In this document: in pieces, positions 1 to 34,520 of the stretch
Position numbering within the stretch: the stretch's first letter is position 1
How the letters are laid out: each line of letters opens with the position of its first letter
IMG/VR virus record: IMGVR_UViG_3300036782_000036
Location: 1 to 34,520 of that record
DNA length: 34,520 nt
DNA from: a virus
Reading direction: 5' to 3' (one strand)
Notes under the pieces: generated by a model
Database searches by the model: none
Told to the model about the DNA's origin: nothing
The model's input: the letters and a program-made list of their open reading frames with translations, nothing else
Position numbers and translations under genes: made by a program

Positions 1-127
1 GGGGCCCGGCCGCGTCCCGGAGAGCAGGAGGACCACCATGCGAGTCGAGATGCTGCGGCTCATGGCCAACCCCACGTACGGCAACCAGCCCGAGGGCGCC
101 ATCGTCGACATGGACCCGGCCGACGCC
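1..127. repeat. Terminal direct repeat, left copy (identical to 34394-34520); circular-closure overlap or terminal redundancy
   Basis: Base-by-base comparison: GGGGCCCGGCCGCGTCCCGGAGAGCAGGAGGACCACCATGCGAGTCGAG...GACCCGGCCGACGCC occurs at both window ends. It includes the RBS and first 30 codons of the 38..394 gene. Confidence 0.95.
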
Positions 128-394
128 GAGCGGCGCATCGCCGCCGGCTACTGCCGCCCCCTCGATGAGCCGAGGAAGAACGGCGGCCGCGCGGCCAAGA
201 CCGCCGCCGCGCCGCCCGGTGGCGGCCAGGGCGAGGACACGCCGGTGGAGAAGATGACCGTCGAGCAGCTGCGGTCCTACGCGGCCGAGCACGACATCAC
301 CCTCGGCGACGCGGTGAAGAAGGACGACATCCGCGCCGCCGTCGTGGCCGAGCTGGAGCGCCGCCGCGACGAGGACGAGGACGGGGGCGCCTGA
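38..394 (+). CDS. Hypothetical head-module protein with a C-terminal HeH/SAP-like (Rho-N-like) helix-extended-helix motif
   Basis: ATG 6 nt after AGGAGG (26-31). High GC3. Motif MTVEQLRSYAAEHDITLGDAVKKDDIRAAVVAEL resembles HeH/Rho_N DNA-binding motifs. It sits between the capsid genes and the connector genes on the circular map. Confidence 0.7.
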   Translation: MRVEMLRLMANPTYGNQPEGAIVDMDPADAERRIAAGYCRPLDEPRKNGGRAAKTAAAPPGGGQGEDTPVEKMTVEQLRSYAAEHDITLGDAVKKDDIRAAVVAELERRRDEDEDGGA

Positions 395-978
395 TGGCGT
401 ACGCCAACCCGGACGAGCTGCGCCGCCTCCTGCGCATCGAGTCGTTCACCGAGGAGGAGAGCGCCACCGCCGAGCTCCTGATCGACCTTGCGCAGGGCGT
501 CATCGAGGACGAGACGGGCCAGGCCCTCGAGCAGTCCCAGGACACTGTGATCCTGGACGGGCCGACGGCTGACGACCCGCGGCACCACCCCGCCACCGGC
601 TCGCGGAAGCTGATCCTGCCGCGCTGGCCGGTGACGGCCGTCGCCTCGGTCAAGCTCGTCGACGAGGACCAGGAGCTCGTGTTCGGCAAGGACCGTGACT
701 ACACCTGGTCGGCCGCTGGGATCCTGCACCGCCGCGGTGCCGAGTGGCCCAGCCACGACCGGGCGGTGGAGGTCGTGTACACGCCCGGGTACGCCCCGGT
801 CCCCGCGGGCCCGAAGCGGATCTGTCTGCGCCTGGCGGCCGCCGGATGGTCCAACCCGGAGTTCCTCTCGGCGGAGACGCTCGGGGACCACTCCCGCAGC
901 TTCTCCGCCGAGGCCCTCGGCATGGAACTGACGACCGCCGACCGGCGCACGCTCGGCGCGTACCGGGCCCGGACATGA
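394..978 (+). CDS. Head-tail connector (gp6-like/QLRG-type adaptor)
   Basis: ATGA overlap with the upstream stop. The N-terminus ANPDELRRLLRIESFTEEESATAELLIDLAQGVIEDETGQAL matches the typical gp6-like connector signature. Position in the structural operon fits. Confidence 0.8.
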   Translation: MAYANPDELRRLLRIESFTEEESATAELLIDLAQGVIEDETGQALEQSQDTVILDGPTADDPRHHPATGSRKLILPRWPVTAVASVKLVDEDQELVFGKDRDYTWSAAGILHRRGAEWPSHDRAVEVVYTPGYAPVPAGPKRICLRLAAAGWSNPEFLSAETLGDHSRSFSAEALGMELTTADRRTLGAYRART

Positions 979-1301
979 TCGGCCGCCTGCTGAACCGGAC
1001 GCTGGCCGTGTGGCGGCCGGTCGACGCCGACGACGGGTACGGCGGCCAGGAGACCACGCTCGTTCTCCAGGGCGAGGTGCGGGCGAAGGTGGACCAGCCG
1101 GCCGCGTCGGACAGGGTGCTCGCGCAGCAGGCCGGGGCCGAACACACCCACGACGTCTACCTCCTGCCCACCGCCGACGTCGAGCGCGGCGACGAGCTGC
1201 ACGGCGGCGGGCAGGTCCTGACGGTCCGCTCGGTCGTCGAGCCGTCCAGCACCCGCTACCGCAAGGCCGAGTGCCGACTGCTGCAGCGGCGGGGAGACTG
1301 A
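975..1301 (+). CDS. Head closure / head-tail joining protein (SPP1 gp16 / HK97 gp9-like)
   Basis: ATGA overlap at 975-978. The 108-aa protein has the pattern RTLAVWRP..DDGYGG......GEVRAKV.Q......AG.EHTHDVYL...DV..GDEL typical of this family. Synteny fits. Confidence 0.75.
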   Translation: MIGRLLNRTLAVWRPVDADDGYGGQETTLVLQGEVRAKVDQPAASDRVLAQQAGAEHTHDVYLLPTADVERGDELHGGGQVLTVRSVVEPSSTRYRKAECRLLQRRGD

Positions 1302-1302
1302 C

Positions 1303-1677
1303 GTGGCCCGCTCGGGCATGACGGTGGAGATCCTCGGCGCCGAGCGGCTGCGGGCTCAACTGCAGGACCTCGGCGAGGACATCATCACCGCGCTGCAGAA
1401 GGCAGTGCAGGAGTCCGCCGAGGCCGTCAAGGCCGACACCCAGCGCGACGTGGCCAAGGACTCCGGCAACCTGCACGACAAGGTCGACATCAAGTACAAG
1501 GACGACGGCCTGACCGCCGTGGTCGGCTGGCACAACGACACCGAGTACTACGCCCGGTTCCTGGAGTACGGCACCCGCCGCACCCCGGCCCGGCCCGCGC
1601 TCCGCCCGGCCCTGGAGGCCGAGCGCAAGCGGTACAAGGGCCGGCTGACCGAAGAGGTACGGAGGGTCCTGCGATGA
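1303..1677 (+). CDS. HK97 gp10-family neck/tail-attachment protein
   Basis: GTG 6 nt after GGGGAG (1291-1296). Contains the motif YARFLEYGTRRTPARPALRPA characteristic of the HK97 gp10 family. An ATG at 1318 is an alternative start. Confidence 0.8.
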   Translation: MARSGMTVEILGAERLRAQLQDLGEDIITALQKAVQESAEAVKADTQRDVAKDSGNLHDKVDIKYKDDGLTAVVGWHNDTEYYARFLEYGTRRTPARPALRPALEAERKRYKGRLTEEVRRVLR

Positions 1678-2099
1678 GCATCCCGCCGCCCGTCTCCCCG
1701 ATGCTCGCGATCCAGGGCGCCATCCGCGCCCTCCTCGTCGCCGACAGCGAGCTGCAGTCCCTCGGCGTCGCCGTGTACGACTACCTGCCCGAGACCGTCC
1801 CGTACCCGTTCATCGTCATCGGCGAGGCCACCGAGGTCCCGGCCAACGCCCACGACCGGTTCGGCTGGGAGACCGTCCCGACCCTGCACGTGTGGGACAA
1901 GCGCCAGGGCTTCAAGCGCGTGCTGCAGATCGGCGGCCGCCTCACCGCGCTGCTGGACCACCAGCCGCTCAGGGTGCCCGGCTACGACCACATCGTCACC
2001 CGCTTCGAGGTCGCGCAGCCGCTGACCGACCCGGAGCCGCCGGGCGACATCCGCCACCTCGTACACCGGTACCGCGTGCTCACCGCGCAGCCCCGCTGA
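1674..2099 (+). CDS. Tail completion/terminator protein (DUF3168-like)
   Basis: ATGA overlap. The pattern IRALLVADSELQSLGVAVYDYLPE..PYPFIVIGEATE.....DRFGWE....LHVW resembles the DUF3168 family. Synteny places it before the major tail gene. Confidence 0.75.
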   Translation: MSIPPPVSPMLAIQGAIRALLVADSELQSLGVAVYDYLPETVPYPFIVIGEATEVPANAHDRFGWETVPTLHVWDKRQGFKRVLQIGGRLTALLDHQPLRVPGYDHIVTRFEVAQPLTDPEPPGDIRHLVHRYRVLTAQPR

Positions 2100-2165
2100 C
2101 CCGCCCACCACCGCCCCGGCCCGCAACGGTGCCGGGGCTCGCCCATACACAGAAGGGAGTGCCCG

Positions 2166-2504
2166 ATGGCAGCACTCACCACCACCACCGTGAACACGCT
2201 CGGCGGCCTGGCCGACCTCGACGCGGCCGCCGTCGCCGCGGCCGGAGGCGGCGACACCGCCCCCGTGGGGGACGGCCTGTTCCTGTTCGTCAACAACGCC
2301 GGCGCCTCGCCCCGCACCGTCACCCTGGCCACCCCGGGAACCGTCCACGGCCACCAGGTCGCCGACGCCACCCTCACCGTGGCCGCCGGCAAGCGCGGTC
2401 TCATCCCGCTGACCACCATCTTCCGCGGCGCCACCGGACGGGCCGCGATCACCTACGACGCCGTCACCTCCGTGACCGTCGCCGTCATCCAGCTGGGAGC
2501 CTGA
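2166..2504 (+). CDS. Hypothetical structural protein (Ala/Thr/Gly-rich, 112 aa)
   Basis: ATG 8 nt after AAGGGAG. High GC3. Located between the tail terminator and major tail genes. I recognise no family. Confidence 0.65.
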   Translation: MAALTTTTVNTLGGLADLDAAAVAAAGGGDTAPVGDGLFLFVNNAGASPRTVTLATPGTVHGHQVADATLTVAAGKRGLIPLTTIFRGATGRAAITYDAVTSVTVAVIQLGA

Positions 2505-2505
2505 C

Positions 2506-2937
2506 ATGGCAGGTAAGGACGCATTCGGCAGCCAGTTCCTGCGGGACTCCACCGGCGCCGGCAGCTTCGCCGTGGTCGCCAACGTGACCGACATCAGCGG
2601 CCCCAGCCGCAGCCGTGAGGCGATCGAGGTCACCGCCCACGACTCCCCGGCCAAGTACCGCGAGTTCATCAAGGGCCTGAAGGACGGCGGCGAGGTCGAG
2701 ATCACCCTCAACTTCGACCCCGGCAACGCGACGCACTCCGCGCTCGACGGCGACTTCGAGGAGGACGACCTGCGCAACTACCAGGTCATCATCCTCCCGG
2801 GCGAGCCCGACGAGCACACGTGGAGCTTCTCCGCCCTGATCACCGACCTCGGCGAGAAGTACCCGACCGAGGGCCAGATGGAGCGGACCGCCACGTTCAA
2901 GATCAGCGGCAAGCCCACCCTCACCCCGACCGGCTGA
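2506..2937 (+). CDS. Major tail protein (phi13/TP901-1-like Phage_tail_2 type)
   Basis: The segment EAIEVTAHDSPAKYREFIKGLKDGGEVEITLNFDPGNATHSAL matches the conserved core of small siphovirus major tail proteins. It lies directly upstream of the chaperone pair and the tape measure gene. Confidence 0.8.
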   Translation: MAGKDAFGSQFLRDSTGAGSFAVVANVTDISGPSRSREAIEVTAHDSPAKYREFIKGLKDGGEVEITLNFDPGNATHSALDGDFEEDDLRNYQVIILPGEPDEHTWSFSALITDLGEKYPTEGQMERTATFKISGKPTLTPTG

Positions 2938-2954
2938 CAGGAGACCGACACACC

Positions 2955-3368
2955 ATGGCATCGCTGAAGGACCAGATCCGCGCCGCGACCGACATCCGCC
3001 ACCAGGACGACGTGGAGATCCCCGAGTGGGTACCCGGCGCCCGCTTCCGGGTGTACGGCCTGCCGTCCGGCGACTGGGAGGCCTACCAGAACTCCCTGAC
3101 CAAGATGACCCGCAAGGACTCCGCCCAGGGCATCGAGATGAGCGTCAAGTCCCGCAAGGCCGAGATCGTCGCCAAGGGCCTGTACGACCAGGAGACCGAC
3201 GAGCGTGTCTTCCCCGACCTGCGCGAGGGCATCGCGATTCTGTCCCAGCGCAGCGCGGGCATCGTCAACGCCCTGTTCGAGCTGATCCGTCATCTGTCCG
3301 ACGATGGCAAGGACTTCGCGCAGCGCGTGCAGGAGGCGGAGGCGGGTTTCGGCGACGGCCCGAGCTGA
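2955..3368 (+). CDS. Tail assembly chaperone (G-like, zero-frame product)
   Basis: ATG at 2955. Lies between the major tail and tape measure genes. Ends 16 nt after an in-phase GGGTTTC slippery heptamer. Confidence 0.8.
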   Translation: MASLKDQIRAATDIRHQDDVEIPEWVPGARFRVYGLPSGDWEAYQNSLTKMTRKDSAQGIEMSVKSRKAEIVAKGLYDQETDERVFPDLREGIAILSQRSAGIVNALFELIRHLSDDGKDFAQRVQEAEAGFGDGPS

Positions 3369-3694
3369 GGCTGCAGTACGACCTCGCCGCGGCCTTCCGC
3401 ATCCCTCCCTCCGAGGTCCTGGACCGCTTCACCGAGGAGGAGTTGATCCGCCTCATCGCGTACCAGAACCTGTACGGCCCGATCGGGCCATCACGCCTGG
3501 ACGTCGTGGCCGCCCGCCTGGGCATGGACGTGGCCGCCCCGCACATGAAGAAGGGCCAGCGGCCGAAGCTGAAGGACCACCTCGTCCAGTGGAGCCGCAA
3601 CGCTCGTCCTCGTAAGTCGGGCCGTGAACTGCTGGCCGCCGTCAAGGACATCCACGCCGGCCTCACCGGCAGGTCAGGAGGGGGGAAGAGATGA
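2955..3694 (+). CDS. Tail assembly chaperone, -1 frameshift fusion product (G-T-like; slip at 3344-3350)
   Basis: The -1 frame stays open from the slip site to 3694 (..GGFRRRPELRLQYDLAAAFRIPPSEVLDRFTEEELIRLIAYQNLYGP..). It ends in an ATGA overlap with the tape measure start. Confidence 0.75.
3344..3350 (+). promoter_or_regulatory. Programmed -1 ribosomal frameshift slippery site G GGT TTC
   Basis: An X XXY YYZ heptamer in the correct phase of the 2955 frame (codons GGT 3345-3347 and TTC 3348-3350). Confidence 0.75.
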
Positions 3695-5670
3695 CCGTCC
3701 TGGACGAGCTGCTTGTCCGCATCGGCATGGACTCCTCAGGCGTCGACGAAGGCACCGAGGAAGTCACCGGCCGCCTCGACGGCCTCGCGGGCCCGGCGGC
3801 CGCCGCCGGCCTCGCCGCCGGGGCGGTGTTCGCTGCGGGGATCTCCTCGGCGATGGACCTCGCCGAGGCGCAGGGTGAGCTCAAGCAGTCGCTCGGCCTC
3901 ACCGAGGTGGAGGCCGAACGGGCGGGCGACATCGCAGGTGACGTGTTCTCCGACGGGTTCGGGGGGTCTCTCGAGGAAGTGACCACCGGCCTGTCGAGCG
4001 TCACGTCCGCGATGGGGAAGCTCGGCGACTTCACCGATGCCGAGCTGCAGGACATGACAGAGAGCGCCCTCGGCCTGGCCAAGAAGCTCGAGGTCGACGT
4101 CGCCGACGCGTCGACGGCGGCCGGCCAGCTCATCAAGCAGGGCCTCGTCAAGGACGGCACCGAGGCGTTCGACGTACTGGCGCGCGCCGCTCAGGTCCTG
4201 CCCAAGAGCATGCTGGCCGACGTGCCTGCGGTCGTGCAGGAGTACGGCACGCACTTCAAGCGCATCGGGCTCGACGCCAGCACAGCGTTCGGCATGATGT
4301 CGCAGTTCGTGAAGGCCGGCGGTAAGGACATCGACCAGGCGGGCGACATTTTGCACGAGTTCGCCCGCATCACGAGCGAGGAGACCGACCGGGCGAAGGA
4401 GGGATTCAAGAGCCTCGGCCTGGACGGCGCGAAGATGCTGGCCGACATCGGCAAGGGCGGCAAGCCCGCGGCCGACGCGCTGCAGCTCACCCTGGACAAG
4501 CTCCGCGGCGTCGAGGACCCGGCCAAGCGGGCCCAGCTCGGCGTGCAGCTGTTCGGCGACATGGCCGGTGAGGCTGCGGACGCGCTGCTCGCGATGAACC
4601 CGCAGACCGCGCTCGCCGCCTCCGGGATGGACACCGCGGCCGGCTCCTCGAAGAAGCTCACCGACGCGATGGAGGCCTCGCCCGCGCAGCAGATGGACGC
4701 CGCGATGCGGACCCTGCAGACCACGCTCGGCGAGGCGTTCCTGCCCATCCTGAAGACGGTGTCCGAGTTCTTCGCCAAGCACAAGGACACGATCAAGGAA
4801 CTCATCCCGATCGTGCTCGTCCTCGTCGGCGTCCTCGGCCTGATGGCGGCCGCCATCTGGATCGTGAACATCGCGATGATGGCCAACCCGATCGGACTGA
4901 TCATCGCCGGGATCATCGCCCTGATCGCGGTCATCGCGCTGATCGTCATCAAGTGGGACGAGATCAAGGCCAAGACCCTGGAGGTCTGGGACAAGATCAT
5001 GGTGGCCCTGGACATCGCCTGGCGCTGGATCGAGACGAAGGCCGGCGAGCTCTGGGACAGCTTCGTCGGCATCTTCGCCGACGGGTGGATCTGGCTGCGC
5101 GACAAGGTCTTTGCGCCGATCGGCCGGTTCTTCACCGACACCATCCCTGGCTGGGTGGACTCAGGCGTCCAGTGGGTCAAGGACATCTGGAACGACATGA
5201 TCGGCTGGTTCCAGAGCATCCCGGACAGGATCGCCCGCGGCCTGAGCGGCATGTGGTCGTGGGTCACCGACGGTCTGAAAGACGCCCTCAACGGCGCCAT
5301 CGGCCTGATCAACTCGGGGATCTGGTTCATCAACGACAAGTTGATCGGCAGCGTCAACCTCTTGCCCGGCATGAGCGTGCCATACATCCCGTACCTCCCT
5401 TATCTGGCCGAGGGCGGCATCACGACCGGGCCGACGCTCGCCATGATCGGCGAGGGCAGCGAGCAGGAGGCCGTGCTCCCGCTGTCCAAGCTCGAGGCAC
5501 TGATCAACACCCCCGCCGCCATGGCCGCCCCGTCCACGGGCAAGGTCCAGCCTGTCCAGGTCCAGGTGATCGCGCAGGCCGACCGCAACGGCTTCCGGGA
5601 CTTCCTCCAGTACGAGGTCCGCACCACCGCCGGCGGATCCGTCGCCCGCTACGCAGGAGAGGACGACTAA
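3691..5670 (+). CDS. Tail tape measure protein (659 aa)
   Basis: Position after the chaperone pair. Ala/Gly/Leu-rich helical N-terminal half. Central hydrophobic block IPIVLVLVGVLGLMAAAIWIVNIAMMANPIGLIIAGIIALIAVIALIVI. Trp-rich C-terminal part. All are typical of TP901-type tape measure proteins. Confidence 0.9.
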   Translation: MTVLDELLVRIGMDSSGVDEGTEEVTGRLDGLAGPAAAAGLAAGAVFAAGISSAMDLAEAQGELKQSLGLTEVEAERAGDIAGDVFSDGFGGSLEEVTTGLSSVTSAMGKLGDFTDAELQDMTESALGLAKKLEVDVADASTAAGQLIKQGLVKDGTEAFDVLARAAQVLPKSMLADVPAVVQEYGTHFKRIGLDASTAFGMMSQFVKAGGKDIDQAGDILHEFARITSEETDRAKEGFKSLGLDGAKMLADIGKGGKPAADALQLTLDKLRGVEDPAKRAQLGVQLFGDMAGEAADALLAMNPQTALAASGMDTAAGSSKKLTDAMEASPAQQMDAAMRTLQTTLGEAFLPILKTVSEFFAKHKDTIKELIPIVLVLVGVLGLMAAAIWIVNIAMMANPIGLIIAGIIALIAVIALIVIKWDEIKAKTLEVWDKIMVALDIAWRWIETKAGELWDSFVGIFADGWIWLRDKVFAPIGRFFTDTIPGWVDSGVQWVKDIWNDMIGWFQSIPDRIARGLSGMWSWVTDGLKDALNGAIGLINSGIWFINDKLIGSVNLLPGMSVPYIPYLPYLAEGGITTGPTLAMIGEGSEQEAVLPLSKLEALINTPAAMAAPSTGKVQPVQVQVIAQADRNGFRDFLQYEVRTTAGGSVARYAGEDD

Positions 5671-5673
5671 CCC

Positions 5674-8391
5674 ATGGTTGCTCTGCCGCCGCCGGACCTG
5701 TTCGAGCTGTACTACAACGGCCAGTTCAACAACCGCACCTCCGACGTGCGGGCCTCGGCCGGGGTCACGATGTCGCGCGGAGTGTCGGCCGAGGGGACGC
5801 GGGCGGATCCCTCGGCCGCCGACATGCTGCTCAACAACCGGCACGGCGACTACTCCCGGCGCAACCCCATGAGCGCGCTGTACGGGAAGATCGGCCCGAA
5901 CACGCCGATGCGCTACTCCGTCGACGCGGGCTACCCCTACCTCCTGCTCCCCGGGGACACCTCCTCCGCGCTCACCACCCCCGACGCCGCGGTCCTCGGC
6001 GTGACCGACCTCGACATCCGCATCGAGGTCGCGCTCGACTCCTACACCACCGCCCAGGAGGCGGTCTCCCGGTTCCTGAACTCGGGCAACAACTGCTCCT
6101 GGTCGCTGCAGGTGGGCAACGGGCTGCAGCTGTCCTGGTACCCGGACGGAAGCTTCGCCAGCCAGAAGACCGCGGGCATCGGGGTGCAGCTGCCCGCCAT
6201 CCCCCGCCAGCGCATCGCCTTCCGTGTCGTCCTGGACGTCAACACCGGTGCCGGCGGCCACCTCGTCTCGTTCTACTGGGCGCCGTCGATCACCGCGACC
6301 ATGTGGAACCCACTCGGCACCGCCACCGCCGGCACCGGCACCACGACGGTGTTCGACGGGGCCGCCGGGCTGCAGCTCGGCACGAACACCGGCCTGGTCG
6401 GCACCGGGCTGAAGGGCCGCATCTACGCCTTCCAGCTGTGGGACGGTGCCACCGGCGTCCGCAAGGTCAACGTCGACTTCTCCACCGCGAAGGCCGGCGA
6501 CACCTCGTTCACCGACACCGGTGGCCTGGTGTGGACGAAGGCCGGCGCCGCCGCCCTGGCCAACCGGCACGTCCGTATGGCGGGCGAGGTCCCGGCCTGG
6601 ACGCCGCAACGCGATGCCTCCGGCGCCGACCGGACCGTGCCGATCACCCCGGCCGGGATAACCCGCCGCCTCGACGCGGGCACCAAGCCCCTCGAGTCCG
6701 CGCTGCTGCGCTACCTCCGCGCCGCGGGCCCGATCGAATGCTGGCCACTGATCGACGGAGCACAAGCCACCTCGGGCGCCCCGCTCGTCGGCACCGCGCC
6801 GGCCGTCGTCCTGCCGGGCAGCACCTACGTGTGGGCGGACGGCGAGCTCGCCGACTGGATCGAGCCGGTCATCCACCTCACAGGCGGCGGCCGGATCATC
6901 GCCCCGCTCCCGGCGCACGCTTCCGCGGCCACCGGCTGGTCGGTGGACTGGCCCTTCTCACAGCTGGACTCCCTCGTCACCTGCAGCGTGACCGAGGGCA
7001 GCGCCACCGGCCGGACATGGACGGTGTCCCTCGACCCCTCCACCAACAAGATCCAGCTCTTCACCTTCACCGCGGCCGGCGCCACCACCCTGCAAGGCGA
7101 GATCTCTCCCGCGAACGTCTTCAACGACGTTCCGCACGTGGTGCGGCTGACGACAGCGTCGAGCGGCGGCTCCGTCGGCTGGAGCCTGTACCTCGACGGC
7201 GTGCTCGCGGTGGCCGGGGCGGACACGCCCGCCGCCGTCCCGCTGCAGAACGTCGATGTCCTGGCCGGCCTGTCCGGATCCTTCAAGTCCATGGCGCTCG
7301 GCTACATCACCTACTGGGGCTCCTCGGCGCCCTCCGCGGCCGACTTCTACCGGGCCCTCACCGGGTTCCAGGGAGAGACCGCCGGCGCCCGCTTCCTGCG
7401 CCTGTGCACGGAGCAGGGGGTACCGGCCGCCCTGATGGGCACGGCCTCCGCCACCACCCCGCTCGGCGTCCAGAAGCGGGAGAAGTTCCTCGACGCGCTC
7501 GCTTCCCTCGCCCGTGCCGACGGCGGGTACGTCCTGGAGCAGCGCGACGACCGTGCCCTCGCCTTCCGGCCCCGCCAGACGCTTTACAACCAGCCCCCGG
7601 CGATCACCCTGGACTTCTCGACCGGGGTGATCAGCGAGCCGTTCCGGCCGCTGGACGACGAGAAGCTCAGCGAGAACGACGTCGCGGTCACCAGGGAGGG
7701 AGGCACGTTCGCGTCCGCCGTCCAGCTGACCGGGCCCCTGTCCGTCCAGGACCCCCCGGCCGGTATCGGCCGCTACGACGTCGCCCACACCCTCTCGCTC
7801 GCCGCCGACGCGCAGGCCCTGCAACAGGCCGCGTGGCGCCTGCACGTGGGCACTGTCGACGGCCTGCGCTATCCGCAGATCACCCTCGACCTCGGCAATC
7901 CCCGTGTGTGGCCGCTGATCCGGGCCGTCTACCTGGCCGACGTCGGCGACAAGATCCGGCTCACCGGCCTGCCGGACGACTACGGCCCCGACGACGTCGA
8001 CCTGATCATCCGCGGCTACAAGGAGACCGTCACCGAGAAGACGTGGCGGATCACGTTCACCTGCACCCCGGGCGCCCCCTACGACGTCCTGCAGCTGGGA
8101 GCCCCCGCCTACTCCCGGCTGGCCACTGCAGGTTCCCAGCTGGCCTCCGCCATCACCGCCACCGCAACGTCCCTGTCCGTCACCACCACGGGGACCACCC
8201 TGTGGACCACAGCGGCCGGCGACCGCCCGTTCGACATCGTCGTCGGCGGCGAGCGGATGACCGTCACCAACCTGACCGGCGCCACCTCGCCGCAGACGTT
8301 CACCGTCACCCGCTCCGTCAACGGCGTCGTCAAGTCCCACGTGGCCGGGACCGCGCTCCAGATCGCCCGGCCCGTCGTCTACGCCCTGTGA
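5674..8391 (+). CDS. Minor tail (tail-tip) protein, 905 aa, with two predicted ConA/LamG-like jelly-roll modules
   Basis: Immediately downstream of the tape measure gene. Segments ending in GRIYAFQLWDG (about nt 5970-6490) and GWSLYLDGVL...ALGYITYWG (about nt 6920-7325) look like LamG_3-type modules. High GC3 throughout. Confidence 0.75.
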   Translation: MVALPPPDLFELYYNGQFNNRTSDVRASAGVTMSRGVSAEGTRADPSAADMLLNNRHGDYSRRNPMSALYGKIGPNTPMRYSVDAGYPYLLLPGDTSSALTTPDAAVLGVTDLDIRIEVALDSYTTAQEAVSRFLNSGNNCSWSLQVGNGLQLSWYPDGSFASQKTAGIGVQLPAIPRQRIAFRVVLDVNTGAGGHLVSFYWAPSITATMWNPLGTATAGTGTTTVFDGAAGLQLGTNTGLVGTGLKGRIYAFQLWDGATGVRKVNVDFSTAKAGDTSFTDTGGLVWTKAGAAALANRHVRMAGEVPAWTPQRDASGADRTVPITPAGITRRLDAGTKPLESALLRYLRAAGPIECWPLIDGAQATSGAPLVGTAPAVVLPGSTYVWADGELADWIEPVIHLTGGGRIIAPLPAHASAATGWSVDWPFSQLDSLVTCSVTEGSATGRTWTVSLDPSTNKIQLFTFTAAGATTLQGEISPANVFNDVPHVVRLTTASSGGSVGWSLYLDGVLAVAGADTPAAVPLQNVDVLAGLSGSFKSMALGYITYWGSSAPSAADFYRALTGFQGETAGARFLRLCTEQGVPAALMGTASATTPLGVQKREKFLDALASLARADGGYVLEQRDDRALAFRPRQTLYNQPPAITLDFSTGVISEPFRPLDDEKLSENDVAVTREGGTFASAVQLTGPLSVQDPPAGIGRYDVAHTLSLAADAQALQQAAWRLHVGTVDGLRYPQITLDLGNPRVWPLIRAVYLADVGDKIRLTGLPDDYGPDDVDLIIRGYKETVTEKTWRITFTCTPGAPYDVLQLGAPAYSRLATAGSQLASAITATATSLSVTTTGTTLWTTAAGDRPFDIVVGGERMTVTNLTGATSPQTFTVTRSVNGVVKSHVAGTALQIARPVVYAL

Positions 8392-8400
8392 GGAGGCACC

Positions 8401-8886
8401 ATGCCCGACCCGATCGTCCTGTCCGGACAGATCATCACGCCCGACATCATCAACGGGCTGGTCCAGCCGCACGTGCAGGTCGTCGCCGGAGCCTTCGCGG
8501 TCCCGGCCGGCGCCAGCACATACACGCCCGTCGCGTGGGCCAGCACCCTGTCCGGCAACCACGCGCCCATGTGGTCGCTCGCGCAACCCACCCGGCTGAT
8601 CGCCCCGTCCGCCGGCGTCTACCTGATCCATGGCGGCGTCACCTGGCCCGGTGCCCTCGGCACCTCCGACGCCCGCGGTGAGATCCGCGCCAACGGCAGC
8701 GCCTCGCCCTCCCTCGGCACGAGGGTCGGCAGCCAGCGCGGCAGCGCCGGCAACATGCAGGCCGCGGCCAGCGGCACCGTCACCCTCACTGCCGGCGGCT
8801 ACGTCGAGCTCTACCTCAACACCCAGGCCGCGACCGCCATCACGGCCACCGTCACCCTCGGCATCACCCGCATCTCCGCCACCTGA
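8401..8886 (+). CDS. Minor tail protein, possible receptor-binding protein (161 aa, predicted beta-sandwich)
   Basis: ATG 3 nt after GAGGAGG. The pattern GVYLIHGGVTW.....DARGEIRANG......GTVTLTAGGYVELYLN resembles C1q/TNF-like tail fibre tips. The function is inferred from position. Confidence 0.55.
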   Translation: MPDPIVLSGQIITPDIINGLVQPHVQVVAGAFAVPAGASTYTPVAWASTLSGNHAPMWSLAQPTRLIAPSAGVYLIHGGVTWPGALGTSDARGEIRANGSASPSLGTRVGSQRGSAGNMQAAASGTVTLTAGGYVELYLNTQAATAITATVTLGITRISAT

Positions 8887-8901
8887 TCAGGAGGTTTCCG
8901 C

Positions 8902-9162
8902 ATGCCCGCCTACCCCAACTTCGACCCCGCCGGCGTCGCCTACGACCTCCACCTGTGGCACCCCGAGTGGGGATCGGTGCACGTCTCGGTCGGCACCCCC
9001 AGCTACCCCACGGGTGTCTTCAACAACGCCGGCGTGGACGCGATCATCCAGCAGCTCGCACAGGACCTCCTCGCGCCGATCGGCGGCGAGAAGGTCATCG
9101 AGGTCGTCCGTCTCCAGACCGAGTCCGTGAAGTGGACGCCCCCCGCGCCGCCCACCCCCTGA
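8902..9162 (+). CDS. Hypothetical protein (86 aa) between the tail and lysis modules
   Basis: ATG preceded by CAGGAGG (8888-8894). Very high GC3. No recognisable family. Confidence 0.65.
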   Translation: MPAYPNFDPAGVAYDLHLWHPEWGSVHVSVGTPSYPTGVFNNAGVDAIIQQLAQDLLAPIGGEKVIEVVRLQTESVKWTPPAPPTP

Positions 9163-9229
9163 CCTTGCCCGTACCCGCCCGCCCCGCGCCGTCCGGCCCG
9201 GGGCTTTGCCATATCTCAGGAGGCCCCCC

Positions 9230-10150
9230 ATGGCCGCACCACTGTCCGCGGACCGGCTGATCGCCGCGCTCCGCGCCGAAGGCGTCACCGTCATCGAGCA
9301 CCCCGGCTGGCGCACCCACAACCGCAACCACGTCGGCGACTGGGGACCGGTCGTCGGCGTGATGATCCACCACACCGTCAGCTCCGGCACCACCTCCTCG
9401 GTGGGGATGTGCTTCAACGGGTACGAGGGCCTGCCCGGGCCGCTGTGCCATGGCGTCATCGCGAAGGACGGCGTCGTGCACCTCGTCGGCAACGGCCGGG
9501 CCAACCACGCCGGCGGCGGCGACCCGTCCGTCCTCCAGGCCGTCATCACCGAGACGTACGGCGAGCAGCCCCCGGCGCCCCGCGTCCACCAGGGCAGCCC
9601 GGGCGCCGTCGACGGCAACTCCCGCTTCTACGGCTTCGAGTGCGTCAACCTCGGCGACGGCACCGACCCCTGGCCCACCGAGCAGCTGCTCGCGATCGAG
9701 CGCGTGGCCGCGGCCCTGTGCCGCGCGCACGGCTGGGGCGCCCGCTCCGTCATCGGCCACAAGGAGTGGTCCGACTGGAAGAACGACCCCCGCGGCTTCA
9801 CCATGCCGACGATGCGCGGCCGCGTGCAGGCCCGCCTCGACAAGGACCCTGCCAAGCCCGCCGAGCCGACGCCCACCCCGCCGAAGCAGCCGCCGGCCCT
9901 GGAGCCGTTCCCCGGCGCCTCGTTCTTCCGCGCGGGACGGAGCTCACCGGTCATCACCGCCATGGGCCGGCGCCTCGTCGCCGAAGGCTGCTCGGCGTAC
10001 ACCTCGGGGCCCGGGCCTCGGTGGACCGAGGCCGACCGCCTCAGCTACGCGAAGTGGCAGCGCAAGCTCGGATTCCGCGGCTCCGACGCCGACGGCATCC
10101 CCGGCCCCTCCTCCTGGACCGCCCTCAAGGTCCCCCGCTCCTCCCACTGA
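9230..10150 (+). CDS. Endolysin: N-acetylmuramoyl-L-alanine amidase (Amidase_2/PGRP) with a C-terminal peptidoglycan-binding domain
   Basis: ATG 6 nt after GGAGG; the ORF-track TTG start at 9206 is less likely. Catalytic-type motifs VMIHHTVS, NHAGGG and IGHKEWSDWKNDP. C-terminal PG_binding_1-like segment WQRKLGFRGSDADGIPGPSSWTAL. Confidence 0.9.
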   Translation: MAAPLSADRLIAALRAEGVTVIEHPGWRTHNRNHVGDWGPVVGVMIHHTVSSGTTSSVGMCFNGYEGLPGPLCHGVIAKDGVVHLVGNGRANHAGGGDPSVLQAVITETYGEQPPAPRVHQGSPGAVDGNSRFYGFECVNLGDGTDPWPTEQLLAIERVAAALCRAHGWGARSVIGHKEWSDWKNDPRGFTMPTMRGRVQARLDKDPAKPAEPTPTPPKQPPALEPFPGASFFRAGRSSPVITAMGRRLVAEGCSAYTSGPGPRWTEADRLSYAKWQRKLGFRGSDADGIPGPSSWTALKVPRSSH

Positions 10151-10161
10151 AAGGCGCCCCC

Positions 10162-10524
10162 ATGAACCTGCTCGCCAGCGTCCTCCGCACCGTCGTCCCG
10201 CTCCTGGCCGGATGGATCCTCACCGTCACCGGCGCTCTCGGCATCGAGGCCGACTCGACCGTGGTCGCCGGCGGCATCACCGCCGCCGTCACCCTCGCCT
10301 ACTACACCCTCCTCCGCCTGGCCGAAGAGCTCGCCTCCCGCATCGGCTGGGAGCCGGGCCGCCTCATCGCCGGCCTCTTCCTCGGCTGGGCCCGACCGCC
10401 CGCCTACGAGCAGCCGACCGCCACCGTCCCGGTTCGCGTCCACTTCGACAAGGAGGCCCTGCGCCTCGACGTTGGCGAGGCCCTGCGGCGCGCCGCCCAG
10501 GACGTGGAGAGGCGCCGCCCGTGA
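10162..10524 (+). CDS. Putative holin (120 aa, two predicted transmembrane helices, charged C-terminus)
   Basis: Directly after the endolysin gene. Hydrophobic segments VVPLLAGWILTVTGALGI and VVAGGITAAVTLAYYTLL. The long upstream extensions in the ORF track (9409..) overlap the endolysin out of frame and are spurious. Confidence 0.65.
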   Translation: MNLLASVLRTVVPLLAGWILTVTGALGIEADSTVVAGGITAAVTLAYYTLLRLAEELASRIGWEPGRLIAGLFLGWARPPAYEQPTATVPVRVHFDKEALRLDVGEALRRAAQDVERRRP

Positions 10525-10844
10525 CCGGCATCCCCGGCCTCGATATCGCGGCCGCCATCGCCGCCGCGATCGCCGCGCTCGGCGGCGCGCTCGCCCTGCT
10601 CTACCGCTGGGCCCGCGGCCTACGCCGAGGCCTCACCCGCCTCGGCGACTTCCTCGACGACTGGTTCGGCGTCGACGCGCGCCCGGGCGTCTCGGCGCGC
10701 CCCGGAGTCATGCAGCGGCTGTGCTCCCTGGAGGACGAAGTCGCCGGCATCAAGCACGAGCTCCACCCCAACTCAGGCAGCAGCCTCCGGGACGCGGTCG
10801 ACCGAGTCGACGCCCGCACCGCCCACCTCGACAAGGCCCCGTAG
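10521..10844 (+). CDS. Lysis-cassette membrane protein (107 aa, N-terminal TM helix plus helical C-terminal region)
   Basis: GTGA overlap with the holin stop. N-terminal segment IAAAIAAAIAALGGALALLY. The C-terminal part RLCSLEDEVAGIKHELHPNSGSSLRDAVDRVDART resembles actinophage lysis-region membrane proteins. Confidence 0.6.
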   Translation: MTGIPGLDIAAAIAAAIAALGGALALLYRWARGLRRGLTRLGDFLDDWFGVDARPGVSARPGVMQRLCSLEDEVAGIKHELHPNSGSSLRDAVDRVDARTAHLDKAP

Positions 10845-10851
10845 CCCACGA

Positions 10852-10879
10852 CGCCCCCTCTCGCTCGCGAGAGGGGGCG
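10852..10879 (+). terminator. Intrinsic terminator-like hairpin closing the late operon
   Basis: Perfect 12-bp stem CGCCCCCTCTCG/CGAGAGGGGGCG with a 4-nt loop, 8 nt after the stop at 10844. A T-containing tail (CATTCGTCTGTTCT) follows. Confidence 0.8.
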
Positions 10880-10961
10880 CATTCGTCTGTTCTGGGGCAC
10901 ACGACAAGGGCCTTGCCCCCTACTCTGATCGGTGTCGAGTCGTTCAGAGAGGGGCAAGGCC

Positions 10962-12215
10962 GTGTCGCTTCATGCTACCCCGGACCCGTACGCCAACCCG
11001 GCGGCTTTCGGGCAGAGAATGCAGATCCTCCGTGAGCGCCGCGGCATGACCCGCCAGGTGCTCGCCGGGCTCCTTGGGAAGTCGACCGACTGGGTGAAGT
11101 CCGTCGAGTCCGGCCGCATGCAGGCGCCCGGGATCGAGATGGTCTACCGGATCGCCGAGGCTCTGCGCGTGCGCGAGCTCTCCGACCTTACTGGCCACGG
11201 CGAGTACAAGGTGGACTTGTTCCTTGGCCCCGGGCATCCACGCCTGGCCGCTGTCAGGGCCGCCATCGAGGCGCGCCCTCTCGGCACGCCGGGAAGCGCA
11301 CCACCGAGGGCGGAGCACCTGGCCGCCAGGCTCGCTGTTGCCTGGAAGGCTCGGCACGAGGCCGCCAACCACCGAGAGAAGATCGGTGCGTTGTTGCCAG
11401 ACCTGATCCGAGACGCCCAGCTCTCCGTCAAGCACGCCGGGGAGCCCTCGGAGTGGCGCGCGGCGCAGGCCGTCCTCGCCGAGGTCTACTCGCTCGCGCA
11501 GTTCTTCCTCGCGTACCAGCCCGACCCGTCGCTCCTCTGGCGTGTTGCGGAGCGCGGCATGGTGGCCGCTGAGCAGTCCGACGACCCGCACGCGATCGGT
11601 GTCTCGTCCTGGCTCCTCGCCCAGGCCCACCGCGACACCGGCCCCTCCCACTACGACCAGGCCGACAGCATCACCAACCAGGCACTGGAGTACCTGACCC
11701 CGCTCCTGCCCGACGCCACGGACGACATCCTCGCCATCGCGGGTGCCCTGACCTTCGAGGCCGGCTACACCGCCGCCCGTAGGGGATCAACGGCCGCCGC
11801 CTGGCACCGGTGGGACACCGCCCGCGAGATGGCCGAGCGCCTGCCAGCCTCCTACTACCACCCCATCACGTCGTTCTCCCAGGCCATCATGGGCGCGCAC
11901 GCGGTCACAGTCGCCGTCGAGCTACACCACGGACCGGAATCGGTACGGCAGGCCGCCCAGGCGGATGTGGCGACCATCCCCTCCAGGCCCCGACGGGCCC
12001 GCCATCGGATCGAGGAGGCCCGCGGCTACCAGCTCGACGGTCAGCCCGACGTCGCCATCGCCACCCTGGAGAAAGCCCACCACGCGGCCCCGGAGACGAT
12101 CCGCTACAACGGCTACGCGCGGTCGATCATCTTGGAACAGACGGAGTCCAAGGTTGCGCACCGCCGCCGCCGGGCCGCCGAACTCGCCGTAGAGATGGGG
12201 CTCCTGGCAGCCTGA
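10962..12215 (+). CDS. XRE-family HTH regulator with a long all-helical (TPR-like) C-terminal domain (418 aa; 427 aa if GTG 10932 is used)
   Basis: The N-terminus FGQRMQILRERRGMTRQVLAGLLGKSTDWVKSVESGRMQAPGIEMVYRIAEAL is a classic HTH_3/31 motif. The remaining ~330 aa are Ala/Leu-rich helical repeats. GTG 10962 follows GAGAGGGG. Hairpin terminators flank the gene on both sides. Confidence 0.8.
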   Translation: MSLHATPDPYANPAAFGQRMQILRERRGMTRQVLAGLLGKSTDWVKSVESGRMQAPGIEMVYRIAEALRVRELSDLTGHGEYKVDLFLGPGHPRLAAVRAAIEARPLGTPGSAPPRAEHLAARLAVAWKARHEAANHREKIGALLPDLIRDAQLSVKHAGEPSEWRAAQAVLAEVYSLAQFFLAYQPDPSLLWRVAERGMVAAEQSDDPHAIGVSSWLLAQAHRDTGPSHYDQADSITNQALEYLTPLLPDATDDILAIAGALTFEAGYTAARRGSTAAAWHRWDTAREMAERLPASYYHPITSFSQAIMGAHAVTVAVELHHGPESVRQAAQADVATIPSRPRRARHRIEEARGYQLDGQPDVAIATLEKAHHAAPETIRYNGYARSIILEQTESKVAHRRRRAAELAVEMGLLAA

Positions 12216-12225
12216 CACAAGGGGG

Positions 12226-12242
12226 GGGGAGGATTCCTCCCC
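12226..12242 (+). terminator. Short hairpin after the XRE/helical-repeat gene
   Basis: GGGGAGG-ATT-CCTCCCC (7-bp stem, 3-nt loop), 11 nt after the stop. It is preceded by a G9 run. The U-tract is weak. Confidence 0.45.
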
Positions 12243-12308
12243 TCTACTCCGCGAGACCCCCCATAGCGTCGTGGTCAGGCAGAAGACGACCACGTCGGGG
12301 GTGTCCTC

Positions 12309-12575
12309 GTGTTGACGATCAAGGTCTATCGGGTGGGGAGCGACGGCACCACCGTGCCTGTCGCTCCGGCCTATAAGGTGCAGCCGGCCACGGAGCCTTC
12401 GGCCACGACCGCGTACCCGCCCTGCGGCTGCCCGAGACACCGCCGTCGCGAGTGGTGCGACTTCCACAAGGGTCCGTCGCAGAGCGCCGTTCCGGTCGAT
12501 GAGCACCGCCTCGCCTGCGCGCCTTGCCGCGAGCAGCGGAGCCTCGCCCCGCGCGCTGAGGCGGGGCAGCGGTGA
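12309..12575 (+). CDS. Hypothetical Cys/His-rich small protein (88 aa)
   Basis: GTG start. High GC3. Motifs CGCPRH, WCDFH and CAPC. Its stop overlaps the next start (GTGA). Confidence 0.55.
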   Translation: MLTIKVYRVGSDGTTVPVAPAYKVQPATEPSATTAYPPCGCPRHRRREWCDFHKGPSQSAVPVDEHRLACAPCREQRSLAPRAEAGQR

Positions 12576-12769
12576 CAACGACCAAGGAGTGGGTGATCCC
12601 GCCGTACGCCAACCTCACCTGGGAGCAGCACGCCGGGCGGAACTGCGTGTTCTGCGACCGCCCGCTCCATCAGGGGGCCCGGGAAGTCGGCCGGGTCAGG
12701 CGTGACTACGGCGTCCCGCTCCGGGACGTGCCGGTCTACGCGGGCCCCTGCTGCCTCGGCACCCCGTGA
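12572..12769 (+). CDS. Hypothetical Cys-containing small protein (65 aa)
   Basis: GTGA coupling at both ends. Motifs CVFC and PCC. High GC3. Confidence 0.55.
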   Translation: MTTTKEWVIPPYANLTWEQHAGRNCVFCDRPLHQGAREVGRVRRDYGVPLRDVPVYAGPCCLGTP

Positions 12770-12849
12770 GCGAGTGGCAGCGGCAAGCCCTCTACTGCCT
12801 GATCGTCCTCGGCATACTCGCCGTCCTCGTCGCCGGCATCACCACCTGA
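12766..12849 (+). CDS. 27-aa single-pass membrane micro-protein (not in the ORF track)
   Basis: GTG 12766 overlaps TGA 12767-12769. Hand translation gives VSEWQRQALYCLIVLGILAVLVAGITT then a stop at 12847-12849. It is the third member of a translationally coupled chain. Confidence 0.45.
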   Translation: MSEWQRQALYCLIVLGILAVLVAGITT

Positions 12850-12913
12850 CGGCCCTCGATGTCCCCTCTGGTCCATAGGATGGGCGGGCCGCCACGAGAG
12901 GAAATGATCACAA

Positions 12914-13321
12914 ATGCGCCCCCAGCGATTCACCGACTACGTCCTCGACCTCGCCAAGAACGCGCCCGGCATCGTCCGGGTGCAGACCCTCGCCGAGGCC
13001 GGCGACACCAAGCGGCCGTTCGGCCTGGCCATCACGACGTCGAGCGGCGAGAACCGGTGGCAGTTCATGGGGCAGCTCCCGGACGGAGCGAAGCACGAAG
13101 GCTTCACCGACGAGCCGGTGACCGGCACCCCTGCGCCGGCCATGGGCGACCCGGCTACCGCCGGCTCCCCCGAGGCGTGGCTCGCGGCCGTCCTCGCCGG
13201 CGCCGAGTGCCCGGAGATCTCCGCCATTGGCCGGTGGTCCACCAGCTCCGAGGGGGCCGCGCAGCGTGGCATCACTGTCGACTTCCACGACGGCTCGCGG
13301 ATCTTCGCGCGCCAGCTCTAG
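12914..13321 (+). CDS. Hypothetical protein (135 aa)
   Basis: ATG preceded by GAGAGGAAA (12897-12905). Good GC3. No recognised family. Confidence 0.65.
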   Translation: MRPQRFTDYVLDLAKNAPGIVRVQTLAEAGDTKRPFGLAITTSSGENRWQFMGQLPDGAKHEGFTDEPVTGTPAPAMGDPATAGSPEAWLAAVLAGAECPEISAIGRWSTSSEGAAQRGITVDFHDGSRIFARQL

Positions 13322-13395
13322 ACCCTCCCCGGTCACGGCCGGGGAGTGCACATCGCACCACCGTCAGCACCACCTACACACAGGAGGAACTGATC

Positions 13396-13542
13396 ATGCG
13401 ATTCGACCCCGGCATGTGCGAGGGGAACTGCCCGGTCTGCGGCGCCGGCGTGGGCAGCTCGCCCGGCACCCCGACGACGATGCACCAGCGCGCCGGGACC
13501 GGCACGGAGACCTGCCCGGGGAGCGGCCAGCCCGCCCTGTAA
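13396..13542 (+). CDS. 48-aa Cys-rich (zinc-ribbon-like) micro-protein
   Basis: ATG 8 nt after CAGGAGGAA (13381-13389). Sequence MRFDPGMCEGNCPVCGAGVGSSPGTPTTMHQRAGTGTETCPGSGQPAL. A strong hairpin follows. The ORF-track entry 12859..13542 is a spurious upstream extension. Confidence 0.55.
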   Translation: MRFDPGMCEGNCPVCGAGVGSSPGTPTTMHQRAGTGTETCPGSGQPAL

Positions 13543-13552
13543 CCGCGTAACG

Positions 13553-13583
13553 AGCCCCGGCCGGACCATCCACGGCCGGGGCT
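13553..13583. terminator. Bidirectional terminator hairpin between convergent genes
   Basis: 11-bp perfect stem AGCCCCGGCCG/CGGCCGGGGCT with a 9-nt loop. It lies between the + strand stop at 13542 and the - strand stop at 13582. Confidence 0.7.
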
Positions 13584-13824
13584 ACTCGAACAGCTGGCCT
13601 GGCGGGATGCCTATCGCGTCCGCCAGGAGCAGGACTGTGTCGACCGTGGGCGCGGCTCGTCCCGCCTCGATTTCTTGGACTGTCGCGCGCCCGAGCCCGC
13701 TCCGCTCGCAAACGGCCTGCTGGGTCAAGTTGGCGTAGAGCCTTGCGTCCCGCACCCGTGCGCCGAATACGGCCCGGCGGGCGAGGACCCAGTCGGGCGG
13801 CGGGGCTGATTTCGGGCGGACCAC
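13582..13824 (-). CDS. Small XRE/Cro-CI-type HTH regulator (80 aa)
   Basis: RVRDARLYANLTQQAVCERSGLGRATVQEIEAGRAAPTVDTVLLLADAIGIPPGQLF is a canonical HTH_3 domain. The GTG start lacks a clear RBS, so the true start may be internal or the mRNA may be leaderless. Confidence 0.75.
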   Translation of the reverse strand: MVRPKSAPPPDWVLARRAVFGARVRDARLYANLTQQAVCERSGLGRATVQEIEAGRAAPTVDTVLLLADAIGIPPGQLFE

Positions 13825-13932
13825 AGGGCAACGTTCGTCGCTTCTTGATCATTTGTATGCACGGCTAGCCAGGCATTTTTTGATCTTGAACGGCGCGCGT
13901 CACCCTGGGCCGCCCGATCCGGGCGGCTCCGG

Positions 13933-14910
13933 CTAGGGCACGTCCCGGTCCCTGCTCGTCGCCCACCACACCATCAACTGATTCGTGGAACGCAAGCCGA
14001 GATCATCCCGGAGCGCCTCAAGGTCGCGTCCCACCTCCCGGCCGCTCACGCCGAGTTGGCCGGCGACGACCGCCTGAGTATCTCCCTTGGCGAGCCCCCG
14101 CAGGATCATCCGCTGTTGCGGCGTCGTGACCGCGTCCGCCAGGGCGGCCCGAGCCTCCTGCCACGGGGTGGCCCTGTCCCAGTACCCCTGAAATACAGCG
14201 AGAGCGAATGCAGTGCAGGCGATGTCTTTGATGTGCCAGCCCGCATGGGCCTCGCTGCTCAGCACATGGTTGTCCACGAAGAGATTCGTCCCCGCCATGA
14301 CCATGCGGGGCGGAAGCTCTTGACCGACACGGACCTCGCCGCCCTCCGCGAGCACGACCTCCACGTACCTCGCCGTCGGCGCGTGCGCGAGGGCGGCAGA
14401 GGGGTACAGGGACCGTACGGGGATGCCTCGCACCAGGAGAGCGCGAGCTCTGCGGAGGCCCTCCTCCAGGACGGCCGGGTCTCGCTCAGTCGGCACGCCA
14501 GGCTGGACGGTGTAGAGGCCGCCCTCCGCGTCTGTCGCAAGCACGTGCTTGATGTGTTCGTTCATCAGCGCCTTGCTGTGCACGAACTCGCTTGCGGGGC
14601 CGCCATAGAGACGTGCGGGGTCATAGTGCCGCGCCAGACGTTCGAGGGCCGACACCCGCCCCATCTGATCAAGAGTGCGGGCCAGGGCCGCATGATGCTC
14701 CGCGAGGAGCTGTTGCGCGACGACGCGGGGATCCAGGGCGACAAGCTCGTCGCCGATTTGGCGGACGAGGCCGAGCTGAACGAGCCGGGTCACGGAGGCA
14801 GACGCCTCGACCGGTCGACCCTCCGCGATGTCGCGGTAGACGCGCTCCTCGTCGGGAGTGAGGGCAAGATCTTCAACGATTTCCATACCGCGCCGCCTGT
14901 TCTTGTCCAC
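13933..14910 (-). CDS. Transcriptional regulator: N-terminal winged-helix (TrmB-like), central unknown domain, C-terminal LuxR/GerE HTH (325 aa)
   Basis: The C-terminus TTPQQRMILRGLAKGDTQAVVAGQLGVSGREVGRDLEALRDDLGLRSTNQLMVWW is a LuxR-type HTH. The N-terminus LTPDEERVYRDIAEGRPVEASASVTRLVQLGLVRQ looks like a wHTH. An ATG at 14886 is an alternative start. Confidence 0.8.
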   Translation of the reverse strand: MDKNRRRGMEIVEDLALTPDEERVYRDIAEGRPVEASASVTRLVQLGLVRQIGDELVALDPRVVAQQLLAEHHAALARTLDQMGRVSALERLARHYDPARLYGGPASEFVHSKALMNEHIKHVLATDAEGGLYTVQPGVPTERDPAVLEEGLRRARALLVRGIPVRSLYPSAALAHAPTARYVEVVLAEGGEVRVGQELPPRMVMAGTNLFVDNHVLSSEAHAGWHIKDIACTAFALAVFQGYWDRATPWQEARAALADAVTTPQQRMILRGLAKGDTQAVVAGQLGVSGREVGRDLEALRDDLGLRSTNQLMVWWATSRDRDVP

Positions 14911-15037
14911 TTTCAGACGTGTCCCAAATTTCTCAGGAAAGCCCCTGGCATACGCCTAATGCACATGTCAGCGTAGGGGTCACGTCAAGAGTACGGATGC
15001 ATGTTCTATTTGTGATCGACACTCGGAGGGATGACCT

Positions 15038-15208
15038 ATGGGACAGAGCGTGACCAGAACCGTGGCGGCCGTGCTGGTTTCGGTTGCCGCCGTGATCGGT
15101 ATCGGGGCCACCGCCCACGCGGAGGACCCCGGATGGGGCGGGCCGGCGCCGACCGTCTCCACCCCCACGCCGACGCCCACCGCCGCGAACGATCCCGGCT
15201 GGGGGTAA
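15038..15208 (+). CDS. Secreted small peptide precursor (56 aa): Sec signal peptide plus a 28-aa mature part with two DPGWG motifs (not in the ORF track)
   Basis: ATG 7 nt after GGAGGG (15025-15030). Hand translation: MGQSVTRTVAAVLVSVAAVIGIGATAHA|EDPGWGGPAPTVSTPTPTPTAANDPGWG, then TAA 15206-15208. About 49 of 56 codons end in G/C by my count. The overlapping 192-aa ORF 15031..15609 is Arg-rich nonsense in this stretch. Confidence 0.6.
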   Translation: MGQSVTRTVAAVLVSVAAVIGIGATAHAEDPGWGGPAPTVSTPTPTPTAANDPGWG

Positions 15209-15345
15209 GGCTCCGGCACGTCTTGGTCACTCGTCCGTCAACCCCACATGGCGGATGCGCTCTGATATCGGCCCACGCGCACCATGAGAACGCGCAACGG
15301 GGGAACCCCTTGATCCGGCCCCGACGGCCGGGATGGGTGGGAGAA

Positions 15346-15609
15346 ATGACGGACGTAGTCCGTGTAGTAGTGCTTGGAGTACTGGCCCTCGGTGTCGTCG
15401 CCATGGCCTTCACGTTCAGGTCTCTGCGGAGCCAGGTCGACGACTTGCGCGCTGAGGTCGCATGCCTCCGAATCGAACGACTCCTCGGAGAGCCCGTGGC
15501 CGCGCCGGCGGACCGTGCACGGCCGCGGCGTCCCGAGCTCGGCATCATCGTTGGCGCCTTCGTCGGCGCCATTACTGCCACGGCCGCCACGTGGCTTCTG
15601 TGGGGGTGA
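15346..15609 (+). CDS. Small membrane protein (87 aa) with TM helices at both termini and a central amphipathic/coiled segment
   Basis: ATG after GGGTGGGAGAA. Segments VVRVVVLGVLALGVVAMAF and LGIIVGAFVGAITATAATWLLW flank SLRSQVDDLRAEVACLRIERLL. It contains many A/T-ending codons (gta, gga, cga, gaa, att, act), which is atypical for this genome. Confidence 0.65.
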   Translation: MTDVVRVVVLGVLALGVVAMAFTFRSLRSQVDDLRAEVACLRIERLLGEPVAAPADRARPRRPELGIIVGAFVGAITATAATWLLWG

Positions 15610-15621
15610 AGCATCACCCCC

Positions 15622-15671
15622 GATGCCCCGGCAGTCACGGCCGTGCCCCACGGCCCGGCTGCCGGGGCATC
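15622..15671. terminator. Compound bidirectional terminator between the membrane-protein gene and the integrase gene
   Basis: 13-bp perfect outer stem GATGCCCCGGCAG/CTGCCGGGGCATC encloses a 7-bp inner hairpin GGCCGTG-CCC-CACGGCC. It lies between the convergent stops at 15609 and 15687. Confidence 0.75.
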
Positions 15672-15686
15672 GGCGCATCACGCCCC

Positions 15687-16976
15687 CTAGGCCGAGGCAA
15701 CAGCCCGGAGGGAGGGGCGGCCGCCCTGGAGCGTCGTCTCGATCGTTTCCATGGCATCGTCGTCCGCTTCCGGCAGGAGGTGCCCGTACAGATCCGACGT
15801 GGTCTTGATCGACTCGTGCCCGAGGCGCCGCTGTACGTAGGTGAGCGAGTGGCCGGCCGAGATGAGCGCGGCCGCGTGCGAGTGCCGTAGGTCGTGCGGG
15901 GTCGGGCGCTTGTAGACCGGGAGCATCCCGTCCTTCTTCGCCTTGCGGATCGCACGCTGCCACCGGTCATAGAAGGTGCTGTAGTGGAGCCGCTGCCCCT
16001 GGTCTCCCGTGAAGAACAGGCCGTCGTCGTCGAGGCCCTCGACCCTGCGTAGTTCGTCCAGCGCCTCGATCACGGACGTACTGACCCGGATGGTGCGCCG
16101 CCCCCGCTTGGACTTGGGCATGCCGACGTAGTAGCCGCCCTCGCCGTCCTTCTTCCATGCCCGATGGACCTGGAGCCGTATGCGAGCGGGGTCGGAGTCG
16201 AGGAGGCAGTACGGCGCAAGCGCCGTGAGCTCGCTGTACCGCAGCCCTGTCCCGTACTTGACCTCCACCATCAGCTGGTCCTGGCGGATGGTGAGCCGGT
16301 CCCGGATGGCCGCCACTTCTTGCGGGGTGAGGAACTCGATGTCCTCGTCCTCGGGAGTAGCGCCGCCGTCGTCGCGGCGGGGCAGGTTGGTCCGCTCGCA
16401 TGGGTTGCGAGCACGGAGCGGCGGCTCGGCCTGGACAGCCTCGTTGAGGATCGAGCTAAGGAGGCCGTGGAGGTTCCTGATGGTCTTGGGGGACATTGGC
16501 CTGTTGCGGGGGCCACGCCCCTTCCGCACCTTGGTCTGCTCCAAGACACGGACCCATGCACGGATGGTGTCACTCGAAAAGTGTTTGACGCTGCGGACGT
16601 CGCATTCGCCGAAGGTCGGGAAGATGTACATCTCCAACTCGCGGTGGCACGCCTTGCGGTAGTGCTCCTCGATGCCGGTTCGCAGGTCGATGGTCCGGGT
16701 GGCGTAGGCGCGGAATCGGTACCGCGCATCGTCGATGGCGTCGGCCTCCTCGGGGACGATGTACCCCTTCCCCTTGATCCATCCCGCAGGCCACCGCTGG
16801 CCAGCCTCGTCGACGGCCTGCTTGAAGATGTCAGCCGCGGCTTTGCCTTCGTCGTCGCCGTCGAACTTCTCCGTCGCCCACTGGGGGTCACCAGGTCGGC
16901 GGTTTGCGTCTCGCCACTTCACCTGGTAACTGGTGATCTCTCCATCGCGGCTCTTCCGCGGGTGCACGCTCGCCAT
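15687..16976 (-). CDS. int: Tyrosine-type integrase (site-specific recombinase, 429 aa)
   Basis: Catalytic-domain motifs TGLRYSEL, HDLRHSHAAALISAG and LGHESIKTTSDLYGHL (R...HxxR...Y). An N-terminal SAM-like/arm-binding region is present. It lies adjacent to the tRNA-like attP core. Confidence 0.92.
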   Translation of the reverse strand: MASVHPRKSRDGEITSYQVKWRDANRRPGDPQWATEKFDGDDEGKAAADIFKQAVDEAGQRWPAGWIKGKGYIVPEEADAIDDARYRFRAYATRTIDLRTGIEEHYRKACHRELEMYIFPTFGECDVRSVKHFSSDTIRAWVRVLEQTKVRKGRGPRNRPMSPKTIRNLHGLLSSILNEAVQAEPPLRARNPCERTNLPRRDDGGATPEDEDIEFLTPQEVAAIRDRLTIRQDQLMVEVKYGTGLRYSELTALAPYCLLDSDPARIRLQVHRAWKKDGEGGYYVGMPKSKRGRRTIRVSTSVIEALDELRRVEGLDDDGLFFTGDQGQRLHYSTFYDRWQRAIRKAKKDGMLPVYKRPTPHDLRHSHAAALISAGHSLTYVQRRLGHESIKTTSDLYGHLLPEADDDAMETIETTLQGGRPSLRAVASA

Positions 16977-17074
16977 GGCGTGACACTAGACCCTGTGTTC
17001 CCGTCGCGTTCCCACGGGGCAGTGAATTTGAGGCGAGGCACCCCCATCCTTGCAGGTGGAGGGCCTGTCGCCGC

Positions 17075-17099
17075 TGGTGCCCGGAACCGGACTCGAACC
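17075..17099 (-). other. tRNA 3'-end mimic (T-loop, acceptor 3' strand, discriminator, CCA); putative crossover core
   Basis: The minus strand reads GGTTCGAGTCCGGTTCCGGGCACCA. No complete cloverleaf can be folded upstream, so this is a fragment and not a tRNA gene. Confidence 0.7.
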
Positions 17100-17151
17100 T
17101 GTTCCGACTAGGCGCCTGACCTGCGATAACGCTGTGAGCTCTACGTTTCTT

Positions 17152-17180
17152 ACCGCCGGGACCCGTTTGGGCCCGGCGGT
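17152..17180. terminator. Hairpin downstream of the repressor-like gene, inside the attP arm
   Basis: 9-bp stem ACCGCCGGG/CCCGGCGGT with an 11-nt loop. TCCCGTTTC follows on the + strand. Confidence 0.4.
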
Positions 17181-17297
17181 TCCCGTTTCAGGCCGCCTCT
17201 GTGTTCCCGTGGGAACACAGGCGGGAACACCGCAGGTCGAGCAGGGGTGAAGCGCGCCGAGCGATGACATGGCGGGAACTCGTCGCCGAGGCCTCAA

Positions 17298-17708
17298 TCA
17301 GGCCGTGCGTCGTGCCTCGGGCGGGATGCGGTCGCCGAGTCGGCGGAGAACTTCCGCCTGCACTCGCACGGGGAGGCTGTCCAGGATTGTGAGGATCGCC
17401 GCGGCCTGCGGATCGATCGGCTCATCCTGCGGGGGCGCCGCCGGGATTGGCGCGGCCGTTTCCACGGTCGGCTCACCGCCGGCCATCACGTCATCCGCAC
17501 TGCGCACGGTCCAGCCGAGGGCCCGTTCCAGCTTCCGATACGTAACGGGGCTGACGCGCACCCCCTTGCGGATCTTGGCGAGGGTCTCGATGGAAAAGTC
17601 TGCGCGCTCGGCGACCTCGGTGAACTGCATCCCTTGTGCGGCGATGTAGTTCTCCACGGTGTCGCCGAGTCTGGCGAGCTCCTCGGCTCCGTACCCAGCC
17701 TCCGTCAT
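17298..17708 (-). CDS. CI-like repressor candidate (HTH, 136 aa), probably on a leaderless mRNA
   Basis: HTH segment MQFTEVAERADFSIETLAKIRKGVRVSPVTYRKLERAL. It is divergent from a Cro-like gene across an operator-rich region. There is no SD. A TAGCTT -10-like hexamer ends 6 nt before the ATG. Confidence 0.75.
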   Translation of the reverse strand: MTEAGYGAEELARLGDTVENYIAAQGMQFTEVAERADFSIETLAKIRKGVRVSPVTYRKLERALGWTVRSADDVMAGGEPTVETAAPIPAAPPQDEPIDPQAAAILTILDSLPVRVQAEVLRRLGDRIPPEARRTA

Positions 17709-17902
17709 GCGGCCAAGCTACAGCTTGGCTCCAACTTGCTCCAATGCCCTCCCAGCCACATGACCGTTTTTCACTGCACCATCACGTTTCGATGATCAGA
17801 TTCCGCAACGTGGTGCCACGTTGGAACGCCCACCCTCCAACCTTGGACAAGATCGCTCCAATTTCCGCTTGACCAACTCCAACGTTGGAGTATGTTGGAG
17901 TC
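17709..17902. promoter_or_regulatory. Lysis/lysogeny switch region: back-to-back promoters and repeated CTCCAA/TTGGAG operator half-sites
   Basis: CTCCAA at 17729, 17739, 17835, 17856 and 17877. TTGGA(G/A/C) at 17821, 17843, 17885 and 17895. A 16-bp perfect palindrome ACTCCAACGTTGGAGT lies at 17876-17891. An inverted repeat CAACGTGG-TG-CCACGTTG lies at 17806-17823. GC content is visibly reduced. Confidence 0.75.
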
Positions 17903-18121
17903 ATGTTGAACCGCACGGTTGACGGCCGAAAGGTCCGCGACCTGCGGCGACGACGCGGCCTGTCGGTCGTCGCCGTCGCTGAGGCCGCAGGCTGCTCGAA
18001 GTGGATGATCTACAAGATCGAAACGGGGGCGAACCAGCCCTCGCCCCGCGTCTACGCCGGAATGCGAGACGTCCTTAAGGCGACTGAGTCCCAGCTCCTG
18101 CGCGGCAGGAGGGCTCGGTAA
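17903..18121 (+). CDS. Cro-like HTH regulator (72 aa)
   Basis: HTH segment VRDLRRRRGLSVVAVAEAAGCSKWMIYKIETGANQPS. TTGACC (17869-17874), a 16-nt spacer and TATGTT (17891-17896) sit just upstream, placing the transcription start at about the ATG. The ORF-track TTG start at 17885 is less likely. Confidence 0.75.
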   Translation: MLNRTVDGRKVRDLRRRRGLSVVAVAEAAGCSKWMIYKIETGANQPSPRVYAGMRDVLKATESQLLRGRRAR

Positions 18122-18363
18122 TGCCGCTCTCCCCTAACTACACCGTCGCCGAGGCCGCAGAGCTCCTTCGCTGCAAGGAGCGGTACCTCGAAGACAACCT
18201 GTCCCGGCTGCCTCACCAGAAGATCGGCATCGCCGTCGCCTTCGACGACGAAGACCTCGCCGCGATCAAGGACATGCACCGGGTCCGCCCGCAGCGTGCG
18301 ACCGCTGATGTCGCGCCCCGAACCCTCGCGCAGATCCGCCCCAAGGGCGCGCGCGCTTCCTGA
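18121..18363 (+). CDS. Excisionase/MerR-like HTH DNA-binding protein (80 aa)
   Basis: YTVAEAAELLRCKERYLEDNLSRLPHQKIGIAVAFDDEDLAAI resembles the HTH_17/excisionase family. Its start overlaps the upstream stop by 1 nt (TAATG). Confidence 0.6.
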   Translation: MPLSPNYTVAEAAELLRCKERYLEDNLSRLPHQKIGIAVAFDDEDLAAIKDMHRVRPQRATADVAPRTLAQIRPKGARAS

Positions 18364-18433
18364 ACCCGGGAGACCGAGGCCCTGGCCGGCCTCGGTGCCC
18401 GTCGTCGGCACCTCAACCACGAATCGAGGAACC

Positions 18434-18670
18434 GTGACCAACCGTACCGACTCCCAGCAGCCCGACCCCACCCCCGACGGCGTCCTGTGCCGGGCCGCCG
18501 ACGGCTCCCTGTGGCGCACCGCCGGCCGCACCCGCCTCGGTGAGCAGCTGTACGTCCTCGACGGCGTCGACATCAAGTCCTGCCCGAAGTGGGTCCGCGA
18601 GCGCGAGGAGCTCCTCGCCGAGCTCACCGGCGGCCCGCTCACCCTCGTGGACGAGGAGGCCGCCGCGTGA
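18434..18670 (+). CDS. Hypothetical early protein (78 aa)
   Basis: GTG after GAGGA (18426-18430). High GC3. A GTG at 18395 is an alternative start. Confidence 0.55.
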   Translation: MTNRTDSQQPDPTPDGVLCRAADGSLWRTAGRTRLGEQLYVLDGVDIKSCPKWVREREELLAELTGGPLTLVDEEAAA

Positions 18671-18759
18671 TCGCCGCCGCTATGTCCCTCGTGTGGATCC
18701 TCGGCGCCCTCGGCGTCATCGCCGCCCTCTCCGAGCGCCGGAAGGGGGAGCGTCGATGA
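18667..18759 (+). CDS. 30-aa membrane micro-protein (not in the ORF track)
   Basis: GTGA coupling upstream and ATGA coupling downstream. Hand translation: VIAAAMSLVWILGALGVIAALSERRKGERR. Confidence 0.4.
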   Translation: MIAAAMSLVWILGALGVIAALSERRKGERR

Positions 18760-19265
18760 CTGTCCGCCTTACCCCCGAGCGGCTCACTGAGATCCGCGCC
18801 GGACAGCACTCCTACCGCACGACCGAGCAGCTCGACCGAGACATCCGTGACCTCCTGGCCGAGCGCGAGCAGCTGCTCGCCGAGGTAGCGAGGGGGAAGG
18901 ACACCGCCTCGTGCGGCGAGTCCACCCCCGCGCCGCACCGGGCCGGCCACGCCGAGGTCCGATTCACGGCGTACGGGCTGGTCCCGCTGATCGGTCCGGT
19001 CGTGGAGGACCTGGAGCCCGACTACTACGGGCACGTCCACCGCCAGCTCGGCGGTTGGCTGCCCGACACCTGGAGCGGCGAGCACCTGCACGGCACCGAG
19101 CACATGGAGTTCGCGCACGTGCCGGGCCTGGTCATGCCGACCGACACCAACGTCCAGGTCCACACCAAGACATCCAGAGACGGCTCCCGGTACATGGCGA
19201 TCCAGTGGAGGCGGGAACGCCCGTCCACCGCACAGCACTTCGGCACGCTGGGGAGGACGGCATGA
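18756..19265 (+). CDS. Hypothetical early protein (169 aa)
   Basis: ATGA overlap. GGGGGAG lies upstream. High GC3. N-terminal coiled-coil-like segment. No family recognised. Confidence 0.65.
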   Translation: MTVRLTPERLTEIRAGQHSYRTTEQLDRDIRDLLAEREQLLAEVARGKDTASCGESTPAPHRAGHAEVRFTAYGLVPLIGPVVEDLEPDYYGHVHRQLGGWLPDTWSGEHLHGTEHMEFAHVPGLVMPTDTNVQVHTKTSRDGSRYMAIQWRRERPSTAQHFGTLGRTA

Positions 19266-19594
19266 GCGACACCTTCCACGCGCTCCTGTCCCGTCGCTGT
19301 TGTGACGTCCCCGAGAACCTGGGGAAGGGAAACGTACAGCGCGCCCGCTGGCGGTTGTTCGTCGTGCTGCCGAACTCGGCGCAGTTTCCGCAATTCGAGT
19401 GGCCGGTCTCTCGTCGGAACGTGATCCCGACCCCCGACGAGCGCGTGCGGGCCCTGGCCTCCCTCGGGTACCGCCTGGCCCCGGACGCGGAGTGGACCTG
19501 GACCGAGGACGAGACGCCCGGCTACCACGGCCACCCCTCGGCCGTCAGCCTGCTCGGCGGGACGTCCGTCGTTCCGGCCTCGGGCGGTGAGTGA
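19262..19594 (+). CDS. Hypothetical early protein (110 aa)
   Basis: ATGA overlap. Coding-like composition. Confidence 0.6.
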   Translation: MSDTFHALLSRRCCDVPENLGKGNVQRARWRLFVVLPNSAQFPQFEWPVSRRNVIPTPDERVRALASLGYRLAPDAEWTWTEDETPGYHGHPSAVSLLGGTSVVPASGGE

Positions 19595-19968
19595 TGGCCA
19601 CCGACCCCATGGACTTCTGCCCCAACGAAAAGTGCGGCGGGGCCCGTGACGCGTGCGGCTGCCCGTCCGACCTCACCACCCAGGCCCTCATGGTCTGCCT
19701 GGCCTGCGGCGGCCGGTGGTGGAGGCCGTACGGCAGCACCTCGACCCGCTGTCCGCACCCCGACTGCGGCCAGGACCTGTCCCTGATCTCCATCCCGGCC
19801 TCCCGGCCGCCCGAGCGCGACGCCGACGGCCAGCTGCTCGACAGCGGCGACCCGGGCGACGAGGACGAGTGCCACGCCGAACTGATCGACGGCTCCTGGA
19901 CCTACTGCGGCTGCGAGGACTGCGAGCAGCGCGAGGAAGACGACACCGAGATGGAGATGTACGGATGA
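19594..19968 (+). CDS. Hypothetical Cys-rich (multi zinc-ribbon-like) acidic protein (124 aa)
   Basis: Its start overlaps the upstream stop; GTG 19591 is the in-frame alternative. Motifs CPNEKCGG, CLACGG, CPHPDCG and CGCEDC. Confidence 0.6.
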   Translation: MATDPMDFCPNEKCGGARDACGCPSDLTTQALMVCLACGGRWWRPYGSTSTRCPHPDCGQDLSLISIPASRPPERDADGQLLDSGDPGDEDECHAELIDGSWTYCGCEDCEQREEDDTEMEMYG

Positions 19969-20462
19969 CCGGCCCCGAGCACTACCGACAGGCGGAGCAA
20001 CTCGCAGACCAGGCCCACCACTTCACCTACGGCGACGGCGCCGACCCGGTCGTCGGTGCGGCGCTCGCCACCGAGGCGCAGGTGCACGCCACGCTCGCGC
20101 TCGCCGCCGCGCTGCCCGTGGCCCAGGCGGCTCCCATGGCTGCTCGGGACGTCACGGTCTACCGCTCCGCCTACGAGCACGAGCCGTTCCCGCTCGGCCT
20201 GTACTCGAACCTCGAGGCGGCACAGGCCCATTGCGAGGCCGTTGTCAGCCGGGAGCACGGAGACGACGTCGCCCTCTTCTTCGACTGGATCGAGGACGAG
20301 GACGAGCGCGAGCCGCTGTGGGAGCTCGTCGTCCGGATCGGCGTCGACGAGCAGCCCTCCGGCTACACCGTCGCGGCCGTGGTGGCCGAGGGCGACTACA
20401 CCCCGGAGGTCGACGCCTGGGTCAAGTCCGCCGGCACCAGCACCCCGACGGGCGGCCGGTGA
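19965..20462 (+). CDS. Hypothetical early protein (165 aa)
   Basis: ATGA overlap. High GC3. Confidence 0.6.
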   Translation: MTGPEHYRQAEQLADQAHHFTYGDGADPVVGAALATEAQVHATLALAAALPVAQAAPMAARDVTVYRSAYEHEPFPLGLYSNLEAAQAHCEAVVSREHGDDVALFFDWIEDEDEREPLWELVVRIGVDEQPSGYTVAAVVAEGDYTPEVDAWVKSAGTSTPTGGR

Positions 20463-20911
20463 TGGACGAGCCCGCCCGCACCTTCCCGGAGCTCACCGTC
20501 GCGTGCCCGACGTGCGACGCGGCCGCCGGGCGCCTGTGCACCAGCCACGGCGGCACCCGTGTACGCCGCGACACCGTCCACCAGCGGCGCCGTACCGCCT
20601 GGGGCGGCATCCAGAAGCAGAAGGCCCGGACCCGCGCCGCCCGCACGGCCTCGGGTGCCTCGACGGCCCAGAAGACCTGGAACCGCGGCAAGGCCGGTAC
20701 GCCGACGGCGCCGGCCCCGGTGCCCACCGGCCGGGACTGCGCGGTCTCCGGCTGCGGCGAGCTCGCGTCCGCGCCCCGGCCCGCCGCCCGCATGGTCCGC
20801 GTCGACCTGGACGGCTCGCGTGAGCCCGCCCGCTGGTACTGCCCCGGCCCGTGCCGGGCGTACGGCGAGGCCCTCGCCGAGGTCCGCGCGATCGGAGTCT
20901 CCCGTGCCTAA
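20462..20911 (+). CDS. Hypothetical zinc-ribbon, basic protein (149 aa)
   Basis: Its start overlaps the upstream stop. Contains an N-terminal CPTCDAAAGRLCTSH motif, a basic middle region and a C-terminal CxxC...C. Confidence 0.55.
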   Translation: MDEPARTFPELTVACPTCDAAAGRLCTSHGGTRVRRDTVHQRRRTAWGGIQKQKARTRAARTASGASTAQKTWNRGKAGTPTAPAPVPTGRDCAVSGCGELASAPRPAARMVRVDLDGSREPARWYCPGPCRAYGEALAEVRAIGVSRA

Positions 20912-21182
20912 CGTCCTCGGCCTGGCCGTCCTGGCCCTCCTGCTCACCGGCGCCGCGACCGTGGTGGTCGGCGCCGTGTGCGGGACGCTCGCCGCCGGCC
21001 GCGCGCTGCACCGGCTGCTGTGGCCCCGGCCGCTCCCCGCGGCCGTCGTCCCGACCCCGCGCCGCTACGCGTGGGTGGCCTGCGACACCCCCAGGTGCGG
21101 GCACCTCCAGACGCCGCACTACCCCGCCGGTCCCGGCCGCGTGCAGTGCAACCACTGCGGCACCGTCCGCCCCTCGCCGTGA
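20904..21182 (+). CDS. Hypothetical membrane-anchored zinc-ribbon protein (92 aa)
   Basis: GTG after GGAG. N-terminal TM segment LGLAVLALLLTGAATVVVGAV. C-terminal CDTPRCGH....CNHCG. Confidence 0.55.
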   Translation: MPNVLGLAVLALLLTGAATVVVGAVCGTLAAGRALHRLLWPRPLPAAVVPTPRRYAWVACDTPRCGHLQTPHYPAGPGRVQCNHCGTVRPSP

Positions 21183-21385
21183 AGCGTCGGCCGCCGCCGT
21201 GCGACCACATCGCCGGGCACGGCCTCCTCCGTGCCCGCCTGTACGTCACCGGCTGGTGCTGCGACCGCCACACCCCCGCCGCCCTCGCCGGGCGCCCCGA
21301 GGTCCCACCCGGGCCCGGCTGGCCGTCCGGCTCCTACCTCAACACCCGCACCGAACCGTCCCGCACCACCAGGAGCAGCCCGTGA
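21179..21385 (+). CDS. Hypothetical small protein (68 aa)
   Basis: GTGA overlaps at both ends. Motif CDH....GWCCDRHTP. Confidence 0.5.
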   Translation: MKRRPPPCDHIAGHGLLRARLYVTGWCCDRHTPAALAGRPEVPPGPGWPSGSYLNTRTEPSRTTRSSP

Positions 21386-21786
21386 GCACGATCCCCACCC
21401 CCGCCGATGTCTTCCGCCGCCCGGCCCGCCCGGCGCTCGCCCCCGAGCCCCACAACCCGGTCGCCGACCCCCCGTTCCGGAGCCTGTGGGAGCAGGGCAT
21501 CAACGGCTCGAAGCTGCTCGTGAACACCAAGCTGGTCGCCCTGACGCTGGCCACCCACGCCGACTGGGCCACCGGCCACATCCCCGACGACGCGCAGCCT
21601 CGCCTCGGCCGCCTCGTCGACCTCACCCGCGTGGACGTCGGCCTGGTCGTCGTCTCGCTCAACGTGCTGGAACAGCGCGGATGGATCACGAGGACCGACC
21701 GCCGGCGCCGCTGGAACGTCGCGGACGTCCAGCTCGCGATCCCCGGCCCGATCATGCGCCGCCTCCTCAAGAAGGCCCGCACCTGA
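21382..21786 (+). CDS. Winged-helix DNA-binding protein (134 aa), replication- or regulation-associated
   Basis: GTG after AGGAG. The segment KLVALTLATHADW....LGRLVDLTRVDVGLVVVSLNVLEQRGWITR is wHTH-like. It looks paralogous to the N-terminus of the next gene. Confidence 0.6.
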   Translation: MSTIPTPADVFRRPARPALAPEPHNPVADPPFRSLWEQGINGSKLLVNTKLVALTLATHADWATGHIPDDAQPRLGRLVDLTRVDVGLVVVSLNVLEQRGWITRTDRRRRWNVADVQLAIPGPIMRRLLKKART

Positions 21787-21793
21787 CGGCCCC

Positions 21794-21815
21794 GGCCGGG
21801 GCGCGCGCCCCGGCC
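21794..21815. terminator. 22-bp perfect GC palindrome (hairpin/attenuator or protein-binding site)
   Basis: GGCCGGGGCGCGCGCCCCGGCC lies 8 nt after the stop at 21786 and 40 nt before the initiator-like gene. Confidence 0.4.
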
Positions 21816-21855
21816 CGCCTGGCCCCGCACCACACGAGCAAGGAAGGACGACGTC

Positions 21856-22824
21856 GTGCCCAGCGACCACGTGCAGTCGGTCCGCAACGCCTGGATCAAC
21901 CGAATCAGGGACGAGGCCCTCCGCGCACGACGCCCCGAGGTCTCCAAGGCCGCCCACATCGGCATCCTCATCGCCACCTACGCCAACGCCGACGGGTCCA
22001 ACTCGTACCCCTCGAACGCGACCCTGGCCGCCATCGCCGGCGCGAGCGAGGAGACCGTCACCAGGTGCGTACGGCTCCTTTCGGCCGCTGAGCTCCTCGT
22101 CCGCCGACGCCGTCCCAACCAGTCCTCCGTCTACCAGCTGCTCATCCCTTCCGCGCGCATCGACTGGGCCGAGCACCTGCACACATGGGGTGAGACCCGG
22201 CAGGCCAAGGCCCGGCGCAAGGCCAAGGCCGCCGAGATCGAGGCCCGCCTCGCCAAGCGGGCGGCCGCCGAAGAAGGGAACCCGTCCCCGGACGACGTCC
22301 GGAACCCGTCCCCGGCTGGGGGTCCGGAACCCGTCCCCGGCGGGGTACCGGATGCCTCCGGAACCCGTCCCCGGACGGGTGCGGACACCGACCCCGGACG
22401 GGTTCCGGAACCCGTCCCCGGCGGGGGCCTACATGTTCCCCCTACTTCCAGTAGGGACCCACAACCTGACCAGACGATGGCTGATCCCGGACCTCAGCCA
22501 CAGGCCGCGCGCGCGAACGAGGACGAGGACATCGACTCTCGCCCCGGACCGCGTCTCGTACCCCCGCCTCGAGGCGGCCACCGCGCGGCCTCGGGCAGCT
22601 CGCCAAGCAGCCAGCGGCCGTTGCTGCTCCCCGTCCGTGGACTGCCTGCCGACCGGCGAGAGCTGACGCAGGAGCAGCGCGACGACATCCGAGCCCAGGC
22701 CACTCCCGACCTCGTACGCCTCGCCATCGAGGCCGAGGGGGTCGCCCAGGCCATCGCCCTGTACGGCCACCGCCTCGTCGCCGAGGCCGTGAACAGCGAC
22801 TACGCCACTGACACCGGCACCTGA
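21856..22824 (+). CDS. Replication-initiator-like protein (N-terminal wHTH, low-complexity linker carrying DNA iterons, helical C-terminus; 322 aa)
   Basis: The segment AHIGILIATYANADGSNSYPSNATLAAIAGASEETVTRCVRLLSAAELLVRRRR is a wHTH typical of phage/plasmid initiators. The iteron array is embedded at 22277-22421. Confidence 0.65.
   Translation: MPSDHVQSVRNAWINRIRDEALRARRPEVSKAAHIGILIATYANADGSNSYPSNATLAAIAGASEETVTRCVRLLSAAELLVRRRRPNQSSVYQLLIPSARIDWAEHLHTWGETRQAKARRKAKAAEIEARLAKRAAAEEGNPSPDDVRNPSPAGGPEPVPGGVPDASGTRPRTGADTDPGRVPEPVPGGGLHVPPTSSRDPQPDQTMADPGPQPQAARANEDEDIDSRPGPRLVPPPRGGHRAASGSSPSSQRPLLLPVRGLPADRRELTQEQRDDIRAQATPDLVRLAIEAEGVAQAIALYGHRLVAEAVNSDYATDTGT
22277..22421. repeat. ori: Iteron array: five direct copies of GGAACCCGTCCCCGG plus a 22-bp palindrome; putative origin of replication
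   Basis: Exact 15-mers at 22277, 22301, 22326, 22360 and 22407. GGACGGGTTCCGGAACCCGTCC at 22396-22417 is a perfect palindrome. The copies are translated in all three phases (NPSP, NPSP, PEPVP, GTRPR, PEPVP). Confidence 0.7.
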
Positions 22825-22842
22825 CCGGAGGAGACGACGACC

Positions 22843-23151
22843 ATGACCACCCCGACCGGCTCGACGCCGTGCCCGTCGTGCGGGCAGCCCATCCGCTGGG
22901 CCGTCACCGCCGTCGGCCGCCGCCAGGCCCTCAACGCCACCACCGACCCCGAGGGCAACACGGCCGCCTACACCGACGGCACCGGCCGCCTGCGCGTCCG
23001 CGTCCTCACCGCCGAGCGCCCGACCCTGGAGGGCGCCGAGTGGCGCGCCATGCCCCACGCCGCCACCTGCGCCCGCCCCCGGCCGCGCCGCGCCGTTCCC
23101 CGGCAGCGCACCGGCGTCCGCCCGGCGCCCTGGAAGGGGTGGCAGCGATGA
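22843..23151 (+). CDS. Hypothetical zinc-ribbon protein (102 aa)
   Basis: ATG after GGAGGAG. CPSCGQP motif. High GC3. Confidence 0.6.
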   Translation: MTTPTGSTPCPSCGQPIRWAVTAVGRRQALNATTDPEGNTAAYTDGTGRLRVRVLTAERPTLEGAEWRAMPHAATCARPRPRRAVPRQRTGVRPAPWKGWQR

Positions 23152-23795
23152 GCCGTACCTCGACCCGCGCCCTGGCCTTCGGCGCCATCGTCGCCCAGGC
23201 CCTCGGCACCCACCTCGGCGCCCGCATCACCCCCGAGGAGGCCGCCGAGGTCGCCTACACCGCGCTCGTCAACTCGGGCTGGCGCATCACCGAGGGCCTG
23301 GGCCGCCCGGCACGCCGCATCAGCCCCACCCTGTGGGAGTACGACCCGACGCTCCTGGCCGGCCTCGCCCGCGGCCGCTCGACGGCCGAGATCTCCACCG
23401 AGACCGGCGTGGCGTACGGCACGGTCAAGCACCGCATGGAGAGCCTCCGTTCCCGCCTCGGCGCCCGCAACTCGGCCCATGCGGTCGCCATCGCCTACCG
23501 CTCCGGGTGGATGCGCGGCCTGGCCCCCGAACCCCGCGGCCGCATCCTCCTGACCCCTCGGCAGTACCAGGCCCTGGAGCTCGTCGCCGACGGCATGAGC
23601 AACGACGAGATCGCCGCCGAGCTCGGATGCAGCAGCAACACGGCTATCACCCACCTACGCCGTACCTACGCCTCCCTCGGCGCCCTGCGCCCCGACATCA
23701 CGCCCGCCGTGGTCCGCCCGTACGCCGTCGCTCTCGCCTACCAGCACGGCCACCTCCCGCTCCCCGCCGCATCCGACCAGTCGCAGGCCGCCTGA
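23148..23795 (+). CDS. Regulator with two tandem LuxR/GerE-type HTH domains (215 aa)
   Basis: ATGA overlap. First HTH: LLAGLARGRSTAEISTETGVAYGTVKHRMESLRSRLGARNSAHAVAIAYRSGWM. Second HTH: LTPRQYQALELVADGMSNDEIAAELGCSSNTAITHLRRTYASLGA. Confidence 0.75.
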   Translation: MSRTSTRALAFGAIVAQALGTHLGARITPEEAAEVAYTALVNSGWRITEGLGRPARRISPTLWEYDPTLLAGLARGRSTAEISTETGVAYGTVKHRMESLRSRLGARNSAHAVAIAYRSGWMRGLAPEPRGRILLTPRQYQALELVADGMSNDEIAAELGCSSNTAITHLRRTYASLGALRPDITPAVVRPYAVALAYQHGHLPLPAASDQSQAA

Positions 23796-24157
23796 TGGCC
23801 ACGCTCGCGCTCACCGTCGCATTCGTCGCCCTCGTCGCCCTGACCACCGCCGTGCCGCTCGGCCACGCCGCCGCTCGACACCGCGTCCGCCGCCAGCGCT
23901 GGCGTCACTGGGCGCACCGAGCAGGCGTCCTCTGGGGCCCGGCCTGCGGTTGGCGCGGGTGCCAGTTCGGCAGCCACCGCCAGCGCGTCCAACTCGCCGC
24001 TGGCCTGCCTGTCCTGCGCCCCAGCATCCGCGACCACGCCCGGATCGTCGCCTCCCACGCCCGTCACGGCCTCCATGCCGCATGCGCCACCCCGTGCGCC
24101 ACCAGCCACACCTACCGCCGCCCCTGCGCCCTCGCCTCCTCCAGGAACAGCCCATGA
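23795..24157 (+). CDS. Hypothetical basic protein with an N-terminal TM helix (120 aa)
   Basis: Start/stop overlaps at both ends. High GC3. The His/Arg/Cys-rich composition keeps confidence low. Confidence 0.45.
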   Translation: MATLALTVAFVALVALTTAVPLGHAAARHRVRRQRWRHWAHRAGVLWGPACGWRGCQFGSHRQRVQLAAGLPVLRPSIRDHARIVASHARHGLHAACATPCATSHTYRRPCALASSRNSP

Positions 24158-24846
24158 GTACTTGCCTGATCTGCACCCACCCGGCCGAGCAGCCCCGTAC
24201 CGCGTGCACCCGGTGCGAGCACCGCATCCGCGGCTGGCTCGGCGAGATCCCCCGCCAGCTGGTACTGCTCGCCGCCTCCCTGGAGCTCGGTTCCCGTCCC
24301 GCCCAGGGATACGGCGGCGCCGGCCGCGCCCACGCTCCGCTCCCCGTCCGCGGCGACGTCCTCACCCTCCTCGGCCCGGCCGCGCCCGGGCCCGTCCGCG
24401 ACACCGCCGGCGACCAGGGCGGCCCGCAGCCCGTTCACGCCGTCCTGCACGCCTGGGCCGACCAACTCGCTGACGACCTCGGCCACGTGCTCCCGCCCAT
24501 CAACCCCCGCGCCCCGTACGCCGCGTACCTCGCCCGCCACCTCGGCCACATCACCCGTACGGGCTGGGTCGCGCTCATGCACGGCGAGCTCGCCGACCTC
24601 GTCCGCCGGATCCGGGCCGTCACGAGCACCGAGCCCCGCCGCCGCCCCGCTGACGCTCCGTGTCCGGCCTGCCAGGCCTTCGGCCTCGGGCGCACCGACT
24701 GGGAGACCTACCTCGACTGCGAGGCGTGCGGGCTGCTGCTCACCGAGGCCGAGTACGCCGACCACCACGCCGCCGTCATGCCCCCGCTCGCCCGTACCGC
24801 CCTCGGCCTCCTCCTCGCCGAGCACGACACCCGGAAGGCGTCATGA
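24154..24846 (+). CDS. Hypothetical protein with N- and C-terminal zinc-ribbon motifs (230 aa)
   Basis: ATGA overlaps. N-terminal CLICTHP....CTRCEH and C-terminal CPACQ......CEACG. Confidence 0.6.
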   Translation: MSTCLICTHPAEQPRTACTRCEHRIRGWLGEIPRQLVLLAASLELGSRPAQGYGGAGRAHAPLPVRGDVLTLLGPAAPGPVRDTAGDQGGPQPVHAVLHAWADQLADDLGHVLPPINPRAPYAAYLARHLGHITRTGWVALMHGELADLVRRIRAVTSTEPRRRPADAPCPACQAFGLGRTDWETYLDCEACGLLLTEAEYADHHAAVMPPLARTALGLLLAEHDTRKAS

Positions 24847-25382
24847 GCACCACCATCGAGACGCGTCGCGCGACAGTCGCACGCCTGCATGCCGAGGGAC
24901 ACAGCTACCGGCAGATCGCCGATCAGGTCGGCGTCAGCAAGGACACCGTTGCCCGCGATGTCCGCGACGTTGAGGCCGCCACCGCCCAGGCTGCCGCCCG
25001 CCTCGCACGGCGCCGTCTGCCCCGCCGCGCCCGCCCCGCACGTTTGCGCAGGCCACAGGCACCGCGACAGCGTCGCACCGCGCCTCTGCCCGCCCCCGCG
25101 CCCGTGCGCGACACGGCGCACGACACCACCCCGCCACCCGCGCCGGCTGCGCCGTGTGTCGCTCTGCCGTTGTCTGTCCGCCTTGTGGCCGACCTCGCCA
25201 CCCTCACCCGCAACGGCGTCTCTCCCGAGGCCGCGATCCTCCACGCCGTCGGCTACATGGCCCGTGCGTACCGCCAGGGCTGGGAGGCTGGCCTCTACCC
25301 CCGCAACGTCAACCCCGTTCTTCAGCGCCACCAGTTCGCCCCGTACCGGCCGAGCGAGCAGGCCGCCAACACCACCACCTGA
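24843..25382 (+). CDS. HTH DNA-binding protein (179 aa)
   Basis: The N-terminal ATVARLHAEGHSYRQIADQVGVSKDTVARDV is a resolvase/HTH_23-like motif. It is the last gene before a strong terminator. Confidence 0.6.
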   Translation: MSTTIETRRATVARLHAEGHSYRQIADQVGVSKDTVARDVRDVEAATAQAAARLARRRLPRRARPARLRRPQAPRQRRTAPLPAPAPVRDTAHDTTPPPAPAAPCVALPLSVRLVADLATLTRNGVSPEAAILHAVGYMARAYRQGWEAGLYPRNVNPVLQRHQFAPYRPSEQAANTTT

Positions 25383-25454
25383 CGAACCGACTGGACATGA
25401 TCGCTACTTAGCGCAACACTGGCGTCAGCGCCACACGTGCGCCCAGACACCACC

Positions 25455-25480
25455 ACGGCCCCCGCCACCACGGGGGCCGT
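25455..25480 (+). terminator. Intrinsic terminator at the end of the early operon
   Basis: 10-bp perfect stem ACGGCCCCCG/CGGGGGCCGT with a 6-nt loop. CGCCGTTTCCC follows. Confidence 0.7.
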
Positions 25481-25501
25481 CGCCGTTTCCCGGAGGTGAC
25501 C

Positions 25502-25759
25502 GTGGCCACGCTCTACACCGCCACCGAGGCTGCCAAGGCCGCCACCACCTGGCGCCGCCGCCTCTCCGCCGGCACGGCCACCGTCACCCCCGCCACCGTC
25601 CGCTCCTGGGTAACCCGCGGCCACCTCGCCCCCGCCGGCCTCGACCACCGCGGCCGCCCTCTCTACACCTCCGCCGACCTTGCCCGCGCCGAAGTCGCCA
25701 CACGGGGGCGCGCCCTACGCCTCGTCGGCATACCTGAACGCACCGCGAGCAGCCGCTAG
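25502..25759 (+). CDS. MerR/excisionase-like HTH protein (85 aa)
   Basis: GTG 5 nt after GGAGG; the ORF-track start at 25496 overlaps the SD. The pattern YTATEAAKAA......TVRSWVTRGHL fits an HTH_17-like fold. Confidence 0.55.
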   Translation: MATLYTATEAAKAATTWRRRLSAGTATVTPATVRSWVTRGHLAPAGLDHRGRPLYTSADLARAEVATRGRALRLVGIPERTASSR

Positions 25760-25826
25760 CGCGGCCTGGCTCCGCACACCGAGCGGCTCCTCACCAGATG
25801 AGGCATGCGGCCAAGAACGGAGAACT

Positions 25827-26552
25827 GTGACCCACTCCACCTGGACCGTCCACCAGGGAGACGCCCTCACCACACTGCGTACCCTCCCCGCCAACTCCGT
25901 CGACGCCGTGATCACCGACCCGCCGTACAACAGCGGCGCGGCCACGATCACCGCCCGTGTCAACGACACCGCCCGCGGCAAGTACGTGCGCGGCGACGCC
26001 CAACACGACCTCCCCGACTTCCCCGGCGAGAACCGCGACCAGCGCGGCTACCTCGCATGGATGACCCTCGTCCTCACCGAGTGCCTCCGCACCGCTCGAC
26101 CCGGCACCCCACTGCTGCTGTTCAGCGACTACCGGCAGGTGCCCATCAACTCCGACGCGCTCCAGGCCGCCGGCTGGTCGTGGCGCGGCATCGTCCCGTG
26201 GCACAAGCCCAACGCCCGCCCACAGAAGGGCGGATTCCGCCGTTCCTGCGAGTACGTTCTGTGGGCCACCAACGGCCCCATCGACGCCGCCCGGAACCCC
26301 GTCTACCTCAACGGCCTCGTGTCTGGCTCCCAGCCCCGCGGCCGGGACCGGCTCCACATCACACAGAAGCCCCTCGAGGTCATGCGCGAACTCGTACGCA
26401 TCTGCGCTCCCGAAGGCACTGTGCTCGACCCCTTCACCGGGTCAGGATCCACCGGCGCAGCCGCCCTCGCCGAAGGCCGGTCGTTCGTCGGGGTCGAGCT
26501 CTCGGACCAGTACATCAAGATCGCTCGGCAACGCCTCACCCACGCTGCATGA
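25827..26552 (+). CDS. DNA methyltransferase (N6-adenine/N4-cytosine, beta-class motif order), orphan
   Basis: Catalytic motif IV VITDPPYN comes before the AdoMet motif VLDPFTGSGSTGAAA; ITQKPLEVMRELV is also present. No restriction endonuclease gene is present in the genome. Confidence 0.88.
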   Translation: MTHSTWTVHQGDALTTLRTLPANSVDAVITDPPYNSGAATITARVNDTARGKYVRGDAQHDLPDFPGENRDQRGYLAWMTLVLTECLRTARPGTPLLLFSDYRQVPINSDALQAAGWSWRGIVPWHKPNARPQKGGFRRSCEYVLWATNGPIDAARNPVYLNGLVSGSQPRGRDRLHITQKPLEVMRELVRICAPEGTVLDPFTGSGSTGAAALAEGRSFVGVELSDQYIKIARQRLTHAA

Positions 26553-26664
26553 CAGGCAGCACAGTCGCCGCCATCCGGGCTACGCCGGTCACAGATGACG
26601 CCGCCGTGGTGACCGTGTCCATACCGGCGAACTGATTCCCTGATACGCCCTCAAGGAGGTGACC

Positions 26665-26862
26665 ATGCATCTCGGAGACACCGCGTCCGGCCTGCCTCGC
26701 TGGATCGGCGCCCGGGTCGAGTACGAGTGGCCCAGCGTCTACGCCACGACCTGCACACGCGCCCATGACGGCGCCCTGAACGTAACGCTGAGGGTGCACA
26801 TCCCGCCCATCCGCGGTGCGCTCTACCGCGCCTGGCTGCTCCTCGCAGGCAAGGCCTCGTAG
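26665..26862 (+). CDS. Hypothetical protein (65 aa)
   Basis: ATG 5 nt after AAGGAGG (26653-26659). Confidence 0.6.
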   Translation: MHLGDTASGLPRWIGARVEYEWPSVYATTCTRAHDGALNVTLRVHIPPIRGALYRAWLLLAGKAS

Positions 26863-26864
26863 CC

Positions 26865-27233
26865 ATGCCCACCCGTGCGCCTCGGCGTTGCACCACGCCC
26901 GGCTGCGGCGCCATGGCCACCCCACCCGCCTCGAAGTGCGCCGCCCACGACAAGCGCCGGCCGCGACGCTCGGCCTCGGCCAAGGGCTACAACGCCGAGC
27001 ACGTCCAGCGGTTCCGCGCCGGCGTCCTGGCACGCGACACCGTGTGCGTGCTCTGCACGACCGCTGCAGCCACCCAGGCCGATCACTGGCCGCTGTCCAA
27101 GCGCGAGCTGCAGGCCCGTGGCCTGGACGAGCACGACCCCCGCCGGGGCCGCGGCCTGTGTGCCTCGTGCCACTCGAAGGAGACCGCCCGGCACCAGCCT
27201 GGAGGGTGGAACGCCGGCGGTCCGCGCTACTGA
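26865..27233 (+). CDS. HNH endonuclease (packaging-associated)
   Basis: Motifs CVLC.....ADHWPLSKREL and CASCHSKET (HNH). It lies immediately upstream of the terminase genes, as in HK97-like cos phages. Confidence 0.88.
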   Translation: MPTRAPRRCTTPGCGAMATPPASKCAAHDKRRPRRSASAKGYNAEHVQRFRAGVLARDTVCVLCTTAAATQADHWPLSKRELQARGLDEHDPRRGRGLCASCHSKETARHQPGGWNAGGPRY

Positions 27234-27383
27234 TCGTGACGGGCCCGGCTGGGGGGAGGGGGCCTCGGATCCCTGGCCAGGGGACCCGCGGAACGCGGGG
27301 GGGAGCCCACGTGCGCCTCGACAGGTTTCGGGATCCGCCGTACCGGGCCCGTCCGACGTAACGGAATGTCACCGGAGGTGATC

Positions 27384-27866
27384 ATGGGGAAGCGAGGACC
27401 CGCGCCCAAGCCCACCGTGCTGCGCGTGCTGCACGGCGACCGCGCGGACCGCATCAACACCGACGAGCCGCAGCCCGACCAGGGCGACATCACCGTCCCG
27501 GCCTGGCTCCGGCCGGACGCCGTCGAGGTGTGGGAGTCCCTCGCGGACGACCTCATCGCCAAGGGAGTCCTCACCTCTTGGGACGTCGAGGCGTTCGCCA
27601 ACTGGTGTGACGCGGTGGCCCGTCGGCGCGAGGCGGCCGAGCACGTCGCCGCCGAGGGCGCCGTCGTCGAGCAGCCGGTGTTCAACAAGAACGGCGACAT
27701 CAGCGGGCACCGGGTGGGCAAGAACGCGTGGCTCCTGGCGCTGGACGCGGCCGATGCGCAGGTCCAGCGGTACGGGGCCCGGTTCGGCCTGACCCCGAGC
27801 GACCGCGCGCAGCTGCACATCGGCGGCCAGGAGAAGCCCGGCGGAGCGGAGCGACTGCTGTCCTGA
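27384..27866 (+). CDS. terS: Terminase small subunit (P27 family)
   Basis: ATG 5 nt after GGAGG. The N-terminus MGKRGPAPKPTVLRVLHGD and the C-terminus RYGARFGLTPSDRAQL are signatures of the P27 family. Confidence 0.88.
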   Translation: MGKRGPAPKPTVLRVLHGDRADRINTDEPQPDQGDITVPAWLRPDAVEVWESLADDLIAKGVLTSWDVEAFANWCDAVARRREAAEHVAAEGAVVEQPVFNKNGDISGHRVGKNAWLLALDAADAQVQRYGARFGLTPSDRAQLHIGGQEKPGGAERLLS

Positions 27867-27884
27867 CCGATGCGAGGGGGTGCC

Positions 27885-29693
27885 ATGACTGCCGGGACCA
27901 CCACCCGCCCGGCCCGTAGCAAGGCAGCCACCAGGCCTCGCGGCCGCGCCCGGGCGATGACGTTCAACCACCACAAGCGGTGGCGGCCGGCCTCGCGCAA
28001 GGGCGAGGTCTGCGGGTACACCCTCGACGGGAAGACGTGCGAGCGGCGCGGCGCGCACTACTGCGAGCCGCGCGCGGACCGGGTCGTGGCGTTCTTCGCC
28101 GAGCTCCTCGTCCATCCCGCCGGCGCGCTCGCGAACACCCGGTTCGTGCTGGCGTCGTGGCAGGAACACGAGATCATCCGGCCGCTGTTCGGTGAGGTCC
28201 ACTGGTCTGATCAGTGGGGGCGGTACGTCCGCCGGTACTCCCGCGCCACGATCGTCATGGCCCGGAAGAACGGCAAGTCCGCGATCCTCTCCGGGATCGC
28301 CCTGTACATGCTGTGCGGGGACGGCGAGGAGTCCGCCGAGGTCTACGGCGCGGCCGCCACGATCCGGCAGGCCGGCAAGGTCTTCGAGCCGTGCAAGAAG
28401 ATGATGCTCAAGAGCCCGCTCCTGGCGGCGCGGCTCGAGCACGTCAAGGCCGCACGGCGGATCGTCGACGAGCGGACCGGCAGCCACTACGAGGTCATCC
28501 CGGCCGACGCCGACAACGAGCTCGGCCACAGCCCGCACTGTTTCATCCTCGACGAGGTCCTCTCCCAGCCCGACGACAGCCTGTGGCAGGCGATGCGCAC
28601 GGGCACCGGTGCCCGTACCCAGCCGCTCATGCTGGCGATCACCACCGAGACCAGCCAGCAGTACTCCTTCGGCGCCGAGTTCATCGACGAGGCCGACCGC
28701 GTCCTCGAAGACCCGGCCCGCGCGCCGCACCACTTCGTGTTCGTGCGCAAGACCCCGCGCACTCCCGACGAACTGGAGCGGCTGCACCGCCTGTTCCCCG
28801 GCCGCCCCGACCTGCCGGTCTCCCTCGACTGGACCGACGAGGCGAACTGGCGGTGGGCCAACCCCGCGCTCGGTTCGTTCCTGTCCATCCAGTCCTTGAG
28901 GGAAGAGGCCAAGGAAGCCGTCGGGGACCGCAAGGCCCTGCACGCCTTCCTGCAGTTCCGGCTCAACCAGCGCGTCTCGGAGGTGTCGCGCTGGATCGCG
29001 ATGGACCTGTGGGACATGAACGCCCGCGAGCTCGCCCCCAACCCCGGCTGGATCGCCGGCCGCCTGGAGGGCCAGCGATGCTGGGGCGGCCTCGACCTGT
29101 CCTCCAAGCTCGACCTCACCGCGTGGGCGCTGTACTTCCCGGGCGGCGAGATTGTGTGGCGTTTCTGGGCCCCGCAGTCCGTCGCCCCGATCCTCGACAA
29201 GTTCACCGACGGGAAGTTCTCCGAGTGGGCCGAGGACGGCTGGGTCACGCTGACCGACGGCGACACGATCGACTACGACACGATCTACGACGACATCGAG
29301 ACCGACCACAACCTGTACAAGATCATCGACGCCACCTACGACAAGTGGTGCGGTGAGCCGGTCCGGCAGGCGATCACCAAGCGGACCCGGCTCAAGATGG
29401 TCGAGTCGGACACGACGTTCACGCGGATGACGCCGCCCATGAACGAGTTCATGCGCGGTCTCAAGGCCCGCGAGTACGCGCACTTCGGGAACCCCGTTGC
29501 CCGGTGGATGGCCGACAACCTTGAGTGCAAGAGCCCCCGGGACGATCCCGACCGCGTGCGCCCGGTCAAGCCCTCGCGCGACAAGACCGGCAAGCGCATC
29601 GACGGCATGCCCGCCCTGTTCTTCGCCATCGACGGCGGTCTGCGCGGCCTGCCCACCCCGTCCATCTACGAGTCCCAGGGCATGGCCCTGTGA
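27885..29693 (+). CDS. terL: Terminase large subunit (Terminase_1 type)
   Basis: Walker A-like MARKNGKSAILSG and Walker B-like CFILDEV, followed by a nuclease domain. ATG follows GAGGGGG; in-frame alternative starts are at 27870 and 27957. Confidence 0.92.
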   Translation: MTAGTTTRPARSKAATRPRGRARAMTFNHHKRWRPASRKGEVCGYTLDGKTCERRGAHYCEPRADRVVAFFAELLVHPAGALANTRFVLASWQEHEIIRPLFGEVHWSDQWGRYVRRYSRATIVMARKNGKSAILSGIALYMLCGDGEESAEVYGAAATIRQAGKVFEPCKKMMLKSPLLAARLEHVKAARRIVDERTGSHYEVIPADADNELGHSPHCFILDEVLSQPDDSLWQAMRTGTGARTQPLMLAITTETSQQYSFGAEFIDEADRVLEDPARAPHHFVFVRKTPRTPDELERLHRLFPGRPDLPVSLDWTDEANWRWANPALGSFLSIQSLREEAKEAVGDRKALHAFLQFRLNQRVSEVSRWIAMDLWDMNARELAPNPGWIAGRLEGQRCWGGLDLSSKLDLTAWALYFPGGEIVWRFWAPQSVAPILDKFTDGKFSEWAEDGWVTLTDGDTIDYDTIYDDIETDHNLYKIIDATYDKWCGEPVRQAITKRTRLKMVESDTTFTRMTPPMNEFMRGLKAREYAHFGNPVARWMADNLECKSPRDDPDRVRPVKPSRDKTGKRIDGMPALFFAIDGGLRGLPTPSIYESQGMAL

Positions 29694-29712
29694 CCGAAGG
29701 AAGGAGGCAGCC

Positions 29713-29898
29713 ATGGACCGCGTGGACCCGTGGGACTACCTCGCGCTGCTCGGCATCGTGCTCCTCGGTACCGGCCTCGGCCTGCTCGCCCCGTGGCTCG
29801 GCATGGCATCCGCTGGCCTTGCGCTCCTGGCCCTCGGCGTCGCCGGAGCCATCTCCGCCGAACGTGCTGCCCGGGCCACCCCCCAGAAGGGAGGCTGA
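29713..29898 (+). CDS. Small two-TM membrane protein (61 aa) between terminase and portal
   Basis: ATG 5 nt after AAGGAGG. Hydrophobic segments LALLGIVLLGTGLGLLAPWL and ASAGLALLALGVAGAI. Confidence 0.65.
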   Translation: MDRVDPWDYLALLGIVLLGTGLGLLAPWLGMASAGLALLALGVAGAISAERAARATPQKGG

Positions 29899-29900
29899 CC

Positions 29901-31913
29901 GTGGGTTTTCTGCGCAGCGCGCTGTCCGGCCTGGCCACCCCGGAGAAGTGGGTGGAGGACTGGATGCGCGGCGGGTCGATGAACTCGGCCGGGGTCCGTG
30001 TGGACCAGGACACCGCCCTGACCTACAGCCCGTTCTTCGCCGGCGTGCGGGTGCTGTCGGAGGACCTGGCCGGCCTGCCGCTGTTCCTCTACGAGCGGCT
30101 CGCCCCGCGCGGCAAGCAGCGCGCCACCAGCCACCCGCTGTACGCGCTGCTGCACGACCAGCCCAACGACATGATGAGCTCGGCGTGGCTGCGCGAGGTA
30201 CTGACCAGCCACGCGATCACGTGGGGCAACGGCATCGCACACGTCGTCTCCCACCCCCGTACCGGCGTCATCGAGGAGATCTGGCCGCTGCGCCCCGACC
30301 GGGTCACCATCGGCGTGAAGCGGACAGGGCCCGGCCGCTTCGAACGCCGCTACCGCTACGACGACGACGTCAACGGGATCCACACCGTCCTGCTGCCGCA
30401 CGAGGTCCTACACGTCTCCGGCCTCGGCTACGACGGAGTGCAGGGATACCCGATCGTCGAGCTCGCCGCCAACTCCATCGGCCTCGGCCTGGCCACCGAG
30501 CACCACGGCGCCAAGGTGTTCTCCAACGGCGCGGCCCCGGGCGGCGCGCTGTCCCACCCGGGCAACCTGTCCCCCGAGGCGCGGCGCCGGATGGCGGACG
30601 ACTGGGAGAACATCCACCGGGGCATCGACCGCGCGCACCGGGTGGCGATCCTGGAGGAGGGCGTCACCTTCCAACAGGTCGGCGTGCCCAACGACTCCGC
30701 GCAGTTCCTGGAGACCCGCAAGCTGCAGGTCACCGAGATGTCGAGATGGCTGCGGCTGCCGCCGCACAAGATCGGCGACCTGGACCGGGCCACGTTCTCC
30801 AACATCGAGCAGCAACAGCTCGACTACGTGTCGTCCGCACTGAACGTGTGGCTGGTCCGGTGGGAGCAGGGGATCCTCACCCAGCTCCTGTTGCGCGAGG
30901 AGCGGCAGAAGTACTACGCCGAGTTCCTCGTCGACTCGCTGCTCCGTGGCGACACCGCCGCCCGCTACGCCGCCTACGCGATCGGCCGCCAGTGGGGATG
31001 GCTGTCCGCCAACGACGTCCGCGACCGGGAGAACATGAACCCCGTCCCGGGCGGCGACGACTACCTCGTCCCGCTCAACATGGTGCCCGCCGGCCGCAGC
31101 GCCCCCGCCCTTCAGACCGCGGCCGCCGCCCGCGTCTCGCGGATGGCGCGGCTGCTCGCCGGACGCCAGGCCGTGCGGGAATCCCTCGCCGAACGGTGGG
31201 GGACGAAGATCCAGGAGTCCGACCAAGAGGTAGCCGACCTCGAGGCGAAAAAGGTCGCCGCCCTGGTCGCCGAGCACCTGACCCCCGAGCGCGGCCGGCA
31301 CCGTTCGCTGGCCGGATTCCTCGCCGCACTGCGGCTGCTGTACGCCGACGACGGCCCGATCATGGAGCGGCTCTCGGAACTGTGGGTCCCGCTCATGACA
31401 GCGTTCGCCGACGACGTCGCCGTCCAGGCCGCCGAGGAGGTCGCCCACGAGGACACCGTCGACCTGTCCGTGTGGGCGCAGGCCTACGCCCTCTCGCACG
31501 CCCAGTACCAGGTGTCCTCCTCCTACGGCCAGCTGCGGAACGTGGTCGACAAGACCGAGGGCACGCCCGAGGACATCGCCGAGGCGGTCGTCGAGCGGCT
31601 CGCGAAATGGCAGGCCGAGCGCCCGGAGCAGACCGCGCGCTGGGAGTCGGCGCAGCTGCCGAACGCCGCGGCCCGCGAGACGTGGAAAGAGGCCGGCGTC
31701 AGCAAGGTGCAGTGGGTGGCGCGCGGGTCGAAGAACTGCCCGTACTGCCAGCGCCTCGACGGCGCGGTCCGGGAGATCGAGGCCCCGTTCGTCGCCAAGG
31801 GCGAGGAAGTCGAGGGCGAGGCCGAGGGCGAGACCCTCACCGCCAAGCGCGACACGTTCCATCCGCCCGTCCACCCCGGCTGTGACTGCCAGGTCGTGCC
31901 GGTCATCGAGTGA
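29901..31913 (+). CDS. Portal protein (HK97 family) fused to a C-terminal MuF/SPP1 gp7-like head-morphogenesis domain (670 aa)
   Basis: GTG after GAAGGGAGG. Portal-type core through about aa 400. The C-terminus NCPYCQRLDG.....FHPPVHPGCDCQVVPV is the MuF-family signature. Confidence 0.88.
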   Translation: MGFLRSALSGLATPEKWVEDWMRGGSMNSAGVRVDQDTALTYSPFFAGVRVLSEDLAGLPLFLYERLAPRGKQRATSHPLYALLHDQPNDMMSSAWLREVLTSHAITWGNGIAHVVSHPRTGVIEEIWPLRPDRVTIGVKRTGPGRFERRYRYDDDVNGIHTVLLPHEVLHVSGLGYDGVQGYPIVELAANSIGLGLATEHHGAKVFSNGAAPGGALSHPGNLSPEARRRMADDWENIHRGIDRAHRVAILEEGVTFQQVGVPNDSAQFLETRKLQVTEMSRWLRLPPHKIGDLDRATFSNIEQQQLDYVSSALNVWLVRWEQGILTQLLLREERQKYYAEFLVDSLLRGDTAARYAAYAIGRQWGWLSANDVRDRENMNPVPGGDDYLVPLNMVPAGRSAPALQTAAAARVSRMARLLAGRQAVRESLAERWGTKIQESDQEVADLEAKKVAALVAEHLTPERGRHRSLAGFLAALRLLYADDGPIMERLSELWVPLMTAFADDVAVQAAEEVAHEDTVDLSVWAQAYALSHAQYQVSSSYGQLRNVVDKTEGTPEDIAEAVVERLAKWQAERPEQTARWESAQLPNAAARETWKEAGVSKVQWVARGSKNCPYCQRLDGAVREIEAPFVAKGEEVEGEAEGETLTAKRDTFHPPVHPGCDCQVVPVIE

Positions 31914-31925
31914 GAGGAGGAGCAG

Positions 31926-32645
31926 ATGAAGGGACAGCGCCACTACCTGCGCGGCTACGTCCAGCGCGCCGACGGCGATACGGCGGGCAAGCCGCTGACG
32001 ATCATCGCCGCGACCGAGGGCCGCAAGGGCGACGGCCTCAACCTGACCATGAAGGGCGCCGAGCTCGGCCGGTTCGAGGCCAACCCGGTCGTCGGCTACG
32101 GCCATTCCTACTGGGGCCGTGACGGCCTGCCGATCGGCCGGTCCGACCGGACGTGGATCGACGGCGACAAGCTCCGCATGGACATCGTGTTCGACCAGGA
32201 CGACCCCTTCGCCGTCACCGTCGAGCGCAAGTACCGGGCCCGGATGATGAACGCGTTCTCCATCGGGTTCGACGTCTGGAACATCGACGACTCCGGCACC
32301 CCGGAGGGCTGGGAGCTGTTCGAAGTCTCCGCCGTCCCCCTGCCGATGGACCCCAACGCGATCGTCGAGTCGGGCCGCAGCGCCCTCGACCTCGCCCGCG
32401 GGCTCGACGTCCGCGCCGCCCCGGACGAGACCGTGCAGGCCGTCCTGTCCCGGCTCGCCGAGCTCGACGCCGCCGGCGCCCGGGCCGGCGCGGTGCTGTC
32501 GAAGAAGAACAAGGGCCTCGTCTCCGCCGCGCGCGACGCGCTCACCGAACTGCTGGACGCGGCCGGCGGCACCGCCGAGGACGACGAGGAGCGCACCGCC
32601 CCGCTCGTCGACCAGACCCGCCTGCTCCGGCTCGCCGGACTCTGA
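31926..32645 (+). CDS. Prohead serine protease (HK97 / S78 family), probably with a C-terminal scaffold-like helix
   Basis: Motifs GYGHSYW and NAFSIGF match the conserved His/Ser regions. It lies between the portal and capsid genes. Confidence 0.88.
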   Translation: MKGQRHYLRGYVQRADGDTAGKPLTIIAATEGRKGDGLNLTMKGAELGRFEANPVVGYGHSYWGRDGLPIGRSDRTWIDGDKLRMDIVFDQDDPFAVTVERKYRARMMNAFSIGFDVWNIDDSGTPEGWELFEVSAVPLPMDPNAIVESGRSALDLARGLDVRAAPDETVQAVLSRLAELDAAGARAGAVLSKKNKGLVSAARDALTELLDAAGGTAEDDEERTAPLVDQTRLLRLAGL

Positions 32646-32701
32646 TCCCCCGCGCCGCGCAGCCGCGCGGGGCACCCACACCCACCGAGAGGGAAAACCC
32701 G

Positions 32702-33931
32702 ATGGCCAACATCCGGGAGCTGCGCACCAAGCGCACCAAGCTCGGCGCCGACGCCCGAGCGATCATGCAGACCGCCGAGGCCGAGGGCCGCTCCATGACG
32801 CCCGAGGAGGAGGTGCGGTTCGACAAGCTGATGGACGAGCGCGACGGCGTGGACCGCACCATCGCACGGGCCGAGAAGCTCGAGGAGGACGAGCGCGACG
32901 AGGCCGCGCTCGAAGACCTGGAGCGCGGCGGCACCCGCGGCGGCGACGAGGCCATGGGCGCGCTGCGCGCCTACCTCCTCGGCGGCCGGTCCGTCCTGAC
33001 CGAGCGCCAGGCCCGCGCCCTCAACGCCGGCCACGACCCCGAGGGCGGGTTCCTCGTCGCCCCGCAGCAGTTCGTCCAGGACCTGCTGAGGAACGTCGAC
33101 GACATGGTTGCGCTGCGCGGCCTGGCCACCGTGCACCAGCTCATCCAGGCCGAGTCGCTCGGCGTGCCCACGCTGGACACCGACCTGAACGACGCCGACT
33201 GGACGAGCGAGCTCGGCACCGGCAGCCAGGACGACAGCATGCGGTTCGGCAAGCGCGAGCTGCGCCCGCACCCGCTGGCCAAGCGTGTGAAGGTCAGCCG
33301 CAAGCTGATGCGCGCCTCGACGACCAACCCTGAGACCCTGGTGCGCGAGCGGATGGCGTACAAGTTCGGGGTCACCGCCGAGAAGGCCTACATGATCGGC
33401 GACGGCAACCAGAAGCCGCTGGGCCTGTTCACCCCGAACGCCGACGGCATCCCCACCACGCGGGACGTCGACATCTCCACCTCCGGCACCGGCCTGGTGA
33501 ACGTCGCTGCGGGCAACGCCGCGGACGACCTGATCACCGCCAAGTACGCGCTCAAGGGCGCGTACCACCGCCGCGCGCAGTGGCTTTTCCACCGCCTGGT
33601 GCTTGCGTCCGTGCGCAAGCTCAAGGACGGCGACGGCAACTACATCTGGCGCGCCGGCCTGGCCGACGGCGAGCCGGACAAGATCCTCGACCTGCCCTAC
33701 ATCATGAGCGAGTTCGCCCCCTCGACGTTCGGCGACGGGGACTACGTCGGCATCCTCGGCGACTTCTCTTACTACTGGATCGCCGAGTCCCTGGCGTTCG
33801 AGGTGCAGCGCCTGAACGAGCTGTACGCCGAGACGAATCAGGTCGGGTTCATCGGCCGCCAGGAGTCCGACGGCATGCCCGTTCTGGCCGAGGCGTTCGT
33901 GCGCCTGCAGGCCAACGACGTCGTGCCGTAA
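32702..33931 (+). CDS. Major capsid protein (HK97 fold) with an N-terminal coiled delta domain
   Basis: The N-terminal 90 aa are charged and helical (delta domain). The HK97-like core includes GGFLVAPQQF. Confidence 0.92.
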   Translation: MANIRELRTKRTKLGADARAIMQTAEAEGRSMTPEEEVRFDKLMDERDGVDRTIARAEKLEEDERDEAALEDLERGGTRGGDEAMGALRAYLLGGRSVLTERQARALNAGHDPEGGFLVAPQQFVQDLLRNVDDMVALRGLATVHQLIQAESLGVPTLDTDLNDADWTSELGTGSQDDSMRFGKRELRPHPLAKRVKVSRKLMRASTTNPETLVRERMAYKFGVTAEKAYMIGDGNQKPLGLFTPNADGIPTTRDVDISTSGTGLVNVAAGNAADDLITAKYALKGAYHRRAQWLFHRLVLASVRKLKDGDGNYIWRAGLADGEPDKILDLPYIMSEFAPSTFGDGDYVGILGDFSYYWIAESLAFEVQRLNELYAETNQVGFIGRQESDGMPVLAEAFVRLQANDVVP

Positions 33932-33978
33932 CCCCCGGCCCGTCCAGCGCAGGCCCACACCAGACAGGAGCAGCACTC

Positions 33979-34350
33979 ATGCGCACCGACATCAAGAACA
34001 GCCTCGACGTCGCCGCCACCCTGGCGCCGGCCGCGCGGGTCGCCGCCGCGACCGGGACCGGGGTGGACCTGGCGAACTACGACGCGGCCGCCGTGGTCAT
34101 CACGACCGGCGTGGTGGCCAACGGCGCGTTCTCCATCGAGGTCCAGGAGTCCGACACCCTCGGCTCCGGCTACACCCCGGTGGCCAATGCCGACCTCGAC
34201 GGCACCGAGCCGGTCACCCTGACCGCGTCCACGACCATCGTCATCGGCTACCACGGCATCAAGCGGTACATCCGCGCCGTTTCCACTGGCACCGCCGACG
34301 CCTCGTTCGGCGTGACCGTCATCCGGGGCAAGGGCCGCACCAAGCCCTGA
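33979..34350 (+). CDS. Hypothetical head protein (123 aa; possible decoration/cement protein)
   Basis: ATG after CAGGAG. It lies directly downstream of the capsid gene. High GC3. The ORF-track start at 33580 overlaps the capsid gene and is spurious. Confidence 0.65.
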   Translation: MRTDIKNSLDVAATLAPAARVAAATGTGVDLANYDAAAVVITTGVVANGAFSIEVQESDTLGSGYTPVANADLDGTEPVTLTASTTIVIGYHGIKRYIRAVSTGTADASFGVTVIRGKGRTKP

Positions 34351-34393
34351 CCCCACCCACCCCGCACGGCCGCCCGGGCCCCGCCACAACGGC

Positions 34394-34520
34394 GGGGCCC
34401 GGCCGCGTCCCGGAGAGCAGGAGGACCACCATGCGAGTCGAGATGCTGCGGCTCATGGCCAACCCCACGTACGGCAACCAGCCCGAGGGCGCCATCGTCG
34501 ACATGGACCCGGCCGACGCC
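34394..34520. repeat. Terminal direct repeat, right copy (identical to 1-127)
   Basis: Exact 127-nt match to the window start. Confidence 0.95.

What the first reader, a model, noticed from the sequence alone, without database searches (positions are those of the whole stretch)
10880..12242. HTH plus long helical-repeat protein (RRNPP-like architecture) as a stand-alone unit between two terminators
The 418/427-aa protein combines an N-terminal XRE HTH with about 330 aa of Ala/Leu-rich helical repeats. This is the domain layout of peptide-sensing RRNPP receptors such as AimR, PlcR, PrgX and NprR.

It sits immediately after the late-operon terminator (10852-10879). Its own hairpin (12226-12242) follows it. 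It must therefore have its own promoter, and it is a good candidate for expression in the lysogen.

The phage already has a conventional repressor/Cro pair at 17298-18121, so this is extra regulatory capacity. It could be the receptor for the DPGWG peptide, a second immunity function, or the regulator of the downstream micro-ORF operon.
Basis: partly seen in the sequence, partly recalled or inferred. Interest (0 to 1): 0.65.

Follow-up and report, generated by a model that had tools for sequence, protein, structure and literature searches.

The report
Portable HTH–TPR regulator cassette in phage
This is a real, separately transcribed phage gene for a DNA-binding regulator with a TPR-type sensor domain. 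It belongs to a very common, uncharacterised Streptomyces family carried by phages, conjugative elements and chromosomal islands, and nothing found here marks it as a peptide quorum-sensing receptor.

Summary
The gene is 10962-12215 (+) and encodes 417 aa; the 10932 start is not used. The N-terminus is an XRE/HTH_31 domain. The C-terminal ~320 aa is predicted with high confidence (pLDDT 96.6) to be a TPR-type solenoid.

The gene is an autonomous unit. A strong terminator lies upstream (10852-10879). A conserved 68-nt leader follows (10897-10964). A hairpin follows the stop codon (12220-12245), and its position is conserved in 62/62 distinct loci.

The RRNPP reading is only an architectural resemblance:
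- No secreted propeptide gene is adjacent, here or in relatives.
- The TPR part is the most conserved region and the HTH recognition helix the most variable, which by my recollection is the reverse of RRNPP pherotypes.
- The DPGWG peptide co-varies with a different, adjacent 325-aa regulator.

Homologues at 67-89% identity occur in several hundred Streptomyces genomes. Of 80 loci examined, 22 had phage genes upstream, 1-3 had conjugative-element markers, and 52 lay in non-syntenic chromosomal contexts with no phage genes detected.

The leader's base-pairing pattern fits a minus-strand RNA hairpin (G·U cells 93 vs 5, replicated 132 vs 17). This suggests a cis-antisense RNA over the ribosome-binding site. 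Function is inferred, not shown.

The parts
10852..10879 (+). Terminator-type hairpin closing the tail/lysis (late) operon
   Evidence: Perfect inverted repeat CGCCCCCTCTCGC/GCGAGAGGGGGCG. MFE -35.5 kcal/mol, z -4.6, 0/200 shuffles fold as well. Equivalent hairpins followed by a T-containing TTCGT tail occur in the S. laurentii and S. anthocyanicus prophages.
10897..10964 (-). Conserved 68-nt leader element, best read as a minus-strand RNA hairpin. The outer arms are 10909-10919 and 10951-10961, with an inner CTCTGA/TCAGAG stem. On the minus strand a T-rich tail follows (10908-10897, CTTGTCGTGTGC). The element overlaps the SD and start codon of the HTH-TPR gene.
   Evidence: - RNAalifold on 57 distinct loci: minus strand -23.8 kcal/mol with 14 pairs; plus strand -10.9 with 9 pairs.
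- Canonical pairing is 98.6% on minus vs 87.6% on plus. G·U cells are 93 vs 5.
- Covariance model R1 gives a single hit in the window: 72 bits on minus, 34 bits on plus.
- R1 finds the element at the 5' end of the gene in 74/80 independent genome loci.
- The asymmetry is the same there: 95.1% vs 83.7% canonical, G·U 132 vs 17.
- No Rfam family matches.
10921..10926 (+). TACTCT, a -10-like hexamer (TANNNT). It is the candidate promoter of the HTH-TPR gene and lies in the apical part of the leader.
   Evidence: TA[C/G]NCT is present at this position in 74/74 independent genome loci: TACCCT 53, TACTCT 12, TACGCT 7, TAGTCT 2. Conservation is >=90% per base in the IMG/VR set. Promoter activity is not shown, and the consensus scan did not call it.
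10947..10954 (+). Shine-Dalgarno GAGAGGGG, 7 nt before the GTG start
   Evidence: Read from the sequence. Conserved (A/G)GAGAGGGG in the leader alignments.
10962..12215 (+). CDS of the 417-aa HTH-TPR regulator, stop codon included
   Evidence: - Start position is fixed by 63/67 homologous loci.
- phrog_5823 'transcriptional regulator' matches full length, E 1.6e-98.
- 1503 homologues have E<=1e-5.
11004..11171 (+). XRE-type HTH_31 DNA-binding domain (residues 15-70). The recognition helix is around residues 41-49 (STDWVKSVE).
   Evidence: Pfam HTH_31 E 1.3e-10. PDB sequence matches to C.AhdI, SinR and 434 repressor cover the HTH only. The recognition helix falls into at least 5 discrete types among relatives.
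11244..12212 (+). TPR-type helical solenoid (residues 95-417, about 15 helices). This is the conserved, presumed sensor or partner-binding domain.
   Evidence: - AF2 pLDDT 96.6, pTM 0.93.
- Foldseek top hits are TPR superhelices.
- 1307 clusters at 50% identity match at E<=1e-3, and the full-length ones (most of the 150 listed) are about 400-415 aa with the domain at the same position.
- Median identity to relatives is 71%, against 63% for the HTH part.
- Per-window amino-acid conservation is 0.85-0.95, against 0.60-0.65 for residues 31-60.
10972..10977 (-). TAGCAT on the minus strand (ATGCTA on plus, codons 4-6). It is a candidate -10 of an antisense promoter that would start about 10965 and end at the leader hairpin and T tail, giving an RNA of about 65-70 nt.
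   Evidence: - Codons 4-6 are GAT/GCT/ACC in 58, 58 and 60 of 60 IMG/VR-set sequences. Elsewhere in the gene GAT is 11% of Asp codons and GCT 7% of Ala codons.
- In 74 independent genome loci a minus-strand TANNNT sits here in 51 (69%), against 1.1% of comparable windows elsewhere in the gene.
- Transcription has not been shown.
12220..12245 (+). Hairpin after the stop codon (AGGGGGGGGGAGGATTCCTCCCCTCT).
   Evidence: Position is conserved in 62/62 distinct loci with different, compensating stems such as GGGGCAGG/CCTGCCCC, GGGGACCGG/CCGGTCCTC and GGGGGCACA/TGTGCCCCT. G·U pairs appear on the plus strand. The single-sequence z-score is only -1.2.
12309..13321 (+). Downstream same-strand small ORFs: 12309-12575 (88 aa), 12572-12769 (65 aa), 12914-13321 (135 aa). 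They fill the variable cargo slot of the cassette.
   Evidence: High GC3 in the respective frames. No Pfam or PHROG match. The equivalent slot in other loci holds unrelated families, including DUF6415.
13582..13824 (-). Small (80-aa) XRE HTH protein, convergent with the cassette. It is the most frequent co-occurring neighbour.
   Evidence: HTH_31 E 3.6e-13. A homologue lies downstream in at least 41 of 67 loci at 37-95% identity, and also in several genome loci.

Best explanation
**What it is.** The gene encodes a one-component transcription factor. An XRE-type helix-turn-helix domain binds DNA. A C-terminal TPR-type solenoid acts as the conserved sensing, partner-binding or oligomerising module.

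**How it is organised.** The gene is a self-contained, portable cassette. From left to right it has the terminator of the preceding operon, a conserved leader with its own -10-like element, the CDS, and its own hairpin. It sits in the accessory ('moron') slot between the lysis genes and attP/integrase.

**Where else it occurs.** The same cassette, leader included, is found in other temperate phages with tyrosine or serine integrases. It is also found next to actinomycete integrative-conjugative element genes, and in non-syntenic chromosomal sites of hundreds of Streptomyces species.

**Most likely role (inferred).** It is transcribed independently of the late operon, plausibly in the lysogen. 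It acts on DNA targets that differ between lineages, because the recognition helix is variable. The most probable targets are the variable cargo genes that travel immediately downstream, and/or its own promoter.

**Its own control (inferred).** Expression is probably set by a short cis-antisense RNA, or at least by a minus-strand RNA hairpin with a T tail, that covers its ribosome-binding site and start codon.

**What it is not.** It is not an RRNPP peptide quorum-sensing receptor, and it is not the receptor of the DPGWG peptide.

**Shown here:** domain architecture, predicted fold class, start site, cassette boundaries, distribution, and the conservation patterns.

**Inferred:** DNA targets, the ligand or partner, lysogenic expression, and the existence of the antisense RNA.
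For: **Architecture.**
- HTH_31.
- TPR-type fold at pLDDT 96.6, with TPR superhelices as Foldseek hits.
- TPR_12 hits in distant members.
- Full-length match to phrog_5823.

**Autonomy.**
- Strong upstream terminator.
- Conserved post-stop hairpin in 62/62 loci.
- The leader travels with the gene in 74/80 independent genome loci, whatever the context.
- TA[C/G]NCT is present in 74/74 of them.

**Position in phages.** The gene lies after the lysis cassette and before the integrase in OnionKnight, Cumberbatch, Chymera and prophages L003, L005 and L158. It lies after the lysis cassette in SF1. In phiHau3 it is next to the serine integrase.

**Portability.**
- Of the 80 best loci, 22 have phage genes upstream, 52 have none, and no host synteny is shared.
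- One copy is next to RepSA/FtsK/resolvase genes of a conjugative element.
- There are orphan copies in S. formicae and Streptomyces sp. R302.
- Flanking phage genes are mosaic. The window's endolysin is found in 26/66 loci and its holins in 1-5/66, whereas the regulator is at 71% identity in all.

**Variable DNA specificity, conserved TPR.**

**Antisense control.**
Against: - No operator was found. The leader arms occur only once as a pair in the window.
- No recognition-helix-type-specific k-mer is shared near the gene.
- The repeat search of 10840-18300 gave only noise.
- The link between HTH type and downstream cargo family is partial and could be phylogenetic.
- No transcription data exist for either strand.
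- The minus-strand TANNNT is absent in 31% of genome loci.
- The G·U asymmetry could partly reflect tighter constraint on the arm next to the start codon.
- The covariance-model alignment is fitted to a minus-strand model, which favours it.
- The structure is a prediction, and no ligand or partner is identified.
- 'Other' contexts were classed by similarity to a limited panel of phage proteins, so some may be unrecognised prophages.
Confidence: 0.5

Rival explanations
1. It is an RRNPP-type intracellular receptor of a secreted signalling peptide (DPGWG or another). It would set lysis-lysogeny as AimR does.
For: - The domain layout and length (417 aa) fit the RRNPP signature (criteria quoted from PMC10075063).
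- With the full-length model, Foldseek lists PlcR, ComR, PrgX and phi3T Rap among the hits at E about 1e-3.
- A secreted DPGWG-repeat peptide is encoded 2.8 kb away.
Against: - No adjacent small secreted propeptide ORF is present in the window or conserved in 67 loci. The downstream ORFs are variable and lack a signal-peptide-like N-terminus by a simple hydropathy heuristic.
- With the HTH removed, no RRNPP receptor is in the top 50 structural hits.
- The TPR is the most conserved region and the HTH the most variable. By my recollection this is the reverse of pherotype evolution.
- DPGWG is present in only a handful of loci and tracks the adjacent 325-aa regulator. It stays identical in Chymera, where the HTH-TPR protein is 33% identical, and becomes DVGWG where that regulator diverges.
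- Most chromosomal copies have no phage around them.
Confidence: 0.06
2. It is a second immunity or superinfection-exclusion repressor. In the lysogen it would bind operators of related incoming phages or elements and block them.
For: - The recognition helix falls into discrete types, as in heteroimmune repressors.
- The gene lies in the slot where temperate phages carry lysogen-expressed accessory genes.
- The HTH resembles repressor and controller HTHs.
Against: - The phage already has a small repressor/Cro-type pair.
- No repeated operator-like motif was found in the window.
- Two thirds of the genome copies examined are not in recognisable prophages, and one is in a conjugative element.
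- A roughly 320-aa conserved TPR is not needed for simple repression.
Confidence: 0.14
3. It is a host-reprogramming regulator captured from the chromosome. It would act on host promoters, for example development or specialised metabolism, for the benefit of the element or the lysogen.
For: - More distant family members (31-53% identity) are ordinary chromosomal genes. Some sit beside DUF397 and HATPase_c_2 genes, the partners of WhiJ/BldB/AbaA-type developmental loci.
- An 82%-identical orphan copy sits beside ATP-grasp (MvdD-type) and PCMT methyltransferase genes.
- The conserved TPR across hosts would fit a conserved host partner.
Against: - A conserved host target would predict a conserved recognition helix, yet that is the most variable part.
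- No conserved chromosomal neighbourhood exists.
- No characterised member was found in the literature searched.
Confidence: 0.15
4. The leader inverted repeat is not an antisense RNA. It would instead be a DNA operator for autoregulation, or a plus-strand mRNA hairpin that hides the SD in read-through transcripts.
For: - The arms bracket the -10-like TACTCT and the SD, a typical place for an autoregulatory operator.
- The plus-strand fold in this window is perfect and significant: -36.1 kcal/mol, z -3.2.
- Both half-sites fit GGYCYYGCCCC.
Against: - The arm sequence class does not co-vary with the recognition-helix type.
- In most relatives the plus-strand stem has C·A mismatches exactly where the minus strand has G·U: 93 vs 5, and 132 vs 17 in an independent set.
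- Divergent relatives L062 and L063 keep the pairing with different arm sequences.
Confidence: 0.3

Closest known systems
RRNPP receptors (AimR, PlcR, NprR, PrgX, Rgg/ComR, Rap)
   Same: N-terminal XRE-type HTH followed by a TPR-type solenoid in a 250-500-aa cytoplasmic protein. The gene is carried on a mobile element. PlcR, ComR, PrgX and Rap appear among Foldseek hits of the full-length model.
   Different: - No neighbouring secreted propeptide.
- No TPR HMM hit in this protein.
- No RRNPP receptor among the top 50 hits of the C-terminal domain alone.
- The TPR is conserved and the HTH variable.
- Actinobacterial host; by my recollection, described RRNPP systems are in Firmicutes and their elements (PMC10075063 concerns those).
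PHROG family phrog_5823 ('transcriptional regulator') and NCBI 'helix-turn-helix domain-containing protein' of Streptomyces
   Same: Full-length membership: E 1.6e-98 over residues 23-425 (427-aa numbering) against profile positions 4-403 of 404. It is 67-71% identical to gp26 of OnionKnight and gp24/25 of the Cumberbatch group.
   Different: Nothing differs. This is the family it belongs to, and no member has a tested function in the literature I could search.
WhiJ-like XRE regulators of Streptomyces with DUF397 (BldB-like) and HATPase_c_2 (AbaA-like) partners
   Same: Actinobacterial HTH_31 regulators followed by small same-strand ORFs. Distant relatives of this protein sit beside DUF397 or HATPase_c_2 genes.
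   Different: WhiJ paralogues are about 280 aa with a DUF5753 C-terminus (my recollection). This protein has no DUF5753 hit at E<=1. No DUF397 gene is present in the window's cassette.
Phage 'morons' (autonomous accessory transcription units between late genes and att)
   Same: The unit is flanked by a terminator upstream and a hairpin downstream. It has its own leader, lies between lysis and attP/integrase, and is found in otherwise mosaic phages.
   Different: Classical morons encode conversion or exclusion effectors rather than a large sensor-regulator. Promoter activity and lysogenic expression were not shown here.
Short cis-antisense RNAs of temperate phages (lambda OOP, P22 sar)
   Same: The predicted RNA is about 65-70 nt, made of a stem-loop with a T tail, and is transcribed against the 5' end or RBS of a regulatory gene. 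This comparison is from my own knowledge.
   Different: No sequence or Rfam relationship exists. The RNA's existence is inferred only from covariation and conserved rare codons.

Membership tests
RRNPP quorum-sensing system (five-criterion signature of PMC10075063) | Receptor about 250-500 aa | tested here: met
   417 aa.
RRNPP quorum-sensing system | Receptor harbours TPRs detectable by TPR HMMs | tested here: inconclusive
   No TPR HMM hit in this protein at E<=1. A TPR-type fold is predicted. TPR_12 hits occur in 6/70 distant relatives.
RRNPP quorum-sensing system | Small (10-100 aa) propeptide gene is a direct neighbour of the receptor gene | tested here: not met
   The direct neighbours are a holin-like ORF (10521-10844) and an 88-aa ORF without a signal-peptide-like N-terminus. 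Downstream neighbours in 64 loci belong to many unrelated families.
RRNPP quorum-sensing system | Propeptide secreted via Sec (or PptAB) and matured to a short peptide | tested here: not met
   A heuristic signal-peptide scan of all 10-100-aa ORFs within -400/+600 nt found none in the window and no conserved candidate elsewhere. The only Sec-type peptide nearby (DPGWG, 15031-15207) pairs with another regulator.
RRNPP quorum-sensing system | Peptide binds the TPR groove and switches DNA binding | not testable with these tools
   Needs ITC, thermal shift or structures.
XRE / HTH_31 DNA-binding proteins | Cro/C1-type helix-turn-helix domain | tested here: met
   HTH_31 E 1.3e-10, HTH_3 E 4e-6. 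PDB matches C.AhdI, SinR and 434 repressor over the HTH.
phrog_5823 | Full-length match to the family profile | tested here: met
   E 1.6e-98, profile positions 4-403 of 404.
TPR-solenoid proteins | Right-handed superhelix of paired antiparallel helices | tested here: met
   This holds for the predicted structure only. pLDDT 96.6 with 15 helices. Top Foldseek hits are LGN/Pins, CTPR, BtubC, KLC and Pex5 at TM 0.4-0.55.
WhiJ/BldB/AbaA-type modules | HTH_31 + DUF5753 regulator with an adjacent DUF397 small protein | tested here: not met
   No DUF5753. No DUF397 among the window's neighbours. DUF397 or HATPase_c_2 neighbours are seen only for 32-53%-identical relatives.
CI/LexA-type or ImmR/ImmA-type inducible repressors | HTH plus S24 peptidase domain, or a partner ImmA/IrrE metalloprotease | tested here: not met
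   No peptidase domain or neighbour. PADLOC RmrA hits cover only the HTH.
Moron (autonomous accessory transcription unit) | Own promoter and terminator, inserted between conserved phage modules | tested here: inconclusive
   The flanking hairpins and the conserved leader with TANNNT are present. Promoter activity was not measured.

The most novel reading that the evidence does not exclude
The leader, antisense RNA, HTH-TPR gene and variable downstream cargo together form a previously unrecognised, highly mobile sensory switch of Streptomyces mobile elements. Its strongly conserved TPR domain would sense one conserved host- or element-derived protein or peptide. The diversifying HTH would couple that signal to whatever cargo travels with it, such as defence, exclusion or lysogeny functions. 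The switch itself would be gated by a cis-antisense RNA.
Probability: 0.2. Interest if true: 0.7.

Novelty: new variant of a known kind. Interest (0 to 1): 0.4.

Why it matters
If the inference holds, hundreds of Streptomyces genomes and many of their temperate phages and conjugative elements share one uncharacterised regulator cassette. Finding the ligand or partner of its conserved TPR domain, and its DNA targets, would show how these elements read the state of a developmentally complex, antibiotic-producing host.

The work also redirects the search for phage peptide signalling in this genome. The D[P/V]GWG peptide and the regulator next to it are the better candidates, not this gene.

As it stands, the gene itself is a catalogued 'HTH DNA-binding protein' of unknown function, so the immediate surprise value is moderate.

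Tried and rejected
- **Megablast of 10500-13000 against phage records.** No match. Relatives are visible only at the protein level.
- **Sequence searches of the C-terminal domain.** Pfam, NCBIfam, PADLOC and PDB gave nothing beyond the HTH.
- **BFVD structure search.** Uninformative.
- **Rfam on 10500-13000.** Nothing relevant.
- **Operator hunting.**
  - The leader arm motif occurs only as the one pair in the window.
  - The repeat search of 10840-18300 gave only high-GC noise.
  - A k-mer enrichment by recognition-helix type found no type-specific motif near the gene.
- **Autoregulatory operator idea.** Weakened because arm class and recognition-helix type do not co-vary.
- **TTA (bldA-dependent) codon in the gene.** None.
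- **'Always right after the lysis cassette' and 'phage-restricted'.** I held these after the first contexts. I rejected them after sampling species-representative genomes.
- **'Vertically inherited core gene'.** Rejected because no flanking gene family is shared at a fixed position.
- **Literature.** Eight full-text searches found no characterised member. The Samy prophage transcriptome paper and the S. lincolnensis paper turned out not to concern this family.
- **Synonymous-site entropy.** Only mildly reduced over the first 20 codons as a window (0.88 vs about 1.07). The signal is concentrated in codons 4-6.
Full report
**1. What is in the sequence**

The region holds one long, high-GC3 ORF on the plus strand. 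It runs 10932-12215, 427 codons from the first GTG.

Comparison with 66 related loci fixes the start. In 63 of 67 loci the ATG/GTG lies exactly at the position of window 10962, directly after a conserved GGGGC[A/G]AG[G/A]CC motif. Database homologues are 416-417 aa. The product is therefore 417 aa (10962-12215), with a GAGAGGGG Shine-Dalgarno at 10947-10954.

- Residues 15-70 are an XRE-type HTH_31 domain, E 1.3e-10.
- The remaining ~320 aa match nothing by sequence in Pfam, NCBIfam, PADLOC or the PDB.
- The whole protein matches PHROG family phrog_5823 ('transcriptional regulator') end to end, E 1.6e-98.

**2. Fold of the C-terminal part**

AlphaFold2 on an 84-sequence alignment gave pLDDT 87.8 for the full protein. 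With a 140-sequence alignment including 25-52%-identical relatives, residues 95-417 gave pLDDT 96.6 and pTM 0.93, with 15 helices.

Foldseek against the PDB behaves differently for the two models:
- With the full-length model, generic TPR proteins (BtubC, LGN, KLC) are mixed with PlcR, ComR, PrgX and phi3T Rap at E 3e-4 to 1e-2.
- With the C-terminal domain alone, the top 50 are all generic TPR superhelices (LGN/Pins, consensus TPR, BtubC, KLC, Pex5; TM 0.4-0.55). No RRNPP receptor is among them.

Six of 70 distant family members hit Pfam TPR_12, and two hit TPR_MalT.

The 'HTH plus helical-repeat' observation is therefore right, and the repeat is TPR-type. The specific resemblance to RRNPP receptors comes from the shared two-domain layout, not from the sensor domain.

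**3. Is it a stand-alone unit?**

*Upstream hairpin.* The 10852-10879 hairpin is a perfect 12-13-bp stem, -35.5 kcal/mol, z -4.6. Equivalent hairpins with a TTCGT tail follow the lysis genes in related prophages.

However, a hairpin 5-20 nt after the stop exists in 62/62 distinct loci. The stems differ and compensate, for example GGGGCAGG/CCTGCCCC, GGGGACCGG/CCGGTCCTC and GGGGGCACA/TGTGCCCCT. G·U pairs appear on the plus strand. In the window the full stem is 12220-12245.

*Leader.* Between the upstream terminator and the start codon lies a ~68-nt leader that is conserved base for base. It contains a -10-like TA[C/G]NCT (TACTCT, 10921-10926), present in 74/74 independent genome loci.

Promoter activity is not shown, and the simple consensus scan called nothing here.

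**4. The leader looks like a minus-strand RNA element**

The leader carries an 11-nt inverted repeat, 10909-10919 and 10951-10961, plus an inner CTCTGA/TCAGAG pair.

*Covariation.* Across 57 distinct loci the arms co-vary: GGCCTTGCCCC...GGGGCAAGGCC versus GGTCTCGCCCC...GGGGCGAGACC. Relatives at 52% and 61% identity have other complementary arms, such as AAGCCCCGCC/GGCGGGGCTT.

*Strand asymmetry.*
- RNAalifold gives -23.8 kcal/mol and 14 pairs on the minus strand, against -10.9 and 9 pairs on the plus strand.
- For the same 14 pairs, 98.6% of cells are canonical on minus and 87.6% on plus. G·U cells number 93 on minus and 5 on plus.
- Where the plus strand would have C·A mismatches, the minus strand has G·U.

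*Replication.* A covariance model built on the minus strand hits the window once (10897-10964, 72 bits; plus strand 34 bits). It detects the element in relatives that were not used to build it. In 80 independent species-representative genomes it finds the element at the gene's 5' end in 74. The asymmetry there is the same: 95.1% vs 83.7% canonical, G·U 132 vs 17. That alignment is fitted to the model.

*Other minus-strand features.* On the minus strand the hairpin is followed by a T-rich stretch, the complement of the conserved CACACGAAAA.

Codons 4-6 of the gene are fixed as GAT-GCT-ACC in 58-60 of 60 sequences. Elsewhere in the gene GAT and GCT are 11% and 7% of their codon families. On the minus strand this reads TAGCAT, a TANNNT -10-like hexamer at 10977-10972. 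In the independent genome set a minus-strand TANNNT sits there in 69% of loci, against 1.1% background.

*Reading.* My interpretation is inferred, not shown. A ~65-70-nt cis-antisense RNA would run from about 10965 to about 10898. It would cover the SD and start codon of the regulator gene and face the gene's own promoter.

The main alternative is a DNA operator or a plus-strand SD-sequestering hairpin. It is weakened because the arm class does not co-vary with the protein's recognition-helix type. It is not excluded. The arm next to the start codon may simply be more constrained. In this window the plus-strand fold is perfect (z -3.2). No Rfam family matches.

**5. Where the gene occurs**

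*In phages.* tblastn finds it in 30 Streptomyces phage records:

| Phage(s) | Identity |
|---|---|
| OnionKnight | 71% |
| Cumberbatch group | 67% |
| Chymera | 33% |
| SF1 / SF3 | 28% |
| phiHau3-like | ~26% |

In the phage records and prophages examined (OnionKnight, Cumberbatch, Chymera, L003, L005, L158) it lies after the lysis cassette and before the integrase. In SF1 it lies after the lysis cassette. In phiHau3 it is next to the serine integrase. The window is syntenic with Chymera, and its 136-aa repressor is 82% identical to Chymera gp33 'immunity repressor'.

*It is not phage-restricted.*
- There are 1503 database hits at E<=1e-5.
- Among the 80 best loci (67-82% identity), 22 have phage structural or lysis genes within 10 kb upstream.
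- One to three of the 80 have FtsK/RepSA conjugative-element markers.
- 52 of the 80 have neither.
- Upstream neighbours there include TetR, MFS, catalase, thiolase and P450 genes.
- No flanking family is shared at a fixed position, so this is not a syntenic core gene.

*Individual cases.*
- An orphan cassette with a DUF6415 gene between sugar-kinase and GH115 genes in S. formicae.
- A copy beside resolvase/RepSA/FtsK genes in S. niveus.
- An 82%-identical orphan beside MvdD-type ATP-grasp and PCMT genes.

*The wider family.* It comprises 1307 clusters at 50% identity with E<=1e-3. The full-length members, which are most of the 150 listed, are about 400-415 aa with the same architecture. It includes ordinary chromosomal genes, some beside DUF397 or HATPase_c_2 genes.

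The leader travels with the gene in all these contexts. The unit of mobility is therefore leader, gene, hairpin and downstream small ORFs together.

**6. What the conservation pattern says**

Within the 60 distinct sequences of the IMG/VR set, amino-acid conservation is lowest over residues 31-60 (0.60-0.65). It is highest in the TPR part (0.85-0.95). Median identity to the window is 63% for the HTH and 71% for the TPR part.

The recognition helix falls into at least five discrete types: STDWVKS, SPSWVKQ, SGSWVKG, SVEWVKR and SPHTL[K/R]K.

The flanking phage genes are mosaic. The window's endolysin is recognisable in 26/66 loci, its holins in 1-5/66 and its downstream ORFs in 1-5/66.

The slot immediately downstream holds many unrelated small-protein families, including DUF6415. 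A small convergent XRE protein (13582-13824 here) is the most constant companion, present in at least 41/67 loci.

A conserved sensor domain with a diversifying DNA-binding surface and variable adjacent cargo fits a regulator that couples one conserved input to lineage-specific targets. RRNPP receptors behave differently: by my recollection it is the peptide-binding TPR that diversifies in them.

**7. RRNPP membership and the DPGWG peptide**

I used the five-criterion signature stated in PMC10075063.
- Receptor length: met.
- TPR by HMM: not met for this protein, but supported by the predicted fold and by relatives.
- Adjacent small propeptide gene: not met.
- Secreted propeptide: not met.

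The DPGWG prepeptide (15031-15207) has a signal peptide and a mature part that starts EDPGWG and ends in DPGWG. It is always divergent from a 316-365-aa regulator, which is 13936-14910 here.
- In Chymera that regulator is 68% identical and the peptide keeps DPGWG, while the HTH-TPR protein is only 33% identical.
- In L035 and L066 the regulator is 37-40% identical and the peptide ends in DVGWG.
- The pair is present in only a few of the loci that carry the HTH-TPR gene.

The peptide therefore belongs to the neighbouring regulator, not to this protein.

**8. Most likely mechanism, and confidence**

*Shown:* domain architecture, predicted fold class, start site, cassette boundaries, distribution and conservation patterns.

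*Inferred:*
- The protein binds DNA through its HTH, probably as an oligomer held by the TPR part.
- It is expressed from its own promoter independently of the late operon, plausibly in the lysogen.
- It controls its co-transferred cargo and/or itself in response to a conserved protein or peptide partner.
- It is held in check by a cis-antisense RNA.

I put about 0.5 on this package, about 0.85 on 'HTH-TPR transcription factor in an autonomous portable cassette', and about 0.55-0.6 on the minus-strand RNA.

| Rival reading | Confidence |
|---|---|
| Second immunity or exclusion repressor | 0.14 |
| Host-reprogramming regulator | 0.15 |
| RRNPP peptide receptor | 0.06 |

No operator could be found. 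No characterised family member turned up in the literature searches.

**9. Novelty and interest**

The protein belongs to a catalogued but functionally untested family (phrog_5823). Its kind, an XRE-HTH plus TPR one-component regulator on a mobile element, is known.

It departs from the characterised examples in four ways: it lacks a cognate peptide, its conservation pattern is reversed, it is portable across phages, conjugative elements and islands, and it has a conserved leader with an antisense signature. I class it as a new variant of a known kind and rate interest at 0.4.

The more unusual item in this window is the D[P/V]GWG peptide-regulator pair, which lies outside the finding I was given.

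Noticed in passing
window 13936-14910 (-) and 15031-15207 (+); also L068 9046-9996/10142-10321 (Chymera gp29/gp30), L008, L003/L004, L035, L066, L158 12755-14033: A 59-aa Sec-type prepeptide has a mature part that starts EDPGWG and ends in DPGWG. It is always divergent from a 316-365-aa regulator that has no Pfam hit and a C-terminus that looks LuxR-like by eye. Where the regulator drops to 37-40% identity, the peptide's C-terminus changes to DVGWG. This pherotype-like co-variation suggests a peptide-signalling cassette of Streptomyces temperate phages.
   Followed up: partly
window 10897-10977: The conserved leader of the regulator gene pairs almost perfectly only on the minus strand (G·U 93 vs 5; replicated 132 vs 17). 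It has a T-rich tail on that strand. Rare codons GAT-GCT are fixed and read TAGCAT on the minus strand. Together these suggest a candidate ~65-70-nt cis-antisense RNA with no Rfam match.
   Followed up: yes
window 13582-13824 (-): An 80-aa XRE HTH protein lies convergent with the cassette. Homologues lie 0.8-4 kb downstream of the HTH-TPR gene in at least 41/67 loci, at only 37-50% identity for most. Its HTH also matches the phrog_5823 profile (E 3e-7). It may be a partner or antagonist.
   Followed up: partly
L008 7343-7789, L011 7333-7728, L075 10309-10659, L158 11345-11821: In many loci the first gene after the HTH-TPR gene is a DUF6415 protein. In others it belongs to unrelated small families, several of them Cys-rich. 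The window's own three ORFs (12309-13321) match nothing.
   Followed up: partly
L157 10001-14417 (Streptomyces sp. R302): An 82%-identical orphan copy with its leader sits between TetR/MFS genes and two small ORFs. These are followed by an MvdD-type ATP-grasp ligase and a PCMT-type methyltransferase, which looks like a graspetide-type RiPP cluster.
   Followed up: no
L076 2161-10254 (S. niveus CP018047): A 71%-identical copy lies at the edge of an integrative-conjugative element with resolvase, RepSA and FtsK/SpoIIIE genes. The cassette is therefore shared between phages and conjugative elements.
   Followed up: partly
window 12267-12297: A second inverted repeat, CGTCGTGGTC/GACCACGTCG (10 nt, 90% complementary, 11 nt apart), lies between the regulator's hairpin and the first downstream ORF. 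Its role is unknown; it could be an operator or a second stem.
   Followed up: no
several loci about 50 nt after the regulator's stop (e.g. L017, L024): A conserved GTGAGACGGATCACCG stretch follows the post-stop hairpin in about 20 of 60 loci, across different cargo families. It is absent from the window. It may be a shared promoter or leader of the cargo slot.
   Followed up: no
whole window: The window equals a whole 34,520-bp contig. It reads as a circularly permuted temperate siphophage genome syntenic with Streptomyces phage Chymera, in the order tail, Amidase_2 endolysin, holin-like ORFs, cassette, tyrosine integrase 15687-16976, repressor 17298-17708. No nucleotide-level match was found in the phage collection.
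   Followed up: partly

What the first reader, a model, noticed from the sequence alone, without database searches (positions are those of the whole stretch)
13582..15671. Terminator-bounded cassette: two regulators on one strand, secreted peptide plus membrane protein on the other
The sequence shows a self-contained unit bounded by strong bidirectional hairpins at 13553-13583 and 15622-15671.

- Minus strand: the 325-aa regulator (wHTH, a roughly 170-aa unknown middle domain, LuxR HTH). A small hairpin (GCCGCCCG-GATC-CGGGCGGC, about 13908-13927) and an AT-richer stretch follow, then an 80-aa XRE HTH.
- Plus strand: the secreted-peptide gene, a 137-nt spacer and an 87-aa two-TM protein.

The 14911-15037 divergent spacer is among the least GC-rich DNA in the window. 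It carries a near-repeat, ATGCACATGT (14959-14968) and ATGCATGT (14998-15005).

A sensor-like regulator paired with a secreted peptide and a small effector-like membrane protein resembles the aimR-aimP-aimX logic. The protein families differ, because the regulator is LuxR/TrmB-like and not TPR.

The unknown middle domain of the 325-aa protein is the natural candidate ligand-binding module.
Basis: inference. Interest (0 to 1): 0.75.

Follow-up and report, generated by a model that had tools for sequence, protein, structure and literature searches.

The report
Streptomyces phage regulator–secreted peptide signalling pair
A temperate Streptomyces phage carries a regulator gene back-to-back with a gene for a small secreted peptide ending in the five residues DPGWG, and this same pairing recurs on dozens of Streptomyces phages, plasmids and chromosomes, so it looks like an undescribed peptide "talking" system in a bacterial group thought to signal only with small molecules.

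Summary
**Observation: confirmed.** The divergent spacer is the lowest-GC stretch of the whole window.

**Context.** The window is a complete temperate Streptomyces phage genome related to phage Chymera. The cassette is Chymera gp28-gp31, next to the integrase.

**The regulator.**
- It is most likely 317 aa, starting at the ATG at 14886.
- It folds as a TrmB/TrmBL2-like winged helix, a coiled coil and a non-catalytic PLD-like domain, followed by a LuxR/GerE HTH.

**The decisive result.**
- In 34 of 37 informative homologous loci, an ORF divergent from the regulator encodes a signal-peptide-like N-terminus, a variable Pro/Thr/Ala-rich linker and 1-4 copies of D-x-x-W-(G/D). These loci are phages, plasmids and chromosome-like contigs, with regulators down to about 25% identical.
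- In 31 of the 34, the last copy is the C-terminus.
- Among 2,689 control ORFs, only these ORFs end that way.
- The XRE and the small membrane protein are frequent phage-specific add-ons. They are not core parts.

**Best reading (about 0.5).** This is a peptide signalling module carried by mobile elements. Its logic resembles arbitrium or PrgX/PrgQ, but its parts are unrelated to RRNPP systems.

**Limits.** Secretion, processing, re-import and binding are all inferred. No description was found in the literature searched.

The parts
13553..13583 (.). Left boundary hairpin between the convergent upstream small ORF (ends 13542) and the XRE stop codon. It is a likely bidirectional terminator without a U-tract.
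   Evidence: The arms are a perfect 11 bp, with -27.2 kcal/mol on one strand and -26.8 kcal/mol on the other, z = -4.6 and -3.2. The stem is kept in Chymera with one G-U change. The terminator scan does not call it because there is no T-run.
13582..13824 (-). 80-aa XRE/Cro-C1-type HTH protein (Chymera gp28). It is a frequent accessory of the phage-borne modules.
   Evidence: It hits Pfam HTH_31 at 50.1 bits (cut-off 27) and HTH_3 at 47.9 bits, and PHROG transcription regulators. It is 87.5% identical to Chymera gp28. A homologue lies downstream of the regulator in most phage-type loci and in none of the plasmid loci.
13848..13890 (-). Near-invariant promoter/operator region for the XRE gene. 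GATCA boxes flank an imperfect palindrome, ATGCCTGGCTAGCCGTGCAT, at 13857-13876.
   Evidence: It is almost invariant between the window and Chymera, while the flanking coding DNA is about 75-85% identical. It is unique in the window, with 0 matches expected by chance. In distant lineages the GATCA boxes persist but the palindrome changes: GCAGCTAnnTAGCTGC, TTACGGTCAACCGTAA, TTTCCC..GGGAAA.
13904..13932 (-). Hairpin directly after the regulator stop codon. It is a likely terminator or attenuator separating the regulator and XRE transcripts.
   Evidence: -23.5 kcal/mol, z = -3.0. A stem is preserved in Chymera and L005 with altered sequence.
13933..14886 (-). Regulator of 317 aa (alternative GTG start at 14910 gives 325 aa). 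Its domains are an N-terminal TrmB-like winged helix, a long coiled-coil helix, a non-catalytic PLD-like domain (about residues 94-240) and a C-terminal LuxR/GerE HTH (about residues 256-315). It is the candidate cytoplasmic receptor.
   Evidence: The AF2 model has mean pLDDT 84.5. Foldseek against the PDB gives TrmBL2 5bpd at E = 2e-10 over about 260 columns, Nuc/PLD 1byr at 9e-6, and the TrmB sugar-binding domain 2f5t at 7e-5. A profile search against the PDB finds LuxR-type HTHs (ChrA, ComA, DevR, NarL) at E = 9e-5 to 1e-3. No residue of the HKD motif is invariant. Start codon choice.
14887..15037 (.). Divergent promoter/operator spacer. Its conserved blocks are TGGCATACGCC (14946-14956), CACATGTCAGCGTAGGGGTCACGTCAAG (14962-14989) and GTTCTATTTGTGATCGA (15003-15019), plus the peptide-gene RBS GGAGGG (15025-15030).
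   Evidence: It is the lowest-GC stretch of the window. The blocks are conserved in six close loci. The boxes TCGAAC, ACATGTG and TGCCAG persist in clades whose regulators are only about 40% identical. Those clades also carry the palindrome GTGCCAGAATCGGCAC at the TGCCAG position. The 15-mer and the palindrome tested occur nowhere else in the window. The 11-mer has no other exact match, and its near-matches are at chance level.
15038..15208 (+). 56-aa pro-peptide. It has a signal-peptide-like N-terminus (residues 1-28, ending AHA), core copy 1 DPGWG (15125-15139), a Pro/Thr-rich linker, and core copy 2 DPGWG (15191-15205) as the last five residues before the stop codon.
   Evidence: Translation. 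RBS spacing. GC3 is 0.86. Chymera gp30 keeps both DPGWG copies while the linker diverges with indels. All 26 precursors tabulated have the same plan, as do seven further loci. Every Trp in those 26 lies inside a DxxW core. In the control, 29 of 2,689 ORFs end in D..W[GD], and all 29 are this ORF.
15223..15254 (+). Conserved block inside the 137-nt spacer between the peptide gene and the membrane-protein gene (TTGGTC.CTCG.CCGTCAACCCCACATG.CGG). Its role is unknown. It could be a second promoter/operator or an RNA element.
   Evidence: It is nearly invariant between the window and Chymera, while the rest of the spacer has substitutions and indels. The spacer has no significant fold (z = +0.3) and no Rfam match.
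15346..15609 (+). 87-aa small membrane protein (Chymera gp31). It has an N-terminal TM helix, an amphipathic helix with the motif LRxQVDxLRAE, a basic linker and a C-terminal TM helix. It is a candidate output or effector of the module in phages.
   Evidence: Translation. It is 81% identical to Chymera gp31. Shorter one-TM homologues of 51-52 aa occupy the same position in distant phage loci. An unrelated 63-79-aa soluble protein replaces it in L004, L008 and L015, and it is absent from L003 and the plasmid loci. It has no Pfam, NCBIfam or PHROG family.
15620..15673 (.). Right boundary hairpin between the convergent membrane-protein gene and the integrase gene. It is a likely bidirectional terminator.
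   Evidence: The outer arms are a perfect 15 bp and there is an inner 7-bp stem. Energies are -51.6 and -52.6 kcal/mol, z = -7.4 and -5.0. It is partly conserved in Chymera. It has no T-run.
15687..16976 (-). Tyrosine integrase (context only, not part of the module). It is followed by attP (about 16977-17297) and the immunity repressor (17298-17708, minus strand).
   Evidence: It hits Pfam Phage_integrase at 82 bits and is 91% identical to the Chymera integrase. The gene order matches Chymera gp32-gp35.

Best explanation
The cassette is the phage-borne form of a two-gene peptide signalling module that is widespread on Streptomycetaceae mobile elements.

**Proposed mechanism**
1. The 151-bp low-GC spacer holds divergent promoters. 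One drives the regulator leftwards. The other drives the pro-peptide and the small membrane protein rightwards.
2. The 56-aa pro-peptide is exported and its signal peptide is removed after AHA.
3. Extracellular proteases trim the Pro/Thr-rich linker and release short peptides built on the core DPGWG, two per precursor, one of which is the C-terminus.
4. The peptide accumulates with the density of cells that carry or are infected by the phage. It is re-imported, most plausibly by a host oligopeptide permease.
5. It binds the PLD-like effector domain of the dimeric TrmB-like/LuxR-HTH regulator. This changes the regulator's occupancy of the conserved operator blocks in the spacer.
6. In phages the regulated outputs are the small membrane protein and possibly the XRE protein, which has its own lineage-specific operator. 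Through these, the module would influence prophage behaviour such as lysogenisation, induction or superinfection.

**Shown here**
- The gene pair and its strict conservation.
- The peptide architecture and the conservation of its core.
- The fold of the regulator.
- The conserved non-coding blocks.

**Inferred**
- Export, processing, re-import, direct peptide-regulator binding, the sign of regulation, and the biological output.
For: **Conserved pairing across elements**
- The regulator-peptide pair is kept in divergent orientation in 34 of 37 informative loci. Regulator identity ranges from about 25% to 100%.
- The loci include Chymera, genome contigs L003-L016, viral contigs L017-L025, plasmids including pSAM1 and distant profile hits down to E of about 1e-28.
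- All neighbouring genes change between these loci.

**Peptide architecture typical of pheromone precursors**
- Each has a basic N-terminus followed by a 15-28-residue hydrophobic run.
- Only the 5-residue D-x-x-W-(G/D) core is conserved. It is present in 1-4 copies, with the last copy at the C-terminus in 31 loci.
- The linker varies in length and sequence. Every Trp lies inside a core.

**Specificity of the pattern**
- None of the other 2,660 control ORFs ends in D..W[GD].

**Core variants track regulator clades**
- The variants are DPGWG, DPGWD, DLGWG, DIGWG, DVGWG, DTAWG, DSAWG, DTTWG and DIQW. They follow the regulator clades, as pherotypes would.

**The regulator looks like a one-component sensor**
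- It is soluble. Its domain is homologous in fold to the ligand-binding domain of TrmB but lacks the PLD catalytic motif. It has DNA-binding domains at both ends.

**Regulatory DNA**
- The spacer is the lowest-GC DNA in the phage and holds blocks conserved across clades.
Against: - There is no experimental evidence of any kind.
- The PLD-like/TrmB effector fold is known to bind sugars, not peptides (established knowledge of TrmB; structure 2f5t).
- No transporter or processing protease is encoded in the cassette.
- Core variant and regulator clade are inherited together. Their correlation therefore does not prove co-evolution. A search for specificity-determining columns found only five and is underpowered.
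- In the two most distant loci the core is internal, not C-terminal. Three distant homologues lack the ORF altogether.
- The phage has a separate classical repressor/cro switch on the other side of attP. Any link to the lysis-lysogeny decision is therefore indirect.
- The operator sequences were not found elsewhere in the window. The module may regulate only itself.
Confidence: 0.5

Rival explanations
1. The regulator is a small-molecule sensor and the peptide is only its regulated product. The PLD-like domain would bind a sugar or another metabolite, as in TrmB. The secreted DxxWG peptide would act elsewhere, for example on a host membrane sensor, on neighbouring hyphae or on the cell envelope, and would not be sensed by this regulator.
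For: The closest solved folds are TrmBL2 and the sugar-binding domain of TrmB. No importer is encoded in the cassette. The tight divergent linkage is also what one expects of a dedicated local regulator and its target gene.
Against: A purely regulator-target relationship does not explain why this regulator family is paired with this one peptide family across phages, plasmids and chromosomes while every other neighbour changes. It also does not explain why only a 5-residue core of the product is conserved. The beta-barrel subdomain that completes the sugar site in TrmB is replaced here by a LuxR HTH.
Confidence: 0.22
2. The cassette is a prophage-expressed envelope-acting 'moron' for lysogenic conversion or superinfection exclusion. 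The secreted peptide and the small membrane protein would act at the cell surface to block other phages or alter the host. The two regulators would merely keep the cassette expressed in lysogens.
For: The cassette lies between the tail/lysis genes and the integrase, is bounded by hairpins, and has lower GC3 (0.74-0.86) than the structural genes (0.94-0.97). This is typical of accessory cassettes. The membrane protein is common in the phage loci.
Against: The pair also occurs on plasmids and in chromosome-like contexts without the membrane protein. The mature region is a low-complexity linker with only the pentapeptide conserved, which is unlike a folded exclusion protein. The membrane protein is replaceable or absent. 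None of the four proteins matches a PHROG of known exclusion function; a defence-system library was not searched.
Confidence: 0.12
3. Regulation is coupled to secretion. The unprocessed precursor would bind the regulator in the cytoplasm, acting like an anti-regulator, and would be removed by export, by analogy with FlgM. The module would then report export capacity rather than cell density.
For: The regulator is cytoplasmic and the precursor is made next to it. No importer is present.
Against: Multiple identical core copies, and a core at the extreme C-terminus after a long protease-accessible linker, fit released peptides better than an intact anti-regulator. There is no precedent for this in this regulator family.
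Confidence: 0.06
4. The true peptide receptor is the nearby 427-aa protein at 10932-12215(+), which has an XRE-type HTH and a long C-terminal domain and may be RRNPP-like. The TrmB/LuxR protein would then be only a transcription factor of the cassette.
For: The protein has an N-terminal HTH_31 domain (41.8 bits) followed by about 340 unassigned residues. There is one very weak TPR-like hint (E = 0.5). Homologues lie within a few kb in many phage loci.
Against: No homologue was found in the DNA fetched around the plasmid loci that still carry the regulator-peptide pair. It is not adjacent to the peptide gene. TPR content was not demonstrated.
Confidence: 0.05

Closest known systems
Arbitrium system of Bacillus SPbeta-group phages (AimR-AimP-AimX)
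   Same: It is encoded by a temperate phage. A cytoplasmic DNA-binding receptor gene lies next to a gene for a short secreted pro-peptide whose conserved short core is at the C-terminus. Core variants differ between related phages. A small downstream gene is a candidate output. (System description from PMC12360287, and general knowledge.)
   Different: The receptor fold is unrelated: TrmB-like wHTH, PLD-like domain and LuxR HTH, instead of HTH plus TPR. The genes are divergent rather than co-directional. The core is D-x-x-W-G, often in 2-4 copies per precursor, instead of a single xxxxGA hexapeptide. The host phylum is Actinomycetota. The same module is also found on plasmids and chromosomes. 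Function is untested.
PrgX/PrgQ (iCF10/cCF10) and TraA/iAD1 pheromone control of Enterococcus conjugative plasmids (own knowledge)
   Same: The module is carried by a mobile element. The regulator gene and the peptide-precursor gene are transcribed divergently from a shared control region. The active peptide is the C-terminal part of a short precursor. The plasmid-borne members found here (pSAM1 and others) have the same layout.
   Different: PrgX is an RRNPP-type HTH protein with a helical repeat domain. Here the fold is TrmB/PLD-like. There is no sequence similarity. Linkage to conjugation genes was not examined.
RRNPP(A) family of Firmicutes peptide quorum-sensing receptors (Rap, Rgg, NprR, PlcR, PrgX, AimR)
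   Same: The two-gene logic is the same: a communication pro-peptide plus a cognate intracellular receptor, found on chromosomes, plasmids and phages (PMC10075063).
   Different: The defining TPR-type peptide-binding domain is absent. RRNPP systems are described for Bacillota. The same paper states that Actinomycetota typically signal with small molecules made by enzymes.
TrmB family of archaeal and bacterial sugar-responsive regulators (TrmB, TrmBL1, TrmBL2)
   Same: The N-terminal winged helix, long dimerisation helix and PLD-like effector domain match. The best structural match is TrmBL2 5bpd (E = 2e-10), and the TrmB sugar-binding domain 2f5t also matches (E = 7e-5).
   Different: Pfam's TrmB models are not matched at E <= 0.1. 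The C-terminal beta-barrel subdomain is replaced by a LuxR/GerE HTH. TrmB proteins are not paired with secreted peptides (own knowledge).
Phage VP882 VqmA-Phage / DPO sensing
   Same: It is a phage-encoded one-component receptor with a C-terminal LuxR-type HTH that couples a diffusible signal to prophage behaviour. 7dwm appears as a weak Foldseek match through the HTH (E = 1.7e-3; described in PMC12360287).
   Different: VqmA uses a PAS domain and senses a small molecule made by the host. Here the signal candidate is a peptide encoded by the element itself, and the sensor domain is PLD-like.

Membership tests
Arbitrium (AimR-AimP-AimX) | The receptor is an HTH plus TPR (RRNPP-type) protein. 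| tested here: not met
   The AF2 model (pLDDT 84.5) matches TrmBL2, PLD and TrmB folds, not TPR proteins. There is no TPR Pfam hit.
Arbitrium (AimR-AimP-AimX) | The adjacent gene encodes a short secreted pro-peptide whose conserved short core is C-terminal. | tested here: met
   The N-terminus is signal-peptide-like and the C-terminus is DPGWG. The plan is conserved in 31 loci, and none of the other 2,660 control ORFs ends this way. There is no sequence homology to AimP, and the signal peptide was judged by a heuristic only.
Arbitrium (AimR-AimP-AimX) | The mature peptide is released, re-imported by Opp, and antagonises receptor-DNA binding. The output (aimX) controls lysogeny. | not testable with these tools
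   This needs mass spectrometry, binding assays and phage genetics. The downstream small gene varies between loci.
RRNPP(A) quorum-sensing receptors | The peptide-binding domain is of TPR type. | tested here: not met
TrmB family regulators | N-terminal winged helix, coiled-coil dimerisation helix and PLD-like effector-binding domain. | tested here: met
   Foldseek gives TrmBL2 5bpd, 5bpi and 5box at E = 2e-10 to 2e-8 over about 260 columns, and TrmB 2f5t at E = 7e-5. The secondary structure order agrees. The match is structural only.
TrmB family regulators | Sequence match to the Pfam TrmB (PF01978) or Regulator_TrmB (PF11495) models, and a C-terminal beta-barrel sugar-binding subdomain. | tested here: not met
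   There is no such Pfam hit at E <= 0.1. The C-terminus is a four-helix LuxR-type HTH.
LuxR/GerE C-terminal HTH (PF00196) | The Pfam GerE model is matched above its gathering score. | tested here: inconclusive
   The window protein scores 15.9 bits against a cut-off of 23.5. The family profile finds LuxR-type HTH structures at E = 9e-5 to 1e-3. The relatives P0036 (41 bits), P0150 (29.4 bits) and P0017 (28.6 bits) pass the cut-off. The match holds at family level and is sub-threshold for this sequence alone.
LuxR-type autoinducer (AHL) receptors | N-terminal autoinducer-binding domain. | tested here: not met
   There are only weak, HTH-driven structural matches to TraR, SdiA, LasR and CviR (TM about 0.17-0.19). 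There is no Autoind_bind Pfam hit.
Phospholipase D superfamily enzymes | Catalytic HxK(x)4D (HKD) motif. | tested here: not met
   The fold matches Nuc 1byr (E = 9e-6). However, no His or Lys is invariant across 26 family members, and K220 varies as K/Q/T even among close relatives.
XRE/Cro-C1 HTH regulators (the 80-aa protein) | The Pfam HTH_31 or HTH_3 model is matched above its gathering score. | tested here: met
   HTH_31 scores 50.1 bits (cut-off 27) and HTH_3 scores 47.9 bits (cut-off 23).
Canonical intrinsic terminators (the two boundary hairpins) | A GC-rich stem-loop followed by a U-tract. | tested here: inconclusive
   The stems are strong and significant. There is no T-run, so the consensus scan does not report them. 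Terminators without a tail are common in high-GC actinomycetes (own knowledge).

The most novel reading that the evidence does not exclude
This is the phage-borne member of the first genetically encoded peptide communication family in Actinomycetota.
- The receptor would be a non-RRNPP cytoplasmic protein: TrmB-like wHTH, PLD-like sensor and LuxR HTH.
- It would be paired with secreted precursors that release D-x-x-W-G pentapeptides.
- The family would be diversified into pherotypes (DPGWG, DLGWG, DTAWG, DSAWG, DTTWG and others).
- It would be spread over Streptomyces temperate phages, plasmids and chromosomes. The profile search finds more than a thousand 50%-identity receptor clusters at E < 1e-10.
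- Mobile elements would use it to sense the density of their own kind.
Probability: 0.45. Interest if true: 0.95.

Novelty: new variant of a known kind. Interest (0 to 1): 0.87.

Why it matters
**Current picture.** Phage-encoded peptide communication (arbitrium) and peptide quorum sensing with cytoplasmic receptors are known only from Firmicutes and only with RRNPP/TPR receptors. Actinomycetes are described as signalling with small molecules (PMC10075063; PMC12360287).

**What would change if the reading is right.**
- Peptide communication by mobile elements would have arisen independently, with an unrelated receptor fold.
- Streptomyces and its phages and plasmids would gain a new class of signals.
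- A peptide-binding role would be assigned to the PLD-like/TrmB effector domain.
- A simple search rule would become available: a divergent small ORF ending in DxxWG. This ORF is sometimes missed by annotators (for example in L039).

**Testability.** Chymera is an isolated phage with a tractable host, S. venezuelae ATCC 10712, so the hypothesis can be tested directly.

Tried and rejected
**Operator and DNA motif searches**
- Further regulator targets in the window, searched with the conserved spacer blocks and the XRE palindrome: no other exact match. The 11-mer's 15 matches at up to 2 mismatches are at chance level (10.6 expected).
- Whether the XRE-promoter palindrome recurs in the divergent spacer, which would imply one protein binding both: no consistent match in 13 loci.
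- Sigma-70 promoter and terminator consensus scans: nothing in the cassette. Promoters could not be assigned by eye.

**Co-variation analysis**
- Specificity-determining residues that co-vary with the core variant (Pro versus Leu/Ile/Val at position 2): only five columns were found (116, 124, 150, 264, 304). This is underpowered and confounded by phylogeny.

**Database searches that returned nothing useful**
- Known RNA families and tRNAs in and around the cassette: none.
- Pfam, NCBIfam and PHROG families for the peptide, the membrane protein and the regulator's middle domain: none.
- BFVD: no full-length viral structural analogue, only PLD-domain and HTH matches.

**Literature**
- Searches for the peptide cores, for arbitrium-like systems in Streptomyces, for TrmB-LuxR regulators and for peptide quorum sensing in Streptomyces found nothing describing this module.

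**Alternative readings considered and set aside**
- A bacteriocin or RiPP precursor: there is no modification, immunity or export gene in the fetched flanks, and only a pentapeptide is conserved.
- A lipoprotein: a lipobox-like LxAC occurs only in the DSAWG clade (L026, L028, L036).

**Technical failures**
- One context look-up failed.
They were re-run without it.

Full report
**What the window is.** The 34,520-base window has 71% GC. It is a complete, non-integrated temperate siphophage genome related to Streptomyces phage Chymera (KU958700, host S. venezuelae ATCC 10712).
- The 3.7 kb around the finding aligns end to end with Chymera at 78.6% identity.
- The gene order matches Chymera gp28-gp35: XRE, regulator, peptide, membrane protein, integrase, attP, immunity repressor, cro-like gene, excise.
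- The cassette therefore sits between the tail/lysis/accessory genes and the integrase. The classical repressor/cro switch lies on the other side of attP.

**Checking the observation.**
- The boundary hairpins are strong. The left one is at 13553-13583, -27 kcal/mol, z = -4.6. The right one is at 15620-15673, -52 kcal/mol, z = -7.4.
- Neither has a T-run, so the consensus scan does not call them terminators.
- The small hairpin after the regulator stop is real (z = -3.0).
- The four ORFs exist, have plausible ribosome-binding sites and have GC3 of 0.74-0.86.
- The divergent spacer is the lowest-GC stretch of the whole window. It has 50% GC, and only 0.05% of equal-sized windows are as low. The repressor/cro spacer ranks second.

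Two corrections are needed.
- The regulator most likely starts at the ATG at 14886, giving 317 aa. The upstream GTG is GAG in Chymera and L005, whereas the ATG is conserved. The source's own gene call is also 317 aa.
- The ATGCA near-repeat is not conserved in relatives. Other blocks are: 14946-14956, 14962-14989 and 15003-15019.

**The regulator.**
- Pfam sees only a sub-threshold GerE HTH at residues 263-314 of the 325-aa form (15.9 bits).
- An AlphaFold2 model built on 13 homologues is confident (mean pLDDT 84.5).
- Foldseek against the PDB matches the whole N-terminal 260 residues to the archaeal TrmB-like protein TrmBL2 (5bpd, E = 2e-10).
- The middle domain matches PLD-fold proteins (Nuc 1byr, E = 9e-6) and the sugar-binding domain of TrmB (2f5t, E = 7e-5).
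- A family profile finds LuxR-type HTH domains in the PDB at E = 9e-5 to 1e-3.
- The PLD catalytic HKD motif is absent. No His or Lys is invariant among 26 family members, and K220 varies.
- The protein is therefore a soluble one-component regulator: TrmB-type wHTH, coiled coil, non-catalytic PLD-like effector domain and LuxR HTH. No Pfam, NCBIfam or PHROG family covers this architecture.

**The peptide, and the key result.**
- The 56-aa product reads MGQSVTRTVAAVLVSVAAVIGIGATAHA / EDPGWG GPAPTVSTPTPTPTAAN DPGWG. It has a signal-peptide-like N-terminus, then DPGWG, a Pro/Thr linker, and DPGWG again as the last five residues.
- Chymera gp30 keeps both DPGWG copies while the linker differs by substitutions and indels.
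- I then surveyed homologues of the regulator wherever DNA context could be obtained:
  - genome contigs;
  - IMG/VR viral contigs;
  - PLSDB plasmids by tblastn;
  - distant representatives from an exhaustive profile search.
- Of 37 loci with upstream DNA, 34 have a small ORF divergent from the regulator that encodes a basic and hydrophobic N-terminus and 1-4 copies of D-x-x-W-(G/D).
- The cores found are DPGWG, DPGWD, DLGWG, DIGWG, DVGWG, DTAWG, DSAWG, DTTWG, DTGWG, DTNWG/DSDWG, DTHWD/DTNWD, DPNWD, DIQW(G) and DTSW.
- In 31 loci the last copy is the very C-terminus. In the 26 precursors tabulated, every tryptophan lies inside a core.
- As a control I examined all 2,689 six-frame ORFs of at least 40 aa in 315 kb of these loci, the window and the whole Chymera genome. 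Twenty-nine end in D..W[GD], and all 29 are the ORF divergent from the regulator. There are no background hits.
- The three exceptions are distant homologues. One has an IS element inserted upstream.
- The regulator family is large: 1,379 clusters at 50% identity with E < 1e-10.
- All seven distant representatives I could inspect carry a DxxW peptide, down to E = 4e-28. One of these is in a chromosome-like context.
- Core variants follow regulator clades.

**What belongs to the module.**
- A tblastn comparison across loci shows that only the regulator-peptide pair is universal.
- In phage-type loci the XRE follows the regulator in most cases.
- A small membrane protein follows the peptide gene in about a dozen phage loci. 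It is 87 aa with two TM helices here, and 51-52 aa with one TM helix in distant loci. All forms share an LRxQVDxLRAE helix.
- In others a 63-79-aa soluble protein takes its place, or nothing does.
- None of the plasmid loci examined has a homologue of the XRE or of the membrane protein within the fetched flanks.
- The XRE has its own promoter region, which is nearly invariant between the window and Chymera (13848-13890).
- Across lineages this region keeps its GATCA boxes but swaps the central palindrome. This is the pattern of a lineage-specific operator.
- That palindrome is not reused in the divergent spacer.
- The divergent spacers keep three boxes (TCGAAC, ACATGTG, TGCCAG) even between clades whose regulators are only about 40% identical. 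The distant clade has the palindrome GTGCCAGAATCGGCAC at the TGCCAG position.
- The window's spacer blocks do not recur elsewhere in the phage, apart from chance-level near-matches to the 11-mer. The regulator may therefore act only locally.

**Most likely mechanism (confidence about 0.5).** This is a peptide signalling module.
1. The precursor is exported and trimmed to DPGWG-type peptides.
2. These accumulate with the density of cells carrying the element.
3. They re-enter, plausibly through an oligopeptide permease, and bind the PLD-like effector domain of the regulator.
4. This changes transcription from the divergent control region, and so changes the level of the membrane protein and perhaps the XRE.

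Shown here are the conserved pairing, the precursor architecture, the fold and the conserved non-coding blocks. Export, processing, import, binding, the sign of regulation and the phage phenotype are inferred.

**Rivals.**
- The regulator senses a small molecule as TrmB does, and the peptide is merely its product (0.22).
- The cassette is an envelope-acting lysogenic-conversion or exclusion cassette (0.12).
- Regulation is coupled to secretion through the intact precursor (0.06).
- The nearby 427-aa XRE-HTH protein is the real receptor (0.05). It has no homologue in the DNA fetched around the plasmid loci that keep the pair.

**Comparison with known systems.**
- In logic the module resembles arbitrium (AimR-AimP-AimX). 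In gene layout it is closer to the divergent PrgX/PrgQ pheromone loci of enterococcal plasmids.
- It is not a member of either family, or of RRNPP, because the defining TPR receptor domain was tested and is absent.
- Structurally the receptor belongs with TrmB-family regulators. It lacks their sequence signature and their C-terminal sugar-binding subdomain, and it has gained a LuxR HTH.
- Full-text searches for the peptide cores, for arbitrium-like systems in Streptomyces, for TrmB-LuxR regulators and for peptide quorum sensing in Streptomyces found no description of this module.
- A 2023 survey states that Actinomycetota typically signal with small molecules made by enzymes, while peptide systems are a Bacillota trait.
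- A 2025 review lists arbitrium as its only example of a phage-encoded signal.

**Verdict.**
- I rate it a new variant of a known kind: communication by mobile elements through a secreted peptide, built from parts unrelated to the known families.
- Interest is high because the pattern is statistically unambiguous, widespread and apparently undescribed. It can be tested directly in Chymera and S. venezuelae.

Noticed in passing
window 10932-12215 (+): A 427-aa protein has an N-terminal XRE-type HTH (HTH_31, 41.8 bits) and about 340 further residues with no family. It belongs to phrog_5823 and corresponds to Chymera gp24. One very weak TPR-like hint was seen (E = 0.5). It has the size and layout of an RRNPP-type receptor and lies 1.7 kb from the cassette. 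Homologues are near the module in many phage loci but not in the plasmid loci.
   Followed up: partly
window 16977-17297, especially 17076-17099: The integrase-repressor gap is the probable attP. It contains TGGTGCCCGGAACCGGACTCGAACC, which is the reverse complement of a tRNA 3' end (T-arm plus CCA). The same sequence is present in Chymera. ARAGORN finds no complete tRNA, so the phage probably integrates into a host tRNA gene.
   Followed up: partly
window 17709-17884: The spacer between the immunity repressor (17298-17708, minus strand) and the cro-like gene (17885-18121, plus strand) is the second-lowest-GC stretch of the window. It is full of repeated CTCCAA/TTGGAG motifs, which are probable operators of the main switch. 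The only sigma-70-like promoter hit of the 12-18 kb scan lies here (17869-17896).
   Followed up: no
window 13582-15609 versus 38-13321: The cassette genes have clearly lower third-position GC (0.74-0.86) than the structural genes (0.94-0.97). This suggests a different origin or a different expression regime.
   Followed up: no
window 13396-13542 (+): A small Cys-rich ORF (MRFDPGMCEGNCPVCGAG..., 48 aa, two CxxC-like pairs) ends just before the left hairpin. It corresponds to Chymera gp27. Its function is unknown.
   Followed up: no
L039 2142-2336 (-); also L024 2084-2270 (-): The DxxW peptide ORF is not called in the L039 record's gene table. In L024 it was not listed separately by the mechanical ORF listing, because it is the tail of a long spurious ORF. 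Neighbourhood surveys based on annotations alone may therefore undercount this family.
   Followed up: partly
L010 (JBAZOQ010000017.1): A 5.8-kb contig labelled 'Candidatus Paceibacterota' MAG carries the regulator, a DLGWG precursor, the XRE and a close homologue (66% identity) of the phage's 427-aa protein. It is almost certainly a mis-binned Streptomyces phage fragment.
   Followed up: no
L004 4374-4592 (-), L008 230-469 (-), L015 3400-3591 (-): A different small soluble protein family (63-79 aa, with the N-terminal motif M.V.L....LP.G.L.W.D) occupies the slot downstream of the peptide gene in loci that lack the membrane protein. No function or family is known for it.
   Followed up: partly
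L026, L028, L036 (plasmid-type loci): In the DSAWG clade the module sits next to an ECF-type sigma-70 factor operon and a convergent gene of about 70 aa. The precursors there have a lipobox-like LxAC inside the hydrophobic region.
   Followed up: no

What the first reader, a model, noticed from the sequence alone, without database searches (positions are those of the whole stretch)
15038..15208. Unlisted 56-codon gene for a Sec-secreted peptide with two DPGWG motifs: candidate phage signalling pro-peptide
This gene is below the ORF-track size cut-off, and a spurious 192-aa ORF in another frame masks it.

Evidence that it is real:
- ATG 15038 lies 7 nt after GGAGGG.
- The product is MGQSVTRTVAAVLVSVAAVIGIGATAHA|EDPGWGGPAPTVSTPTPTPTAANDPGWG.
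- It has a textbook signal peptide: a basic n-region, a 17-residue hydrophobic core and an A-H-A cleavage motif.
- About 49 of 56 codons end in G/C by my hand count, which is the coding signature of this genome.

The predicted 28-aa mature peptide is a Pro/Thr linker. The same pentapeptide DPGWG brackets it, once next to the cleavage site and once at the extreme C-terminus.

In arbitrium (AimP/AimR) and other RRNPP systems of Firmicute phages, a secreted pro-peptide is encoded beside a transcription factor in the lysogeny region, and its terminal 5-6 residues are the active signal. To my knowledge no equivalent is established for high-GC actinophages.

This gene is divergent from a 325-aa wHTH/LuxR regulator across a 127-bp low-GC spacer. 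It lies about 480 bp from the integrase stop.
Basis: partly seen in the sequence, partly recalled or inferred. Interest (0 to 1): 0.85.

Follow-up and report, generated by a model that had tools for sequence, protein, structure and literature searches.

The report
Phage secreted repeat-peptide with paired regulator
A tiny gene in a temperate Streptomyces phage encodes a secreted peptide that carries two copies of the five-residue unit DPGWG, and it always travels with one particular transcription factor, which makes it a credible but unproven candidate for peptide signalling by phages outside the Bacillus group.

Summary
ORF 15038-15208 is a real, conserved gene. It encodes a signal peptide followed by a Pro/Thr linker, with DPGWG at each end of the linker.

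I found about 35 relatives, all in Streptomyces phages or prophages. Each has a signal peptide and 2-3 copies of D-x-G-W-G, and in all but one the last copy is the exact C-terminus.
- Position x differs between lineages (P, L, I, V, M, S, T), and the fifth residue can be G, D or T.
- Within any one peptide all intact copies are identical, although their codons differ. The pentapeptide is therefore the unit under selection.

In 19 of 19 genomic contexts the gene lies divergently next to a homologue of the 325-aa regulator. By predicted fold that regulator is a TrmB-like winged helix plus PLD-like domain with a LuxR/GerE helix-turn-helix added. It is not a TPR receptor. The phage does encode an HTH-TPR-like regulator 2.8 kb away, but it does not follow the peptide type.

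The system is therefore not a member of arbitrium or RRNPP. It has the hallmarks of a multi-copy pheromone pro-peptide with "pherotypes". Signalling is inferred, not shown. The main rival is a regulated secreted effector. The orthologue in phage Chymera (gp30) is annotated only as hypothetical, and I found no literature on it.

The parts
15038..15208 (+). 56-codon gene for the secreted pro-peptide MGQSVTRTVAAVLVSVAAVIGIGATAHA|EDPGWGGPAPTVSTPTPTPTAANDPGWG
   Evidence: Translation. GC3 0.86. Syntenic orthologue Chymera gp30 with in-frame indels. Family of about 35 relatives.
15025..15030 (+). Ribosome-binding site GGAGGG, 7 nt before the ATG
   Evidence: Read directly. A purine-rich GGAGG-like site is visible at a similar distance in most orthologues read as DNA.
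15038..15121 (+). Predicted Sec (type I) signal peptide, 28 residues ending A-H-A
   Evidence: Heuristic scoring of 31 family members: net positive n-region (30 of 31 have no acidic residue there), hydrophobic core, small-x-small site. This peptide has no Cys and no RR. SignalP not run.
15125..15139 (+). DPGWG copy 1, one residue after the predicted signal-peptidase site
   Evidence: In many P- and S-class relatives the first copy starts 0-1 residue after the predicted cleavage site.
15140..15190 (+). Variable Pro/Thr-rich linker (17 residues here; 6-31 in relatives)
   Evidence: Alignments. Linker lengths.
15191..15205 (+). DPGWG copy 2, the exact C-terminus (stop at 15206-15208)
   Evidence: The last copy is C-terminal in 30 of 31 tabulated relatives and in the 4 found by the DNA pattern, which required it.
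14887..15037 (.). Divergent control region, low in GC, with invariant blocks CTGGCATACGCC, CACATGTCAGCGTAGGG, CACGTCAAG and GTTCGATTTGTGA
   Evidence: Alignment of 9 loci. GC 0.53. No consensus sigma-70 site found by the simple scan.
13933..14886 (-). Cassette regulator (317 aa from ATG 14886; 325 aa from GTG 14910): winged HTH, coiled coil, PLD-like TrmB-type domain, C-terminal LuxR/GerE HTH
   Evidence: AF2 model with pLDDT 85. Foldseek against PDB: TrmBL2 1e-9, Nuc 3e-5, TrmB effector domain 2e-4. GerE weak in Pfam. Adjacent to the peptide gene in 19 of 19 contexts.
13582..13824 (-). 80-aa XRE-family HTH protein downstream of the regulator; a usual third member of the cassette
   Evidence: Pfam HTH_31/HTH_3. 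Found next to the regulator in 11 of the 15 other distinct loci, on the far side of the peptide gene in L026, not detected in L003 or L007, and L019 and L122 are too short to tell.
15229..15260 (+). Conserved hairpin about 20 nt after the peptide stop, with invariant loop CCCCACA
   Evidence: 12 pairs, 3 with compensatory changes.
15346..15609 (+). 87-aa gene for a protein with hydrophobic N- and C-terminal segments (Chymera gp31 orthologue); accessory, present only in a subset
   Evidence: No family hit.
15620..15673 (.). Perfect 15-bp inverted repeat between the 87-aa gene and the integrase stop; probable bidirectional terminator
   Evidence: I1. Function inferred.
15687..16976 (-). Tyrosine integrase
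   Evidence: Pfam PF00589 5e-23; phrog_1.
17075..17099 (-). attP core, identical to the 3' end of tRNA-Leu(UAA). It fixes the prophage order as attL, int, 87-aa gene, peptide, regulator
10932..12215 (+). 427-aa XRE-HTH plus TPR-like regulator, considered and disfavoured as the receptor
   Evidence: Pfam and PHROG. Profile against PDB hits TPR proteins at 1e-6 to 1e-4. Identity matrix is incongruent with peptide class.

Best explanation
ORF 15038-15208 is the pro-peptide gene of a small mobile cassette found in temperate Streptomyces phages. The cassette is the secreted peptide, a divergently transcribed TrmB-like/LuxR-type regulator, and usually an ~80-aa XRE protein.

**Shown**
- The gene is under protein-level purifying selection.
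- Its product has the anatomy of a Sec signal peptide.
- The constrained units are 2-3 copies of D-x-G-W-G separated by a free-varying Pro/Thr linker.
- The copies change only in concert.
- The gene is inseparable from this regulator family, and peptide class is congruent with regulator clade.

**Inferred**
1. After export and signal-peptide removal, extracellular proteases trim the ~28-mer and release DPGWG-containing 5-6-mers. One cut per copy would be enough, because the copies sit at the two ends.
2. The peptide accumulates with the density of infected cells or lysogens.
3. It re-enters through an oligopeptide permease of the BldK/Opp type.
4. It binds the PLD-like domain of the cassette regulator. 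That changes transcription from the shared control region and of the downstream XRE gene.
5. The outcome is a lineage-private signal, with at least 8 'pherotypes', that biases lysogeny, induction or superinfection decisions.

This works like arbitrium or phage Rap-Phr, but it is built from unrelated parts.
For: **The gene is real**
- GC3 is 0.86.
- Indels against Chymera are in frame.
- All variation in 16 DPGWG copies is at third codon positions, and the stop always follows the motif.

**The family**
- HMM search of 1.84 billion representatives: 25 hits with E<1e-3. All but one (P0036, a 469-aa repeat protein hit only over profile positions 18-37) are peptides of 50-79 aa with the same architecture.
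- Further members came from loci and from a DNA-pattern scan.

**Concerted change**
- Every peptide has identical x and identical fifth residue in all its intact copies. One peptide (L015/P0028) has a decayed first copy, DDIGS.
- Classes seen: P, L, I, V, M, S, T at x, and G, D, T at position 5.
- The two copies within one gene differ by 1-4 synonymous nucleotides, so recent gene conversion does not explain the identity.

**Linkage to the regulator**
- 12 of 12 distinct regulator homologues at 38% identity or more have the peptide gene divergently upstream.
- 7 of 7 loci found from the peptide side have the regulator.
- Peptide classes map onto regulator clades.

**A plausible sensor domain**
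- The regulator has a TrmB-type PLD-like domain, the fold that carries the effector site in TrmB.
- The DPGWD-class regulators alone carry F101R and D205K in that domain. This would fit pairing with the extra acidic residue, but it is a single evolutionary event.

**Position and precedent**
- The module lies next to the integrase, near the prophage end.
- Phage Rap-Phr pro-peptides with tandemly duplicated pheromones are a published precedent (PMC11343458).
Against: - There is no experimental or expression evidence of any kind.
- No processing sites are conserved around the motifs. Flanking residues vary.
- In the L, I, M and V classes the first copy lies 8-14 residues from the predicted signal-peptidase site, so extra cuts would be needed.
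- A PLD-like/TrmB domain has no known peptide ligand (own knowledge).
- Congruence between peptide class and regulator clade is equally expected from simple co-inheritance of adjacent genes.
- Divergent adjacency may only mean that the regulator controls the peptide gene.
- The canonical immunity switch (repressor 17298-17708, cro-like, xis) lies on the other side of the integrase. It ends up at the opposite prophage end.
- SignalP was not run.
Confidence: 0.4

Rival explanations
1. Regulated secreted effector (a 'moron'). The intact ~28-mer acts outside the cell as a bivalent or trivalent short-linear-motif ligand. Its identical D-x-G-W-G ends insert their Trp into equivalent pockets of an oligomeric target, such as a host envelope protein, a phage receptor (superinfection exclusion) or a developmental sensor. 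The adjacent regulator and XRE protein only control its expression.
For: - The motifs sit at the two ends of a flexible Pro/Thr linker, and copy number is 2-3.
- There are no conserved cleavage sites.
- The cassette is near a prophage end, away from the repressor/cro switch, where lysogenic-conversion and defence genes usually lie (general phage knowledge).
- Divergent regulator-target pairs are common.
- Concerted change of all copies is also expected if they bind identical sites on one target.
Against: - Linker length varies from 6 to 31 residues, which fits poorly with a fixed geometric spacing.
- One member keeps only the C-terminal copy intact (L015/P0028).
- Linkage to one regulator family persists down to 31% identity with congruent classes. 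This is more than simple expression control requires.
- No PADLOC or defence family hit beyond generic HTH domain matches.
Confidence: 0.35
2. A true RRNPP/arbitrium-type system. The receptor is the 427-aa XRE-HTH plus TPR-like regulator (10932-12215) encoded 2.8 kb upstream, and DPGWG is its imported ligand.
For: - The architecture is HTH plus TPR-like: Pfam HTH_31, phrog_5823, and profile hits to kinesin-light-chain and LapB TPRs at 1e-6 to 1e-4.
- A homologue is present in 7 of the longer loci.
Against: - It is not adjacent to the peptide gene.
- Chymera (DPGWG) and L003 (DPGWD x3) share an 84%-identical copy.
- Chymera and L002, which have the same motif and nearly identical peptides, share only 33%.
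- The longer loci L006 and L013 show only shorter XRE proteins in its place (273-289 aa, HTH_31; DUF5753 in L006).
- No sequence match to AimR, Rap, NprR or PlcR families.
- The single-sequence AF2 model is too poor to confirm TPR geometry (pLDDT 52).
Confidence: 0.07
3. Precursor of a post-translationally modified peptide (RiPP-like, or a ComX-like Trp-modified pheromone). The D-x-G-W-G units are core peptides that a host or phage enzyme modifies at Trp.
For: - The Trp is invariant and flanked by Gly in all intact copies.
- Multi-core precursors are known among RiPPs (own knowledge).
Against: - No modifying enzyme is conserved beside the gene in the contexts whose neighbours were read.
- A classical cleavable Sec signal, rather than a leader peptide, would export the peptide before cytoplasmic enzymes could act (inference).
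- The remaining genes of the window were not all scanned.
Confidence: 0.05
4. Not a functional gene: a chance ORF or a decaying remnant.
For: - It is very short.
- A repeated 5-mer occurs by chance in 7 of 240 small ORF segments of this GC-rich window.
Against: - It is conserved across regulators diverged to 31% identity.
- Variation within the motif is synonymous only, indels are in frame, and the stop position is fixed.
Confidence: 0.01

Closest known systems
Arbitrium (AimP pro-peptide, AimR receptor, AimX) of SPbeta-like and other Bacillus phages
   Same: - It is encoded by a temperate phage near the integrase.
- The pro-peptide is 40-70 aa with an N-terminal Sec signal.
- The conserved short unit is at the extreme C-terminus.
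- Discrete sequence variants exist between phage lineages.
- A dedicated transcription factor is encoded beside it.
   Different: - There is no sequence or fold relationship. The partner is wHTH plus PLD-like plus GerE, not HTH-TPR.
- The genes are divergent, not co-directional.
- The unit is present in 2-3 copies.
- The host is a high-GC actinomycete.
- Function is untested.
Phage Rap-Phr systems with tandemly duplicated pheromones (phi3T, phi105; PMC11343458)
   Same: - One secreted pro-peptide carries several copies of the putative mature pheromone.
- It is phage-borne.
- Extracellular proteolysis is needed to release the units.
   Different: - Rap receptors are TPR proteins of the RRNPP(A) family in Bacillota.
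- Here the copies are always identical within a peptide and lie at both ends of a Pro/Thr linker.
- The paired protein is unrelated.
TrmB / TrmBL2 family transcription regulators (PDB 5bpd, 2f5t)
   Same: The N-terminal winged HTH, long coiled-coil helix and PLD-like domain match by fold (Foldseek E 1e-9).
   Different: - No Pfam TrmB sequence match.
- The C-terminal sugar-binding subdomain of TrmB is replaced by a LuxR/GerE HTH, giving two DNA-binding domains.
- It is bacterial and phage-borne, and paired with a peptide gene.
ComX pheromone of Bacillus subtilis (own knowledge)
   Same: A short pheromone containing an essential Trp, derived from the C-terminus of a ~55-aa precursor (for example ADPITRQWGD), with pherotype polymorphism.
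   Different: - ComX has no signal peptide.
- It needs the ComQ prenyltransferase.
- It is sensed by the membrane kinase ComP.
- No ComQ-like gene is linked here.
Streptomyces BldK-dependent extracellular oligopeptide signalling (own knowledge)
   Same: It shows that Streptomyces can import signalling oligopeptides through an Opp-type permease, which is the import step this model needs.
   Different: It is a host developmental pathway. Its peptide is not genetically defined, and no link to phages or to D-x-G-W-G is known.

Membership tests
Arbitrium (AimP/AimR/AimX) | Short pro-peptide with an N-terminal Sec signal peptide | tested here: met
   n-, h- and c-regions with a small-x-small site in all 31 members scored. 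Heuristic only; SignalP not run.
Arbitrium (AimP/AimR/AimX) | Mature 6-aa signal derived from the extreme C-terminus | tested here: inconclusive
   A conserved pentapeptide is the exact C-terminus in 30 of 31 tabulated members. Whether it is released cannot be tested here.
Arbitrium (AimP/AimR/AimX) | Receptor is an HTH-TPR protein (AimR) encoded immediately upstream on the same strand | tested here: not met
   The adjacent regulator is divergent and has a TrmB-like/PLD-like fold plus GerE HTH.
Arbitrium (AimP/AimR/AimX) | Sequence membership of AimP/AimR families | tested here: not met
   No Pfam, PHROG or NCBIfam hit for the peptide. The regulator has only weak, below-cut-off GerE/LuxR-type HTH hits.
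Arbitrium (AimP/AimR/AimX) | The peptide shifts the lysis-lysogeny decision | not testable with these tools
   Needs infection assays with Chymera on S. venezuelae.
RRNPP(A) quorum sensing | TPR-type cytoplasmic receptor genetically coupled to the pro-peptide | tested here: not met
   The HTH-TPR-like 427-aa protein is 2.8 kb away, is incongruent with peptide class, and is absent from some loci.
RRNPP(A) quorum sensing | Import by an oligopeptide permease and intracellular binding | not testable with these tools
   Inference only.
TrmB-family regulators | N-terminal winged HTH, coiled coil and PLD-like domain | tested here: met
   Foldseek against TrmBL2 5bpd gives E 1e-9. The PLD-like domain also matches Nuc 1byr and TrmB 2f5t. 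Model pLDDT is 85.
TrmB-family regulators | Sequence match to Pfam TrmB (PF01978) and a C-terminal sugar-binding subdomain | tested here: not met
   No PF01978 hit at E<=0.1. The C-terminus is a GerE-type HTH.
LuxR/GerE C-terminal HTH | PF00196 domain | tested here: inconclusive
   The window protein scores 15.9 bits against a cut-off of 23.5. Several homologues carry a precomputed PF00196 hit. Fold matches TraR, SdiA, FixJ and RcsB are weak.
Sec type I signal peptide (not lipoprotein, not Tat) | Positive n-region, hydrophobic h-region, A-x-A site; no lipobox Cys; no twin-Arg motif | tested here: met
   The window peptide contains no Cys and no RR.
RiPP precursor | Co-located modifying enzyme(s) and a leader peptide instead of a Sec signal | tested here: not met
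   Conserved neighbours are only the regulator, the XRE protein, the integrase and the 87-aa hydrophobic-ended protein.

The most novel reading that the evidence does not exclude
This is the first peptide-based phage communication system outside Bacillota. Temperate Streptomyces phages secrete a multi-copy pro-peptide, and its D-x-G-W-G pentapeptides exist as at least 8 private 'pherotypes'. A receptor of a new kind, a TrmB-like PLD-fold domain fused to a LuxR HTH, senses them inside the cell and sets lysogeny or induction. That would be convergent evolution of arbitrium-like signalling from unrelated parts.
Probability: 0.3. Interest if true: 0.92.

Novelty: new variant of a known kind. Interest (0 to 1): 0.78.

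Why it matters
Peptide communication by phages (arbitrium, phage Rap-Phr) is so far known only from Bacillota, and always with TPR receptors. Actinomycete signalling is thought of as small-molecule based (PMC10075063 introduction).

- A secreted, multi-copy, lineage-specific pentapeptide locked to an unrelated ligand-domain regulator would show that phages invented peptide signalling more than once.
- It would add a new receptor fold for peptides.
- It would give Streptomyces biology a genetically defined extracellular peptide.

The idea can be tested directly. The cassette is present in a cultured phage, Chymera, which grows on the tractable host S. venezuelae ATCC 10712, and the candidate ligands are cheap 5-6-mers.

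Even if the peptide turns out to be an effector rather than a signal, concerted evolution of a repeated Trp motif in a phage-secreted peptide is a new and well-defined family.

Tried and rejected
- **tblastn of the 56-mer against INPHARED:** no match, presumably because of the low-complexity filter. The orthologue was found by synteny instead.
- **Single-sequence protein search:** only one hit. The alignment and HMM searches were needed.
- **First DNA pattern:** too few specified bases.
- **Sigma-70 promoter and intrinsic-terminator scans of 14800-15750:** nothing found.
- **Rfam on the whole window:** nothing found.
- **PADLOC, NCBIfam, Pfam and PHROGs:** no family for the peptide or the 87-aa protein, and only weak below-cut-off GerE/LuxR-type HTH hits for the regulator.
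- **Single-sequence AF2 of the 427-aa regulator:** too poor to use (pLDDT 52).
- **BFVD fold search:** no viral protein with the regulator's full architecture.
- **Specificity-residue analysis for the DPGWD class:** it rests on one clade, so it is only suggestive.
- **Integration-dependent immunity, considered and rejected:** attP (17075-17099) lies about 200 bp beyond the repressor stop, not inside the repressor gene.
- **Literature searches for the motifs, for Chymera and for TrmB/LuxR in Streptomyces prophages:** nothing relevant.
Full report
**1. The observation**

The window is a 34.5-kb, 71% GC genome of a temperate Streptomyces siphophage-like virus. It is the whole of a public JGI contig: protein P0004 is identical to the window's regulator and comes from a contig of 34,520 bp.

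Gene order:
- putative virion (tail) genes, assigned from gene size and position only (1-10150)
- a 427-aa HTH regulator (10932-12215)
- small ORFs
- an 80-aa XRE protein (13582-13824, minus strand)
- the '325-aa' regulator (13933-14910, minus strand)
- the candidate ORF (15038-15208)
- an 87-aa gene for a protein with hydrophobic ends (15346-15609)
- a tyrosine integrase (15687-16976, minus strand)
- a repressor, a cro-like gene and xis (17298-18363)
- early genes
- two large ORFs provisionally read as terminase and portal (27870-31913), from size and position only

GGAGGG lies 7 nt upstream of the ATG. 49 of 56 codons end in G/C, giving GC3 0.86 against 0.67 and 0.68 at positions 1 and 2.

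The overlapping 192-aa ORF is a chimera. Its 5' part is an out-of-frame artefact. Its last 87 codons are a real gene.

**2. The gene is real and conserved**

The only related phage among 50,697 INPHARED records is Streptomyces phage Chymera (host S. venezuelae ATCC 10712). It is 79% identical over window 13317-17774.

At the syntenic position Chymera has an annotated 59-aa hypothetical protein, gp30: MRMGQRVIKIVTAVLFSAAAVVGVTATAQA|DPGWGRSAPEVTTTVTPTPSEPTNDPGWG. The DNA alignment shows only in-frame indels. Changes inside both DPGWG units are synonymous.

Among the 8 DPGWG-class genes for which I have DNA:
- the 16 motif copies occur as 11 nucleotide versions
- all variation is at third codon positions
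- the two copies within one gene differ by 1-4 synonymous nucleotides

Across all 14 genes read as DNA, the stop codon varies (TAA, TAG, TGA) but always directly follows the last motif. That is protein-level purifying selection, and it rules out recent gene conversion between the copies.

**3. The family**

I searched in four ways:
- from the neighbouring regulator
- from a peptide alignment
- with an HMM against 1.84 billion representative proteins
- with a two-motif DNA pattern in IMG/VR

Together these gave about 35 distinct peptides of 50-80 aa. All those with source names are from Streptomyces.

Every one has a positively charged n-region, a hydrophobic core and a small-x-small site. Each then carries 2-3 copies of D-x-G-W-G separated by a Pro/Thr/Ser/Ala-rich linker. 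The linker is 6-31 residues long and is not conserved in sequence. The last copy is the exact C-terminus in 30 of 31 tabulated members. The exception is P0047, with DPGWT x3 followed by SVGA.

Classes found:

| Motif | Notes |
|---|---|
| DPGWG | the window, Chymera and others |
| DPGWD | two or three copies |
| DPGWT | P0047 only |
| DLGWG | |
| DIGWG | |
| DVGWG | |
| DMGWG | known only as protein |
| DSGWG | three copies |
| DTGWG | |

In every peptide all intact copies carry the same x and the same fifth residue. One member, L015/P0028, has a decayed first copy (DDIGS) and keeps only the C-terminal DDIGWG. So at least seven or eight changes of the unit have each been fixed in parallel in all copies. 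The pentapeptide, and above all the C-terminal copy, is the functional unit.

**4. The partner**

In all 12 distinct loci found through regulator homologues of 38% identity or more, the peptide gene lies divergently upstream. All 7 loci found from the peptide side carry a regulator homologue in the same arrangement:
- L017 and L018
- L019, 42% identity
- L022, L026, L118 and L122, 31-39% identity

That makes 19 of 19. A more distant homologue (P0021, 31%) in a non-phage context lacks the peptide.

An ~80-aa XRE protein follows the regulator in 11 of the 15 other distinct loci. In L026 it lies on the far side of the peptide gene. It was not detected in L003 or L007, and L019 and L122 are too short to tell.

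In a neighbour-joining tree of the regulators the peptide classes are mostly clade-congruent. The I, L and DPGWD classes each form one clade, DPGWD is nested within DPGWG, and the three V-class regulators fall on two basal branches.

An AF2 model of the regulator (pLDDT 85) matches these structures in the PDB:

| PDB entry | Protein | Foldseek E |
|---|---|---|
| 5bpd | TrmBL2 | 1e-9 |
| 1byr | PLD-fold nuclease Nuc | 3e-5 |
| 2f5t | TrmB effector domain | 2e-4 |

The C-terminal ~60 residues are a LuxR/GerE helix-turn-helix. The domain order is therefore winged HTH, coiled coil, PLD-like domain, GerE HTH. It contains no TPR. No viral protein in BFVD shares the full architecture.

**5. The alternative receptor**

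The 427-aa protein is an XRE HTH followed by TPR-like helical repeats. A profile search against PDB hits kinesin-light-chain TPR at 1e-6 and LapB at 4e-5. It belongs to phrog_5823. That is the RRNPP-type architecture.

It does not follow the peptide, however:
- Chymera (DPGWG) and L003 (DPGWD x3) share 84% identity in this protein.
- Chymera and L002, whose peptides are nearly identical, share only 33%.
- L006 and L013 have shorter, different XRE proteins in its place.

I therefore disfavour it as the cognate receptor.

**6. Position in the phage and prophage**

Homology between the window and the integrated prophages L002 and L013 stops at window 17102. Window 17075-17099 is identical to the 3' end of a tRNA-Leu(UAA) gene that sits at those prophage junctions.

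In a lysogen the order is therefore attL, int, 87-aa gene, peptide, regulator and onward. The repressor, cro and xis switch ends up at the other prophage end.

In prophages with other integration systems (L003, L016, L007) the cassette is again the outermost phage DNA. This is the region where arbitrium cassettes lie. It is also where lysogenic-conversion and defence genes lie.

**7. Control elements**

The 151-bp divergent region has 53% GC. It contains blocks that are invariant across nine loci: CTGGCATACGCC, CACATGTCAGCGTAGGG, CACGTCAAG and GTTCGATTTGTGA. These are probably operators and promoters, although the simple sigma-70 scan finds no consensus site.

Three further elements:
- A 12-bp hairpin with three compensatory pairs and an invariant CCCCACA loop follows the peptide stop (15229-15260).
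- A second hairpin precedes the ribosome-binding site of the 87-aa gene.
- A perfect 15-bp inverted repeat separates that gene from the integrase.

**8. Mechanism**

Shown: a secreted-peptide anatomy, selection on a repeated terminal pentapeptide with lineage-specific variants, and obligate linkage to a regulator that has an effector-type domain.

Inferred: export and signal-peptide removal, proteolytic release of DPGWG-containing 5-6-mers, accumulation with the density of infected cells or lysogens, re-import through a BldK/Opp-type permease, and binding to the PLD-like domain. That binding would alter transcription of the cassette, including the XRE gene, and through it a lysogeny, induction or superinfection decision.

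One suggestive point: the two DPGWD-class regulators alone have F101R and D205K in the PLD-like domain, where all other classes have F/L/Y and D/E/N. This fits compensation for the added acidic residue. It is a single evolutionary event, however, and I could not check whether the two residues are close in space.

I put this signalling model at about 0.4.

The main rival, at about 0.35, is that the intact peptide is a multivalent extracellular ligand or effector and the regulator merely controls it. Arguments for it are the absence of conserved cleavage sites and the distance from the immunity switch. Arguments against it are the very variable linker length, the member with only one intact copy, and the depth of the peptide-regulator association.

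**9. Comparison with known systems**

Functionally the closest analogues are arbitrium and the phage Rap-Phr systems with tandemly duplicated pheromones (PMC11343458).

Membership fails in both cases. The receptor type and gene arrangement were tested and not met, and there is no sequence relationship. The regulator belongs structurally with TrmB-like proteins but lacks their sequence signature and their sugar-binding subdomain.

Full-text searches for the motifs, for actinophage peptide communication and for Chymera returned nothing relevant. The RRNPP_detector paper's introduction describes actinobacterial signals as typically small molecules and peptide signals as Bacillota-type.

**10. Verdict**

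This is a credible, undescribed candidate for a peptide signal in actinophages, built from parts unrelated to RRNPP, and its function remains unproven. Chymera on S. venezuelae offers an immediate experimental system.

Noticed in passing
window 17075-17099 (- strand); L002 3742-3826, L013 1793-1877, L014 1927-2010: The attP core GGTTCGAGTCCGGTTCCGGGCACCA is identical to the 3' end of tRNA-Leu(UAA), and related prophages sit at that tRNA gene. In Streptomyces tRNA-Leu(UAA) is the developmental bldA tRNA (own knowledge), so this phage lineage integrates into bldA. None of the 28 window genes checked contains a TTA codon.
   Followed up: partly
window 15229-15260: A conserved 12-bp hairpin lies about 20 nt after the peptide stop. 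It has three compensatory base-pair changes across six loci and an invariant loop, CCCCACA. It could be a terminator, a processing site or a protein-binding element.
   Followed up: partly
window 15313-15334: A second hairpin (ATCCGGCC...GGCCGGGAT) has an invariant stem and a variable loop. It lies directly in front of the ribosome-binding site of the 87-aa gene and may be an attenuator or a translational control element.
   Followed up: no
window 15346-15609: An 87-aa protein with hydrophobic N- and C-terminal segments (Chymera gp31 orthologue) that ends in ...LLWG. It matches no known family. It is detected only in the loci where the Y-integrase adjoins the cassette and the peptide is DPGWG-class (weakly also in L026), so it is an accessory to the cassette rather than a core part.
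   Followed up: partly
window 15620-15634 / 15659-15673: A perfect 15-bp inverted repeat lies between the convergent 87-aa gene and the integrase. It is a likely bidirectional terminator without a T-tract.
   Followed up: no
window 10932-12215: A 427-aa XRE-HTH plus TPR-like regulator (phrog_5823) that has the RRNPP-type architecture but no adjacent pro-peptide. It is exchanged mosaically between related phages (23-89% identity) independently of the peptide cassette. Its ligand, if any, is unknown.
   Followed up: partly
regulator residues 101 and 205 (317-aa numbering; window 13933-14886, - strand): The two regulators paired with DPGWD peptides have Arg at 101 and Lys at 205, where all other classes have F/L/Y and D/E/N. 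This may be charge compensation for the extra Asp of the peptide, but it is a single clade.
   Followed up: partly
L007 4253-4851: In S. griseoviridis the cassette (DIGWG peptide plus regulator) lies directly beside tRNA-Ile(GAU), downstream of gyrB-gyrA, with no integrase between them. The cassette is the outermost DNA of that prophage or remnant.
   Followed up: no
P0047 (protein only): A variant family member has three DPGWT units and a four-residue tail (…DPGWTSVGA). It is the only member whose last unit is not C-terminal.
   Followed up: no
P0032 (protein only): A 105-aa PASTA-domain protein has NDPGWG directly after its signal peptide. This is probably a chance resemblance (E 1.6).
   Followed up: no
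window 14887-15037: The divergent control region contains near-palindromes (GGCATACGCC; ACATGT; TCGAT-N5-ATCGA) inside the invariant blocks. These are candidate operators for the two-HTH regulator or the XRE protein.
   Followed up: no
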